Of a DNA stretch of 32,000 nt, positions 1-32,000 are shown in pieces. Location of the stretch: positions 300,001-332,000 of the forward strand of contig OY970322.1 in assembly GCA_963716945.1 (NCBI GenBank). Direction: 5' to 3'. Source of the stretch: Candidatus Saccharimonadota bacterium. Its GTDB lineage: Bacteria; Patescibacteriota; Saccharimonadia; Saccharimonadales; UBA4665. How positions within the stretch are numbered: position 1 is the first letter of the stretch; each line of letters opens with the position of its first letter. The notes beneath the pieces were generated by a model. The model made no database searches and had not been told where the DNA came from. It saw nothing but the letters and a program-made list of their open reading frames with translations. Both the position numbers and the translations under genes were made by a program.

Positions 1-1
1 C

Positions 2-175
2 GGAACATTCAAGAAGACCCTGGAACTGCGCACACTCAAGAAGCAAGAACGTCAGGGTTTAGCTGCGGCTCGTGAGCATTATGAACAAAACCAGGGCCTT
101 TACGAAGACGAGGCCCTTAAGGATGCCGTAGCTGCTGGTATTGTGCCTAACGGCTGGCTTGAAGAAATAAAATAG
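2..175 (+). CDS. 3' end of a CDS truncated by the window edge, product unknown
   Basis: Frame 2 is open from base 2 to TAG at 173-175 (GTFKKTLELRTLKKQERQGLAAAREHYEQNQGLYEDEALKDAVAAGIVPNGWLEEIK*). Composition looks coding. No recognisable motif. Confidence 0.4.
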   Translation, partial: GTFKKTLELRTLKKQERQGLAAAREHYEQNQGLYEDEALKDAVAAGIVPNGWLEEIK

Positions 176-197
176 TTCCAGACCAGGTCTCGCCAAG

Positions 198-226
198 TGG
201 ACAAATTATCACGTTTATGTTAATAT
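198..226 (+). promoter_or_regulatory. Sigma70-like promoter (TGGACA-N17-TGtTAATAT) for a leaderless transcript of the 233 gene
   Basis: TGGACA at 198-203, 17-nt spacer, TAATAT at 221-226 preceded by TG. Exactly 6 nt (ttattt) lie before ATG 233 and there is no Shine-Dalgarno. Confidence 0.45.
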
Positions 227-232
227 TTATTT

Positions 233-913
233 ATGACGGAGACCAGAAAACCGGCTAAGAAGAACCTAGATCCGATTCAACGTGCAGGACATTTGTTACT
301 TGCTTCCTTCAAGCACTCCAGAGGTAATCCGGGCTTACAAAAAAGTATATTTCAGTTCGTTGCCCTCTATCATGGCTCTAAGTTTACCTCGGAAGCAGTG
401 CAACAAGCCCGGCCTATGGTAGTCGAGGCGGCCGGTAAATATATGTATGAGTCAGGGCAACACGTTGCGGTAAGGATTCAACGACATACTTCATCGGTAC
501 TAGGCCTAATTGAGCAAACAGTAGAAGAGCAGGCGGGTAGCTTTAGGGCACAACTGGACCACTGGGCCCCGCGGAGCAATGGCCTTGACCTTACGGAGGC
601 GGCAGCAAATGTAGTAGGGCTTGATGCGCGCTGGATTCCACACCTTCGGGATACTTATGATGGCGGTCGTTTCTCTGGGCAACGGGCACCCTATAGGAGT
701 AACCTAGTCCATCATGGTTTACTCGCACGATCAACGGGCATGGAAGAAATTGATGATTTTTATACTAGAATTAGCGAGAGACTGCTTGCGGTATGGCAGC
801 GGCCGGAACAGGCACCTCATAACATCATGCCGCACACTTATCAGGCAATTGCGGCTCATTTATCTTACAATCCAGATGATGCCCAACCCCTAATGGGGGC
901 ACTAACGAAATAA
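233..913 (+). CDS. Hypothetical protein (226 aa), no recognisable domain
   Basis: Full ORF with a promoter directly upstream. No signal peptide or TM segment and no motif I recognise. Confidence 0.6.
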   Translation: MTETRKPAKKNLDPIQRAGHLLLASFKHSRGNPGLQKSIFQFVALYHGSKFTSEAVQQARPMVVEAAGKYMYESGQHVAVRIQRHTSSVLGLIEQTVEEQAGSFRAQLDHWAPRSNGLDLTEAAANVVGLDARWIPHLRDTYDGGRFSGQRAPYRSNLVHHGLLARSTGMEEIDDFYTRISERLLAVWQRPEQAPHNIMPHTYQAIAAHLSYNPDDAQPLMGALTK

Positions 914-931
914 TTCCAGCGCCTCTTTGGA

Positions 932-1312
932 TTATTCCGGCCAAACCGCGGTTTGCCGGACGCCGTCGCCCTCAGCCGGCTTGGGGCCGCCGATTGCCAG
1001 TACGTCCAGACCCTCCGGTCCGGCCTTGAAGGCCCGGACCACCTCTGGCGCCAACCTTATGACATCCCACGGTCCTATCTCAACCGGCTCGGTATTAATC
1101 AAGATATGCCCCGAACCTTTAACAACGACATAAACCTCTTCTTGAACTTTATGGCTGTGGGCCATCTCGGCCTTATAATTCGGTTCGTAGCTGAATAAAC
1201 TTACCCCCAGATCGCGCGAGTCCAGGTACTTGCGCGCGAACCGCGCTTCAAGCCCTTTGGTCTGCGACGAGCTTTCGACTTCCAGCAAGTTTACCTTAGA
1301 ATAATCCGACAT
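932..1312 (-). CDS. Cupin-domain protein (126 aa)
   Basis: Cupin motif 1 (AHSHKVQEEVYVVVKGSG, G-x5-HxH-x3-E-x6-G pattern) and a motif-2-like PWDVIRLAPEVVRAF. AGGAGGG Shine-Dalgarno at 1317-1323 (minus strand). TATAAT at 1338-1343 (minus strand). Confidence 0.8.
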   Translation of the reverse strand: MSDYSKVNLLEVESSSQTKGLEARFARKYLDSRDLGVSLFSYEPNYKAEMAHSHKVQEEVYVVVKGSGHILINTEPVEIGPWDVIRLAPEVVRAFKAGPEGLDVLAIGGPKPAEGDGVRQTAVWPE

Positions 1313-1370
1313 CGGGCCCTCCTGCTTAAACGATAGAATTATACTACTAAAGGGGAGCGGCCGGCAGCGG

Positions 1371-2987
1371 TTATTTCATACCGCCGCCGCCTTTGGCGGG
1401 AATGATACTAAGCTGCCCGTCCTGGCCCGGTTCCAAAATGTAACCGCTGCCGTTAATGTCCGGAAAGCCGGTCAGCCCCTGTCCAAAAACCTGCTGGCTG
1501 CTATCTACGAAATCACCCGTGGTCTGTCCGGTAGAATCAGCCTGGTATTGGTCGGCGCCGGTAGAGTTCAAGAAGTCGGGCGGGGCAGTGCTGTCATGAG
1601 GGTAGATAGATAACAAGTATAAGTCCTGGTCTTCGATATAAGTAAGAGACAGATGTTCGGGGTCGTTGGGATCCGCCCACGCCACGACCGTATTCTTGTG
1701 CTCGGCGTCATGGAACAGAACCGGGTTATTGACCCACATGCCGCCACCCTTTTCGCCACTACTGTCGAGCGGTACCGAGACCACGCCGTTGAGCACCGTT
1801 TTGGTATAAGAAGGATCCGCGAACTGTTCGCGGGCTGTAGCTTCGGCTTGTTCCGGCGACACATAACCGGGAATCTCGCCGGCCGATTTTACGGCGTGAA
1901 GAATCATACCGCCTTCGGACGGCTTCGGCAGTTCGTAGGTGAAGCCGCAAATAGCGGCCACATTATTACTTTTCGAAACCGGCAGAGTAATCGTATTGGG
2001 GTTAGGGATGTCGGGTACTGTGCCGGTAAGGTCGTTGAACACGGACAGGGTACCGGCATCGCGGGCTTGGCCGTCCACCATCGCGAAGGCGTCCCCGCCG
2101 CTGTTGCCATAACTGCACACGGCGCCGTCTTTGGTACGCGACACGCTGGCCCAGATGACGTTAAGCTCTTTGCCCTCCCCGTTGTTAGCCTTACCGAAGC
2201 CCAGGACCGACATACTGAAGGATTGGCGTTCGTCAACGCCGGTCTTATCCCAGGGCTGGTATTGCGGCCAGCCGCCCATGTAAAGCTTGTCGCCGACTTT
2301 GAGTTTCTTTAATTGGGCGCTTGGCAACGCCGCTGCCTCGGCGGCCCTTAAGACCTTATCGGGGTTCTGGCCCTTGGCTACGCCGATCGCCGTGTCGCGG
2401 CCCAGGTCATTGGTATTAGGCACGATCCAGCTGCCGATAGTCGCTACCGTTGATAAATTATTTATGTCGGCCCCGGTTTTAACCTCGACAGGCTGGGGTT
2501 GAACAATGTAATACTTGCCGTCGCTGCCCAAGATGCGCTGGTTTTTCGCGTTGGTGAGAGAACAGTGTTCGGCAGTCTTGGCACCTATTACGTCGCCTTT
2601 GGCGTCTCTGATGGCGCTGCCGGAACATTCCAAACTGGTCAGGTAGACCGTATTGCGCCGGATGAAAGCTTCGGCCTTTTTGGGTATAGGCGCGTTTTCG
2701 GAACCTTGCTCGTGAGTCCGGGTGAGAGTGACTGTTCCCGGAACCGTTGACGAGGTGTTCGACTCCGCGACTTGGGCCGACGTCTGGCCGGCTGCAGCTT
2801 CGGCGGAAGCCGCCAAGCCCTGGTGCCCAAGCGCGGTTAATGCGGAGGGTGACACGGAGCGCGCGGGATCATGGTCCGGCAGAGCCTGTCTGGCGGCTAC
2901 CGGTCCGAGAGCGGCCGCCATCACGCCGGCCAGCTTAAGGGCGTCTCGTATCGGGTGTTCGGCTGGTGGTTGAGGGGCTTGAGGCAT
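1371..2987 (-). CDS. Trypsin-like (S1 family) serine peptidase, probably secreted
   Basis: Catalytic-triad motifs in the correct order: TAEHC (His), DTAIGV (Asp), CSYGNSGGDAF (GDSGG-like Ser). The ORF is open to 3062, with alternative starts at 3023 and 3062. I prefer ATG 2985-2987 (MPQAPQPP...) because a promoter (3014-3042) and the divergent promoter's -35 lie inside the longer versions. Confidence 0.7.
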   Translation of the reverse strand: MPQAPQPPAEHPIRDALKLAGVMAAALGPVAARQALPDHDPARSVSPSALTALGHQGLAASAEAAAGQTSAQVAESNTSSTVPGTVTLTRTHEQGSENAPIPKKAEAFIRRNTVYLTSLECSGSAIRDAKGDVIGAKTAEHCSLTNAKNQRILGSDGKYYIVQPQPVEVKTGADINNLSTVATIGSWIVPNTNDLGRDTAIGVAKGQNPDKVLRAAEAAALPSAQLKKLKVGDKLYMGGWPQYQPWDKTGVDERQSFSMSVLGFGKANNGEGKELNVIWASVSRTKDGAVCSYGNSGGDAFAMVDGQARDAGTLSVFNDLTGTVPDIPNPNTITLPVSKSNNVAAICGFTYELPKPSEGGMILHAVKSAGEIPGYVSPEQAEATAREQFADPSYTKTVLNGVVSVPLDSSGEKGGGMWVNNPVLFHDAEHKNTVVAWADPNDPEHLSLTYIEDQDLYLLSIYPHDSTAPPDFLNSTGADQYQADSTGQTTGDFVDSSQQVFGQGLTGFPDINGSGYILEPGQDGQLSIIPAKGGGGMK

Positions 2988-3013
2988 ATTTTTGTTTGAA
3001 CTGCTTAACTTGG

Positions 3014-3042
3014 ATACTATCATAAAAATACCAATTTGTAAA
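3014..3042 (-). promoter_or_regulatory. Sigma70-like promoter (TTTACA-N17-TGaTAGTAT) for the protease gene
   Basis: On the minus strand: TTTACA (3042-3037), 17-nt spacer, TAGTAT (3019-3014) preceded by TG. The start codon at 2987 is about 26 nt downstream. Confidence 0.4.
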
Positions 3043-3054
3043 TAGCGGTCACAA

Positions 3055-3083
3055 TTGACCAAATGCTGATTTTATGGTAGTAT
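3055..3083 (+). promoter_or_regulatory. Sigma70-like promoter (TTGACC-N17-TGgTAGTAT), leaderless start at 3090
   Basis: TTGACC at 3055-3060, 17-nt spacer, TAGTAT at 3078-3083 preceded by TG. Then 6 nt (tttgtt) and ATG 3090. No Shine-Dalgarno. Confidence 0.55.
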
Positions 3084-3089
3084 TTTGTT

Positions 3090-4064
3090 ATGCCTAAGAG
3101 CCTTGAGCGAAAATCAACAGGCGCGCCAAACAGATTTGAAAAAGCCGCCGGCGGCGTTATCACGGCGATCGTGCTCGCCAAAGCCGTCCAAGACGCTCGG
3201 GCCCAGCGCAAAACCGAGAGACTGGCGAAAGCCGCAGCCGCTACCCCGGCCGGTGACAGTTCGGCCGCGGCCCCCAAAGAAGCTAAACCCCGGGTACTGA
3301 CTCCCGAAGAGCAGTCAGAGTTCTACCAACGGAAAGCGAAGCTGGCTGCCGTACAGACTTTCTTCGGCCAATACATCAACGCTCCGTCATCAATGCGCAA
3401 ATTGCTGCCCAGGGATGGCGTGTTCCATGCGCCCTGGTCTTTTCACCACCAGCCGACTTATGGCTCGCTCCATTTTGACCAGTCCGGCCACGATAATCCC
3501 AAGAAGCCTCACCAATACCGCAACGGTATGGATAATCTGGTAGCGCTTGGCAGGAAACCGCTGCAGGACGCCTTGGCCCGGAGCGCCCGTGCCGGCTCCG
3601 TTTCCGGCTGGGGTACCATTATTTCCGGAGAAGATATCGTTGAGACTCCTGATTATGTCGTCGATGCTGCCTCGGCAGACCGCGAAAAGGGCCGGCTGAT
3701 TGGTTTGTGGGCGGCAGTCGAAGGTATGGGTTTTGACTCCGCTGATATGGCGTTCGCCCAATGGAAAGACGGGGACGGGTCGCGTTACGCGCTGGTACCT
3801 TATGATGGGCAAAATGATTTGCACCGCGCGGCAGTTAACGGGTTGGGAGCCAGGACCGACTTGTTGGAAGACCCCGGGCTGATGATCCGGTTCCAGGGTA
3901 CGAGGCCAAAGGATATATCGGTCAGCATCTCAGCGGTCGATATAACCGCCGTGCGGTCGGAAATGGGGGATCTCATTCCGCCTACGCCCGATCCCGCGCA
4001 GCTGGCGGCCAAACCTTATGTTAATCCGGGGGTTCTGCCGAGTACCCAGACGGCGATAGTCTAG
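3090..4064 (+). CDS. Hypothetical protein (324 aa) with a Lys/Ala-rich N-terminal region
   Basis: Full ORF whose start is fixed by the leaderless promoter. There is a short hydrophobic stretch (GGVITAIVLAKAV) near the N-terminus. No recognisable catalytic motif. Confidence 0.6.
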   Translation: MPKSLERKSTGAPNRFEKAAGGVITAIVLAKAVQDARAQRKTERLAKAAAATPAGDSSAAAPKEAKPRVLTPEEQSEFYQRKAKLAAVQTFFGQYINAPSSMRKLLPRDGVFHAPWSFHHQPTYGSLHFDQSGHDNPKKPHQYRNGMDNLVALGRKPLQDALARSARAGSVSGWGTIISGEDIVETPDYVVDAASADREKGRLIGLWAAVEGMGFDSADMAFAQWKDGDGSRYALVPYDGQNDLHRAAVNGLGARTDLLEDPGLMIRFQGTRPKDISVSISAVDITAVRSEMGDLIPPTPDPAQLAAKPYVNPGVLPSTQTAIV

Positions 4065-4216
4065 CTATTCTTATCCGCAGCCAGCTATCGCAACGCCAGC
4101 GCTATGCCCGCCCTAAGTGTTAAACGCAACAGCTTCACAAGCCCTTAGCTGTCCGGATACTTGCTAAAGCACCACCGAAGTGATATAAATGGGGTTAAGA
4201 AAGAGGCTATAGACGT

Positions 4217-5839
4217 ATGACACTTCCTGATAGGGGACTTGCCGGGGAGGCGGCAGGGCCCGGCCTTGGCCCTGTAACGGCCGGACCAAATCCCGGCTTA
4301 GAAACCGGACTTGCACCCAATGGCGCCCTAGACCTGGCTCCGGACCCGGGCCTGTCGGCGGCTGACAGCAATAACGAACTGGTAATTCTGTATCATTTGC
4401 AGCGGGCTGAAGAGCTTGAGGTCACAGGCCCGGACGCCCAATCGGCCATGCGCCGCGAACTGGGCATAGACCATCTGTCTTGGCAAAAACTGACGGCAGA
4501 CTTGGGTTCACGGGGCGTGCTGCGCCAGGCCAGGGGGCATACTACCCGTCTGGACCTGAAGCACCTTCTGGGGGCGGCCGACCGGCCGTTCGTAACGCCG
4601 CGTTTGCTTGAGGCGGCCGAAGAACGGCAACCGGGTTTTACTGGTGAAGCCAATCAGCTGAGAGCTTTACGCCAGGTGCCGGCCGAAGCGGAAACGACCA
4701 AAACCGAGCCGGAGCCGGCCCCGGCGGCTGCTGTGCCCGGCCCGCCTTCCCGGCGGCCGGACCGGCCGATACCCGCGCCCAAACCCGCTAGACCGGCAAC
4801 TATTCCAGCCGCGGTCAAACCGTCCAAGCCTGCCAAAGCCGACACCCCGGCCGCCTATACCGAAGCCGAAAGACAGCGGGCCAGGAATATCGTAGCGCTC
4901 TACCGCAAGTTCAGCAGAATTGCCAACGTATCTCTGCCCGCCGACACCGTCCACCGCCTGATTAGGCCGCTTGACCGTTGGGAGTACACTACCGAAGGGG
5001 TTAATCCCCCGGTCCACTATTTGACCAGGCAGGCCCTGGGTTCATTGGTGCGGCTGAAGCTGTCCGAGCCGCCGACACCGGCAAGGAGTATTCACAGGGA
5101 CAGGGAAAGCATAACCATCAGGGTCGAAGGTGAGCCGCTCCGCGGCAGGGACCTGCTGACAATGCTGAAAATCGAGAGCCAGTATCCCCGTAACTTGGTT
5201 AGGCAAGAACTGGAAGGCGGACCGAAACCGGTCTCAAAGACCACCGTAGCTGCCCGGGCATTGCGCGAAGCCAAGGACGCATATGCCGAAGCAGGCGACG
5301 TGCTTACGGATTCCCAAACAGTCGTGCTTAGCAACATGACGCGCTATAAGTCCCACAGCCAGCTGTGCCGGGGCCTGGAAACCACATCGGGCCGGCTTAA
5401 TGAACTGCTCCAGCCGCTGCGCGAGCGGATCGGTGTAGAGTATAATCCGGGCAACCCGGATTCTTACATCCAGCTGACGCTCGTAGCCTTAGCTTTGGGC
5501 ATCGCCGAAATAGATGATTTGCCAAAAGCGTCTGAACGCCAAGTTGCCGGTCTGGAAGAAACCGACTCGGAACTGCTGGCTAAATACTATAGCTTCGACC
5601 CGGCCGAACGTGAGTCTGTCCGCGAAGGCCGGACCGAAACCGCCTTATCGGTAATGTGGTCAAGATTGTACAGAAAGATAGGTATCAACGGCCACGGCAG
5701 GGACAGTCGTTATGACGCCATACTCTACGCCGTCAGGAACGATATCTTCAAACTTCCGCCGGCCGCCGCGGTCGAAGCGATGCTGCGTTCCGGGCCGCCT
5801 GACCAGGACAGGGTTCCTGACAGCCCGGATTTATCATAG
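4217..5839 (+). CDS. Hypothetical multidomain protein (540 aa), possibly DNA-binding, with a Pro/Ala-rich linker
   Basis: AAGAAAGAGG lies upstream of the ATG. The N-terminal third reads like a winged helix (ELVILYHLQRAEELEVTGPDAQSAMRRELGIDHLSWQKLTADLGSRGVL). The central segment is PAPAAAVPGPPSRRPDRPIPAPKPARP. Two C-terminal segments resemble LuxR/sigma-region-4 type HTH ends (..LRERIGVEYNPGNPDSYIQLTLVALALGI; ..LYRKIGINGHGRDSRYDAILYAVRNDI). Domain calls are tentative. Confidence 0.6.
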   Translation: MTLPDRGLAGEAAGPGLGPVTAGPNPGLETGLAPNGALDLAPDPGLSAADSNNELVILYHLQRAEELEVTGPDAQSAMRRELGIDHLSWQKLTADLGSRGVLRQARGHTTRLDLKHLLGAADRPFVTPRLLEAAEERQPGFTGEANQLRALRQVPAEAETTKTEPEPAPAAAVPGPPSRRPDRPIPAPKPARPATIPAAVKPSKPAKADTPAAYTEAERQRARNIVALYRKFSRIANVSLPADTVHRLIRPLDRWEYTTEGVNPPVHYLTRQALGSLVRLKLSEPPTPARSIHRDRESITIRVEGEPLRGRDLLTMLKIESQYPRNLVRQELEGGPKPVSKTTVAARALREAKDAYAEAGDVLTDSQTVVLSNMTRYKSHSQLCRGLETTSGRLNELLQPLRERIGVEYNPGNPDSYIQLTLVALALGIAEIDDLPKASERQVAGLEETDSELLAKYYSFDPAERESVREGRTETALSVMWSRLYRKIGINGHGRDSRYDAILYAVRNDIFKLPPAAAVEAMLRSGPPDQDRVPDSPDLS

Positions 5840-5848
5840 AATGGAGCT

Positions 5849-6460
5849 ATGGAAGAAGAAAAACCGGCCGGGCCGGAGGCCTCAGGCGATACGCTAGTCC
5901 ACAAAAAGACCCTTACGCCAAGCCGGGAAGCGGTCGAAGCGGCCCGGAAAATACGGTCCGAGTCCGATGAACTTCGGGCCGAAAGGGACACTTCCAAATA
6001 CGGTACGCCCGCCAAGCCGGATATTGGCTACTCGCCGCCCGGGCCCGAGGCCGAAGCCGCCCAAGAAGCCGACAGCCCAAAATCCCCCGACCCTATATCG
6101 GTCCATGTCAAAGCGGTACTGTTCTATGCCATATATTCTTTAGCCGCCAACGTACTGGGTTTTATCCAAGGCCTGCTGTTGCTGCACGAAACCAATCCCG
6201 GGCAGCCGCAGTGGCTCATCGGGTTCGGTTTGCTGGTGTCGGTAGTCTGGATACTGATGGACGTCTACCTGCTCTTCGGCCGGGACAAGTGGAGCATTAT
6301 ACGCATCCTAAGGATCAACGCCTACCTGGCCGCCGTCTGGATCGTACTGTACCTGATCGGTTTTCTGCTTGTCGGCAGGCTGGAAGCCATAGGCATTGTC
6401 GCGGAAGTTATTATGCTGCTCTTCCTGAGGGAAGCCATGTACCGGGTAGGGCAGGAATAA
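5849..6460 (+). CDS. Integral membrane protein (203 aa), about 4 TM helices after a charged, disordered N-terminus
   Basis: GGAG lies 5 nt upstream of the ATG and the gap to the upstream gene is 9 nt, so they are likely co-transcribed. Hydrophobic helices: VLFYAIYSLAANVLGFIQGLLLL, WLIGFGLLVSVVWILMDVYLLF, AYLAAVWIVLYLIGFLLVG, IGIVAEVIMLLFL. Confidence 0.65.
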   Translation: MEEEKPAGPEASGDTLVHKKTLTPSREAVEAARKIRSESDELRAERDTSKYGTPAKPDIGYSPPGPEAEAAQEADSPKSPDPISVHVKAVLFYAIYSLAANVLGFIQGLLLLHETNPGQPQWLIGFGLLVSVVWILMDVYLLFGRDKWSIIRILRINAYLAAVWIVLYLIGFLLVGRLEAIGIVAEVIMLLFLREAMYRVGQE

Positions 6461-6506
6461 TTAAGCCTTCATGCTAGACTTAAAGCATTAGCAGGTCGCG
6501 CGGAGC

Positions 6507-7736
6507 ATGTTCAAACAATTATTATCCGGCCGAACAAAGAGGGTGCAGCAGGTAAGCACGGTACTGGTTATCGTGCTGGTGGCGGCTGTCGGCACCTACT
6601 TGCTGTCGGCCAGCCATGCCGCTTCGCCGTATGTCAGCCTTGATGCCGCCAGTGGTAACGTAACTGCCGGCGCGTCCAAACAGGCTTGCGCCGGTGCGTC
6701 TAATAGCCAATGCGTAGTATTCGGCAACAGCGCCTCGGCTGCCAACGTCAAGCCGACCGTCGCCGGCCACCAGTTGCAGCTGGGTACGACCGGCAACCGG
6801 CTCAAGATGCGCGGCGTGGCCGTCTGGGGGATAGAAGACCAGGTTACGGGCAGTTTCGGCGCTGGCGAATACAATAGCCGCCAAACCATCGTCAATACCG
6901 TCAAAGCCTGGGGCGGCAATGAGATCCGCCTGCGTGTCCTGGCAGCCGATTACAACAACCAGACTTACATGACCAAGGCCCAGGAGCTGCAGGAAATCAA
7001 GGACTGGCAAACCGCCGCGCAGGCCGCCGGCCTCTACCTGGACATAACCTGGTGGGATTCGCTTGACGGGTCTTATAACGATGCCAACTGGGCGGCCGAC
7101 TACTCGCAAGCCTTCCCGATGATGACGGACGTGATTAACACCTTGGGCGCCAGCAACCCATGGGTGATTTACGAACCGTTTAATGAGCCCAATAACGTCT
7201 CCGAAAGCGCTTGGCTAACGGCCATGACCAATACCGTCAAACTGTTTAGGTCGGATAATTACACCGGTATTCTGCTGCTGGACACCGATGGCTGGAGCCA
7301 TGTCTACAATGACGCCGATATGACGAGCCTGGAGAATACCGATAGCGGTCTGGCCGGGATGGGCGGCAAGAACCAGATAATCTTCGCCAAGCATGATTAC
7401 GCCAACGAAGGCTTCGCTAATCCCGACAGCGGTTTCGATTCGTCCCATTGGCCGAGTAACGATGATGGCAGTACGAGCTGGGACTTTACCAAGCATCTGG
7501 TCTGGGAAACCGAATTCGGCAACTATAACGGCAGTGCCAGCACCGAGCACCTCGCCTGGTCGGCCGGGGCCGCGAGCTGGATGGCCGCCAAGGTTAACGA
7601 CGGTACTTTGGCCGGTGCCACGGCTTTCTTGTACGGTCCCTGGTATGACGCTAACGCCATCACCGGCAGCGACAATGCCACGCCGACCCAGTGGGGCGGC
7701 TATGTCAAAACCGACTTCCTGGCTCAGGTTAACTAG
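6507..7736 (+). CDS. Secreted glycoside hydrolase family 5 (cellulase/mannanase-type)
   Basis: N-terminal signal/anchor (VSTVLVIVLVAAVGTYLLSASHAASP). GH5 acid/base motif YEPFNEPNN and nucleophile motif VWETEFGN at the expected spacing. Confidence 0.8.
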   Translation: MFKQLLSGRTKRVQQVSTVLVIVLVAAVGTYLLSASHAASPYVSLDAASGNVTAGASKQACAGASNSQCVVFGNSASAANVKPTVAGHQLQLGTTGNRLKMRGVAVWGIEDQVTGSFGAGEYNSRQTIVNTVKAWGGNEIRLRVLAADYNNQTYMTKAQELQEIKDWQTAAQAAGLYLDITWWDSLDGSYNDANWAADYSQAFPMMTDVINTLGASNPWVIYEPFNEPNNVSESAWLTAMTNTVKLFRSDNYTGILLLDTDGWSHVYNDADMTSLENTDSGLAGMGGKNQIIFAKHDYANEGFANPDSGFDSSHWPSNDDGSTSWDFTKHLVWETEFGNYNGSASTEHLAWSAGAASWMAAKVNDGTLAGATAFLYGPWYDANAITGSDNATPTQWGGYVKTDFLAQVN

Positions 7737-7750
7737 CCGTCACGTAGCGC

Positions 7751-9046
7751 TTAGGCGCTGACTGTCACCGTCGTGCCGATGCTCGACCAGTTATATAGCC
7801 AGGCCATAGCCGCCAGCGGCAAGTGCACGCAGCCGTGCGAACCCTGCGTCGGATATTCCGGGCCGCCGAAGGGAAAAGTCTGCCAAGTCGCGTCGTGGAA
7901 GCCGTAATCCGAATAAAACGGCATCCAGTAATTAACGAAGTCGTTCCAGGTCGGGCCGATTAAGTGGGTGTCGCGCTCTTTGGCGTAAATGTGCCAGGTG
8001 CCAGTCGGCGTAATGTCGCCGGTCGCGTACGCTCCGGTGGTGACGGCCGAGTCATAAACCTGGTCCGGGCCCTGGCAGGCCCATAAGTGCTGCTGCGTAA
8101 TATTGACGAGGATTAGCTGGCTTTTGGTGTTGGCCGAACAAACGGTTGGCGGCACGGCTGTCAGGGCGAAACTTGCCGGCGCGGCCTTCTGGAGCGCGGC
8201 AGTCGTGGCGGCTACGGTGGCGCCGAGGTTTTGAACTTGAATATTGTTCGCGGCGCCGACCTGGACTATGTAAGCCTGGATCCGGGCGGCCTGCGGAACA
8301 TATTTATTGTTCACCAGGGCGTACCAGCCGGCGATAGTGGCGGCCGATGGCCGGGCGGTTTTGCCATTGTAGGTATAGCTTAGGACGACGGCTTGCTGGG
8401 CCTGAAGCTGCTGGAGCTCGGTTTGCAAACTGGTATCGCTGACTGCCGGCAGGGTGGTGCTGAAGGGCAGGTTGACCGATGTTTCGCCGTCTTCGATGGC
8501 CCGGGTGATAGCTGCCGCGGCCCCGGCCGTGTCAAGCTGGTAGCCGCTCTCGGCCGAGGCCAGTTGGAACTGGCTGTTCCGGATGGTGATACTGGCGTTG
8601 ACCGGGTCGTTCTTGTCGGCCGCGGCTAGGGCCGACAGCTTGTTCATCAGGGCCGGGCGGTTGACCGCGAGTGGGACCGGTAATTTGTGCGCCGTGAACA
8701 GGTTGGCCACGGGCAGCCAGTTTTTGTGCCTGGCGGCAGCCTCGATACCGGCCTTATCGACGGCTATGCCCAGTTGGGCGGGCGCAATGGCGGTGCTTTG
8801 GCCGTGCTGCTTCAGCGAAATCGATGCTGGCAGGAGGGGCAGGGAGGCCACCTTCTTGGGTATGGAGCCGTAGTTCGTGGCACCGATCGAGAAGTTCGCG
8901 ACGCGGGTGTCGGGGTATGTGCGGTTCGCAAACATGGCGTAAACGGCCAGGTTCAAGATGATAAAACCTAGCGCAAGGCTGCCGGCGATGATGGCCGGCC
9001 GGCGGAGGGCGCGGCGGTTTATGTGCCTTTTCGGTTTGGGCTTCAT
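7751..9046 (-). CDS. Membrane-anchored L,D-transpeptidase (YkuD domain) with an N-terminal peptidoglycan-binding-like region
   Basis: N-terminal TM segment (PAIIAGSLALGFIILNLAVYAMF). C-terminal YkuD catalytic motif GSHGCVHLP preceded by GFHD. The long middle region resembles the YoaR/VanW-type accessory domain. Confidence 0.8.
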   Translation of the reverse strand: MKPKPKRHINRRALRRPAIIAGSLALGFIILNLAVYAMFANRTYPDTRVANFSIGATNYGSIPKKVASLPLLPASISLKQHGQSTAIAPAQLGIAVDKAGIEAAARHKNWLPVANLFTAHKLPVPLAVNRPALMNKLSALAAADKNDPVNASITIRNSQFQLASAESGYQLDTAGAAAAITRAIEDGETSVNLPFSTTLPAVSDTSLQTELQQLQAQQAVVLSYTYNGKTARPSAATIAGWYALVNNKYVPQAARIQAYIVQVGAANNIQVQNLGATVAATTAALQKAAPASFALTAVPPTVCSANTKSQLILVNITQQHLWACQGPDQVYDSAVTTGAYATGDITPTGTWHIYAKERDTHLIGPTWNDFVNYWMPFYSDYGFHDATWQTFPFGGPEYPTQGSHGCVHLPLAAMAWLYNWSSIGTTVTVSA

Positions 9047-9118
9047 TCGGGGGTGGCTCGGAGTATTTATACGTTTAATAATAACAGATTAGCTTGTGGC
9101 TCGCACCGGTGTCGTAGT

Positions 9119-11305
9119 ATGCTTAAACCGAACGATCAAAATAAACAAACCGCTATGCTGCCAGAAGAGCCCCGGACCGAAGCGTCTATCAGCCAGAATT
9201 TTGCCGAACTCGAGGCGCGATACGCTAAAATCGTGCGCGAGCAGGCGCTTCAGCTGCTGCTGCAGCAAAGCCATGCCGAACAAGTGGACCGGCAGTTGGC
9301 GGCCGCCGCCCGGCCGCCGGAAACCGGGCCCGAAACGAAGCCGCCGAACCGGGCGGCCGGACTGTGGCGGCCGGTTTGGCAGCGCCGGCAAGCGCTCGCC
9401 CTGGCCGTCGGCAGCCCCTTGGCGCTGGCCGTCTTCGTCCTGGCCGTCTATATGTTATTCGTGCCGCAATCTATCCGTTACGCGTTCGCCGACCGGCAGA
9501 ACTGCGTTACCAGCCCGGCGGTTTTTCCGTCGGTGCTCAAGACCGGTTCCGGCGGGACTTTTAGGCTTATCCGTGAACCGGCCGTGTCCATCGGCCACAC
9601 GGCGCTTTTCTCGTACCGGTTGTGCGCGGCGCCCGGCCGCAGCCCGCTGGCTTCGACCAAATATACCAGCCGCCAATGGGTGTCGCTGGCCGGTCTGCGC
9701 CTCGGTAAATCCATCCGAATCGTGACCGGCAGCTACCCGGTGGCCTTCGCCGGCAGTTTGGGTACCAAGGCCATCCCGCTGGAGAAGCCGCTGACGTTCA
9801 AACTTAGCCTGTCGGACGCCACTTTTGACTACGAAGTCGCTGCCAACGGCCAAACCGGCCCCTGTACCAAGCAAAGGACCGAGTTAACCTGCGGTCTGGC
9901 GCCGCTGAAACTGGGCTATGCCGCGCAGTACCAGGCCTCGCTGGTTCGGGTCTTCGATGGCCGGCCGGCGGGGACCGTGCTGACCAAGAATATTAAGACA
10001 ATTACGGCCACAGCCATCAGCCAAACTTCGATTAATGCCGGCGCGACGGTTTACAGCCAGCCGCAGCAAATTACTATTACCGCCGACAAGACGATCACCG
10101 ATCTGGGAAGTGTCAGCCTGACTACCAAAAATGCCGCCGGCACGGTGACGAATATCCCGATTACCAGCTCGTTCAAAGGCCAAACAGTTACCGTTAATAT
10201 CGCCAACCCTCTGCCGCGCAAAACGGCGCTTGATTTGCATATCGGCAGCCTCACGGCCAGCGATAGCAGCAGCCTGGAGCAGCCTTATGACCTGGCGTTC
10301 ACGACCTCCGGCGGGCCGAAAGTAAACGGCGACAATATTCCGTCTTATGGGCTGGCGTCCGGGCAGACGATGGTGGTTTCTTTCGACCAGCCGTTGAACG
10401 CCGGGCAGGACCCCGGCCAGTTTGCCAGTCTGGTGGTCAACGGCGCCAAGCAGCCGGCCACGATTACTCTGAGCGGACAGCAAATCATCATCAAACCGGC
10501 CAATAGCTTTCCGGTTTGCGCCAGCGTCAGCGTCCAGATATCCGGGGCCGCCCAGAACGCCTACCAGGTCGCCGGCGATTCGGCTTGGACCTATACTTCG
10601 AGGTCGCACTGCTACACGACTTATAGCATCGGTACTTCTGTCAAGGGCCGGCCGATCACCGCTTACCAGTTCGGCAGCGGCCCCAGCCTGGTGCTCTACA
10701 TTGCCGCCATGGAAGGCAACGAGCAGAACTCGGCCGAGCTGCTGCAGCAGTGGATCCCCAATATTGACGCCAATCCCGGCAAGATTCCGGCCGGCCGGAC
10801 GCTGGTCATCATCCCGCAGATTAACCCCGACGGTTTCGCCGCCGATACCAGGCTGAACGCCGCCGGTATCGACCTCAACCGCAATTTCCCGGCTAATAAT
10901 TGGCAAACCCAGGTCACCGAACCGCTGGCCAACACGGTTTGGACGAATGACGGCGGGCCGTCGCCGCTGTCGGCGCCGGAATCGCAGGCTTTGGCGAATT
11001 TCTATACGGCGCACCGGCCGCGTTTGACCCTGACCATGCATTCGCACGGCGGCATCGTCGAGGCCAATGACGCCGGCGACTCGACTCCTTTGGGCGCCAA
11101 ATACGCTTCGCTGGCCGGCTACAAGGCGATTCCGACTTCGGCCATCGGCAATTTCTTCGACTACACGACGACCGGGGCGTTCGAGGACTGGGCCAACGAC
11201 AAGCTGGGCCTGCCGGTGCTGGAAGTCGAGCTGCAAAGCCCGACGGCGCCGGAATACGCGCGCAACCTGCCGGCTTTGTGGGCGATGGCGCAGGTTTCGC
11301 CCTAA
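9119..11305 (+). CDS. Membrane-anchored M14-family zinc carboxypeptidase with Ig-like spacer domains
   Basis: C-terminal M14 motifs: INPDGF, DLNRNFP, TMHSHGG, LEVEL. One TM segment (ALALAVGSPLALAVFVLAVYMLF). The middle has an Ig-like (SbsA-type) repeat. The ORF is open from 9023, but that start overlaps the divergent gene's 5' end, so ATG 9119 (MLKPNDQ...) is preferred. Confidence 0.75.
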   Translation: MLKPNDQNKQTAMLPEEPRTEASISQNFAELEARYAKIVREQALQLLLQQSHAEQVDRQLAAAARPPETGPETKPPNRAAGLWRPVWQRRQALALAVGSPLALAVFVLAVYMLFVPQSIRYAFADRQNCVTSPAVFPSVLKTGSGGTFRLIREPAVSIGHTALFSYRLCAAPGRSPLASTKYTSRQWVSLAGLRLGKSIRIVTGSYPVAFAGSLGTKAIPLEKPLTFKLSLSDATFDYEVAANGQTGPCTKQRTELTCGLAPLKLGYAAQYQASLVRVFDGRPAGTVLTKNIKTITATAISQTSINAGATVYSQPQQITITADKTITDLGSVSLTTKNAAGTVTNIPITSSFKGQTVTVNIANPLPRKTALDLHIGSLTASDSSSLEQPYDLAFTTSGGPKVNGDNIPSYGLASGQTMVVSFDQPLNAGQDPGQFASLVVNGAKQPATITLSGQQIIIKPANSFPVCASVSVQISGAAQNAYQVAGDSAWTYTSRSHCYTTYSIGTSVKGRPITAYQFGSGPSLVLYIAAMEGNEQNSAELLQQWIPNIDANPGKIPAGRTLVIIPQINPDGFAADTRLNAAGIDLNRNFPANNWQTQVTEPLANTVWTNDGGPSPLSAPESQALANFYTAHRPRLTLTMHSHGGIVEANDAGDSTPLGAKYASLAGYKAIPTSAIGNFFDYTTTGAFEDWANDKLGLPVLEVELQSPTAPEYARNLPALWAMAQVSP

Positions 11306-11383
11306 TTGGGATATATTAAGACGCTCATGCTTGCGTTTTACGCTGAGGTTTATTACAGTCGGTTTAGTCTAAAGAGGTACCGT

Positions 11384-11917
11384 ATGACTGAAATGGATTC
11401 GGGAGTGATTTTTACCGGCGTCGATGACGCCCATGACCAGGCCAGGATAGATGCCGGTTTGGCTGCTTTGGGCATTGACCTAGCTCCTCTTAGCGCGCCG
11501 GACGGTCCCGTCCAGGCGCTTCGCAATCTGGATGCCGAAGGCTTTGGTCCCAGGGATACGCTGTGGGGAATGAGCGTCGAAGAGCTTTTCGGCCTTATTA
11601 AGGAGATCAAGACGGGCGTTGGCCAACGAGATCTTGGACGCGGCTCTAAGCTCCGCGACATAGCACCTAGCGTGTTGAATCCGTTTTTCGGTGCGCCGGG
11701 AGAAAATACTGACGGCAGGGGCAAATCTTTTACCGGCAAAAGCCGCCGCCTGAAGCTCAGCCAAGAACAGCTTCGGCACTGGAACGGTAAAGTTACCGAG
11801 TCCAGCGCCTGGTCGCAAAGAATCGATGAAGAATCGGTCACGCTTGAATCGTTGGCCGTTTTAATCCAGATCCGGCCGGCTCCTCTCAGGTCTGAAGACG
11901 CTCGGCCTGCCTGGTAG
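11384..11917 (+). CDS. Hypothetical cytoplasmic protein (177 aa)
   Basis: ATG 11384 is preceded by AGAGG at 11373-11377. The ORF is open from 11306, but that upstream part lacks a ribosome-binding site. No recognisable motif. Confidence 0.5.
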   Translation: MTEMDSGVIFTGVDDAHDQARIDAGLAALGIDLAPLSAPDGPVQALRNLDAEGFGPRDTLWGMSVEELFGLIKEIKTGVGQRDLGRGSKLRDIAPSVLNPFFGAPGENTDGRGKSFTGKSRRLKLSQEQLRHWNGKVTESSAWSQRIDEESVTLESLAVLIQIRPAPLRSEDARPAW

Positions 11918-12031
11918 CCTCATTGAGCAAACCCGAGCAGCCGCTACCCGGTTGCAAATAGACGGTCTTTGGGGCACTATATTAGCAGCTGAGGCGGCAC
12001 GCCTGAAAATGAAAAACACCGGAGTAAAAGT

Positions 12032-12517
12032 TTGAAGCTACGTATCCCCAAAGTCATCCGCAAAATAGTCATCAGCTTCATCGTACTGGTGGTGCTTTTC
12101 GTGGCCGCGGGCGTGGTCTATGTCTTAGTTACCGATGGTAAACCTACGCCGCCGCCACCCGCCAAAAAAGTCGTGCAACAAGTACCGGCGCTGCCCAAAC
12201 CGGTAGCGCCGGGCGCCAATTCGCCCGAAGGCGTGTCGATCGAATCGCCGCCGCTGCCGGTCACGCCCGGTTCAAACGATTCCGTGACCGCCATGACCGA
12301 CGCCGGCTCGAAATGCTCGATCTCGGTTGTCTATAACGGCGTTCAGAGCACCGACTCGGGCCTGGCGCCCAAGACCGCCGACGCTTACGGCAACGTCAGC
12401 TGGACCTGGACGGTCGGCAGCTCGGTACCGGTAGGCACTTGGCCGGTTAATGTAACCTGTGTCTACAACGGGCGGTCAGGGGTGATGGACAGTACCGTGC
12501 AGGTTACTAAACAATAA
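12032..12517 (+). CDS. Small membrane-anchored extracytoplasmic protein (161 aa) with an Ig-like beta-rich domain
   Basis: TTG start with GGAG at 12021-12024. N-terminal TM segment (IVISFIVLVVLFVAAGVVYVLV), a Pro-rich linker, then a Cys-bracketed beta-rich domain (CSISVVYNG...VNVTCVYNG). Confidence 0.6.
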   Translation: MKLRIPKVIRKIVISFIVLVVLFVAAGVVYVLVTDGKPTPPPPAKKVVQQVPALPKPVAPGANSPEGVSIESPPLPVTPGSNDSVTAMTDAGSKCSISVVYNGVQSTDSGLAPKTADAYGNVSWTWTVGSSVPVGTWPVNVTCVYNGRSGVMDSTVQVTKQ

Positions 12518-12550
12518 GCCGACACGGCTTAACCGGCAGCCGGCTTATTG
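12512..12550. terminator. Bidirectional intrinsic-terminator-like hairpin region between convergent genes
   Basis: A 10-bp perfect inverted repeat, caataagccg (12512-12521) / cggcttattg (12541-12550). Alternative inner hairpins are aagcc-gacac-ggctt and ccgg-cag-ccgg. T-rich runs follow on both strands (cttattgtt; attgttt). Confidence 0.5.
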
Positions 12551-15148
12551 TTACTGAATTACGGTGCCGCCTTTGATAGTGGTGCCGCCCTGTATCCTTA
12601 CCTCTTGGGGGGCCGTGGTGAAACTGTTAGTCGTCGAGTAGGCGCTGAAGCTGTTGCTACCCCCGGGGTCGATTGCCTTAGCCCTCAGGTAGTACGTGGT
12701 ATTGGGGGCGAGCACCCCCGGACTCACGGAGTACTGCCCCATAGTTGAATTGGCTTCTATCGTGCTTGTAGCATAGCCGGTGCCGCTGCCGGCATCCTGT
12801 TCGGCCCATCCGGACTGGCTAGCGGTTTGGTCAAAGCTGCCGCCGCCAGAAGCACAAGGCCAGGAATTGACAGGACACCACTCGACCACATATTGGACGT
12901 AATTGGAGAATGTGTCCGATGTTCGAAGCTGAATAAGAGGAGCATCCGAAATAGCAGTACTGCCGTTCGCCGGGTAGTAAATAATCGGTGCCTGCGGTGC
13001 TTGGGAGAAGGACTCCATCGATGGGTAGGTACAAGTCGAGGCGGCGCCATTAGTCGTGCAGTTGGTCGCTTCTGTGCCGCTGGTATTGAGTATCTGTTCA
13101 CGCAGGATTGGATTAAGGTTCGTCATGGACCCTCCAGAAACGCTAGGCCCATAATCGTAGCCGCGGAAATAGTAAGTCGTGCCTAGGGTTGCGCCGTTGT
13201 TTTGCAGCGTGTAGTCGTATTCCTGGACCGTACCGGAACTCTGTAAATCACCGGAGGCCGAAGCCGTGCCGTTGGTAACTTCATAACCTGCAGAGTTTGA
13301 GCCGTCCAAAAGTGTCGTTGACGAAAGCGTAGTGTTGTCAGCTACCCCGCCGGCGGCGTAACGCCAAATGGACCCGCTGCCCTGGGCTCCAACATCGGTC
13401 CAGACGCAGCTGCTGGAGTCTGGGCAACCGGCACCGGAGGAATACTGCAGTTTCTTGCGGGTGTCGCCCTCGCTGCCACCGCCTAGCTCGGCGTAGCTCA
13501 TCCTTAAGCGGACTATATTATTGGGCGTGACCTGCGGTGTGACGCCTTCGGGCGCTAACGGTACCTGCGGGTTGCCCGTCGCCCCTTCGTCATCGTAGAC
13601 CCGCCAGTTGAATGACCAGGTCGCGTAGGGCGTGTAATTGTAATCGTAGGCTTTTTGAATGTAGGTTTTGTTAGTAGTCTGGCCGGTGGTAGTATTGACC
13701 AGACTGGTCGACAGATTAGTTGTTATAAGGGTGCCCCAAGCGGAGCCGCTGTAGGTACGGGCGCGGAGCTTGCCGTCGCGGTCGGCCTGCATCATCGTTA
13801 AGATATCCGAGTTTGGGGAAGCTGATAACTCGTTGCCAACTATAATGTCCCCTGAAGTAGTCGTGAGTGCTGCCCAGGCCGTAAAGGTGGTGGGAACCCA
13901 AGACGACCAGTCCGGTTGCTGAGTGTTAGCATTCGCCGAAGCGCTAAATATTGCTTGCGGAGTACCGGAATGGGCTTTTTCCCAGACCGTACTGATATTC
14001 TGGCCGGCATCCTGGGCCATAGTCAGGTTGGTATAAGCTGTCCAGCCGACGGTCACGCCGTCGGTTTTCCAGATGTAGGGCGTGGCGGTTGCTGTGGACC
14101 CCACTGTCGTTGTCGAGCCATAGGCCACGATCATGCTCATACGGTTACTATGCGTATCGGATCCCACTCTGATCCATTGGGCGGCCGAGGATAGGGTAGC
14201 GATGGTCGTAGCACTGCTCCAACCGCTGCCGGTCGATGTTCTATAAGACAGGGCCGTGCCGTTGGCATAGACCGCCATTTCCATGCCGGACTCGCTTTCC
14301 CAGCCGATATCGAAGGACTGCGGCTCAACGTTGCCGCTATCGGTCGTGGCGACCGTGGCACCGCCGGTCGTCGTCAGTACCTGGCTATCGCTGCTGTTCC
14401 AGGAACTGCCGTTCCAGCTTATGGTGAATATATCCTGGTTGCTATCTTCGACGGCCATCAGGATATTGTTCGTCCTGGTGTCGTCGAACTGGCCGCCTTG
14501 CGGTACCAGCCTGACCCACTGCGGCGTACCGGTGAGAGTAGTTGTGCCGTCGCTAAGAGTAATGTTATTAACGCCGTTAGTCGGCGCGCAGTTCGACACC
14601 GGCCCCCAGCTTGTACCGTCATAAATGCAGTAATAAAGTTCGCCGGTGGTATTGCCGGCGTAGACGACCATAGCCCGGCCGGACTCCTGCTCATATGCTA
14701 TATCAAAGGCCCGGCTGACAGTACCGGAGCCGACAATCGTCTGGTTCCACATGTTAGTGCCCAGGTTGGCCGTTGCTGAACAGGTAGTGGTGCATTTGTC
14801 GACGTACAAGCTGCCGTTGTTAAGCTGGAACCCGACCAGTTTTTCGTTCCGCGTCGGCGACGCGCCGTTGACTACGAATTGAATGGCCGAGTTGGCCACC
14901 TGGGCCTGGGTGAAGCGCGTGCCGAAAGTTCCGGGGCTGCCGAAAGTGTAGCGGCTCATGCTGATACGGCCTCTGCTAGTCGTCGAGGTTGTGCTGCCTT
15001 GGCCCCATGATACGGTACCGAAGTTGCCCTGGAAGGCTGCCAAGGCGAATTGGAAGTAAAAGATAAGTCCGCCGGCTACCAAAACCACGATTAAAACCGC
15101 GAATAGCTTTGGCCGAGATAACTTCACCTTTTTTATATGTAGTCTCAT
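12551..15148 (-). CDS. Large membrane-anchored surface protein (865 aa): repeated beta-propeller-like blades, a beta-sandwich region and a C-terminal fibronectin-III-like domain
   Basis: N-terminal TM segment (LFAVLIVVLVAGGLIFYFQFALAAF). Recurring blade-like segments (FDIAYEQESGRAMVVYAG..YDGTSWG; FDIGWESESGMEMAVYANG..GSGWS; LTMMQADRDGKLRARTYSGSAWG). The C-terminus reads like FN3 (PQAPIIYYPANGSTAISDAPLIQL...PNTTYYLRAKAIDPGGSNSFSAYS). Thr/Ser/Gly-rich. Confidence 0.7.
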   Translation of the reverse strand: MRLHIKKVKLSRPKLFAVLIVVLVAGGLIFYFQFALAAFQGNFGTVSWGQGSTTSTTSRGRISMSRYTFGSPGTFGTRFTQAQVANSAIQFVVNGASPTRNEKLVGFQLNNGSLYVDKCTTTCSATANLGTNMWNQTIVGSGTVSRAFDIAYEQESGRAMVVYAGNTTGELYYCIYDGTSWGPVSNCAPTNGVNNITLSDGTTTLTGTPQWVRLVPQGGQFDDTRTNNILMAVEDSNQDIFTISWNGSSWNSSDSQVLTTTGGATVATTDSGNVEPQSFDIGWESESGMEMAVYANGTALSYRTSTGSGWSSATTIATLSSAAQWIRVGSDTHSNRMSMIVAYGSTTTVGSTATATPYIWKTDGVTVGWTAYTNLTMAQDAGQNISTVWEKAHSGTPQAIFSASANANTQQPDWSSWVPTTFTAWAALTTTSGDIIVGNELSASPNSDILTMMQADRDGKLRARTYSGSAWGTLITTNLSTSLVNTTTGQTTNKTYIQKAYDYNYTPYATWSFNWRVYDDEGATGNPQVPLAPEGVTPQVTPNNIVRLRMSYAELGGGSEGDTRKKLQYSSGAGCPDSSSCVWTDVGAQGSGSIWRYAAGGVADNTTLSSTTLLDGSNSAGYEVTNGTASASGDLQSSGTVQEYDYTLQNNGATLGTTYYFRGYDYGPSVSGGSMTNLNPILREQILNTSGTEATNCTTNGAASTCTYPSMESFSQAPQAPIIYYPANGSTAISDAPLIQLRTSDTFSNYVQYVVEWCPVNSWPCASGGGSFDQTASQSGWAEQDAGSGTGYATSTIEANSTMGQYSVSPGVLAPNTTYYLRAKAIDPGGSNSFSAYSTTNSFTTAPQEVRIQGGTTIKGGTVIQ

Positions 15149-15237
15149 TCTATTTAGAACGTTCCAGCAACCTACTACCAGGTTAACAAATTTGACCTAA
15201 CAGGTAAACTCGCTTGTGCTAAGCCAACGCCTGGTCT

Positions 15238-15870
15238 ATGTTATTAGGTATGAGCAAAAAGGGAAAGCGCAGCACATTCGACCGCTACGGCGTCGATCAA
15301 ACAGCCGGTGTCGTGCAACCTGTGGCCGAGGCGAAAAAACGGCCAGCTGTAGCTGCCCGTTTAGCGGCCGTCAAACAGCTTAATAACAAACTTCTACCCG
15401 CAGTGACTGTAATTGTAGCCGTGGTCTTAGCTGCCGGAGCATACTTCTTATTCAAACCGACCCCCAAGCAGAACCCGAGCACCGCCCTCGGCCAATCAAT
15501 TGCCAAGCTGGTATCGATCCCGGCCTATTATCCCCAAAACTTGCCCGCCGGCTACACATATAATAATGACGCCCACATTATCAAAACCAACATTCTTTAT
15601 TTCTCGGTGACGGGACCGGGTAATCAGACCTTTTATGTTAGCCAGCAACCAATACCTGCCAGCTTCGACTTCGTGGGCTTCGATAAGAAATTTCTTAACC
15701 CCGACAATTTCAGCACCGACGCCGGGAGCTCAATTGCTGGGCAGGTCGGCGCCAATCTCATCGGCAGCATTCAGACAGATAAAAATACCTGGATAATCCT
15801 CAATACTGCCGGTACTAACTCTCTCACCGAACTCGAAACCGTTATCCGTTCACTTGAACTAGCCCAATAA
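15238..15870 (+). CDS. Membrane-anchored hypothetical protein (about 205-210 aa)
   Basis: Single TM segment (LLPAVTVIVAVVLAAGAYFLF) followed by an extracytoplasmic domain. Alternative start at 15250 (MSKKGK). No recognisable motif. Confidence 0.6.
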   Translation: MLLGMSKKGKRSTFDRYGVDQTAGVVQPVAEAKKRPAVAARLAAVKQLNNKLLPAVTVIVAVVLAAGAYFLFKPTPKQNPSTALGQSIAKLVSIPAYYPQNLPAGYTYNNDAHIIKTNILYFSVTGPGNQTFYVSQQPIPASFDFVGFDKKFLNPDNFSTDAGSSIAGQVGANLIGSIQTDKNTWIILNTAGTNSLTELETVIRSLELAQ

Positions 15871-15883
15871 TTAAAAAAAGTTC

Positions 15884-16259
15884 ATGAATGGAATAAGCGG
15901 TGGTGCTAAAATCTACGCTATTGATAGCTATGGAGGGGAAGATGCTCAACGTCTTAGGTTATTTTGTAAGTTCGACTAAAAACCAAATAAAAATCATAAG
16001 AATATAAACTTTAGCGACTCAACTTTCGGGTCGAATGCTCAGTTTGAGAGTTCTGACTTAGCGGGAGCTGATTTAAGGGTGCCATAGTAGGGCCGGGTTT
16101 GTGCTTTGGAGGAACAGCTAACTTAAATAATGCGGATTTCTCCAACGCTACCTGTTTCACGGATAGTGTGAGTTTTACAAATACTAACTTTTCAAACGCA
16201 ACCATTGAAACAAACAGTGACAGCAACGGCAACACTTGCGTTGGACATCTGACACCCTA
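15884..16259 (+). pseudogene. Decayed pentapeptide-repeat protein gene (in-frame stop plus a frameshift)
   Basis: ATG 15884 opens MNGISGGAKIYAIDSYGGEDAQRLRLFCKFD, which meets TAA at 15977-15979. The same frame continues KPNKNHKNINFSDSTFGSNAQFESSDLAGADLRVP* (stop 16085-16087). A 1-nt shifted frame then continues ..GGTANLNNADFSNATCFTDSVSFTNTNFSNATIETNSDSNGNTCVGHLTP* and ends at 16257-16259. This is A(D/N)(L/F)xx pentapeptide periodicity. The region is visibly AT-rich compared with its flanks. Confidence 0.5.
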
Positions 16260-19200
16260 GTCACGCACGTTGTCCCCACTAGTGTTGTAGCCGCTCCATT
16301 GAATGTAGTCCACATAACAGTTCTGCGCAGTAGTAGTACTGGTGACACAGGAAGCTTCTGGGCCTAAGTTGTGTGTAGTACCCGGGTCAAAGGTAGTGCT
16401 GGTGTTAAAAGTATTGCCGGTCCCACCAATGCTGTAAACAAAGGTGATGCTGTTAGTCGCATTCACATGAATCTCAACTTCTGCCCAGGTATTAACTGCT
16501 AATGTGGTGGCAGTAGCACAAGTTGACGAGGTGCCGTTACCATAGCAATACTGTAGGTTGCCGCCTGTGTACTGCCACCAGGCGCCGCTGACCGGCGCTG
16601 TAGCACTAGTTTGATTGGTCCAGCCTGCAATCATGGTTCCGGTTGCAGTACTAACGGCAATATTAGACTTAAACACATCCCCCGTGCCAATTACCTCATT
16701 AAGGGTTCCAGCACCGGCACCGGTACCGCCCTCTGTCATAACACAACCGTGGCTGGCGGCTGCGGCGTCTGTGGTCAGTCTAAGCGTGCCAGGATGGTCA
16801 TGGTGAACCCCTGGCCCGACACCACTGGTGTTTTGGTTATAGGATACGGTGCAAGTAGAGCCAGTGCCTGTAAGCTGTGTAACATTCCAGCCTAGAGCAC
16901 CTACACCAACTTGGCTACCTGCACCAGCTGAGCCACCGAGGAATTCGTCTTCGAAATTGTAGGAACTTTCGATTTCGTTGATGCCGCAGGTTTGCCAGAG
17001 GCCGTTGGCACCACAGCGGAAGAGGCCGGCGTCGGCGTCGTAGTACATGGCGCCGTCTTCTTCGGTTGGCTCGCCGTTGCCGCCGGTGACCGGCTGATAG
17101 TTATCCAGGTCTAGGACAATCGGGTTGCTGCCGTGCGGGCTGTTGCCGGCGCCAATAGTGACGTCCGCGCTAGTGGTGGCCAGTTCCTGGTCGCCGCTGG
17201 TGTCTTGGATAGTTACGTTGCCGGAGTTGGCGACGCTGAATAGTGAGTTACCTGAGCTGCCTTGGTCGACGCTGAAGAGGGTGGCTACGCTGTTGCCGGC
17301 GTCGCCTTGGACGTTTAGGGTGCCGCGGGTCGTGTCCAGCCTGATTTCTGGCGAGCCGGCCGAGGAGTCGGTGTAGGCTTGCTGCAGGGTAGGGGTGATG
17401 TTAATCAGGTCGTTCCAGGTCGGGGTGCTGCCTTGGCAACCGCGGAGCGTGTTGGTGCTGGTGTTGTAGACGATGGCACCGGCGGTACAGGTTACGGGGT
17501 CGCCGGCGCTTTGGCCGAACTTGACGACACTCGAACCGCTGACTTGTACGATGCTGGACCCCGAGGTCAGGATGAGGTTGGAACTGGTGCCGCTTTGCAA
17601 AGTTAGCGAACCGGCAGTTGTTTGCCACACCGAGCTGGCGTTAGCTGTCATGGTTATGCTAGCCCCGGTGCCGGCCAAGATGCTGATCGGTCCGCTGCCG
17701 CTACCGACGGCTGTAGTGCCGCTATCAACCGAAATAGTACCGGTTGAGGTGCCGTCGTTGTAGGACAGGCTGATGTAGTGCTGGCTGGCGGTACCATCAA
17801 AGACTTTGAGCTGGTCACCGGCTGTATCGACTGTCAGAACGCTGAGCGAACTGATATTGCGGATGTTCAGGGCGGTAGCGGAGTTGGCCGCGTTCTGGAT
17901 GATTACACCGCCGATTGAACCGGTACCGATGGCGCTCCCGGCCTGGAGGGTAATGTTGCCGCCATTGCTGTTGCCGCCGCTGCCATTGCCATTCCCGGCA
18001 GTAATCGAAACCCCGCCGCCGTTGCCGCCGACTCCGGTACTGCTACCGGCTGCCGCAGTTATGGACACGCCGCCGCCGGCCGACCCGGCCGAAGCTGCCG
18101 CCGCGCCCCCCTGGATAGTAACCGTGCCCCCGGCCCCGGCAGTCGTGCCGCCGGTCCCGGCCGTTCCGCCTTTAAGAGTCAGGGCGCCGCCGCTGCCGCC
18201 GGTCCCGCCGGTACTGGTGACCGCGCCGCCGGTCCCGCCTTGGATAGTTATAGCGCCGCCGGTCCCGGCAACCGTAGCTGCCGCGCCGCTGCCGGTTTCC
18301 GCACCGCCCGTACCGGCCGTGAAGGTAAGGCCGCCGCCTATGCCGCCGGCTGCTGCCGCCGCCGTACTGGCTGTTGCACCGCCGTTGCCAGCCGTGAAGC
18401 TGAAATTGCCACCACTACCGCCGGTATTTGCTCCGCTAGTACCGCTGGCAGCGCCGCCGGCCCCGGTCGTTAATGAGATACCCGAGCCGGTGCCCGCTGT
18501 TTGGCCGGTCGTGCCGCTACTGGCGCCGCCGGCCACACCGGTAACGGATAGGATCGTGGTCGCGTTGGTGCCGTTCCCGGCTACTGAGCCTGGAGCTGTA
18601 CCCTGGATAACAACTTGGCCGTTGGTGCCGGTAGCGCCCGGCGCGCCAAGTGTCAGGTTGATATTGCCGCCGGCCGCGTTGCCTTGACCGGCCCCGGAAG
18701 TGAAGGTCAAAGCGCCGCCGGCCGCATTGCCGGCTGTGCCGGCCCCGGCCGTCAGATTTACGGCCCCGCCGCTGCCAGATGTAGAACCGCCGGCCCCGGC
18801 TTGGAGCGACAGGGTACCGCCTGCGCCGCTCGCTCCGCCGCTGCCGCCCTGAACCGTGAAGTTGCCGCCGGCCCCCGAAGCAGTGCCATTACCAGTAGTG
18901 AGCGTGATGGCGCCGCCGTTAGCAGTACCGTTACCGCCGGCCCCGGCATTGCCGGCCGCCAAGCTTAACGTACCGCCGGCCCCGGCCGTACCGGTCGCAC
19001 TCGTGACATTGCCGCCGGCCCCGCCTTGCAGGGTAAAGGTGCCCCCGGCTCCGCCGACATTCGCGCCGCTGGCTCCGTTAGCCGCACCGCCGGTTCCTGA
19101 AGTTAGCGTGATGACCGAACCGGCCCCTGCTGTCTGGCCAGTCGTACCGGAAGTCGCACCGCCGGCGGCGCCCGCGACCGTAAAGGCGGCGTTAGCCCCG

Positions 19201-22200
19201 GTCCCGTTGCCAGCAACCGAACCCGGCGCCGTGCCGGCAACGGTTACCGATCCTGTTCCGGACTGAAGAGCGATATTACCGCTGGCGTTCTGGATACTAA
19301 TAGCTGTGGCGTTGGCGTTGCCGATGCTGACTTGGCCGGTACTGCTACCGCCGTTAATCGAGGTATTGGAGTTAATGTTGTTGTTGATGTTCACGCCGCT
19401 GAGGCCTTGGATGGTTGTTGTTCCCCCCGTCGCCGACGCTCCCGTACCGATCGTAACGTTAGTCGTCCCGGCCACGTTAGTGTTACCGATGCCGATGGTT
19501 TGGGTATTGCCGGTATTGACTGACGTGGTGCCGATTTGGATCGGTAGGGAACCGACGCTCGTACCGATGTTTATGCCGCCGGTTGAACCGCCCTGGATAC
19601 TGACGGCCGTGTTGGTATTGGTGTTACCGACGTTAACAGTATTGGCGACACTGGAGTTAGTCCCGACCGAGATCGTCCCGCCGCCGCCGGCCTGAATACT
19701 GACCGCCCCCGAACCGGTGCCGCCATTGATGGTCGTCGTACTGGTACTGCCTAAGAGATTGCCGATAGCCACGATGTCGGTCGAGCCGGCAGTGTTGTTA
19801 TTGCCGATACCGATCGTCTGGTTAACGACGTTGCCGGCCGGCCCGTTGCCGATCTGGATAGTATTGCCGCCTATATTGCCGGTGCCGATGTTAATACCGG
19901 CGCCGCCTTGGACATTGACTGTCGTACTGCCGCTGATACTGCCAACGTTGACCGTATTGGCGCTAGTCGTCCCGACGGCGATCGTCCCGCCGCCGCCGGC
20001 CTGAATACTGACCGCCCCCGAACCGGTGCCGCCATTGATGGTCGTCGTACTGCCGCTGTTGGCCGCCGAACCGATGCTGACTACCTGGGCCGTAGTCCCG
20101 TTGCCGGTGTCGGCAATATGGACGGTCGACCCGATAGTCGCCGAACCGACGGCGCCAATGTTGACCGTATTGGCAGTCGTCGTAGCGACATTAACGGTGC
20201 CCGAACTGCCGCCTTGGATGTTAATGGTTGGACTGATTGAATTACCCAAGGCCAGGGTGCCTTGCGATTGGATGGTCGTACTGCCCCCCGTCGCCGACGC
20301 TCCCGTACCGATCGTAACGTTAGTCGTCCCGGCCACGTTAGTGTTACCGATGCCGATGGTTTGGGTATTGCCGGTATTGACTGACGTGGTGCCGATTTGG
20401 ATCGTGTTAGCCACGGCGTTGGCGCCCACGTTAAGCGTACCGCTGGCAGCCGTCTGGAGCGTAAGCGTACCGACCGCCTGAACGGTCGTATTACCGGCTG
20501 TTGCCCCGGTGAAGGCGCCGATGGACACGTTAGTCGTCCCGGCCGCCGTAGTGTTACCGATGCCGATAGTCTGGGTATTGCCGGTATTGGTAGCCGTCGT
20601 ACCAAGCTGGATAGTGTTGGCTACGGCTGTCGTCCCGACGGCGATCGTCCCGCCGCTGCCGGCCTGAATACTGACCGCCCCCGAACCGGTGCCGCCATTG
20701 ATGGTCGTCGTACTGCCGCTGTTGGCCGCCGAACCGATGCTGACTACCTGGGCCGTAGTCCCGTTGCCGGTGTCGGCAATATGGACGGTCGACCCGATAG
20801 TCGCCGAACCGACGGCGCCAATGTTGACCGTATTGGCAGTCGTCGTAGCGACATTAACGGTGCCCGAACTGCCGCCTTGGATGTTAATGGTTGGACTGAT
20901 TGAATTACCCAAGGCCAGGGTGCCTTGCGATTGGATGGTCGTACTGCCCCCCGTCGCCGACGCTCCCGTACCGATCGTAACGTTAGTCGTCCCGGCCACG
21001 TTAGTGTTACCGATGCCGATGGTTTGGGTATTGCCGGTATTGACTGACGTGGTGCCGATTTGGATCGGTAGGGAACCGACGCTCGTACCGATGTTTATGC
21101 CGCCGGTTGAACCGCCCTGGATACTGACGGCCGTGTTGGTATTGGTGTTACCGACGTTAACAGTATTGGCGACACTGGAGTTAGTCCCGACCGAGATCGT
21201 CCCGCCGCCGCCGGCCTGAATACTGACCGCCCCCGAACCGGTGCCGCCATTGATGGTCGTCGTACTGGTACTGCCTAAGAGATTGCCGATAGCCACGATG
21301 TCGGTCGAGCCGGCAGTGTTGTTATTGCCGATACCGATCGTCTGGTTAACGACGTTGCCGGCCGGCCCGTTGCCGATCTGGATAGTATTGCCGCCTATAT
21401 TGCCGGTGCCGATGTTAATACCGGCGCCGCCTTGGACATTGACTGTCGTACTGCCGCTGATACTGCCAACGTTGACCGTATTGGCGCTAGTCGTCCCGAC
21501 GGCGATCGTCCCGCCGCCGCCGGCCTGAATACTGACCGCCCCCGAACCGGTGCCGCCATTGATGGTCGTCGTACTGCCGCTGTTGGCCGCCGAACCGATG
21601 CTGACTACCTGGGCCGTAGTCCCGTTGCCGGTGTCGGCAATATGGACGGTCGACCCGATAGTCGCCGAACCGACGGCGCCAATGTTGACCGTATTGGCAG
21701 TCGTCGTAGCGACATTAACGGTGCCCGAACTGCCGCCTTGGATGTTAATGGTTGGACTGATTGAATTACCCAAGGCCAGGGTGCCTTGCGATTGGATGGT
21801 CGTACTGCCCCCCGTCGCCGACGCTCCCGTACCGATCGTAACGTTAGTCGTCCCGGCCACGTTAGTGTTACCGATGCCGATGGTTTGGGTATTGCCGGTA
21901 TTGACTGACGTGGTGCCGATTTGGATCGTGTTAGCCACGGCGTTGGCGCCCACGTTAAGCGTACCGCTGGCAGCCGTCTGGAGCGTAAGCGTACCGACCG
22001 CCTGAACGGTCGTATTACCGGCTGTTGCCCCGGTGAAGGCGCCGATGGACACGTTAGTCGTCCCGGCCGCCGTAGTGTTACCGATGCCGATAGTCTGGGT
22101 ATTGCCGGTATTGGTAGCCGTCGTACCAAGCTGGATAGTGTTGGCTACGGCTGTCGTCCCGACGGCGATCGTCCCGCCGCTGCCGGCCTGAATACTGACC

Positions 22201-24692
22201 GCCCCCGAACCGGTGCCGCCATTGATGGTCGTCGTACTGCCGCTGTTGGCCGCCGAACCGATGCTGACTACCTGGGCCGTAGTCCCGTTGCCGGTGTCGG
22301 CAATATGGACGGTCGACCCGATAGTCGCCGAACCGACGGCGCCAATGTTGACCGTATTGGCAGTCGTCGTAGCGACATTAACGGTGCCCGAACTGCCGCC
22401 TTGGATGTTAATGGTTGGACTGATTGAATTACCCAAGGCCAGGGTGCCTTGCGATTGGATGGTCGTACTGCCCCCCGTCGCCGACGCTCCCGTACCGATC
22501 GTAACGTTAGTCGTCCCGGCCACGTTAGTGTTACCGATGCCGATGGTTTGGGTATTGCCGGTATTGACTGACGTGGTGCCGATTTGGATCGGTAGGGAAC
22601 CGACGCTCGTACCGATGTTTATGCCGCCGGTTGAACCGCCCTGGATACTGACGGCCGTGTTGGTATTGGTGTTACCGACGTTAACAGTATTGGCGACACT
22701 GGAGTTAGTCCCGACCGAGATCGTCCCGCCGCCGCCGGCCTGAATACTGACCGCCCCCGAACCGGTGCCGCCATTGATGGTCGTCGTACTGGTACTGCCT
22801 AAGAGATTGCCGATAGCCACGATGTCGGTCGAGCCGGCAGTGTTGTTATTGCCGATACCGATCGTCTGGTTAACGACGTTGCCGGCCGGCCCGTTGCCGA
22901 TCTGGATAGTATTGCCGCCTATATTGCCGGTGCCGATGTTAATACCGGCGCCGCCTTGGACATTGACTGTCGTACTGCCGCTGATACTGCCAACGTTGAC
23001 CGTATTGGCGCTAGTCGTCCCGACGGCGATCGTCCCGCCGCCGCCGGCCTGAATACTGACCGCCCCCGAACCGGTGCCGCCATTGATGGTCGTCGTACTG
23101 CCGCTGTTGGCCGCCGAACCGATGCTGACTACCTGGGCCGTAGTCCCGTTGCCGGTGTCGGCAATATGGACGGTCGACCCGATAGTCGCCGAACCGACGG
23201 CGCCAATGTTGACCGTATTGGCAGTCGTCGTAGCGACATTAACGGTGCCCGAACTGCCGCCTTGGATGTTAATGGTTGGACTGATTGAATTACCCAAGGC
23301 CAGGGTGCCTTGCGATTGGATGGTCGTACTGCCCCCCGTCGCCGACGCTCCCGTACCGATCGTAACGTTAGTCGTCCCGGCCACGTTAGTGTTACCGATG
23401 CCGATGGTTTGGGTATTGCCGGTATTGACTGACGTGGTGCCGATTTGGATCGTGTTAGCCACGGCGTTGGCGCCCACGTTAAGCGTACCGCTGGCAGCCG
23501 TCTGGAGCGTAAGCGTACCGACCGCCTGAACGGTCGTATTACCGGCTGTTGCCCCGGTGAAGGCGCCGATGGACACGTTAGTCGTCCCGGCCGCCGTAGT
23601 GTTACCGATGCCGATAGTCTGGGTATTGCCGGTATTGGTAGCCGTCGTACCAAGCTGGATAGTGTTGGCTACGGCTGTCGTCCCGACCGAGACGGTGCCG
23701 CTGGCAGCCGTTTGGATAGAAGTGCTGCTGTTGCTTGATCCGCCGATAGTTATACTGGATGCCGTAGTCGTGCCAATAGAGACAGTGCCATTTGTCCCCG
23801 AACCATTCTTAACCCCGGCATCAATCGTGATATTGCCGCCGTTGCCGTTAGTCCCGCCACCGGCTCCGCCTTGCAGCACCAGGTTGCCGCCGGCCAAAGC
23901 ACTCGCGCCGCTGCCGGCGGCCCCGGCCGATAACGTCAATGAATTCCCGCCGGCCCCCGAGCCGGCCCCCGTCACCGAAATCGTATGGTTGGCATTGTCC
24001 CCGAACGCTATATTGCCGGAGTTGTCGAGCACGAACGCGTCGTTGCCGCCGGACTGCAAGTCCAACAGGTTGCCGGTGCCGGTTTTGTTGATATAAATAC
24101 TGTTCGTGCCGGACGAGGCGTCGGTTTGCAAGCCCTGCGCTATTTGTACGAACTGCGAACTGGACAAGCCGCCCAGCAGGCCGGAGTTAAGCGCGTAGGG
24201 CGCCGAGGTGAACGGCTGCATCGGCGTCATTTCGCCGTCGGGGCTGCACGAAGCGAACGGCGTACACGAAGCGCCCGTGCCGGCGATGTTCATCGACAGC
24301 CACAGGGTGCTCTGGTTCCAGTTGATATTCGAGCCGAACGGTGTAATCGAACCCAGCTCGACCGACAGGTAGCCGTTGACGACCTTGACGCCGTGCCCGG
24401 CGGCGTTGAGGTAATCTTCCGTCCATTTCAGCGAACCGGCCGGCGAACCGGTCGTGTCGCCGACGCTCTGGCCGTCGCCGTCCTGGTAGACCTTGAACTC
24501 GATGTTGTAGTAGCCGTCCGGCACGGTGGCGCCGGCCGAGTTAAGCAGCCGCCCTTGGAAGTTTATTTCCTGGTTGATACCGGTGGCCGCGTGGGCGGGC
24601 TTAGCCGAGAAAAACGAATAAACAAAAAACACGCCTAAAAAGACGCTGCACAGCAGTACCCAACGGCTTATACGGCATAAACCTGTTTTCAT
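16257..24692 (-). CDS. Giant repetitive surface protein (2811 aa), adhesin/fibre-like
   Basis: One uninterrupted 8.4-kb ORF. N-terminal signal/anchor (WVLLCSVFLGVFFVYSFFSAKPAHA). N-terminal globular domain (INFQGRLLNSAGATVPDGYYNIEFKVYQDG...). About 1.4 kaa of xTxxIGxxxxNTGNTQTIGIGNT-type short repeats, beta-helix/beta-roll-like, organised as a 508-aa tandem unit. A Gly-rich GGxGG block (..GAGGNFTVQGGSGGASGAGGTLSLQAGAGG..). Two Cys-bracketed knob motifs, then a C-terminal beta-sandwich (lectin-like) domain. Confidence 0.85.
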   Translation of the reverse strand: MKTGLCRISRWVLLCSVFLGVFFVYSFFSAKPAHAATGINQEINFQGRLLNSAGATVPDGYYNIEFKVYQDGDGQSVGDTTGSPAGSLKWTEDYLNAAGHGVKVVNGYLSVELGSITPFGSNINWNQSTLWLSMNIAGTGASCTPFASCSPDGEMTPMQPFTSAPYALNSGLLGGLSSSQFVQIAQGLQTDASSGTNSIYINKTGTGNLLDLQSGGNDAFVLDNSGNIAFGDNANHTISVTGAGSGAGGNSLTLSAGAAGSGASALAGGNLVLQGGAGGGTNGNGGNITIDAGVKNGSGTNGTVSIGTTTASSITIGGSSNSSTSIQTAASGTVSVGTTAVANTIQLGTTATNTGNTQTIGIGNTTAAGTTNVSIGAFTGATAGNTTVQAVGTLTLQTAASGTLNVGANAVANTIQIGTTSVNTGNTQTIGIGNTNVAGTTNVTIGTGASATGGSTTIQSQGTLALGNSISPTINIQGGSSGTVNVATTTANTVNIGAVGSATIGSTVHIADTGNGTTAQVVSIGSAANSGSTTTINGGTGSGAVSIQAGGGGTIAVGTTSANTVNVGSISGSTTVNVQGGAGINIGTGNIGGNTIQIGNGPAGNVVNQTIGIGNNNTAGSTDIVAIGNLLGSTSTTTINGGTGSGAVSIQAGGGGTISVGTNSSVANTVNVGNTNTNTAVSIQGGSTGGINIGTSVGSLPIQIGTTSVNTGNTQTIGIGNTNVAGTTNVTIGTGASATGGSTTIQSQGTLALGNSISPTINIQGGSSGTVNVATTTANTVNIGAVGSATIGSTVHIADTGNGTTAQVVSIGSAANSGSTTTINGGTGSGAVSIQAGSGGTIAVGTTAVANTIQLGTTATNTGNTQTIGIGNTTAAGTTNVSIGAFTGATAGNTTVQAVGTLTLQTAASGTLNVGANAVANTIQIGTTSVNTGNTQTIGIGNTNVAGTTNVTIGTGASATGGSTTIQSQGTLALGNSISPTINIQGGSSGTVNVATTTANTVNIGAVGSATIGSTVHIADTGNGTTAQVVSIGSAANSGSTTTINGGTGSGAVSIQAGGGGTIAVGTTSANTVNVGSISGSTTVNVQGGAGINIGTGNIGGNTIQIGNGPAGNVVNQTIGIGNNNTAGSTDIVAIGNLLGSTSTTTINGGTGSGAVSIQAGGGGTISVGTNSSVANTVNVGNTNTNTAVSIQGGSTGGINIGTSVGSLPIQIGTTSVNTGNTQTIGIGNTNVAGTTNVTIGTGASATGGSTTIQSQGTLALGNSISPTINIQGGSSGTVNVATTTANTVNIGAVGSATIGSTVHIADTGNGTTAQVVSIGSAANSGSTTTINGGTGSGAVSIQAGSGGTIAVGTTAVANTIQLGTTATNTGNTQTIGIGNTTAAGTTNVSIGAFTGATAGNTTVQAVGTLTLQTAASGTLNVGANAVANTIQIGTTSVNTGNTQTIGIGNTNVAGTTNVTIGTGASATGGSTTIQSQGTLALGNSISPTINIQGGSSGTVNVATTTANTVNIGAVGSATIGSTVHIADTGNGTTAQVVSIGSAANSGSTTTINGGTGSGAVSIQAGGGGTIAVGTTSANTVNVGSISGSTTVNVQGGAGINIGTGNIGGNTIQIGNGPAGNVVNQTIGIGNNNTAGSTDIVAIGNLLGSTSTTTINGGTGSGAVSIQAGGGGTISVGTNSSVANTVNVGNTNTNTAVSIQGGSTGGINIGTSVGSLPIQIGTTSVNTGNTQTIGIGNTNVAGTTNVTIGTGASATGGTTTIQGLSGVNINNNINSNTSINGGSSTGQVSIGNANATAISIQNASGNIALQSGTGSVTVAGTAPGSVAGNGTGANAAFTVAGAAGGATSGTTGQTAGAGSVITLTSGTGGAANGASGANVGGAGGTFTLQGGAGGNVTSATGTAGAGGTLSLAAGNAGAGGNGTANGGAITLTTGNGTASGAGGNFTVQGGSGGASGAGGTLSLQAGAGGSTSGSGGAVNLTAGAGTAGNAAGGALTFTSGAGQGNAAGGNINLTLGAPGATGTNGQVVIQGTAPGSVAGNGTNATTILSVTGVAGGASSGTTGQTAGTGSGISLTTGAGGAASGTSGANTGGSGGNFSFTAGNGGATASTAAAAAGGIGGGLTFTAGTGGAETGSGAAATVAGTGGAITIQGGTGGAVTSTGGTGGSGGALTLKGGTAGTGGTTAGAGGTVTIQGGAAAASAGSAGGGVSITAAAGSSTGVGGNGGGVSITAGNGNGSGGNSNGGNITLQAGSAIGTGSIGGVIIQNAANSATALNIRNISSLSVLTVDTAGDQLKVFDGTASQHYISLSYNDGTSTGTISVDSGTTAVGSGSGPISILAGTGASITMTANASSVWQTTAGSLTLQSGTSSNLILTSGSSIVQVSGSSVVKFGQSAGDPVTCTAGAIVYNTSTNTLRGCQGSTPTWNDLINITPTLQQAYTDSSAGSPEIRLDTTRGTLNVQGDAGNSVATLFSVDQGSSGNSLFSVANSGNVTIQDTSGDQELATTSADVTIGAGNSPHGSNPIVLDLDNYQPVTGGNGEPTEEDGAMYYDADAGLFRCGANGLWQTCGINEIESSYNFEDEFLGGSAGAGSQVGVGALGWNVTQLTGTGSTCTVSYNQNTSGVGPGVHHDHPGTLRLTTDAAAASHGCVMTEGGTGAGAGTLNEVIGTGDVFKSNIAVSTATGTMIAGWTNQTSATAPVSGAWWQYTGGNLQYCYGNGTSSTCATATTLAVNTWAEVEIHVNATNSITFVYSIGGTGNTFNTSTTFDPGTTHNLGPEASCVTSTTTAQNCYVDYIQWSGYNTSGDNVRD
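19423..23687 (-). repeat. Perfect 1524-bp (508-codon) in-frame tandem repeat, about 2.8 copies, inside the giant gene
   Basis: The sequence at x equals the sequence at x+1524 from 19423 until it diverges after 23687. All six-frame ORF translations recur identically at +1524 (19717/21241/22765; 20026/21550/23074; 20689/22213). Within each unit a block of about 0.4 kb occurs twice, at 663/861-bp spacing (for example 20026 vs 20689). Confidence 0.9.
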
Positions 24693-24773
24693 GTTTTTGT
24701 ATCTGTTTTAGTGGTTTGTTAATGCCCAGAGATTTTTGTTTGCCTCACACGCGAGGTTTCTCTAAGTGTCTTT

Positions 24774-24802
24774 AGTATAAGCTTCATACCTGTTTTTGCC
24801 AA
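24774..24802 (-). promoter_or_regulatory. Sigma70-like promoter (TTGGCA-N17-TATACT) for the giant gene
   Basis: The minus strand reads TTGGCA aaaacaggtatgaagct TATACT. The predicted 5' UTR is about 75 nt, contains a cctc-gcgtgt-gagg hairpin and has no clear Shine-Dalgarno. Confidence 0.45.
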
Positions 24803-24845
24803 GTATTTTTTCAGATGTTTTAACAGGGGTAGGGTTTTTGGGCTT

Positions 24846-24916
24846 CCCAAAACCGGTTTTTGGGGCTGTTCCCACGGGCCGGGAGCAAGTCTCGCCGGAA
24901 CGGTAGGGAAGAGCCC
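24846..24916. other. GC-rich structured element (two adjacent hairpins) in an AT-rich divergent intergenic region
   Basis: Hairpin 1: cccaaaa (24846-24852) / ttttggg (24858-24864). Hairpin 2: gggctgttccc (24863-24873) pairs with gggaagagccc (24906-24916) with one mismatch and encloses an inner ccgggag-caagt-ctc(g)ccgg stem. It is not needed as a terminator, because the flanking genes diverge. Confidence 0.3.
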
Positions 24917-24968
24917 GCCGCAGTGATTTATTATCATACTTTCTCATGATCTTTTCATATCCCAAGTA

Positions 24969-24997
24969 TTGTAGGTATGAAAAAGCCATGATAGAAT
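24969..24997 (+). promoter_or_regulatory. Sigma70-like promoter (TTGTAG-N17-TGaTAGAAT) for the 25001 gene
   Basis: TTGTAG at 24969-24974, 17-nt spacer, TAGAAT at 24992-24997 preceded by TG. ATG 25001 is only 3 nt downstream and ATG 25007 is 9 nt downstream, so the transcript is leaderless or nearly so and the true start may be 25007. Confidence 0.4.
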
Positions 24998-25000
24998 TAA

Positions 25001-25450
25001 ATGGCAATGCCGACCTCCAAGAAGTACAAATCAAAACGGGCCGCGGAGGAGACGCTGAAGCGGTTTTTCGCGGCCAACCCGGGCTCGGATACGGTTTCGG
25101 TCGAAGAAATCTTCCAGGCCACCGGCCGCCACGGCAAACCGGCGCGCGCCAACATGGCCTGGCTGTCCAATAAGCTGACCGATCTGCGCTACCATGACCT
25201 AATCGATTCCGAATACTCCTACCAGGGTAAACGTCGCCTCAAGGGCATCAGCCTGTCGCTGGACGGCAAACGGGCGCTGGGCCGGGCCGGCAGCGGTCCG
25301 GCCGCCACGCCGGACCCCCAGCCCGGTAACCGCCCCGGGAGCGGCCAGGCGGTCTCTCTGGAAGACGCCTTGATGATCGTCAGCCAGCTGAAGCGGCGTT
25401 ACCCCGAGTTCGACATCGACCTGACCGTCAAACCCAAGAACAAGGCTTAA
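25001..25450 (+). CDS. Small basic protein (149 aa), possible winged-helix DNA-binding regulator
   Basis: Full ORF transcribed divergently from the giant gene. The N-terminal 100 aa read like a wHTH (VSVEEIFQATGRHGKPARANMAWLSNKLTDLRYHDLIDSEY..GKRRLKGISLSLDGKRAL). A Pro/Gly linker and a short C-terminal helix follow. The functional call is tentative. Confidence 0.55.
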   Translation: MAMPTSKKYKSKRAAEETLKRFFAANPGSDTVSVEEIFQATGRHGKPARANMAWLSNKLTDLRYHDLIDSEYSYQGKRRLKGISLSLDGKRALGRAGSGPAATPDPQPGNRPGSGQAVSLEDALMIVSQLKRRYPEFDIDLTVKPKNKA

Positions 25451-25496
25451 GCAAATAGGTATTAAACGGCTACCGGCCTGGGCGACCGGCAGTTAG

Positions 25497-26492
25497 CTAA
25501 ACCTGGGCGTGGGGAATAGGCCCGAGCGGCGGGTTCTGGACCGGCACGGCAGCAGCCAAGAGGTGCTTCTCGCGGCGTTCGCCCATCCAGAAGCTGACCA
25601 CCAGGGTAGCGGCGATAGCGTAGAGGGGCCAGAGGACCAGCAGTTTGCTGGTTGCCGGCTTCGAGCCGGCGGTGCCGCCGGCTGTCAGGACGGCACTGGG
25701 CTGACCGTTGACGATGGCGGCGACGGTCAGGAAAGCTACCCGCTGCTGGCTGTCGGTAGCCTGCAGCGTAATCTGGTAGGTGCCGGGCTTCTGGTAGGTG
25801 TGGGAGGCGTTGAAGACGGTGTTGTCGCCGCGGGGAATGACTTGGTTGCTGGAATCACCCCACTCGACATTGACGGCGAACGGCTCGGTGCCGCCGATGA
25901 TAGTGACCGGCACGTTAAGCACCTGGCCGGGAAAAGTGCCGCGGTAAACGGCGTTGGTGTCCAATAGCAGCTGCGTACCGCTGAAGTTCAGCAGGCTGAG
26001 CGGCGCGTTAACCGGCGGCACGGCGTCATAAAACACGTTGACCGTCTTCGACACCGGCCCGGCCTGGTTAAGGTCGTCATAGACCTGGGCGGTGAGGCTG
26101 TTCTCGCCGTATAGCAGGTCTATCTGGAATGAGTAGGTGCCTTTGTTGTCACACACGCCGGAGCCGGCGAAAATGTTGTTCTTGTAGATCTCAACCAGCG
26201 TGCCCGACGGGCAGGTACCGGAGATCGTTATCGGCGAGCTGCTGAAGTGCTGCTGGTCGGCCGGCGAAGTGATGGTGGCGGCTACTTTGGGCGGTACGCC
26301 GGGGACGGTACCGGTCAGGCTGACCGAGTCGGATTGCGGCGGCGGGCTGGCGGCAAAAGTCGAAACGGAGAACATAACCAGTATCAGGCCCACGGCTAAA
26401 ACTAGACACGCCAGGGGGATGTAGGATGTGTGTTCGTGGGGCCGGAGGCGGCCGCTGTGTTTGTGTTGGCTTATTTTTAACGGACCGTACAT
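25497..26492 (-). CDS. Doubly membrane-anchored surface protein (331 aa) with Ig-like and PKD-like domains
   Basis: N-terminal basic His-rich motif KISQHKHSGRLRPHEHTSY followed by a TM segment (IPLACLVLAVGLILVMFSV). Ig-like segment (ITSPADQQHFSSSPITISGTCPSGTLVEIYKNN). PKD signature (VEWGDSSNQ...ASHTYQKPGTYQITLQATDSQ). C-terminal TM segment (LLVLWPLYAIAATLVVSFWM). Confidence 0.75.
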   Translation of the reverse strand: MYGPLKISQHKHSGRLRPHEHTSYIPLACLVLAVGLILVMFSVSTFAASPPPQSDSVSLTGTVPGVPPKVAATITSPADQQHFSSSPITISGTCPSGTLVEIYKNNIFAGSGVCDNKGTYSFQIDLLYGENSLTAQVYDDLNQAGPVSKTVNVFYDAVPPVNAPLSLLNFSGTQLLLDTNAVYRGTFPGQVLNVPVTIIGGTEPFAVNVEWGDSSNQVIPRGDNTVFNASHTYQKPGTYQITLQATDSQQRVAFLTVAAIVNGQPSAVLTAGGTAGSKPATSKLLVLWPLYAIAATLVVSFWMGERREKHLLAAAVPVQNPPLGPIPHAQV

Positions 26493-26500
26493 ACGAGCCT

Positions 26501-26509
26501 ATTATACCA
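26501..26509 (-). promoter_or_regulatory. Extended -10 promoter element (TGGTATAAT) for the 331-aa gene
   Basis: The minus strand reads TGGTATAAT, then 8 nt (aggctcgt), then ATG 26492. No Shine-Dalgarno, so the mRNA is near-leaderless. Confidence 0.45.
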
Positions 26510-26568
26510 CTTGTGCTATGAATTCAGCCCTGGCGCAAGCGGACGGTTTTACTTCGGTAAAGGTAAAG

Positions 26569-27603
26569 CTATTGCTGCGGGTTCGGGTCTCTAGGCGGCT
26601 GCTGCCGCTTCTGAGCCTGTTCCAGGATGCGGCGGTTGTAGCGGCGGATAGCGTAGCGCAGGATGAAGAAGGCGGCGATCAGCAGGACGATGATGATACC
26701 GATCGTGCGGTAAGGGATAACCCAGAAGACCAGGCTGGCCGTCAGGACTTTCTTGCTGGTGCCGTAGGTAACCTTCAGTTTGGCGGTGTAGCGTCCGAAC
26801 AGTTTCTTGTTGCCGATGACCGTCTTATCAAGCGGTTGGCTGAACTTGCGAATGCTCTGGGGCAGAATGTTTCCGGGGGGGACATTGACGTTGACGGCCC
26901 CCAGTTCTTTGCCGAACATATCGGTTACGGTTACCTGGCCGGTGGGCTGGACGTGGACGTTACCGGTGTTTTTGAAGCGTTCGACGAAGTTGACCGGGCC
27001 GGCCGAGAAGAAGGTACCGGTTTGGCCGTTGTGGTTTACCGAAAACTCCTGCACGTTGAGGTTCTCGGTAATCTTGCCGTTAACGGTCAGCAACACCAGC
27101 GCGCCCAGGCTGGCGGAAAGCGACACGCCGCTGCCTTGGAGCGACGGCGCGGTGGCGGTGAAACGGATAACGCCGTAGTGGCCGCCGGGCGAAGCGTTAG
27201 CCGGAATGTGAAAAGTTACCGGCAGGGTCTTAATCTGTTTGGGAATAAGCTGCAGGGTGGGCAAAGCCGCTACCCAGCCTTTCAGCGAGTAAGGGTCGTT
27301 GTCGTTATTGTTCAAAAGCACTTTTGGCGTACCGGTTTCGCCGTCGGCTACGAAATCGTTGACCTGGCCGGTAACGATCAGGTCGCCGCTGGAAATGTCG
27401 CGGATATAAATCTGGCTGTTTATGGTCTGGCCGGGGTTTACCGTCAGGTAGAGCAGGGGCGGCGCGATTTCGAGCGCCTGGCCGTTGTTGGCAGTGCTGG
27501 AAGGGGATGCCGCCGGGGTGGCTGCGAGAGCCGGGGCGGTCATCTCCAAGCAGAGCGCGATTAAGGAAGCGCCGGTTAGTATGAGTTTAGTAAGTTTCTG
27601 CAT
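26569..27603 (-). CDS. Signal-peptide + two-beta-domain + C-terminal-TM protein, architecture of DUF916/DUF3324 (WxL-interacting protein) family
   Basis: Signal peptide (LILTGASLIALCLEMTAPALAA). The first half reads LEIAPPLLYLTVNPGQTINSQIYIRDISSGDLIVTGQVNDF. The second half reads QVTVTDMFGKELGAVNVNVPPGNILPQSIRKFSQPL...GRYTAKLKVTYG. C-terminal TM anchor with a basic tail (VIPYRTIGIIIVLLIAAFFILRYAIRRYNRR). Only 4 nt separate it from the upstream paralog gene. Confidence 0.7.
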   Translation of the reverse strand: MQKLTKLILTGASLIALCLEMTAPALAATPAASPSSTANNGQALEIAPPLLYLTVNPGQTINSQIYIRDISSGDLIVTGQVNDFVADGETGTPKVLLNNNDNDPYSLKGWVAALPTLQLIPKQIKTLPVTFHIPANASPGGHYGVIRFTATAPSLQGSGVSLSASLGALVLLTVNGKITENLNVQEFSVNHNGQTGTFFSAGPVNFVERFKNTGNVHVQPTGQVTVTDMFGKELGAVNVNVPPGNILPQSIRKFSQPLDKTVIGNKKLFGRYTAKLKVTYGTSKKVLTASLVFWVIPYRTIGIIIVLLIAAFFILRYAIRRYNRRILEQAQKRQQPPRDPNPQQ

Positions 27604-27607
27604 AATC

Positions 27608-28732
27608 TTAGAAAGTAGCCGTACAGATATAAGTTAGGGTGGTGGTGTAGGTTCCGACAGCCTGGGCACCATTCACGTTGACTATATAAGACGTCGTATA
27701 AATTTGCGAGTCGGTCGGTCCGGCACCGCCGTCAGCACTATTGGCTACAGGATCTCCGCTTAGATACTTAAAGGTATCAGCCGTACTGTAACCTGTCAAT
27801 GGCTGACCCTTGTAATTGGTGCCGTTGGCAGCCGGGGTCAGGGCGGTTCCGACGGCCGGTGTCGACGTGGCCGTGGTATTAGGCATAAGGTTGAGCCCGA
27901 ACTGGCTGGTGCCGCGTACACCCACGCCGGCGGTACTCATGGCCGTGACGGTATTGCTGCCGGCGGTCAGCGTCGGCCCGTTAACGGTTATGCTGTAGCC
28001 CGAAGCGGCATTGGTCGAGGCCGACATCTGCGAGGTGGCCGTCGCCGTATCGGATGGCGAGAACAGCTGGTTGAAGTTAATGGCGCCGCTGGTGGCCGTC
28101 GAGCAGTCCGGCACGCCGCCGGTAGTCCCGATGGTGCCGCCGGTACAGAAAATCAATGATTCGGGCATGGTACCGGTCAGCGTGATCTGGTTGGCCGTGC
28201 TGGCGGCTACCGTTCCGGTGTCGGTCGGACTGCCGCTCGTATCGGTCGAGGCAAAGGTGGATATCCGGACGTAGAAGGTCTGGTTCGCCGTAGTCGGGTT
28301 GGTTATGCCGGTCAATTGTTCGGTAACGGTCGTGCCTGCCGTGACCGAGGCTGACGTCCGGGTCAGGTAAGGCGCGCCGTTAGTGGTGTTAACCACGCTA
28401 GTAAAGGTAGCGCCGCTGTGGGTGCCGTAAGCGGCCGACGTAGTAACCAGACCGGTCGGCGTAGTACAGGTTCCGCCGGCCGTCGTACAGTACAAAAATT
28501 GGATTGAGCCCACGTTAGTGTTACCGACCGACGGCAAGGTAAAAGTGAACAAATGGTTAACGACGCCGCCGGGTTTGGACCCGCCGTCACTGACGCCGGC
28601 TTGCAGCGTCAGGCTGCGCGAAGTGATCTGCGCCGCCGCTACTCTCCCCGATGGAAGCAGTGAAAAGACCATTAGACTTAGGCCGCCCATAGCGAGCACA
28701 AGTCGAACCAGCTTCCTTCCACTCCAAGTCAT
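27608..28732 (-). CDS. Secreted Thr/Ser/Gly-rich surface protein, paralog C (374 aa), WxL-like C-terminal strand
   Basis: Signal peptide MTWSGRKLVRLVLAMGGLSLMVFSLLPSGRVAAA|QITSRS. Conserved Cys pairs (LYCTTAGGTC; FCTGG..PDC). Terminal motif VGTYTTTLTYICTATF-COOH. Own promoter at 28739-28768. Confidence 0.8.
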   Translation of the reverse strand: MTWSGRKLVRLVLAMGGLSLMVFSLLPSGRVAAAQITSRSLTLQAGVSDGGSKPGGVVNHLFTFTLPSVGNTNVGSIQFLYCTTAGGTCTTPTGLVTTSAAYGTHSGATFTSVVNTTNGAPYLTRTSASVTAGTTVTEQLTGITNPTTANQTFYVRISTFASTDTSGSPTDTGTVAASTANQITLTGTMPESLIFCTGGTIGTTGGVPDCSTATSGAINFNQLFSPSDTATATSQMSASTNAASGYSITVNGPTLTAGSNTVTAMSTAGVGVRGTSQFGLNLMPNTTATSTPAVGTALTPAANGTNYKGQPLTGYSTADTFKYLSGDPVANSADGGAGPTDSQIYTTSYIVNVNGAQAVGTYTTTLTYICTATF

Positions 28733-28738
28733 GCCTAA

Positions 28739-28768
28739 ATACTACCATGAGCATTTCATTGCAGTCAA
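28739..28768 (-). promoter_or_regulatory. Sigma70-like promoter (TTGACT-N18-TGgTAGTAT), leaderless start at 28732
   Basis: The minus strand reads TTGACT (28768-28763), an 18-nt spacer, TAGTAT (28744-28739) preceded by TG, then 6 nt (ttaggc) and the ATG. No Shine-Dalgarno. Confidence 0.55.
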
Positions 28769-28811
28769 AAGAACTTATCCCCGTTTTTAAGTTAACAAAC
28801 CGGGCCGGCTG

Positions 28812-29930
28812 CTAGAAGGTCGGCGTACAGATATAAGTCAGGGTAGTGGTGTAGGTTCCGGCAGGCTGGCTACCAGGGACGTTAGCGATGTAGGATACGG
28901 TAAATATCTGGGCGTCGGAGCCGCCAGGGCCGCCATTGGCGCTGTTAGCCACGCTGTCCGTGCTTGTGAACTTAAAGTTGTCGACGGCATTGTAGCCGGT
29001 AATAGCCTGGCCCCTGTAGTTAGTGCCGTTAGCCGCCGGTGCCACCTCGGTTCCGACCGCCGGTGTCGACGTGGCCGTGGTGTTGGCTTTCAGGTTGAGG
29101 CCGAACTGGCTGGTACCGCGGATACCGGTAGTCGAAGTACCCATAGCGACGATGGTGTTGCTACCGGACGTCAGCGTCGGCCCGTTAACGGTTATGTTGT
29201 AGCCCGAACCGGCGTTGGTCGAAGCCGCCATCTGCGAGGTGGCCGTCGCCGTATCGGTAGGCGAGAAGAGCTGGTTGAAGCTGACGGCGCCGCTGGTAGC
29301 CGTCGAGCAGTCCGGCACGCCGCCGGTAGTCCCGACCGTGCCGCCGGCACAGAACACCAGGGACTCGGGCATGGTGCCGCTGACGACTATTTGGGTGGCG
29401 GTACTGGCGGCTACATTACCGGTATCTGTCGCGCTGCCGCTCGTATCGGTCGAGGCAAAGGTGGATATCCGGACGTAGAAGGCTTGGTTCGCCGTAGTCG
29501 GGTTGGTTACCCCCAGCAACTGGTAGCTAAGCGCCGTACCCGAAGAGATACTGGCTGCCGTACGGGTAATGTACGGAGCCCCGTTGGTGGTGTTGACAAT
29601 ACTGAAGCCGGTAGCGCCGCTTTGGGTACCCATGGTAGCCGACGTAGTAACCAGACCGGTCGGCGTAGTACAGGTTCCGGCCGCGGTGGTGCAATAAAGG
29701 AACTGAATCGAGCCGACATTACCGGTACTGCCGGTCGTGAAGTTGAACAAATGGTTAACGACGCCGCCGGGTTTGGACCCGCCGTCACTGACGCCGGCTT
29801 GCAGCGTCAGGCTGCGCGAAGTGATCTGCGCCGCCGCTACTCTCCCCGATGGAAGCAGTGAAAAGACCATTAGACTTAGGCCGCCCATAGCGAGCACAAG
29901 TCGAACCAGCTTCCTTCCACTCCAAGTCAT
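28812..29930 (-). CDS. Secreted Thr/Ser/Gly-rich surface protein, paralog B (372 aa), a mosaic of paralogs C and A
   Basis: The first 62 aa and the upstream promoter are identical to paralog C. The remainder is identical to paralog A except for a central patch that contains a 49-bp tract identical to C. It ends AGTYTTTLTYICTPTF-COOH. Confidence 0.8.
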   Translation of the reverse strand: MTWSGRKLVRLVLAMGGLSLMVFSLLPSGRVAAAQITSRSLTLQAGVSDGGSKPGGVVNHLFNFTTGSTGNVGSIQFLYCTTAAGTCTTPTGLVTTSATMGTQSGATGFSIVNTTNGAPYITRTAASISSGTALSYQLLGVTNPTTANQAFYVRISTFASTDTSGSATDTGNVAASTATQIVVSGTMPESLVFCAGGTVGTTGGVPDCSTATSGAVSFNQLFSPTDTATATSQMAASTNAGSGYNITVNGPTLTSGSNTIVAMGTSTTGIRGTSQFGLNLKANTTATSTPAVGTEVAPAANGTNYRGQAITGYNAVDNFKFTSTDSVANSANGGPGGSDAQIFTVSYIANVPGSQPAGTYTTTLTYICTPTF

Positions 29931-29936
29931 GCCTAA

Positions 29937-29966
29937 ATACTACCATGAGCATTTCATTGCAGTCAA
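29937..29966 (-). promoter_or_regulatory. Second copy of the TTGACT-N18-TGgTAGTAT leaderless promoter (start at 29930)
   Basis: Identical sequence to 28739-28768, displaced by 1198 bp. Confidence 0.55.
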
Positions 29967-30009
29967 AAGAACTTATCCCCGTTTTTAAGTTAACAAACCG
30001 GGCCGGCTG

Positions 30010-31149
30010 CTAGAAGGTCGGCGTACAGATATAAGTCAGGGTAGTGGTGTAGGTTCCGGCAGGCTGGCTACCAGGGACGTTAGCGATGTAGGATACGGTA
30101 AATATCTGGGCGTCGGAGCCGCCAGGGCCGCCATTGGCGCTGTTAGCCACGCTGTCCGTGCTTGTGAACTTAAAGTTGTCGACGGCATTGTAGCCGGTAA
30201 TAGCCTGGCCCCTGTAGTTAGTGCCGTTAGCCGCCGGTGCCACCTCGGTTCCGACCGCCGGTGTCGACGTGGCCGTGGTGTTGGCTTTCAGGTTGAGGCC
30301 GAACTGGCTGGTACCGCGGATACCGGTAGTCGAAGTACCCATAGCGACGATGGTGTTGCTACCGGACGTCAGCGTCGGCCCGTTAACGGTTATGTTGTAG
30401 CCCGAACCGGCGTTGGTCGAAGCCGCCATCTGCGAGGTGGCCGTCGCCGTATCGGTAGGCGAGAAGAGCTGGTTGAAGCTGACGGCGCCGCTGGTAGCCG
30501 TCGAGCAGTCCGGCACGCCGCCGGTAGTCCCGACCGTGCCGCCGGCACAGAACACCAGGGACTCGGGCATGGTGCCGGTCAGCGTGATCTGAGAAGCCGT
30601 GCTGGCAGCCACGTTGCCGGTGTCGGTCGCGCTGCCCGTGGTGTCGGTAGAAGCGAAAGTCGAGAGGCGCACATAGAAAGTCTGGTTCGCCGTAGTCGGG
30701 TTGGTTACCCCCAGCAACTGGTAGCTAAGCGCCGTACCCGAAGAGATACTGGCTGCCGTACGGGTAATGTACGGAGCCCCGTTGGTGGTGTTGACAATAC
30801 TGAAGCCGGTAGCGCCGCTTTGGGTACCCATGGTAGCCGACGTAGTAACCAGACCGGTCGGCGTAGTACAGGTTCCGGCCGCGGTGGTGCAATAAAGGAA
30901 CTGAATCGAGCCGACATTACCGGTACTGCCGGTCGTGAAGTTGAACAAATGGTTAACGACGCCACCGGGCTGCGAACCGCCATCCGTAACGCCCGCCTCA
31001 AGGGTCAGGCTGCGGCTGGTAATCTGCGAGGCAGAGACGCTGGCCGGTATAGAGGAGAGAGTTCCTACTACTAGACCTGCCACAAATAGTACAGCTATGA
31101 GGAATGATAATTTAGATTTTTGGAACATTTTTGTTTTTAGTTTATCCAC
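30010..31149 (-). CDS. Secreted Thr/Ser/Gly-rich surface protein, paralog A (379 aa)
   Basis: Its signal peptide differs from B and C (KLSFLIAVLFVAGLVVGTLSSIPASVSA|SQITSRS). The longest ORF starts at GTG 31147-31149, with an alternative ATG at 31126-31128 (MFQKSK). The mature part is near-identical to paralog B. Confidence 0.8.
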   Translation of the reverse strand: MDKLKTKMFQKSKLSFLIAVLFVAGLVVGTLSSIPASVSASQITSRSLTLEAGVTDGGSQPGGVVNHLFNFTTGSTGNVGSIQFLYCTTAAGTCTTPTGLVTTSATMGTQSGATGFSIVNTTNGAPYITRTAASISSGTALSYQLLGVTNPTTANQTFYVRLSTFASTDTTGSATDTGNVAASTASQITLTGTMPESLVFCAGGTVGTTGGVPDCSTATSGAVSFNQLFSPTDTATATSQMAASTNAGSGYNITVNGPTLTSGSNTIVAMGTSTTGIRGTSQFGLNLKANTTATSTPAVGTEVAPAANGTNYRGQAITGYNAVDNFKFTSTDSVANSANGGPGGSDAQIFTVSYIANVPGSQPAGTYTTTLTYICTPTF

Positions 31150-31219
31150 GAAGAGCGTAACAGAAATTTCAGCCTCTTGTCAAGGCATATTTACGCAAGC
31201 GCTATGGTCTGTGGAAAAG

Positions 31220-31942
31220 TTAATAAGTACCGGTACACAATATCGTCTGGCCGCCGGTATAGTTACCGCCCGGCGTCAGGCTGCTGACGTTGACTATATA
31301 ACTTATGGTGTAGGTGGTCTGGCCGGAGCTTTTGGGGGCCGTAGCGATGGTGTCGCCGCTGTTGAACTGGTAGCTATTGGAGGTGTTGTAGCCAGCGGCC
31401 GCCGAGCCCGTGCCGAACTGGCCGTGGTCGGGGTTAAAGCCCAGCGAAGTCGGCAGCGTATTGGCTACCAGGTTGATGCCGAACTGTTCGACACCTGTCT
31501 GGGAGGGCGCGGCCGAGGCAATGCCGGAGATAACGTGCGCCCCGTTCGTCGGCGGGTTGCCAAAAATCTGGACGACGTAGCCGTAGCTGGTATAGTCGAG
31601 CACCTGGAAGCTCGAGGTCGCGGTCGCCGTGGTGCTTGGCGAGAAGTCGCCGAAGCTGACATTGGAAGAGTTAACGGCGAAGGCCAGCGCCGGGTCGCTG
31701 GTGGTGGTGTTGCCGGCATTGATCTGGAAGCTGGCCGAAGCCGAGTTCCCAATACCCAGGATGCCGGCCGAAGTCGAGGCTTGGTAGTCGGGCGACTGGG
31801 TATCGAGGATACTGTTGCCGCCGAGGGCGCTTTCTTCGAACTGGTAGTTGGTCGACTTAAGGGTATCGGCAAAAGCGGCCGACGCGGTGACCGCGACGGT
31901 GCAGACCACGACCACGGACAAACATAACCTCGGCTTCACCAT
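31220..31942 (-). CDS. Short paralog D (about 240 aa) of the same secreted family, first gene of the locus
   Basis: Preferred start is ATG 31940-31942 (MVKPRLCLSVVVVCTVAVTASAAFA|DTLKS, a good signal peptide). The ORF is open to 31990. It ends GGNYTGGQTILCTGTY-COOH, the same terminal pattern as A/B/C. A CAATAT -10-like box lies 6 nt upstream of the ATG. Confidence 0.7.
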   Translation of the reverse strand: MVKPRLCLSVVVVCTVAVTASAAFADTLKSTNYQFEESALGGNSILDTQSPDYQASTSAGILGIGNSASASFQINAGNTTTSDPALAFAVNSSNVSFGDFSPSTTATATSSFQVLDYTSYGYVVQIFGNPPTNGAHVISGIASAAPSQTGVEQFGINLVANTLPTSLGFNPDHGQFGTGSAAAGYNTSNSYQFNSGDTIATAPKSSGQTTYTISYIVNVSSLTPGGNYTGGQTILCTGTY

Positions 31943-32000
31943 ATCTTTATATTGTTGCTGAACCGGGGGTATTTTGCAAACCGCTAACACTTGGTCATGG

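Follow-up and report, generated by a model that had tools for sequence, protein, structure and literature searches.

A giant, probably MAT-like fibre protein encoded behind the pam pilus operon of a Saccharimonadales bacterium

Introduction

Type IV pili, Pam pili and a few glycan-binding proteins have so far been implicated in how CPR bacteria (Patescibacteria) recognise their hosts. Pam pili are CPR-specific, newly described and mediate host contact, and the pam operon is consistently accompanied by a gene for a tail fibre-like protein (Troman et al. 2026, bioRxiv 10.64898/2026.03.03.709456). The preprint devotes one sentence to this co-localisation and contains no domain analysis, link to mosaic adhesive trimers (MATs), tip classes or exchange of tips. 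Beyond it and the MAT paper, the literature search on giant proteins and fibres in Saccharibacteria gave nothing specific: the Southlakia Tn-seq paper names other essential glycan-binding adhesins and not this family, and the M. amalyticus proteome table, as far as it is published, does not list the fibre. Comparable fibres are the MATs of Bdellovibrio bacteriovorus, which serve in prey recognition and whose conserved N-domain lies proximal to the cell and has no PDB homologue (Caulton et al. 2024, PMC10769870).

The window analysed here, a stretch of 32,000 nucleotides, carries a single gene for a 2811-aa protein in the slot right after pamR. Judged by this genomic position, its product almost certainly belongs to the same family as the pam-linked tail fibre-like protein (bioRxiv 10.64898/2026.03.03.709456). 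Our preferred reading, which we consider probable though by no means secure, is that of a Sec-secreted, MAT-like fibre adhesin of an epibiotic Saccharimonadales bacterium, with a glycan-binding tip and a role in host contact. A long fibre with a lectin-like tip for host or prey attachment had been proposed in a sequence-only reading of the window, and the N-domain and the fold of the tip lend it indirect support.

The protein has several parallels with the MATs of Bdellovibrio (PMC10769870). Both have a signal peptide followed by a conserved, beta-rich N-domain without a PDB homologue, a shaft that is long, repetitive and beta-rich, and exchangeable, independently folding C-terminal tips that include lectin types; their N-domains are similar at the profile level, and both producers attach to other bacteria for a living. 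There are also differences. The homology is remote, the best score of any individually listed member being 30.1 bits against a cutoff of 60, and the producer is a monoderm CPR bacterium from a phylum absent from the MAT groups in Table S3 of that paper. At 2811 aa the protein is ~2.8 times as long as a typical MAT of ~1000 aa, its shaft is built of ~500-aa tandem modules, and S74 chaperone-protease tips occur in none of 57 relatives. Bdellovibrio has 21 MAT genes scattered over its genome, whereas here a genome apparently has a single one, in a fixed place at the end of the pam operon: the window holds one N-domain gene, and the 80 best loci lie on 80 different contigs and MAGs. With a single gene per locus, the "repertoire" logic of Bdellovibrio is not transferable.

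Gene and overall architecture

The gene lies on the minus strand, with its ATG at 24692 and its stop codon at 16257-16259; the ORF list and the translation give one frame with no internal stop. The sequence-only reading had described such an uninterrupted giant ORF with six layers but had named no strand; the ORF and all six layers are found in the translation. The parts of the gene and the site ahead of it are as follows, in window positions.

24774..24802, minus strand: promoter-like site TTGGCA-17-TATACT, ~80 nt upstream of the ATG (10/12 in a consensus scan; a pattern match alone)
16257..24692, minus strand: fibre gene, 2811 codons plus stop
24588..24692, minus strand: signal peptide, aa 1-35 (MKTGLCRISRW...AKPAHA, cut before A), the sole hydrophobic stretch of the protein
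24078..24587, minus strand: MAT-like, conserved, beta-rich N-domain, aa 36-205 (HMM match, E 4e-85)
23673..24077, minus strand: neck, aa 206-340, Gly/Ser/Ala-rich strand-turn repeats (BLASTP to relatives reaches aa 317-417)
19423..23687, minus strand: perfect tandem array, aa ~336-1757, 2.8 copies of a 1524-nt (508-aa) module
18003..19262, minus strand: Gly-rich shaft, aa ~1811-2230, 32% Gly and 20% Ala, with GGxhxhxxGxG repeats
17055..18002, minus strand: Thr/Ser-rich stalk, aa 2231-2546 (from the translation; conserved in P0067-P0070)
~17427-17507, minus strand: Cys-bracketed knob 1, C2402-C2419, inside the stalk
16986..17054, minus strand: knob 2, aa 2547-2569 (GAMYYDADAGLFRCGANGLWQTC), C2560/C2569, the junction motif directly ahead of the tip
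16260..16985, minus strand: tip, aa 2570-2811 (242 aa), predicted ConA/LamG-like, SO2946-like beta-sandwich (AF2 and Foldseek)

Several of these elements had been anticipated. A signal or anchor sequence was claimed, and the protein begins with a Sec-type signal peptide at aa 1-35 composed of a basic n-region, a hydrophobic core and an AHA/A cleavage motif; the homologues too have an AxA motif ahead of the N-domain. A Gly-rich zone was claimed at roughly 18000-19260, where composition indeed places it at nt 18003-19262, and the cysteines C2402/C2419 and C2560/C2569 account for the two Cys-bracketed motifs that had been read in a Thr/Ser-rich stalk. Charged residues are scarce throughout (D+E+K+R = 3.1%).

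The family occurs in 511 stretches, which represent hundreds of surveyed species genomes, and the locus comparisons below use the best 80 of these, each on a different contig and from a different MAG. All named homologues come from Candidatus Saccharimonadales or Saccharibacteria. Pfam, NCBIfam and PHROGs searches with the whole fibre and with five or six pieces of it gave no significant match beyond a weak one to Bdello_MAT_N. A degenerate DNA pattern derived from the repeat unit matched no metagenome contig.

Shaft repeats and the length of the gene

The neck is kept in relatives and has a hydrophobic periodicity of 10 residues. Strand-turn repeats rich in Thr, Gly, Asn and Ile then span aa ~336-1810, and the Gly-rich segment that follows has periods of ~17-19 and ~50 by autocorrelation. 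The ~1400 aa of short repeats in the sequence-only reading are present as short units, but that reading had missed the 2.8 perfect 1524-nt copies into which they are organised. This array was found by a repeat search and a period scan, its period being greater than the 500-nt limit of Tandem Repeats Finder. The 508-aa unit repeats head-to-tail and splits into 221 + 287 residues; it contains ~40 strand-turn units of 8-15 residues each (T-h-x-h-G), and a nested 453-nt sub-module recurs within the array at 663/861-nt spacing. In the monomer AF2 model the shaft repeats form short strands with a pLDDT of ~50. The strand-turn periodicity is compatible with an intertwined, homotrimeric beta-helix or beta-prism shaft.

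The sequence-only reading had likened the repeats to those of left-handed beta-rolls (YadA heads) or beta-helices, a likeness that this low-confidence model does not confirm. Short x-h-x-h-G units such as DIVAIGN and QTIGIGN, and the logic of a fibre adhesin, are shared with YadA-type proteins, but the YadA head, stalk and anchor domains and the C-terminal beta-barrel are all absent. Pfam and NCBIfam find no YadA-type domain in the whole protein or in its pieces, and the C-terminus is a predicted soluble beta-sandwich; membership in this class was therefore rejected. Saccharibacteria have no outer membrane.

Short reads cannot count perfect repeats of this size, so the length of 2811 aa is assembly-dependent. 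The most probable of the alternatives concerns this length: the gene would be real and its three perfect copies a product of assembler collapse, expansion or over-polishing, with a true length that differs from 2811 aa or varies in the population. Neighbouring copies have zero mismatches over 2741 compared positions, the assembly of one close relative (L086) breaks inside the same array, and the exact protein is not found in the public protein collection, where all 66 database homologues of the N-domain are fragments of at most 341 aa. Contig ends also cut the gene in 23 of the 80 related loci; it is usually annotated as "partial hypothetical protein" and is thus under-represented in MAG-based surveys. 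Against an artefact, the frame is kept through the entire array, and bacterial surface proteins often contain identical tandem repeats. Independent assemblies, moreover, contain uninterrupted relatives of 2200-3600 aa or more, and modules of ~500-800 aa occur there in diverged form. The intact giants include L065 (3492 aa), L018 (3051 aa, 621-aa modules) and L081 (at least 3639 aa, ~501-aa modules), and L039 has modules of 800 aa. A comparison of orthologue lengths, which the sequence-only reading had suggested, gives 641-3492 aa among 57 complete relatives. A wrong length is a possibility to be kept in mind, although an unlikely one.

The N-domain and attachment to the producer

The AF2 model of the N-domain is beta-rich, with a pLDDT of ~90 over aa 36-160. 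A profile of the domain matched 16,681 cluster representatives, and in nearly all of the best 150 of these it starts at about residue 35-45, directly behind the signal peptide. Foldseek found no structural homologue in the PDB (best E 0.28) and, for the N-terminal model, no significant match in BFVD; the profile matched no PDB sequence.

The link to MATs comes from the NCBIfam model NF053851 (Bdello_MAT_N), which is matched by 31 of 43 family members with a best E of 2.5e-7. One member (P0048) aligns co-linearly with profile positions 12-160 of 162, others match co-linearly over the first or last third, and the N-domain of the window scores 18.6 bits (E 1.3e-3). None of the members listed individually reaches the 60-bit cutoff, so these scores denote superfamily-level homology and not membership in the Bdellovibrio subfamily. 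On the strength of these profile alignments, the fibre N-domain is a remote homologue of the Bdellovibrio MAT N-domain, which bears out the earlier suggestion of a globular N-terminal domain of the kind found on large fibres or adhesins.

How such a fibre is held by its producer had been left without an answer in the sequence-only reading, which noted no LPXTG signal, SLH motif or autotransporter barrel. Motif, hydrophobicity and Pfam scans agree with it on all three. The fibre protein has neither an LPx[TSA]G motif nor a C-terminal hydrophobic stretch, and Pfam searches with the whole protein and with pieces of it revealed neither SLH nor autotransporter domains. With motif, TM segment and SLH match all absent, wall anchoring as a sortase substrate or through SLH domains was rejected. 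By analogy with MATs, the conserved N-domain is the likely means of attachment.

The pam pilus operon

The fibre gene closes a co-oriented pam pilus operon that encodes PamT, three pilins, a chaperone-like protein and PamR, a setting that the sequence-only reading had overlooked.

25497..26492, minus strand: pamR, RbmA-like pilus tether, directly upstream of the fibre gene (NF058578, 336.5 bits, cutoff 300)
26569..27603, minus strand: probable PamC/D-type membrane-anchored chaperone, 344 aa (position and topology as in PamC/D)
27608-28732, 28812-29930 and 30010-31149, minus strand: three Pam pilin paralogues (NF058581 CPR_Pam_pilin_C, cutoff 55)
31220..31990, minus strand: pamT, predicted tip pilin (NF058579, 272.8 bits, cutoff 240)

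The NF058581 scan covers the first and third pilins, with scores of 134.8 and 143.8 bits and an overall range of 134.8-158.3 for matches to this model, and the middle paralogue was assigned by its 88.7% and 79.4% identity to its neighbours. The 344-aa protein has a signal peptide and a C-terminal TM helix and is kept in 71 of 80 loci; it matches no model, and position and topology make it a probable PamC/D-type chaperone. One pilin and the chaperone-like protein matched no PDB sequence in a search set that evidently did not include the Pam structures 25PZ and 25QA. A Gram-positive surface complex of the WxL/DUF916 type was considered for this upstream cluster and rejected, since it has no Pfam support and NCBIfam identifies the pam operon. 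Of 60 related Saccharibacteria loci, 58 keep the order pilins, chaperone, PamR and fibre.

Exchange of tips among relatives

Among the 57 complete relatives, one family of N-domains carries at least five unrelated classes of tips, with 34, 10, 6, 2 and 2 members, and the class of a tip is independent of the similarity of its N-domain. Six relatives have tips that match the CBM_4_9 carbohydrate-binding module. The junction is conserved: 42 of 58 complete relatives have the knob 2 motif, which forms short hairpins in the AF2 model, and its distance from the C-terminus is always ~170-190 or ~240 aa. A conserved N-terminal end with varied, independently folding C-terminal tips is the mosaic design of MATs.

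Two relatives of the window's protein reveal where the mosaic is joined. Identity to L086, a close orthologue with flanking genes that share 73-83% identity with those of the window, stands at 87.9% for the Gly-rich zone, 79.4% for the stalk and 78.3% for the knob but falls to 38.8% for the tip. The pattern is reversed in L081, where the tip reaches 72.7% identity and the stalk 51.3%. In the window, GC3 drops exactly at the tip border, from 0.74-0.87 over the stalk and knob to 0.50 over the tip. These discordant identities of tip and shaft, together with the GC3 break, indicate that the tip was recently replaced by recombination, and as comparative evidence they show an exchange of tips between lineages at the knob.

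This pattern bears on the direction in which the fibre points. Its C-terminus might instead bind the producer's own wall polysaccharide, EPS or matrix, the fibre serving with PamR as a coat or biofilm scaffold. PamR does resemble the matrix scaffold protein RbmA, LamG and ConA domains bind many polysaccharides, there is one copy per locus and no repertoire, the very low charge content is that of some coat proteins, and a reversed polarity, with the tip on the producer's wall, is conceivable. However, the N-domain is the conserved end and the tip the rapidly exchanged one. A ligand on the self would be expected to remain constant along a lineage, but it is at the tip that close orthologues diverge most, and in the MAT precedent the N-domain is cell-proximal. 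We consider a self-directed fibre improbable.

Fold of the tip

The AF2 model of aa 2570-2811 (pLDDT 78.6, pTM 0.76; 85-95 in the core) is a two-sheet jelly-roll. Its best Foldseek match is SO2946 (2a5z, E 3.5e-7, TM 0.64 on the target); legume lectins and the receptor-binding domains of botulinum toxins come next, and the 201 PDB matches at E <= 1e-3 are mostly ConA-fold proteins. The window tip itself has no Pfam match at E <= 1, and its profile matches no PDB sequence; the likeness to the SO2946-like/LamG/ConA superfamily consists in the predicted fold and in five homologous tips (P0074, P0080, P0084, P0086 and P0083) that pass the thresholds of PF22237 (SO2946-like_C) or PF13385 (Laminin_G_3). 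The lectin- or ConA-like beta-sandwich that had been read at the C-terminus thus agrees both with the modelled fold and with the Pfam matches of the homologues. The tip offers no assignable ligand or metal site.

SO2946 itself is a protein without known function.

From its fold, the tip is predicted to bind glycan. The ConA-like fold is also that of glycoside hydrolases and other binding domains, and the prediction is one from fold for that reason. The tip could also be imagined as a GH16- or GH43-like glycanase that degrades a polysaccharide of the host envelope much as phage tailspike depolymerases do. Foldseek does also return the GH16 beta-glucanase 1gbg, a GH43 xylosidase, galactocerebrosidase and sialidase, and the domain opens with a nearly invariant (D/E)(E/D)F motif, which reads FEDEF in the window. 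Yet a regular-expression search finds the GH16 motif ExDx(x)E nowhere in the protein, the best matches are SO2946 and lectins, and the Pfam families of the homologues are of the binding type, which makes an enzymatic tip a rather remote alternative.

Phage tail fibres and tailspikes share with this protein an N-terminal attachment part, a repetitive shaft, exchange of distal modules and a compositional break at the junction. In contrast to them, the gene is chromosomal, lies in no prophage and encodes a Sec-secreted protein without an annotated PHROGs family or a significant structural match in BFVD. That it is a phage or tailocin tail fibre left by a prophage is very improbable: the label "tail fibre-like" in the Pam preprint and a weak, non-significant BFVD resemblance (best E 4.9e-3) to minor tail and fibre proteins speak for it, but PHROGs gives one family of unknown function (E 0.0056) and nothing else, the window has no phage genes and surrounds the fibre with pam and cell-wall genes, 58 of 60 loci have the gene in this one slot beside the pam operon, and virion fibres lack the Sec signal peptide.

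Proposed mechanism and significance

For a Sec-secreted, MAT-like fibre adhesin, the following sequence of events may be envisaged. The signal peptide would be cut at AHA/A. By analogy and gene linkage, the N-domain would then tether the fibre to the envelope of the producer or to a component of the Pam system, PamR or the pilus. The ~2300 aa of strand-turn repeats would fold into a long shaft, a beta-solenoid that is probably an intertwined trimer and whose length could be set by the number of ~500-aa modules, three perfect copies in this case. A rough estimate puts the shaft at ~30 nm as a monomeric, three-sided solenoid and at up to ~90 nm as a triple beta-helix. At its far end, the Cys knob would join the shaft to the ConA/LamG-like tip, which may bind a glycan on the host surface, and an exchange of tips by recombination at the knob would retarget the fibre.

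A more far-reaching version of this model makes the fibre the determinant of host range and a physical part of the Pam apparatus. Its N-domain would dock on PamR at the base of the pilus or on the pilus, giving a hybrid of a CPR-specific donor-strand-exchange pilus with receptor binding of the MAT or tail-fibre type, in which tip swaps re-target the epibiont and gain or loss of 508-aa modules tunes its reach. We offer this version as speculation that may well prove wrong.

The fibre is a concrete candidate for the host-specificity step of ultrasmall parasites. If the MAT-like reading is correct, the MAT principle reaches from diderm predators to monoderm epibionts, fibres of the MAT type are tied to a donor-strand pilus system, and the class of the tip could predict the host range of uncultured Saccharibacteria from metagenomes.

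Genes downstream of the fibre

Two genes follow the fibre gene in the window.

15238-15870, plus strand: 210-aa membrane protein
12551-15148, minus strand: 865-aa secreted, Thr/Ser-rich protein

A comparison with the 80 N-domain loci matched the 865-aa gene nowhere and the 210-aa gene once, weakly (L078). Both are kept in L081, L085 and L086, a distribution by which they appear linked to the window's tip class. The short contigs L082, L083 and L093 contain the 210-aa gene alone.

Architecture of the fibre protein

The fibre gene is the window's longest ORF. It runs on the minus strand from an ATG at 24692 to a stop at 16257-16259, and its frame stays open over all 2811 codons, as the sequence-only reading had held. 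Translation and composition recover all six layers of that reading:

aa 1-35, minus strand: signal peptide, the sole hydrophobic stretch of the fibre
aa 36-205, minus strand: globular N-domain
aa ~336-1810, minus strand: Thr/Gly/Asn/Ile-rich repeats
aa ~1811-2230 (nt 18003-19262), minus strand: Gly/Ala-rich zone, 32% Gly
minus strand: Thr/Ser-rich stalk with Cys pairs 2402/2419 and 2560/2569
minus strand: C-terminal domain of ~240 aa

Charged residues make up merely 3.1% of the protein. ORFs on the opposite strand inside the gene recur at the repeat period and are by-products of the repeats. The lack of LPXTG, SLH and autotransporter signals, noted earlier by eye, was confirmed: motif and hydrophobicity scans find neither an LPXTG motif nor a C-terminal membrane segment, and neither the whole protein nor its pieces match SLH, YadA or autotransporter domains in Pfam or NCBIfam.

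A fibre family linked to the pam operon

Six co-oriented genes upstream of the fibre constitute the pam operon of CPR bacteria, as identified by NCBIfam models, topology and paralogue identity:

31220-31990, minus strand: pamT (PamT model, 272.8 bits; cutoff 240)
27608-28732 and 30010-31149, minus strand: two Pam pilins, both scanned (Pam pilin C-domain model, 134.8 and 143.8 bits; cutoff 55)
28812-29930, minus strand: middle Pam pilin, 88.7% and 79.4% identical to its neighbours
minus strand: 344-aa PamC/D-like protein with a signal peptide and C-terminal TM topology, which points to PamC/D
25497-26492, minus strand: pamR (PamR model, 336.5 bits; cutoff 300)

The order PamT/pilins, chaperone, PamR and fibre, all on one strand, holds at 58 of the 60 related loci with sufficient upstream sequence, a fixed linkage to an operon whose pili serve host contact. 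On the Gordonia parasite Ca. Mycosynbacter amalyticus, cryo-EM has shown donor-strand-exchange pili built of PamA and PamB, and the same preprint notes in a single sentence that the pam operon is consistently accompanied by 'a tail fibre-like protein' (bioRxiv 10.64898/2026.03.03.709456). The preprint contains no domain analysis of that protein, and the fibre is absent from the part of the M. amalyticus proteome table shown there.

A search with the N-domain finds 66 proteins in a collection of 5.8 billion, all of at most 341 aa; the matches with a named taxon are all 'partial' hypothetical proteins, five of them belonging to Candidatus Saccharimonadales/Saccharimonadia MAGs and one labelled Verrucomicrobiae. 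At E <= 1e-3 the N-domain profile reaches 16,681 cluster representatives (737 at E <= 1e-30); among the top 150, nearly all have the domain beginning at residue ~35-45, right behind a signal peptide. With one genome taken per GTDB species, 511 stretches encode relatives, the best 80 of which are all from Saccharibacteria. The comparison of orthologue lengths proposed by the sequence-only reading gives 641-3492 aa among the 57 of these 80 with complete ORFs (median near 1360). Proteins of 3492 aa (locus L065), 3051 aa (L018) and at least 3639 aa (the metagenomic locus L081) make giant size uncommon, yet not unique. At the other 23 loci a contig ends inside the fibre gene, which is a systematic assembly breakpoint; together with the fragments in the protein collection, this means that MAG-based surveys under-count and mis-size the family.

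Remote kinship of the N-domain with predator fibres

AF2 models aa 36-160 as a β-rich domain (pLDDT ~90) for which Foldseek returns no significant match in the PDB (best E 0.28) or BFVD (best E 4.9e-3). The window N-domain matches the NCBIfam model NF053851 (Bdello_MAT_N), built on the mosaic adhesive trimers (MATs) of Bdellovibrio, weakly (E 1.3e-3, 18.6 bits), below the 60-bit curated cutoff, which no individually scored member reaches. The model is nevertheless matched by 31 of 43 family members, with a best E of 2.5e-7; the related protein P0048 covers profile positions 12-160 of 162, and other members align co-linearly with its first or last third. These profile matches amount to a remote, superfamily-level homology. 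The MAT N-domain has been proposed to retain the fibre on the predator, and MATs are listed in Table S3 of that study for Oligoflexia, the PVC group, Alpha- and Deltaproteobacteria, the FCB group and Omnitrophica, with Patescibacteria absent (PMC10769870).

Modular build of the shaft

The short repeats of the sequence-only reading are present; as a whole description they fall short, since the zone is built of tandem 1524-nt units. Nucleotides 19423-23687 hold 2.8 head-to-tail copies of this unit (508 aa, split 221+287), adjacent copies showing 0 mismatches over 2741 compared positions; inside the array, a 453-nt sub-module recurs at a spacing of 663/861 nt. Tandem Repeats Finder reports no array in the fibre gene because the 1524-nt period is above its limit. 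Each unit is a run of ~40 strand-turn elements, 8-15 residues long and patterned T-h-x-h-G (QTIGIGN, DIVAIGN, TVNVG).

Short reads are unable to count a perfect repeat of such size, so the 2811-aa length depends on the assembly and the copy number may be wrong or variable; the reading frame is maintained across the entire array. Diverged modules of ~500-800 aa in independent assemblies (L081, L018 and L039) demonstrate that modular shaft expansion is real in the family. The shaft would be a β-solenoid, probably trimeric, and the number of modules would determine its reach. With ~185 strand-turn units over aa 206-2510, ~12.5 aa each, and 4.8 Å per β layer, its length is roughly estimated at ~30 nm if it is a monomeric three-sided solenoid and at ~90 nm if it is a triple β-helix.

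An exchangeable ConA-like tip

From a 19-sequence alignment, AF2 models the last 302 aa with a mean pLDDT of 78.6 and a pTM of 0.76, the sandwich core reaching 85-95. Against the PDB, Foldseek places SO2946 of Shewanella (2a5z) at the top (E 3.5e-7, TM 0.64), followed by legume lectins and, after these, by receptor-binding domains of botulinum toxin and some glycosidases with the ConA fold. The tip itself has no Pfam match; its homologues match PF22237 (SO2946-like_C) and PF13385 (Laminin_G_3) above thresholds. These matches bear out the earlier lectin/ConA-like call as a fold only.

Compared over their last 230 aa, 58 complete proteins, the window's own included, show at least five unrelated tip classes, of 34, 10, 6, 2 and 2 members. 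Within this set the window's tip class is common to L065 only, six other tips match the carbohydrate-binding module CBM_4_9, and none matches the S74 domain. Tip class does not track N-domain similarity. In 42 of the 58, a Cys-bracketed motif, G[AGS]xYY...C...W..C, stands just ahead of the tip at set distances to the C-terminus (~170-190 or ~240 aa).

Two loci found with the tip profile are discordant. L086 is from a close relative whose flanking genes are 73-83% identical to the window's; its identity to the fibre is 87.9% over the Gly-rich zone, 79.4% over the stalk and 78.3% over knob 2, the Cys-bracketed segment before the tip, and falls to 38.8% over the tip. In the more distant L081 the order is reversed, with 51.3% for the stalk and 72.7% for the tip. 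Within the window, GC3 is 0.50 for the tip, whereas the stalk and knob 2 lie at 0.74-0.87, the N-domain at 0.79 and the neighbouring pam, YkuD and M14 genes at 0.69-0.80; the L081 locus, which has the closest tip, is 46% GC. Taken together, these sequence comparisons indicate that recombination at the knob has exchanged the tip, the same kind of event as in MATs and phage tail fibres.

Proteins of 745-872 aa that have no MAT-like N-domain (L090-L098, L101, L104-L106) likewise terminate in the SO2946/LamG-like tip and the Cys knob before it, and the tip is therefore a module common to different scaffolds. P0071-P0073 (800-858 aa) start with a probable membrane segment in place of the N-domain, and P0071 also contains a DUF4082 domain.

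Proposed function

The N-domain would keep the fibre attached to the cell or to a Pam component, and the tip would bind a glycan on the host surface. A self-directed matrix or coat fibre would suit the RbmA-like nature of PamR and is unlikely, as the fast-changing end of the protein is its tip, a poor fit with such a role. Slightly less probable still is an enzymatic tip, which the ConA-like fold permits and no motif supports, the GH16 catalytic motif being absent from the fibre by motif scan. A prophage fibre is ruled out, to near certainty, by genomic context, PHROGs and the signal peptide.

MAT and tail-fibre-like adhesins with exchangeable tips were already known, and the family had been glimpsed beside the pam operon. 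The literature searched yielded no report of homology between the CPR pam-linked fibre and the MAT N-domain, of tip classes and tip replacement in pam-linked fibres, or of a giant, perfectly triplicated shaft. The fibre is a candidate for setting host specificity in Saccharibacteria that can be put to the test.

Neighbouring genes

Two genes lie downstream of the fibre:

12551-15148, minus strand: secreted Thr/Ser/Gly-rich protein, 865 aa
15238-15870, plus strand: membrane protein, 210 aa, GC3 0.56

Both recur downstream of LamG-tipped fibres at L081, L085 and L086, and the 210-aa gene alone on the short contigs of L082, L083 and L093. Across the 80 N-domain loci there is no match to the 865-aa gene and one weak match to the 210-aa gene (L078). 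The pair is possibly a tip-linked accessory cassette.

The pilin paralogues (27608-31149, minus strand) are 88.7%, 79.4% and 70.9% identical overall as proteins. Over 568 nt within their 3' halves, genes 30010-31149 and 28812-29930 are identical, and 28812-29930 and 27608-28732 have an identical 187-nt 5' end, signal peptide included; such mosaics suggest recent gene conversion. A basic 149-aa ORF on the opposite strand (25001-25450, plus), with no family match, fills the 800 nt that separate pamR from the fibre gene. At related loci the distance from the end of pamR to the fibre start is ~120 nt, which makes this look like a lineage-specific insertion.

In the available part of the preprint's Supplementary Table 1, 'pamC' is QHN42421.1 (119 kDa), beside pil genes and far from the operon QHN43268-43274, and QHN43268.1 (36.5 kDa, 'hypothetical') occupies the expected PamC place in M. 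amalyticus; as tabulated there, the label is probably a slip.

Eight ORFs of 161-563 aa (233-7736 and 11306-12517) have no Pfam match at E <= 1e-3. The 161-aa ORF (12032-12517, plus strand) is kept downstream of the fibre in 33 of the 80 loci. Peptidoglycan-remodelling genes also lie near the fibre locus (7751-11305): a YkuD L,D-transpeptidase with PG_binding_4 (7751-9046, minus strand) adjoins a 760-aa Big_5 and M14 zinc carboxypeptidase protein (9023-11305, plus strand), the M14 gene being 83% identical to its L086 counterpart.

Follow-up and report, generated by a model that had tools for sequence, protein, structure and literature searches.

Pam is a Pap/Fim-like pilus of Mycosynbacter, and Pam pili are the thin filaments that a parasitic Saccharibacterium uses to make contact with its host. 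As a pilus class, Pam was described only in 2026, and in public genomes the label "hypothetical protein" still covers most of its copies. The description, a preprint, concerns Candidatus Mycosynbacter amalyticus (Troman et al., bioRxiv 10.64898/2026.03.03.709456). In that work, cryo-EM revealed PamA and PamB as two-domain pilins joined via a donated strand, which is the inter-domain linker; strand-swapping of the pilins was shown, and the function of the chaperone was proposed (bioRxiv 10.64898/2026.03.03.709456). Models of the Pam families (NF058578, NF058579, and NF058581) are available in NCBIfam release 20.

The other system of relevance here is the WxL cluster, a surface locus of Gram-positive bacteria, gut species among them, that includes a WxL-interacting protein (WxLIP). 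WxL clusters are found in low-GC Firmicutes; each has one or more WxLIPs and two or more WxL proteins, and an LPXTG protein is frequently present as well. To our knowledge, WxL proteins have not been found to polymerize. As references we used the clusters of Enterococcus, Lactobacillus, and Listeria (PMC9772566, PMC10599100) together with the structures PDB 9i1y and 9i25. These clusters combine a small WxL protein, a large WxL protein, and a WxLIP made of DUF916, DUF3324, and a TM helix (PMC9772566, PMC10599100), and, in predictions, a hairpin strand of the WxLIP completes the WxL sandwich (PMC10599100).

We analyzed six genes in a stretch of 32,000 nucleotides (the window) from a Candidatus Saccharimonadota genome, which an earlier note had filed either as a remote branch of the WxL system or as a new surface system. 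Novelty does not hold, as the system is already present in the preprint and in NCBIfam release 20. We conclude, with a probability of about 0.9, that the locus is an unannotated operon for a Pam pilus in an ultrasmall CPR (Patescibacteria) bacterium of the Saccharimonadales, filament assembly being taken over from M. amalyticus by homology.

Results

Locus organization and conservation

Six open reading frames lie on the minus strand between positions 25497 and 31990, all in one direction, and the ORF list returns the same coordinates and lengths as the earlier note (Table 1). The gaps between them, from D through the 331-aa gene in order, are 70, 79, 79, 4, and 76 nt. The earlier note had called for a survey of synteny in related genomes, and we examined 80 related Saccharibacteria loci, in 70 of which the contig spans the whole stretch. 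All 70 keep the order PamT, one to four pilins, chaperone, PamR, and giant protein on one strand. Because identical gene order is found in 80 loci of other genomes, the arrangement is not due to chance, and a conserved operon and neighborhood is present within CPR genomes. ATP synthase lies upstream of one related locus (L008).

The relatives of the locus are Saccharimonadales and the GC content of the window is 50-70%, in keeping with the GC-rich background, not Firmicutes-like, that had been remarked on from the letters alone. Also as previously claimed, an LPXTG sorting signal is absent from every real gene of the window, which has no sortase either. There is no usher-sized gene in the operon, and searches of Pfam and NCBIfam gave zero matches of window proteins to S-layer families.

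Table 1. Genes and predicted features of the locus, in window positions.
Feature	Position	Strand	Description
Gene D, ORF	31220-31990	minus	256 aa
pamT (gene D), most likely extent	31220-31942	minus	predicted single-domain tip pilin; 240 aa from ATG 31942, ORF reaches GTG 31990
Pam pilin A	30010-31149	minus	two-domain; 379 aa; possible start Met8 (31128)
Predicted donor (linker) strand, pilin A	30565-30588	minus	ITLTGTMP
Pam pilin B	28812-29930	minus	two-domain; 372 aa; mosaic of C and A
Predicted donor (linker) strand, pilin B	29367-29390	minus	IVVSGTMP
Pam pilin C	27608-28732	minus	two-domain; 374 aa
Predicted donor (linker) strand, pilin C	28163-28186	minus	ITLTGTMP
Chaperone, PamC/PamD type, WxLIP-like	26569-27603	minus	344 aa; two Ig domains, membrane-anchored
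Candidate G1-like complementing strand of chaperone	27097-27129	minus	GVSLSASLGAL, residues 159-169
pamR	25497-26492	minus	331 aa; RbmA-like; predicted terminator plus anchor
Donor-strand-like motif, PamR mature N-terminus	26301-26324	minus	VSLTGTVP
Giant secreted protein	16257-24692	minus	2811 aa; Gly/Thr/Ser/Ala-rich; conserved neighbor

The paralogs and the tip pilin

Genes D, A, B, and C had been read as paralogs, and identities of 92% (A-B), 74% (A-C), and 35% over the C-terminal domain (A-D) agree with this. The signal peptides, low charge, and common C-terminal strand ascribed to them are likewise borne out: Asp, Glu, Lys, and Arg make up ~6% of each paralog and Ser, Thr, Gly, and Ala 47-53%, and all four C termini fit xGxYTxxxTxxCTxT[F/Y]-COOH (AGTYTTTLTYICTPTF, VGTYTTTLTYICTATF, and GGNYTGGQTILCTGTY). 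Conserved Cys pairs are a feature of the long paralogs A, B, and C, with two pairs and one unpaired C-terminal Cys, but the claim fails for D, because the mature protein has a single Cys, the unpaired C-terminal one. Each of the four matches the NCBIfam model NF058581 (Pam_pilin_C; cutoff 55 bits), at 143.8 (A), 143.9 (B), 134.8 (C), and 158.3 bits (D).

Identification of the paralogs as WxL-domain proteins finds no support in the tests we ran. The Pfam WxL model has no match among the window paralogs at E ≤ 1, nor among 47 homologues at E ≤ 10, and hhalign comparison of the pilins with real small and large WxL alignments gives a probability of at most 2.2%, with only the last ~22 columns aligned. 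No Trp-x-Leu motif, of which a WxL domain has two, occurs in the four paralogs; they have 0-1 Trp each, the diagnostic tryptophans missing as the earlier note observed.

Gene D scores 272.8 bits with the equivalog model NF058579 (CPR_pilus_PamT; cutoff 240), covering profile positions 7-241 of 241. Since this match begins at residue 24 of the longer ORF, the downstream ATG is most likely the start. Judged by its sequence, D is PamT, a strand acceptor without a donor strand to give, and a pamT gene opens the operon in related loci.

For pilin A, an alternative start may be Met8 because this residue is nearly invariant among homologues. In the AF2 model of A, the N-terminal domain is a nine-strand beta-sandwich (pLDDT 74-93); the C-terminal domain has a pLDDT of about 30 and no usable model, and the acceptor groove is not visible there. 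Foldseek finds weak matches of the N-terminal domain to the sortase pilins EbpB and RrgB (E about 1e-3). In the DNA alignment, the first 296 nt of B match the C unit at 100% identity; in columns 301-550 and 701-1234 it is the A unit that B matches, again at 100%. Such segment exchange between tandem pilin genes could vary the fiber surface, a point that goes beyond the preprint.

The donor-strand motif, PamR, and the giant protein

To follow the putative donor strand, we counted the motif [IV]x[LIV][TSDN][GA]x[MVI]P (core form [IV]xL[TS]Gx[MV]P), with coordinates confirmed by translation. It is present in 130 of 150 pilins, in the inter-domain linker at about residue 190, and in 58 of 78 PamR orthologues, where it lies in the mature N terminus near residue 58. 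The gene D product lacks it, as do all 75 PamT family sequences and all 81 chaperones, and 0.3-0.5% of shuffled sequences contain it. Its presence in pilins and PamR, and not in PamT or the chaperone, is a pattern that fits donor-strand exchange. Shared by pilin linkers and the PamR N terminus across ~80 genomes, the motif is independent sequence evidence, beyond the preprint, for the proposed order of tip, shaft, and terminator.

The 331-aa protein reaches 336.5 bits with the equivalog model NF058578 (CPR_pilus_PamR; cutoff 300). Behind its signal peptide come a predicted donor strand and then Ig-like and PKD-like domains, with a TM helix at the C terminus. The earlier report of Ig-like and PKD-like signals is matched by Pfam Big_7 at 25.8 bits (cutoff 24.1), a Glucodextran_B signal, and PKD below threshold. 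It had also placed anchors at both ends. The C-terminal helix stands, but the N-terminal hydrophobic stretch, which ends TFA/AS, reads better as a cleaved signal peptide than as a second anchor.

A homologue of the giant protein directly follows pamR in 76 of the 80 related loci, the contig ending first in the other four. The protein has no Pfam or NCBIfam match, and its gene includes a 1524-nt unit present three times with 99-100% identity. We equate the protein with the preprint's "tail fibre-like protein" and regard it as a possible component of the pilus. A small gene on the opposite strand lies between pamR and the giant gene.

The chaperone and its kinship with WxLIP

From sequence and AF2, the 344-aa protein consists of a signal peptide, domain 1 (~50-174), domain 2 (~182-295), a TM helix (298-333), and a basic tail. 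The AF2 model (pLDDT 77) folds into two beta-sandwich domains followed by the helix, much as the two beta-rich halves, TM anchor, and basic tail had been described. Because its own sequence matches no Pfam or NCBIfam model (and no NCBIfam model recognizes the chaperone family), the assignment rests on fold and orthologues. The best PDB matches of the model in Foldseek are the Enterococcus faecium WxLIP structures 9i1y (E = 5.8e-10) and 9i25 (E = 2.1e-9), followed by the chaperones CfaA, CsuC, Caf1M, and FimC (E = 1e-8 to 1e-6). The alignment to WxLIP runs to about 250 columns and therefore covers both domains.

At the sequence level, Pfam PF06030 (WxLIP_PGBD) is matched by 25 of 42 close homologues (best E 5e-6), and by syntenic orthologues at 32.3, 32.3, and 28.1 bits (cutoff 27.3; profile positions 20-120 of 121). 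PapD_N is matched by only 2 of the 42 homologues, at E = 0.06. Across hhalign comparisons of the chaperone family with WxLIP, the probability is 70-89%; domain 1 against the WxLIP PGBD gives 88.9% over 102 columns (P = 2.4e-6), and shuffled controls remain far below this. It is thus well supported that the first domain of the chaperone family is a remote homologue of WxLIP (DUF916). For the second domain, DUF3324, also called the host-binding domain (HBD), has no Pfam match in the 344-aa protein, its homologues, or its orthologues, and hhalign against the second WxLIP domain gives a probability of 4.7%. Of the proposed DUF916/DUF3324-like partner, then, the DUF916 part survives and DUF3324 is without a Pfam match. 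The WxL filing as a whole divides in the same manner, with the paralogs failing every WxL-domain test run and the chaperone family a distant relative of WxLIP.

The segment GVSLSASLGAL of the chaperone, whose positions are 80-100% conserved across 81 orthologues, is positioned where WxLIP has its hairpin, and, among internal stretches of the model, only residues 158-163 fall below a pLDDT of 50. We infer a complementing-strand role for this segment.

Discussion

Homology with PamA and PamB of M. amalyticus suggests that a filament forms here by donor-strand exchange. All six products would be exported by Sec, and the C-terminal Ig-like domain of each pilin would miss one strand, the membrane-anchored chaperone holding this domain by lending a strand of its own. 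PamT would start the fiber at the distal tip because its groove can accept a strand while it has none to donate. Pilins A, B, and C would then add successively, with the linker strand QI-x-L-T-G-T-M-P-E of each entering the groove of the previous subunit, and PamR, via its N-terminal strand motif and C-terminal TM helix, would cap the proximal end and tie the fiber to the cytoplasmic membrane. Such assembly would proceed without an usher, sortase, or ATPase. Details of the assembly order may differ from M. amalyticus because one chaperone and three near-identical pilins are present here. The earlier note's idea of polymerization by strand complementation on a 344-aa platform is supported by its counterpart in M. 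amalyticus, for which the cryo-EM work established the pilin part and proposed the chaperone part.

The same genes could instead be a true but divergent WxL cluster, its small and large WxL-type proteins sitting non-covalently on peptidoglycan and held by the WxLIP as a surface complex rather than a polymer. The match of the chaperone family to WxLIP_PGBD, the solved WxLIP structures as top structural matches, the layout of real WxL clusters (WxL genes, then the WxLIP gene, on one strand), and the resemblance of the C-terminal strands, VPGS..Y.TTLTW.L in WxL proteins and VPGSQPAGTYTTTLTYIC here, all speak for such a cluster. We nevertheless consider it improbable, as the pilins fail the Pfam, motif, and hhalign comparisons with WxL and pass instead the Pam pilin models, the founding members of which cryo-EM showed as filaments. 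The donor-strand motif of the pilin linker and PamR would, moreover, have no role without polymerization.

Another reading would be a surface layer or sheath formed by the low-charge paralogs, rich in Thr, Ser, and Gly, with attachment provided by the two anchored proteins. The extreme composition of the paralogs, their number, and the adjoining giant repetitive secreted protein might suggest a layer, but no S-layer family is matched, and the pilus-family matches, the chaperone fold, and the split into acceptor-only, donor-plus-acceptor, and donor-only subunits point to a linear fiber, making a layer very improbable. We give least credence of all to a sortase-assembled pilus of Gram-positive type or a classical chaperone-usher pilus. 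Ig-like subunits, the EbpB and RrgB matches, and the likeness of the chaperone model to chaperone-usher chaperones fit these systems, but the window offers neither an LPXTG signal nor a sortase, and there is no usher, nor is an outer membrane expected in Saccharibacteria. With a chaperone that is TM-anchored rather than soluble and periplasmic, membership in the chaperone-usher class is rejected.

Taken as a pam operon, the locus by itself adds little, being one more copy in a simple, single-chaperone form. Because the preprint (10.64898/2026.03.03.709456) makes no mention of WxL or DUF916, the link between chaperone and WxLIP is the one new lead. It goes beyond the preprint in tying an unexplained, widespread, virulence-linked Gram-positive surface locus to a directly testable donor-strand assembly. 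We tentatively propose, with doubt outweighing confidence, that Pam pili in CPR bacteria and WxL clusters in Firmicutes branched from a single ancient donor-strand system of single-membrane bacteria, one that had no usher and centered on a membrane-anchored chaperone of the WxLIP type; likeness between Pam pilins and WxL subunits is confined to the C-terminal strand. If the proposal is correct, WxLIP would be an assembly chaperone and not a host-binding anchor, WxL proteins would be strand-complemented subunits and possibly short polymers, and the origin of Pam, left open by the preprint, would lie nearer WxL than Pap/Fim.

Comparison with known systems

With chaperone-usher pili (Pap/Fim, archaic Csu, and class 5 CFA/I), the locus would share an incomplete Ig-like pilin fold and donor-strand complementation and exchange; it also shares a chaperone of two Ig domains, the C-terminal strand form G-x-Y...[FY]-COOH, a tip subunit without donor strand, and a terminator subunit. 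It differs in having no usher, no outer membrane, and a TM-tethered chaperone, and in its donor strand, which is an internal linker between two domains and not an N-terminal extension; the Pam fiber, furthermore, is extended and not coiled (bioRxiv 10.64898/2026.03.03.709456).

WxL clusters resemble the locus in a partner that is homologous in its first domain (PF06030, hhalign, and Foldseek) and built alike, with two Ig-like domains between a signal peptide and a C-terminal TM helix. Common to both are a small domain-only subunit beside larger subunits that carry this domain C-terminally, a gene order with subunits first and the WxLIP-type gene after them, a predicted strand complementation of a kind (in WxL, by the hairpin), and monoderm hosts without an usher. 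The subunits here, in contrast, have neither Trp-x-Leu nor a WxL Pfam match, and their profile similarity is limited to the C-terminal strand; DUF3324 has no sequence match and an LPXTG partner is absent; the host is a CPR bacterium and not one of the Firmicutes; and WxL clusters are without a PamR-type terminator.

The Pam system of M. amalyticus differs in having PamC plus PamD where one chaperone is present here, and distinct PamA, PamB, and PamE where we find three near-identical pilins of ~38 kDa (PamB size), with no large PamA-type pilin of 55 kDa. The mosaic pilin B and the small opposite-strand gene between pamR and the giant gene further set our locus apart. The two nevertheless agree in their main components: the curated models recognize PamT, PamR, and the C-terminal domain of the pilins; the pilins probably consist of two domains, the N-terminal one modeled with nine strands, and a predicted linker strand; and the chaperone combines two Ig domains with a TM anchor. 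Both belong to CPR hosts and have ATP synthase (here, at a related locus) and a giant fiber-like protein as neighbors.

Identification of a Pam pilus operon

All six minus-strand genes have exactly the positions and sizes that the earlier note had given them (see table), and the spacers between them are, in order, 70, 79, 79, 4 and 76 nt. We read them as a Pam pilus operon whose products assemble by donor-strand exchange, with a probability of roughly 90%, a kind of locus already known from a 2026 preprint and from NCBIfam. The family assignment comes from NCBIfam release 20, with models derived from the Troman et al. 2026 preprint: D is the equivalog "CPR-type pilus protein PamT" (272.8 bits, cutoff 240), A, B and C carry the domain "Pam pilus system pilin subunit" (135-144 bits, cutoff 55), and the 331-aa protein is the equivalog "pilus system RbmA-like protein PamR" (336.5 bits, cutoff 300). 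A Pfam scan of the six proteins gave no match for the paralogs or for the 344-aa protein, here called the chaperone, and Ig/PKD signals in PamR only; no PDB sequence match was found with the single proteins or with chaperone-family and pilin-family profiles. Among 47 homologs of pilin A, six have weak Pfam matches to DUF7498 (best E = 1.5e-4) and five match YdgH_BhsA-like.

Cryo-EM has solved the thin filaments made by Ca. Mycosynbacter amalyticus, a parasitic Saccharibacterium; PamA and PamB are two-domain pilins, each with an N-terminal sandwich of nine strands, a single linker strand and an Ig-like C-terminal domain that is truncated, and polymerize as the linker strand enters a neighbor's C-terminal domain (bioRxiv 10.64898/2026.03.03.709456). 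PamC and PamD in the M. amalyticus operon are TM-anchored PapD/FimC-like chaperones, PamT is a single-domain tip pilin without linker, and PamR, which is RbmA-like and has a strand at its N-terminus and a TM helix at its C-terminus, is the proposed fiber terminator and anchor (bioRxiv 10.64898/2026.03.03.709456).

Positions in the window of the pam genes and of features within and around them
Feature	Positions	Strand	Remarks
D (PamT)	31220-31990	minus	ORF listing; start probably ATG at 31942 (240 aa)
A (two-domain pilin)	30010-31149	minus	ORF listing; start may be Met8
B (two-domain pilin)	28812-29930	minus	ORF listing
C (two-domain pilin)	27608-28732	minus	ORF listing
344-aa chaperone	26569-27603	minus	ORF listing
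331-aa PamR	25497-26492	minus	ORF listing
C-terminal Cys codons	30010-30024		...ICTPTF
C-terminal Cys codons	31220-31234		...LCTGTY
Pilin gene mosaic	27608-31219
Sigma-70-like site, C	28739-28768	minus
Sigma-70-like site, B	29937-29966	minus
pamR-to-giant-gene gap	24693-25496		804 nt
149-aa ORF	25001-25450	plus	inside the gap, opposite strand
Giant protein gene	16257-24692	minus	2811 aa, secreted
Cell-wall enzyme pair	7751-11305		two adjoining genes
M14 carboxypeptidase	9023-11305	plus	760 aa; Big_5 domain
YkuD L,D-transpeptidase	7751-9046	minus	PG_binding_4 domain
Long antisense ORF	9884-11236		overlaps M14 carboxypeptidase gene

Pairwise identity among A, B and C is 74-92%, and D shares 35% with their C-terminal halves. 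Charged residues make up ~6% of the four paralogs and Ser/Thr/Gly/Ala 47-53%, with 0-1 Trp, and the terminal pattern xGxYTxxxTxxCTxT[F/Y] described earlier is present on all of them. Cys pairs, also ascribed to all four, occur in the long paralogs (two pairs, plus one unpaired C-terminal Cys) but not in mature D, which has a single Cys. Most pilins and PamTs keep a Cys four residues short of the C-terminus, a few having Ala or Val instead; partnerless within mature PamT and the fifth, odd Cys in pilins, this residue could link subunits through a disulfide or could be modified. The 331-aa protein had been described as anchored at both ends, but its N-terminal hydrophobic segment looks like a signal peptide cleavable between TFA and AS, and is probably not a second anchor.

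Pilin gene B is a mosaic of neighboring units. At the DNA level it agrees 100% with unit C in the upstream region, the signal peptide and the first ~60 codons, and 100% with unit A over alignment columns 301-550 and 701-1234. A patch of ~150 nt, spanning the end of the N-terminal domain and the donor-strand linker, is distinct from either unit. Such a pattern points either to gene conversion within the tandem pilin array or to a chimeric assembly. Identical sigma-70-like sites (TTGACT, 18 nt, TAGTAT, extended TG) lie upstream of C and B within the duplicated upstream segment, and individual pilin genes may, judging from these sites, have separate promoters.

Conservation and donor-strand exchange

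Searches returned 2914 homologs of pilin A and 1537 of the chaperone, the sourced ones among the chaperone matches listed being Saccharimonadales MAGs; an identical copy of the chaperone lies on a 1.10-Mb NCBI contig. The survey of gene neighborhoods that the earlier note had proposed shows clear conservation: among 80 related loci from GTDB representative genomes, nearly all Saccharibacteria or Saccharimonadales, the order PamT, one to four two-domain pilins, chaperone, PamR and giant protein, on one strand, is kept in 70/70 fully spanned loci, the remaining 10 being interrupted by a contig end and excluded from the count. Each related locus has one chaperone only. In one locus (L008), ATP synthase alpha, gamma and beta lie upstream of pamT, as ATP synthase does upstream of the pam operon in the preprint (bioRxiv 10.64898/2026.03.03.709456); the corresponding region here is beyond position 32000.

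In family-wide alignments drawn from the 80 related loci, two conserved stretches match each other. One is the linker of the pilins, with the consensus Q-I-x-L-[TS]-G-x-M-P-E (I 95%, L 82%, G 94%, M 93%, P 92%, E 100%); the other, S-[IV]-x-L-[TS]-G-x-[MV]-P (L 80%, G 97%, P 91%), directly follows the PamR signal peptide. Counted as [IV]x[LIV][TSDN][GA]x[MVI]P, the motif is found in 130/150 pilins at about residue 190 and in 58/78 PamRs at about residue 58, and in 0/75 PamTs, 0/81 chaperones and 0.3-0.5% of shuffled sequences; the copies in the window are ITLTGTMP (A, C), IVVSGTMP (B) and VSLTGTVP (PamR). Such a distribution is the pattern predicted by donor-strand exchange, in which PamT would be the tip and acceptor only, A, B and C would be shaft subunits that both accept and donate strands, and PamR would be a membrane-anchored terminator, donor only. 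It supports, as independent sequence evidence, the AlphaFold-based model of the preprint. A strand-complementation polymer, the fallback idea of the earlier note, gains from this motif spread and has a cryo-EM precedent in M. amalyticus.

An alternating segment of the chaperone, G159-V-S-L-S-A-S-L-G-x-L169, is nearly invariant in the family-wide alignment (V 97%, L 98%, A 97%, S 100%, G 100%, L 100%) and overlaps the sole low-confidence internal loop of the AF2 model. Its position is equivalent to that of a hairpin in WxL-interacting protein (WxLIP) which, in AlphaFold2 predictions, completes the WxL sandwich (PMC10599100), and on these models the segment may be regarded as a candidate complementing strand.

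The chaperone as a remote WxLIP

In the AF2 model of the chaperone (42 homologs in the alignment, pLDDT 77), a signal peptide precedes two beta-sandwich domains (~50-174 and 182-295), and residues 298-333 form a long helix toward the C-terminus. In the structure comparison proposed earlier, the top three Foldseek matches in the PDB are solved WxLIPs, from Enterococcus faecium 9i1y (E = 5.8e-10) and 9i25, "WxLIP ... bound to long WxL" (E = 2.1e-9), followed by the SPD-2 domain of CEP192 (7ptb, E = 1.4e-8) and RbmA, and then by CfaA, CsuC, Caf1M, DraB and FimC, all chaperones of chaperone-usher systems (E = 1e-8 to 1e-6). TM-scores are all modest (0.45-0.53 on target), as expected when the inter-domain hinge differs. 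Literature searches found no paper for 9i1y and 9i25.

PF06030 (WxLIP_PGBD, formerly DUF916), the first WxLIP domain, is matched by 25/42 chaperone homologs (best E = 5e-6), compared to only 2/42 for PapD_N (E = 0.06). Syntenic chaperones of three related loci in genomes further removed, L076 and L064 (32.3 bits) and L071 (28.1), exceed the PF06030 cutoff of 27.3 over profile positions 20-120 of 121. Real WxL clusters were fetched from metagenomes via the conserved WxLIP motif NQIDKxxxYFDLK, yielding 29 loci, of which 26 have a WxLIP gene and 20 of these also same-strand WxL genes, nearly always upstream; the fullest clusters run from one large WxL through two to four small WxL to WxLIP. By hhalign, the Pam chaperone family aligns to 21 WxLIPs with 70-80% probability over 102-103 columns. 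The DUF916/DUF3324-like anchored partner proposed earlier holds for domain 1, which matches PGBD alone with 88.9% probability (P = 2.4e-6); the match of domain 2 to DUF3324/HBD is not significant (4.7%). As a control on these alignments, the real score of 40.8 compares with 22.9 when the target is reversed and 12-16 when its columns are shuffled. From the Pfam and hhalign results we conclude that, as judged by its first domain, the chaperone family is a remote WxLIP member, the whole architecture being common to both.

This similarity is invisible to plain HMMER against single PDB chains, and WxL, DUF916 and DUF3324 are nowhere mentioned in the preprint (bioRxiv 10.64898/2026.03.03.709456). 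NCBIfam has no model matching the chaperone in the window or in L008, L064, L076 and L081, and annotation pipelines will therefore leave it "hypothetical," though PF06030 reaches some orthologs. Home-made WxL and WxLIP HMMs reached <=22 bits against Pam families in hmmsearch, where controls scored too, probably via signal-peptide and TM segments, and these scores were therefore not used as evidence. A match of PamR to WxLIP (hhalign, 54% probability over only 31 columns) is treated as a generic Ig-strand match and as a caution on short hhalign matches.

Subunits and alternative readings

The earlier note likened the locus to a divergent WxL module, with the paralogs in the place of WxL proteins. 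The WxL Pfam model has no match to window proteins or 47 homologs at E<=10, and hhalign of the pilin C-terminal domain or PamT against small-WxL and large-WxL alignments gives <=2.2% probability, against 99.9% for pilin C-terminal domain versus PamT and 97.2% for small versus large WxL as positive controls. A single signal rises above shuffles, a 22-column C-terminal hairpin (score 20.7 versus <=12.7) that by eye reads ...VPGSxPxxxxYTTTLTWxL in WxL proteins and ...VPGSQPAGTYTTTLTYIC in pilins; this is the resemblance that the earlier note had seen. A G-x-Y...alternating...[FY]-COOH strand is typical also of chaperone-usher pilins and therefore cannot alone separate common ancestry from convergence. 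Having looked for the defining WxL domain and not found it, we reject a WxL cluster; the earlier interpretation fails on the subunit family, but its anchored partner and fallback mechanism stand. Also rejected were a sortase pilus, with no sortase or LPXTG signal in the window, a classical chaperone-usher system, with no usher in the operon, and an S-layer, with no S-layer family matched.

The AF2 model of pilin A has a well-modeled N-terminal domain of nine strands and a C-terminal domain with pLDDT ~30, which plausibly fits a fold needing a strand from another chain. Foldseek with this model, its C-terminal domain at that confidence, gives weak generic Ig-like matches only (E >= 7e-4).

Neighboring genes

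The giant protein encoded downstream of pamR is 59% Ser/Thr/Gly/Ala and has no family match in Pfam or NCBIfam. A repeat search found three tandem 1524-nt units in its gene, 99-100% identical; Tandem Repeats Finder reported none there because the period exceeds 500 nt. A homolog directly follows pamR in 76/80 related loci, the contig ending earlier in the other 4, and we take the protein for the preprint's "tail fibre-like protein." The 804-nt gap between the two genes compares with roughly 30-300 nt in related loci. The ORF inside it is highly charged (28% D, E, K, R) and has no family match, and among related loci only a contig of the same genome (L001) carries a copy; it may have been inserted in this lineage specifically and possibly encodes a small regulator. 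The window also holds two adjoining cell-wall enzymes, one overlapped by a long antisense ORF.

Comparison with known systems

The locus is the simple, one-chaperone form of the Pam system, the sole form among the Saccharimonadales loci surveyed. Compared with Pam of M. amalyticus, its three pilins are about PamB-sized, without a 55-kDa PamA-type subunit, and it would work like chaperone-usher pili minus the usher. Relative to WxL clusters, the WxL domain is absent, but the chaperone is a WxLIP homolog and the layout is common to both, the metagenome clusters having the same subunits-first, WxLIP-last order. It is a tentative proposal, in our view less likely than not, that Pam and WxL descend from one usher-less, donor-strand type of system in monoderm bacteria. 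If true, it would bear on what WxLIP and WxL do and on where Pam pili came from, a question that the preprint leaves open (bioRxiv 10.64898/2026.03.03.709456).

Follow-up and report, generated by a model that had tools for sequence, protein, structure and literature searches.

In Neisseria, the pilin paralogs pilE and pilS undergo RecA-dependent gene conversion in which short conserved stretches bound the tracts; the pilS donors are silent, promoterless and 5'-truncated, and transfer is unidirectional and diversifying. The duplicated tufA/tufB genes and the rRNA operons evolve in concert: gene conversion holds the copies to one sequence over long tracts, and the DNA on either side drifts apart. 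In the lpl cluster of S. aureus (Tsuru & Kobayashi, 2008; PMC2568036), recombination uses a conserved stretch inside each ORF, and the 5' and 3' portions of an ORF have incongruent phylogenies. [quoted passage not shown] The Pam pilus, first described in a 2026 preprint (Troman et al., bioRxiv; 10.64898/2026.03.03.709456), is specific to the CPR and is assembled by donor-strand exchange. Its operon in Candidatus Mycosynbacter amalyticus encodes PamA (55 kDa), PamB and PamE as distinct proteins, and the terms paralog, duplicat-, recombin- and gene conversion do not occur in the text of the preprint (10.64898/2026.03.03.709456).

The stretch of 32,000 nucleotides analysed here (the window) carries three adjacent minus-strand genes, A, B and C, that encode Pam pilins, the shaft subunits of family NCBIfam NF058581, and together they are the pilin section of a canonical Pam pilus operon of the Saccharimonadales (Saccharibacteria/CPR). 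The gene order is PamT, pilins, membrane-anchored chaperone and PamR, and the same order (T-pilins-chaperone-R) was found in the related loci examined. The block opens with pamT (31220-31990, minus strand), a single-domain tip pilin that matches NF058579 (CPR_pilus_PamT) at 272.8 bits (cutoff 240), and pamR (25497-26492, minus strand), an RbmA-like pilus anchor/terminator, matches NF058578 at 336.5 bits (cutoff 300); by these NCBIfam profiles, PamT and PamR are both encoded beside the pilins. The present window stops at pamT; in L163, the closest relative, the ATP synthase operon is found immediately upstream of that gene.

The remaining gene of the block (26569-27603, minus strand) has no match in NCBIfam or Pfam sequence searches, and its assignment as a PamC/PamD-like, membrane-anchored pilus chaperone comes from its AF2 fold and Foldseek. 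[quoted passage not shown] The best structural match is WxLIP (E 2e-10), from the WxL clusters of Firmicutes (DUF916-DUF3324-TM; PMC10599100; PDB 9i1y, 9i25), which follow the same logic of a single-domain protein, larger proteins with the same domain at their C-terminus and a strand-inserting Ig-Ig-TM partner. Pfam sequence searches gave no match to WxL, DUF916 or DUF3324 here, and WxL proteins have been described as binding peptidoglycan rather than forming filaments (PMC10599100).

The Mycosynbacter pam operon draws on the same protein families as this locus (PamT, PamR and the C-terminal domain of Pam pilins). [quoted passage not shown] ATP synthase genes in the neighbourhood, another trait of pam operons, are seen at the L163 locus. 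The Mycosynbacter operon differs in its pilins: those of the window, at about 38 kDa, fall in the size class of PamB and stand as a tandem three between pamT and the chaperone.

Pilin A (30010-31128, minus strand; 143.8 bits to NF058581, CPR_Pam_pilin_C, cutoff 55) is a two-domain protein of 372 aa counted from the ATG at 31128; its ORF spans 30010-31149 from a GTG at 31149, but homologs and the database gene call (P0121, beginning MFQKSK) start at the ATG. Its 5' end and central segment group with the first genes of relatives, for example L082_1, and we refer to it as first-type. Pilin C (27608-28732, minus strand; 374 aa; 134.8 bits, cutoff 55) adjoins the chaperone gene and is last-type: its C-terminal domain clusters with the last genes of other loci in segment trees. 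Between them lies pilin B (28812-29930, minus strand; 372 aa), identical in protein sequence to database entry P0001 of a 1,099,440-bp NCBI/ENA contig. Exact matches and site patterns identify B as a hybrid middle gene: its promoter, signal peptide and first 28 mature residues are C-type, its body is A-type, and its patch is B-specific. Residues 185-372 of B are identical to A and comprise the NF058581 C-terminal acceptor domain. In the AF2 model of B, a helix (residues 5-24) is followed by nine strands within residues 37-176 (block-mean pLDDT mostly >80), in agreement with the nine-strand N-terminal domain described for Pam pilins (10.64898/2026.03.03.709456). The C-terminal domain is modelled at low confidence (pLDDT <30), which might be expected of a fold that lacks its donor strand; the protein sequence of linker and C-terminal domain is strongly conserved across the family. 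A promoter-like site (TTGACT-18-TAGTAT with TG; 29937-29966, minus strand), whose -10 element ends 6 nt upstream of the ATG, precedes B, an identical one precedes C (28739-28768, minus strand), and the site is kept upstream of B/C-type genes in L081, L082, L083 and L163.

An exact-match scan bears out the 834-bp perfect direct repeat with a 1198-bp period that had been proposed from the sequence. [quoted passage not shown] The identity of B with C thus takes in the promoter-like site, the 79-bp intergenic region and 187 coding bases, about 62 codons, just as the sequence-only reading had claimed for the promoter, 5' end and signal peptide (first 62 aa). Its claim that most of the mature region of B equals A at 100% also stands, since in addition to the 3' 568 bp a 281-bp tract of B (29485-29765; N-terminal domain, codons about 56-148) is an exact match to A at 30683-30963, again at offset 1198. 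The region as a whole (1220 bp) is a tandem repeat of 2.02 copies whose only imperfection is one central patch, and inside that patch the 49-bp tract already pointed out (29434-29482) is indeed identical to C at 28230-28278 (offset 1204). The switch in B from C-type to A-type falls in a stretch common to all three genes, at 30942-30963 in A, 29744-29765 in B and 28546-28567 in C (offset 2396 to A), which encodes GVVNHLF; this shared junction had been noticed before, but it is 22 bp long, one base more than the 21 bp given.

The mosaic is equally plain in the A/B/C alignment, in which the 343 informative sites fall, in order, into 101 with B=C, 71 with B=A, the mixed patch and 131 with B=A. These sites form 8 runs where 153 are expected (z = -17), and the longest run is 131 sites, whereas 2000 permutations gave no run above 26. 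Of the three breakpoints, two fall within sequence identical in A, B and C, over 22 and 25 bp respectively. Synonymous divergence (pS) is 0 within the perfect tracts and 0.26-0.96 elsewhere in the same genes. No cause of the mosaic is reasonable other than recombination between the tandem paralogs, by gene conversion and unequal crossing-over. On this source the sequence-only reading was right.

B is not simply A plus C, however. The patch (29380-29484, minus strand) covers codons 149-184, which by alignment and AF2 correspond to strands 8-9 of the N-terminal domain (residues 150-158 and 169-176) and the start of the inter-domain linker; its position relative to the donor strand is a tentative placement, since the C-terminal domain is modelled at such low pLDDT. 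Its counterpart in A (30578-30682, minus strand) is A-type (...VRLSTFASTDTTGSA...QITLTG) and resembles L082_1 in amino acids. The two differ at 36 of 105 bases (pS 0.96, pN 0.11), including 27 of 28 synonymous sites. Within the patch, 20 sites of B are C-type, 4 are A-type, 14 are unique to B and at 2 all three genes differ; the 14 B-unique sites imply that part of B derives from neither present neighbour, so of the earlier description of B as a patchwork of A and C the mosaic holds but the two-donor composition does not. The amino-acid signature of the patch, NQA...QIVVSG, is common only to B and to L081_1 (P0003), a gene on a JGI soil contig, and among 304 pilins and 122 database matches no further sequence combines the two motifs.

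Comparison of the locus across genomes, which had been suggested as a check, showed 2 to 4 pilins among relatives. Two pilins are encoded by 86 of 96 non-redundant complete related loci, three by 9 and four by 1. The closest relatives, L163 and L164 (chaperone 87% identical), have PamT-A-C without B, as does L082, whereas L083 has at least three pilins. Thirteen loci have at least three pilins, and in every one the first 20 codons of the middle gene are nearer to the last gene (53-100%) than to the first (22-45%), and its body matches the first gene. On the 2.3-kb contig L081, which does not show the first gene of its locus, L081_1 joins an A-type body to a promoter and signal peptide of C-type, carries the B signature and is followed by a C ortholog; it differs from B at pS about 0.5. 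From other contigs of the same species, a search yielded one 4.5-kb Logan contig and no more, and a collection of 15 billion proteins contained no alternative recombinant proteins.

In segment trees the clades formed by 5' ends are incongruent with those formed by C-terminal domains, and 14 of 156 same-locus pilin pairs share exact tracts longer than 59 bp, the maximum among 600 different-locus pairs. Smaller versions of the same junction-centred tracts are present in L089 and L084. Because same-locus paralogs share longer exact tracts than these controls, gene conversion is common in the Pam pilin family, and the present window is the extreme case of this family-wide sharing. Several features of the lpl cluster have counterparts here, namely conserved internal breakpoints, incongruent 5' and 3' phylogenies (in segment trees and the 13-locus identity profiles), a unit built like the 834-bp repeat and a copy number that varies among genomes. 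The lpl genes belong to another protein family in another phylum, and the lpl evidence (PMC2568036) comes from many strains of one species; ours comes from one genome and relatives at species level and beyond, the differences in pilin blocks being seen among related species, with no second strain of this species found. Unlike tufA/tufB and the rRNA operons, which are dispersed and of a single type, the pilin genes are in tandem, are of two ancient types and have formed hybrids.

On balance we lean towards the view that B is an old hybrid lineage later homogenised with its neighbours by very recent recombination, and we infer the following order and direction of events. The ancestral block would have held two pilins, first-type (A) and last-type (C), and unequal crossing-over between the types in a conserved stretch near codon 60 would have created a middle gene in which a last-type promoter, signal peptide and N-terminus were joined to a first-type body; the architecture of B is the product expected from such an exchange. 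The 105-bp patch would then be a B-specific remnant probably older than the present genome, nearly all else of B having been overwritten by very recent RecA-type non-allelic recombination (gene conversion in a register offset by one unit). Such conversion would have left the 834-bp tract (3' part, intergenic region and 5' part of the next gene) and the 281-bp tract with zero differences, and it would have stopped where the copies, at the A-type 5' end and the patch, were too diverged to pair. B probably predates the perfect tracts, which would represent recent homogenisation, because the patch signature recurs in the B-type gene of a relative at about 50% synonymous divergence, and B is probably not a fresh patchwork of present-day A and C. 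Against this account, the zero differences in all three tracts are explained more economically by one fresh 1198-bp duplication, and the signature is shared at the amino-acid level only, its nucleotides being saturated and B not grouping with L081_1 in segment trees. The short L081 contig, too, leaves the gene at the head of its pilin block out of view.

Such a duplication is a credible but clearly less probable origin. The lineage would until lately have had A and C, and B would have arisen in one event, when the 1198-bp unit (28546-29743 and 29744-30941) was doubled through slippage or an unequal crossover at the 22-bp identity. In a second event, 105 bp in A or B would have been replaced from another allele, possibly that of a strain with a B-type gene and for example by natural transformation; Saccharibacteria are reported to have natural competence (PMC10187176). 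Two events suffice, the near-perfect 2.02-copy repeat is what they would leave, and L163/L164 and L082 are in exactly the required two-gene state. However, the B-unique sites agree with neither A nor C, which leaves the patch without a donor in the window, and the 27 synonymous differences require import from a deeply diverged allele. In L081, moreover, a B-type gene with the same signature is already resident beside a C ortholog.

We regard it as very unlikely that the array is an assembly artefact in which a repeat loop was passed through twice, or variants from different strains were strung together by the assembler, the true genome having two pilin genes. Short reads hardly resolve an 834-bp perfect repeat, and an independent Logan assembly (k=31) of ERR11523672 does not span the array, breaking at window position 28124 in a 37-bp repeat common to A, B and C; a search for a second assembly of the array found none. 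But the repeat units differ by the 36 substitutions of the patch, which double traversal would not produce, and the identity at the B/C-to-A junction extends over no more than 22 bp, less than the k-mer sizes typical of modern assemblers. The array also sits on a 1.10-Mb contig, which we estimate to be about as long as a complete Saccharibacteria genome, and a hybrid middle gene occurs in 12 other independently assembled loci, as does a B-type gene in L081.

Slightly less probable still is a dedicated system of antigenic or phase variation, a programmed diversity generator like Neisseria pilE/pilS or Mycoplasma MgPa, with recombination deciding which pilin variant is expressed. Pam pili are abundant, exposed host-contact filaments of Saccharibacteria (10.64898/2026.03.03.709456), and the earlier suggestion of a surface structure was sound; recombination among the copies is frequent on evolutionary time scales, and a variable patch persists between otherwise identical proteins. 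The analogy with surface-antigen variation fails, however, on the copies and on the direction of change. As in Neisseria, pilin genes have been altered by conversion between paralogs with short conserved bounds, but each of the three ORFs is complete, with its own start codon and signal peptide, B and C have a promoter-like site, all appear from their sequences to be expressed, and the observed recombination erases differences rather than creating them. The window contains no silent or truncated pilin cassettes, Pfam detected no recombinase or invertase in ten other large ORFs of it, and the only inverted repeats are four weak ones (20-24 nt, 75-79% complementarity), with no significant ones flanking the genes. 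Finally, identity maintained by purifying selection after an old duplication, with no recombination, would accord with the conserved protein sequence of linker and C-terminal domain but is contradicted by pS = 0 over 834 and 281 bp, intergenic region included, whereas these codons diverge at pS 0.5-0.6 in comparisons of orthologs and of A with C, and we dismiss it.

The net outcome is a pair of shaft pilins, A and B, that are 97% identical (10 residue differences in the mature proteins) and lie under different predicted promoter/signal-peptide modules. It is conceivable, though we would not expect it, that the units exchanged by recombination are functional modules (promoter, signal peptide and N-terminus; N-terminal-domain surface; the stretch beside the linker or donor strand; C-terminal groove) and that pilins otherwise identical are held apart in the 105-bp patch by selection. 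If so, the patch would tune subunit succession in the filament, or its exposed surface, and crossing-over and conversion in the pam block would be a routine means of re-programming pilus composition and host contact in episymbiotic CPR. Neighbour recombination in tandem pilin genes is real, yet it is an ordinary route for surface-protein gene evolution, and its mechanism is a textbook one, homologous recombination between non-allelic copies of a tandem array. Nothing has so far been reported on the evolution of Pam pilin genes. The long perfect repeats of this operon will break or collapse short-read assemblies, and therefore pilin counts in MAGs are likely underestimates. Across this locus and about 160 related loci there are two ancient pilin types, extra copies are always hybrids and neighbours exchange sequence, from which it follows that pilin copy number and make-up are evolutionarily labile, and this bears on host range and on the interpretation of pilin 'types' in metagenomes.

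The window carries a canonical pam block on the minus strand, comprising pamT, three pilin genes, a chaperone gene and pamR, as established by family matches of the pilins, PamT and PamR and by a structural model of the chaperone. The pilin genes A (30010-31149), B (28812-29930) and C (27608-28732) lie head to tail as ORFs of 372-379 aa. Homologs and a public gene call (P0121, MFQKSK...) place the start of A at the ATG at 31128 rather than at the GTG at 31149, so that A and B are both 372 aa long, with starts offset by exactly 1198 bp. A and C match the NCBIfam family NF058581, 'Pam pilus system pilin subunit', with 144 and 135 bits, respectively (cutoff 55 bits), and the NCBIfam matches of PamT (31220-31990, the next gene upstream in transcription order) and PamR (25497-26492) reach 273 bits against a cutoff of 240 and 336 bits against 300. 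Pfam gave no match for the pilins, PamT or the chaperone beyond a sub-threshold match of LapA_dom to A, and a sequence search of the PDB gave none. The close homologs all come from Saccharimonadales MAGs, and B has an identical counterpart among the proteins encoded on an NCBI/ENA contig of 1,099,440 bp.

The pilin, PamT and PamR families originate from a 2026 preprint on a CPR-specific pilus, in which two filaments of Ca. Mycosynbacter amalyticus were solved (10.64898/2026.03.03.709456), and the gene content of the block in the window is that of this system. [quoted passage not shown] The AlphaFold2 model of B is confident in the N-terminal domain, where residues 37-176 contain exactly nine strands, and has a C-terminal domain with pLDDT below 30, such that the donor strand is not directly locatable from the model; this low confidence might be expected for a fold without its donor strand. 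Foldseek searches with the pilin model returned only generic Ig-like matches (BslA, adhesin domains; E around 4e-4).

The gene between C and pamR (26569-27603, minus strand) has no family match, and its product is modelled (pLDDT 80) as two beta-sandwich domains followed by a C-terminal membrane helix. Its foremost structural match in Foldseek is WxLIP of Enterococcus faecium (DUF916-DUF3324-TM; PDB 9i1y/9i25; E 2e-10), which outranks the chaperone-usher chaperones CfaA, CsuC, Caf1M and FimC. The pam layout also parallels that of Firmicute WxL clusters: PamT consists of one domain, larger proteins have this domain at their C-terminus, and an Ig-Ig-TM protein is the partner. Homology to WxLIP has no Pfam sequence match in its favour, and WxL is not mentioned in the Pam preprint.

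Downstream of pamR lies a giant ORF of 2811 aa (16257-24692, minus strand) with no Pfam or NCBIfam match, which may be the 'tail fibre-like protein' that adjoins pam operons (10.64898/2026.03.03.709456). At roughly 19400-24000 it includes a near-perfect tandem array (99-100%) of about three 1524-bp units, a second recombination-prone or assembly-sensitive repeat of this neighbourhood. We also note two cell-wall genes near the operon, encoding a YkuD L,D-transpeptidase with a peptidoglycan-binding domain (7751-9046, minus strand) and an M14 carboxypeptidase with a Big_5 domain (9023-11305, plus strand), and several large ORFs without a Pfam family at positions 233-15148.

Within the pilin array, an exact-match scan confirmed each of the repeats listed in the sequence-only reading. 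The segment 28546-29379 is identical to 29744-30577 (834 bp) and 29485-29765 to 30683-30963 (281 bp), both at an offset of 1198, and 28230-28278 is identical to 29434-29482 (49 bp) at an offset of 1204. Because 28546-28567 matches A too, at an offset of 2396, the junction common to the three genes, correctly described as identical in all of them, is 22 bp long and not 21 bp. The region 28546-30963 amounts to 2.02 copies of a 1198-bp unit whose sole imperfection is a 105-bp patch (29380-29484 versus 30578-30682); Tandem Repeats Finder reported nothing, this period being above its 500-bp limit. The 343 informative sites in an alignment of A, B and C fall, in order, into 101 at which B equals C, 71 at which B equals A, the mixed patch, and 131 at which B equals A, giving 8 runs where 153 are expected and a longest run of 131 where 2000 permutations reached at most 26. 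The mosaic is real and far beyond chance, and two of its three breakpoints lie within stretches identical in all three genes (22 bp and 25 bp), which is where recombination junctions are expected to land.

B had been described as a patchwork of A and C, and the patch sets a limit to that description, since its 20 C-type and 4 A-type sites are accompanied by 14 that are unique to B and 2 where all three genes differ, so that B is not wholly derived from its present neighbours. Between A and B, the patch has 36 substitutions in 105 bp; 27.3 of its 28 synonymous sites differ (synonymous divergence, pS, 0.96), while non-synonymous divergence (pN) is only 0.11. The near-saturated pS marks the A and B patches as deeply diverged alleles, and a nucleotide tree of the patch is uninformative because its sites are saturated. 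This pS, from a small sample, tops all other comparisons made, including A versus C (0.66) and those between species. The patch spans strands 8-9 of the N-terminal domain and residues 177-184, which include QITLT in A and QIVVS in B, and lies just upstream of the nearly invariant segment GTMPESLVFC, which is probably the donated linker; mature A and B differ at 10 residues, 3 in the N-terminal strand and 7 in the patch.

For comparison, the operon genes were located in each of about 160 related loci fetched from genomic and metagenomic data; when both were scanned with B, no locus of the same species turned up, the best matches having 85% and 80% amino-acid identity. Of the 96 non-redundant loci in which one contig carries both pamT and the chaperone gene, 86 have two pilins, nine have three and one has four, and three-gene loci are interspersed among two-gene loci. 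Segment trees resolve two ancient lineages, first-type (A-like, after pamT) and last-type (C-like, beside the chaperone), whose 5' ends with the signal peptide, and likewise C-terminal domains, are distinct. In all 13 loci with at least three pilins, the first 20 codons of the middle gene are like those of the last gene (53-100% nucleotide identity, versus 22-45% for the first gene) and its body resembles the first gene. Such a hybrid is the expected product of misaligned recombination, in which two-gene blocks pairing out of register and recombining inside genes would join the 5' part of pilin 2 to the 3' part of pilin 1 and duplicate the intergenic promoter. In one group of loci (L002/L009/L099), first and middle genes pair more closely within a locus than with the genes at the same positions in the other species, and the last genes cluster across species, a grouping that points to concerted evolution or repeated duplication. 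Exact tracts are longer in same-locus paralogs than in different-locus pairs of similar overall identity, with 14 of 156 same-locus pairs above 59 bp, the maximum among 600 different-locus controls. Among the Pam pilin loci compared, the window shows this general behaviour in its most extreme form.

An independent three-pilin locus (L089 4789-8337; JGI Ga0265327_10000833) has a smaller-scale, junction-centred pattern, genes 2 and 3 being identical over 168 bp at the promoter and 5' end and genes 1 and 2 over 138 bp at the 3' end. In a further locus (L084 18-2323; JGI Ga0210384_10092182), two adjacent pilins share a 155-bp tract, with pS = 0 over the first 62 codons and about 0.5 elsewhere, and have also been homogenised over a stretch midway through the C-terminal domain; the contig ends 17 bp upstream, a repeat being the probable place of the cut.

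The gene conversion and unequal crossing-over proposed in the sequence-only reading are borne out by pS, which is 0 inside the tracts and 0.26-0.73 elsewhere in the same genes, and by the family-wide occurrence of hybrid middle genes, but B is probably not a fresh patchwork. A 2.3-kb JGI contig (L081, sample 3300078580) carries a gene whose promoter and signal peptide are C-type, with 82% identity to the C ortholog that follows it, and which has an A-type body and both amino-acid motifs that mark the patch of B, NQA and QIVVSG. Among 304 pilins of the fetched loci and 122 database matches, no other combines the two motifs; about half of the synonymous sites differ between this gene and B. The L081 gene favours an origin, on balance a probable one, in which B would be a hybrid paralog of long standing and the neighbouring genes would recently have overwritten its flanks. 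Overwriting in a register offset by one unit would produce the 834-bp tract (3' end, intergenic region, next 5' end) and the 281-bp tract, and the patch may have been spared as too divergent to pair or as under selection.

In the main alternative, possible if rather unlikely, a 1198-bp unit would have been freshly duplicated in an A-C ancestor and a B-type patch imported afterwards. Fewer events are needed, and the two-gene state of the nearest relatives agrees with it: L093, which is the same as L163/L164 (chaperone 87% identical), has A-type and C-type genes only, as does L082, while L083 has at least three pilins. However, it requires a patch donor, which is absent from the window. Both origins, taken jointly with related variants, are forms of non-allelic homologous recombination, which we consider highly probable. 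Six hypothetical recombinants (A 5' end with B patch, C 5' end with A patch, A 5' end with C body, and others) are absent from a collection of 15 billion proteins, which is weak evidence, since one genome alone represents the species.

That the array is an assembly artefact is very improbable: the two units differ by the 36 substitutions of their patches, only 22 bp of identity underlie the B-specific junction, in length the contig is close to our estimate for a complete Saccharibacteria genome, and the same architecture occurs in a dozen independent assemblies. An independent Logan assembly (k=31, run ERR11523672) reproduces 28124-23658 exactly and stops inside a 37-bp repeat common to A, B and C, and thus neither confirms nor contradicts the array. 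Conservation of the identical stretches by selection alone is contradicted by the absence of synonymous divergence within them. A programmed variation device or switch was rejected, as no silent cassettes, significant inverted repeats or, in the ORFs scanned, recombinase were found.

B and C are preceded by promoter-like sites (29931-29966 and 28733-28768, minus strand) of the form TTGACT-N18-(TG)gTAGTAT, in which 6 nt separate the end of the -10 element from the ATG; the site is kept in L081 (1-41), L082 (1249-1328) and L163 (8798-8878), and its position suggests that B/C-type transcripts are leaderless. The A-type upstream region differs and is conserved, with TTGACA-N18-TACGCT, a leader of ~35 nt and no obvious Shine-Dalgarno sequence. 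From the near identity of mature A and B and their different upstream elements, we infer that the array encodes a nearly identical shaft pilin a second time and drives it in a different way.

In mechanism, the nearest precedent is the lpl cluster of S. aureus, where recombination runs through a conserved region within every ORF and the unit that is conserved comprises a 3' part, the intergenic region and the next 5' part (PMC2568036); every lpl feature testable at the A/B/C array is found there. The terms paralog, duplicat-, recombin- and gene conversion are absent from the text of the Pam preprint (10.64898/2026.03.03.709456). The array represents a known evolutionary process, unsurprising in principle, in a newly described pilus, and its value lies in the caveats it holds for assembly and in the understanding of Pam diversity.
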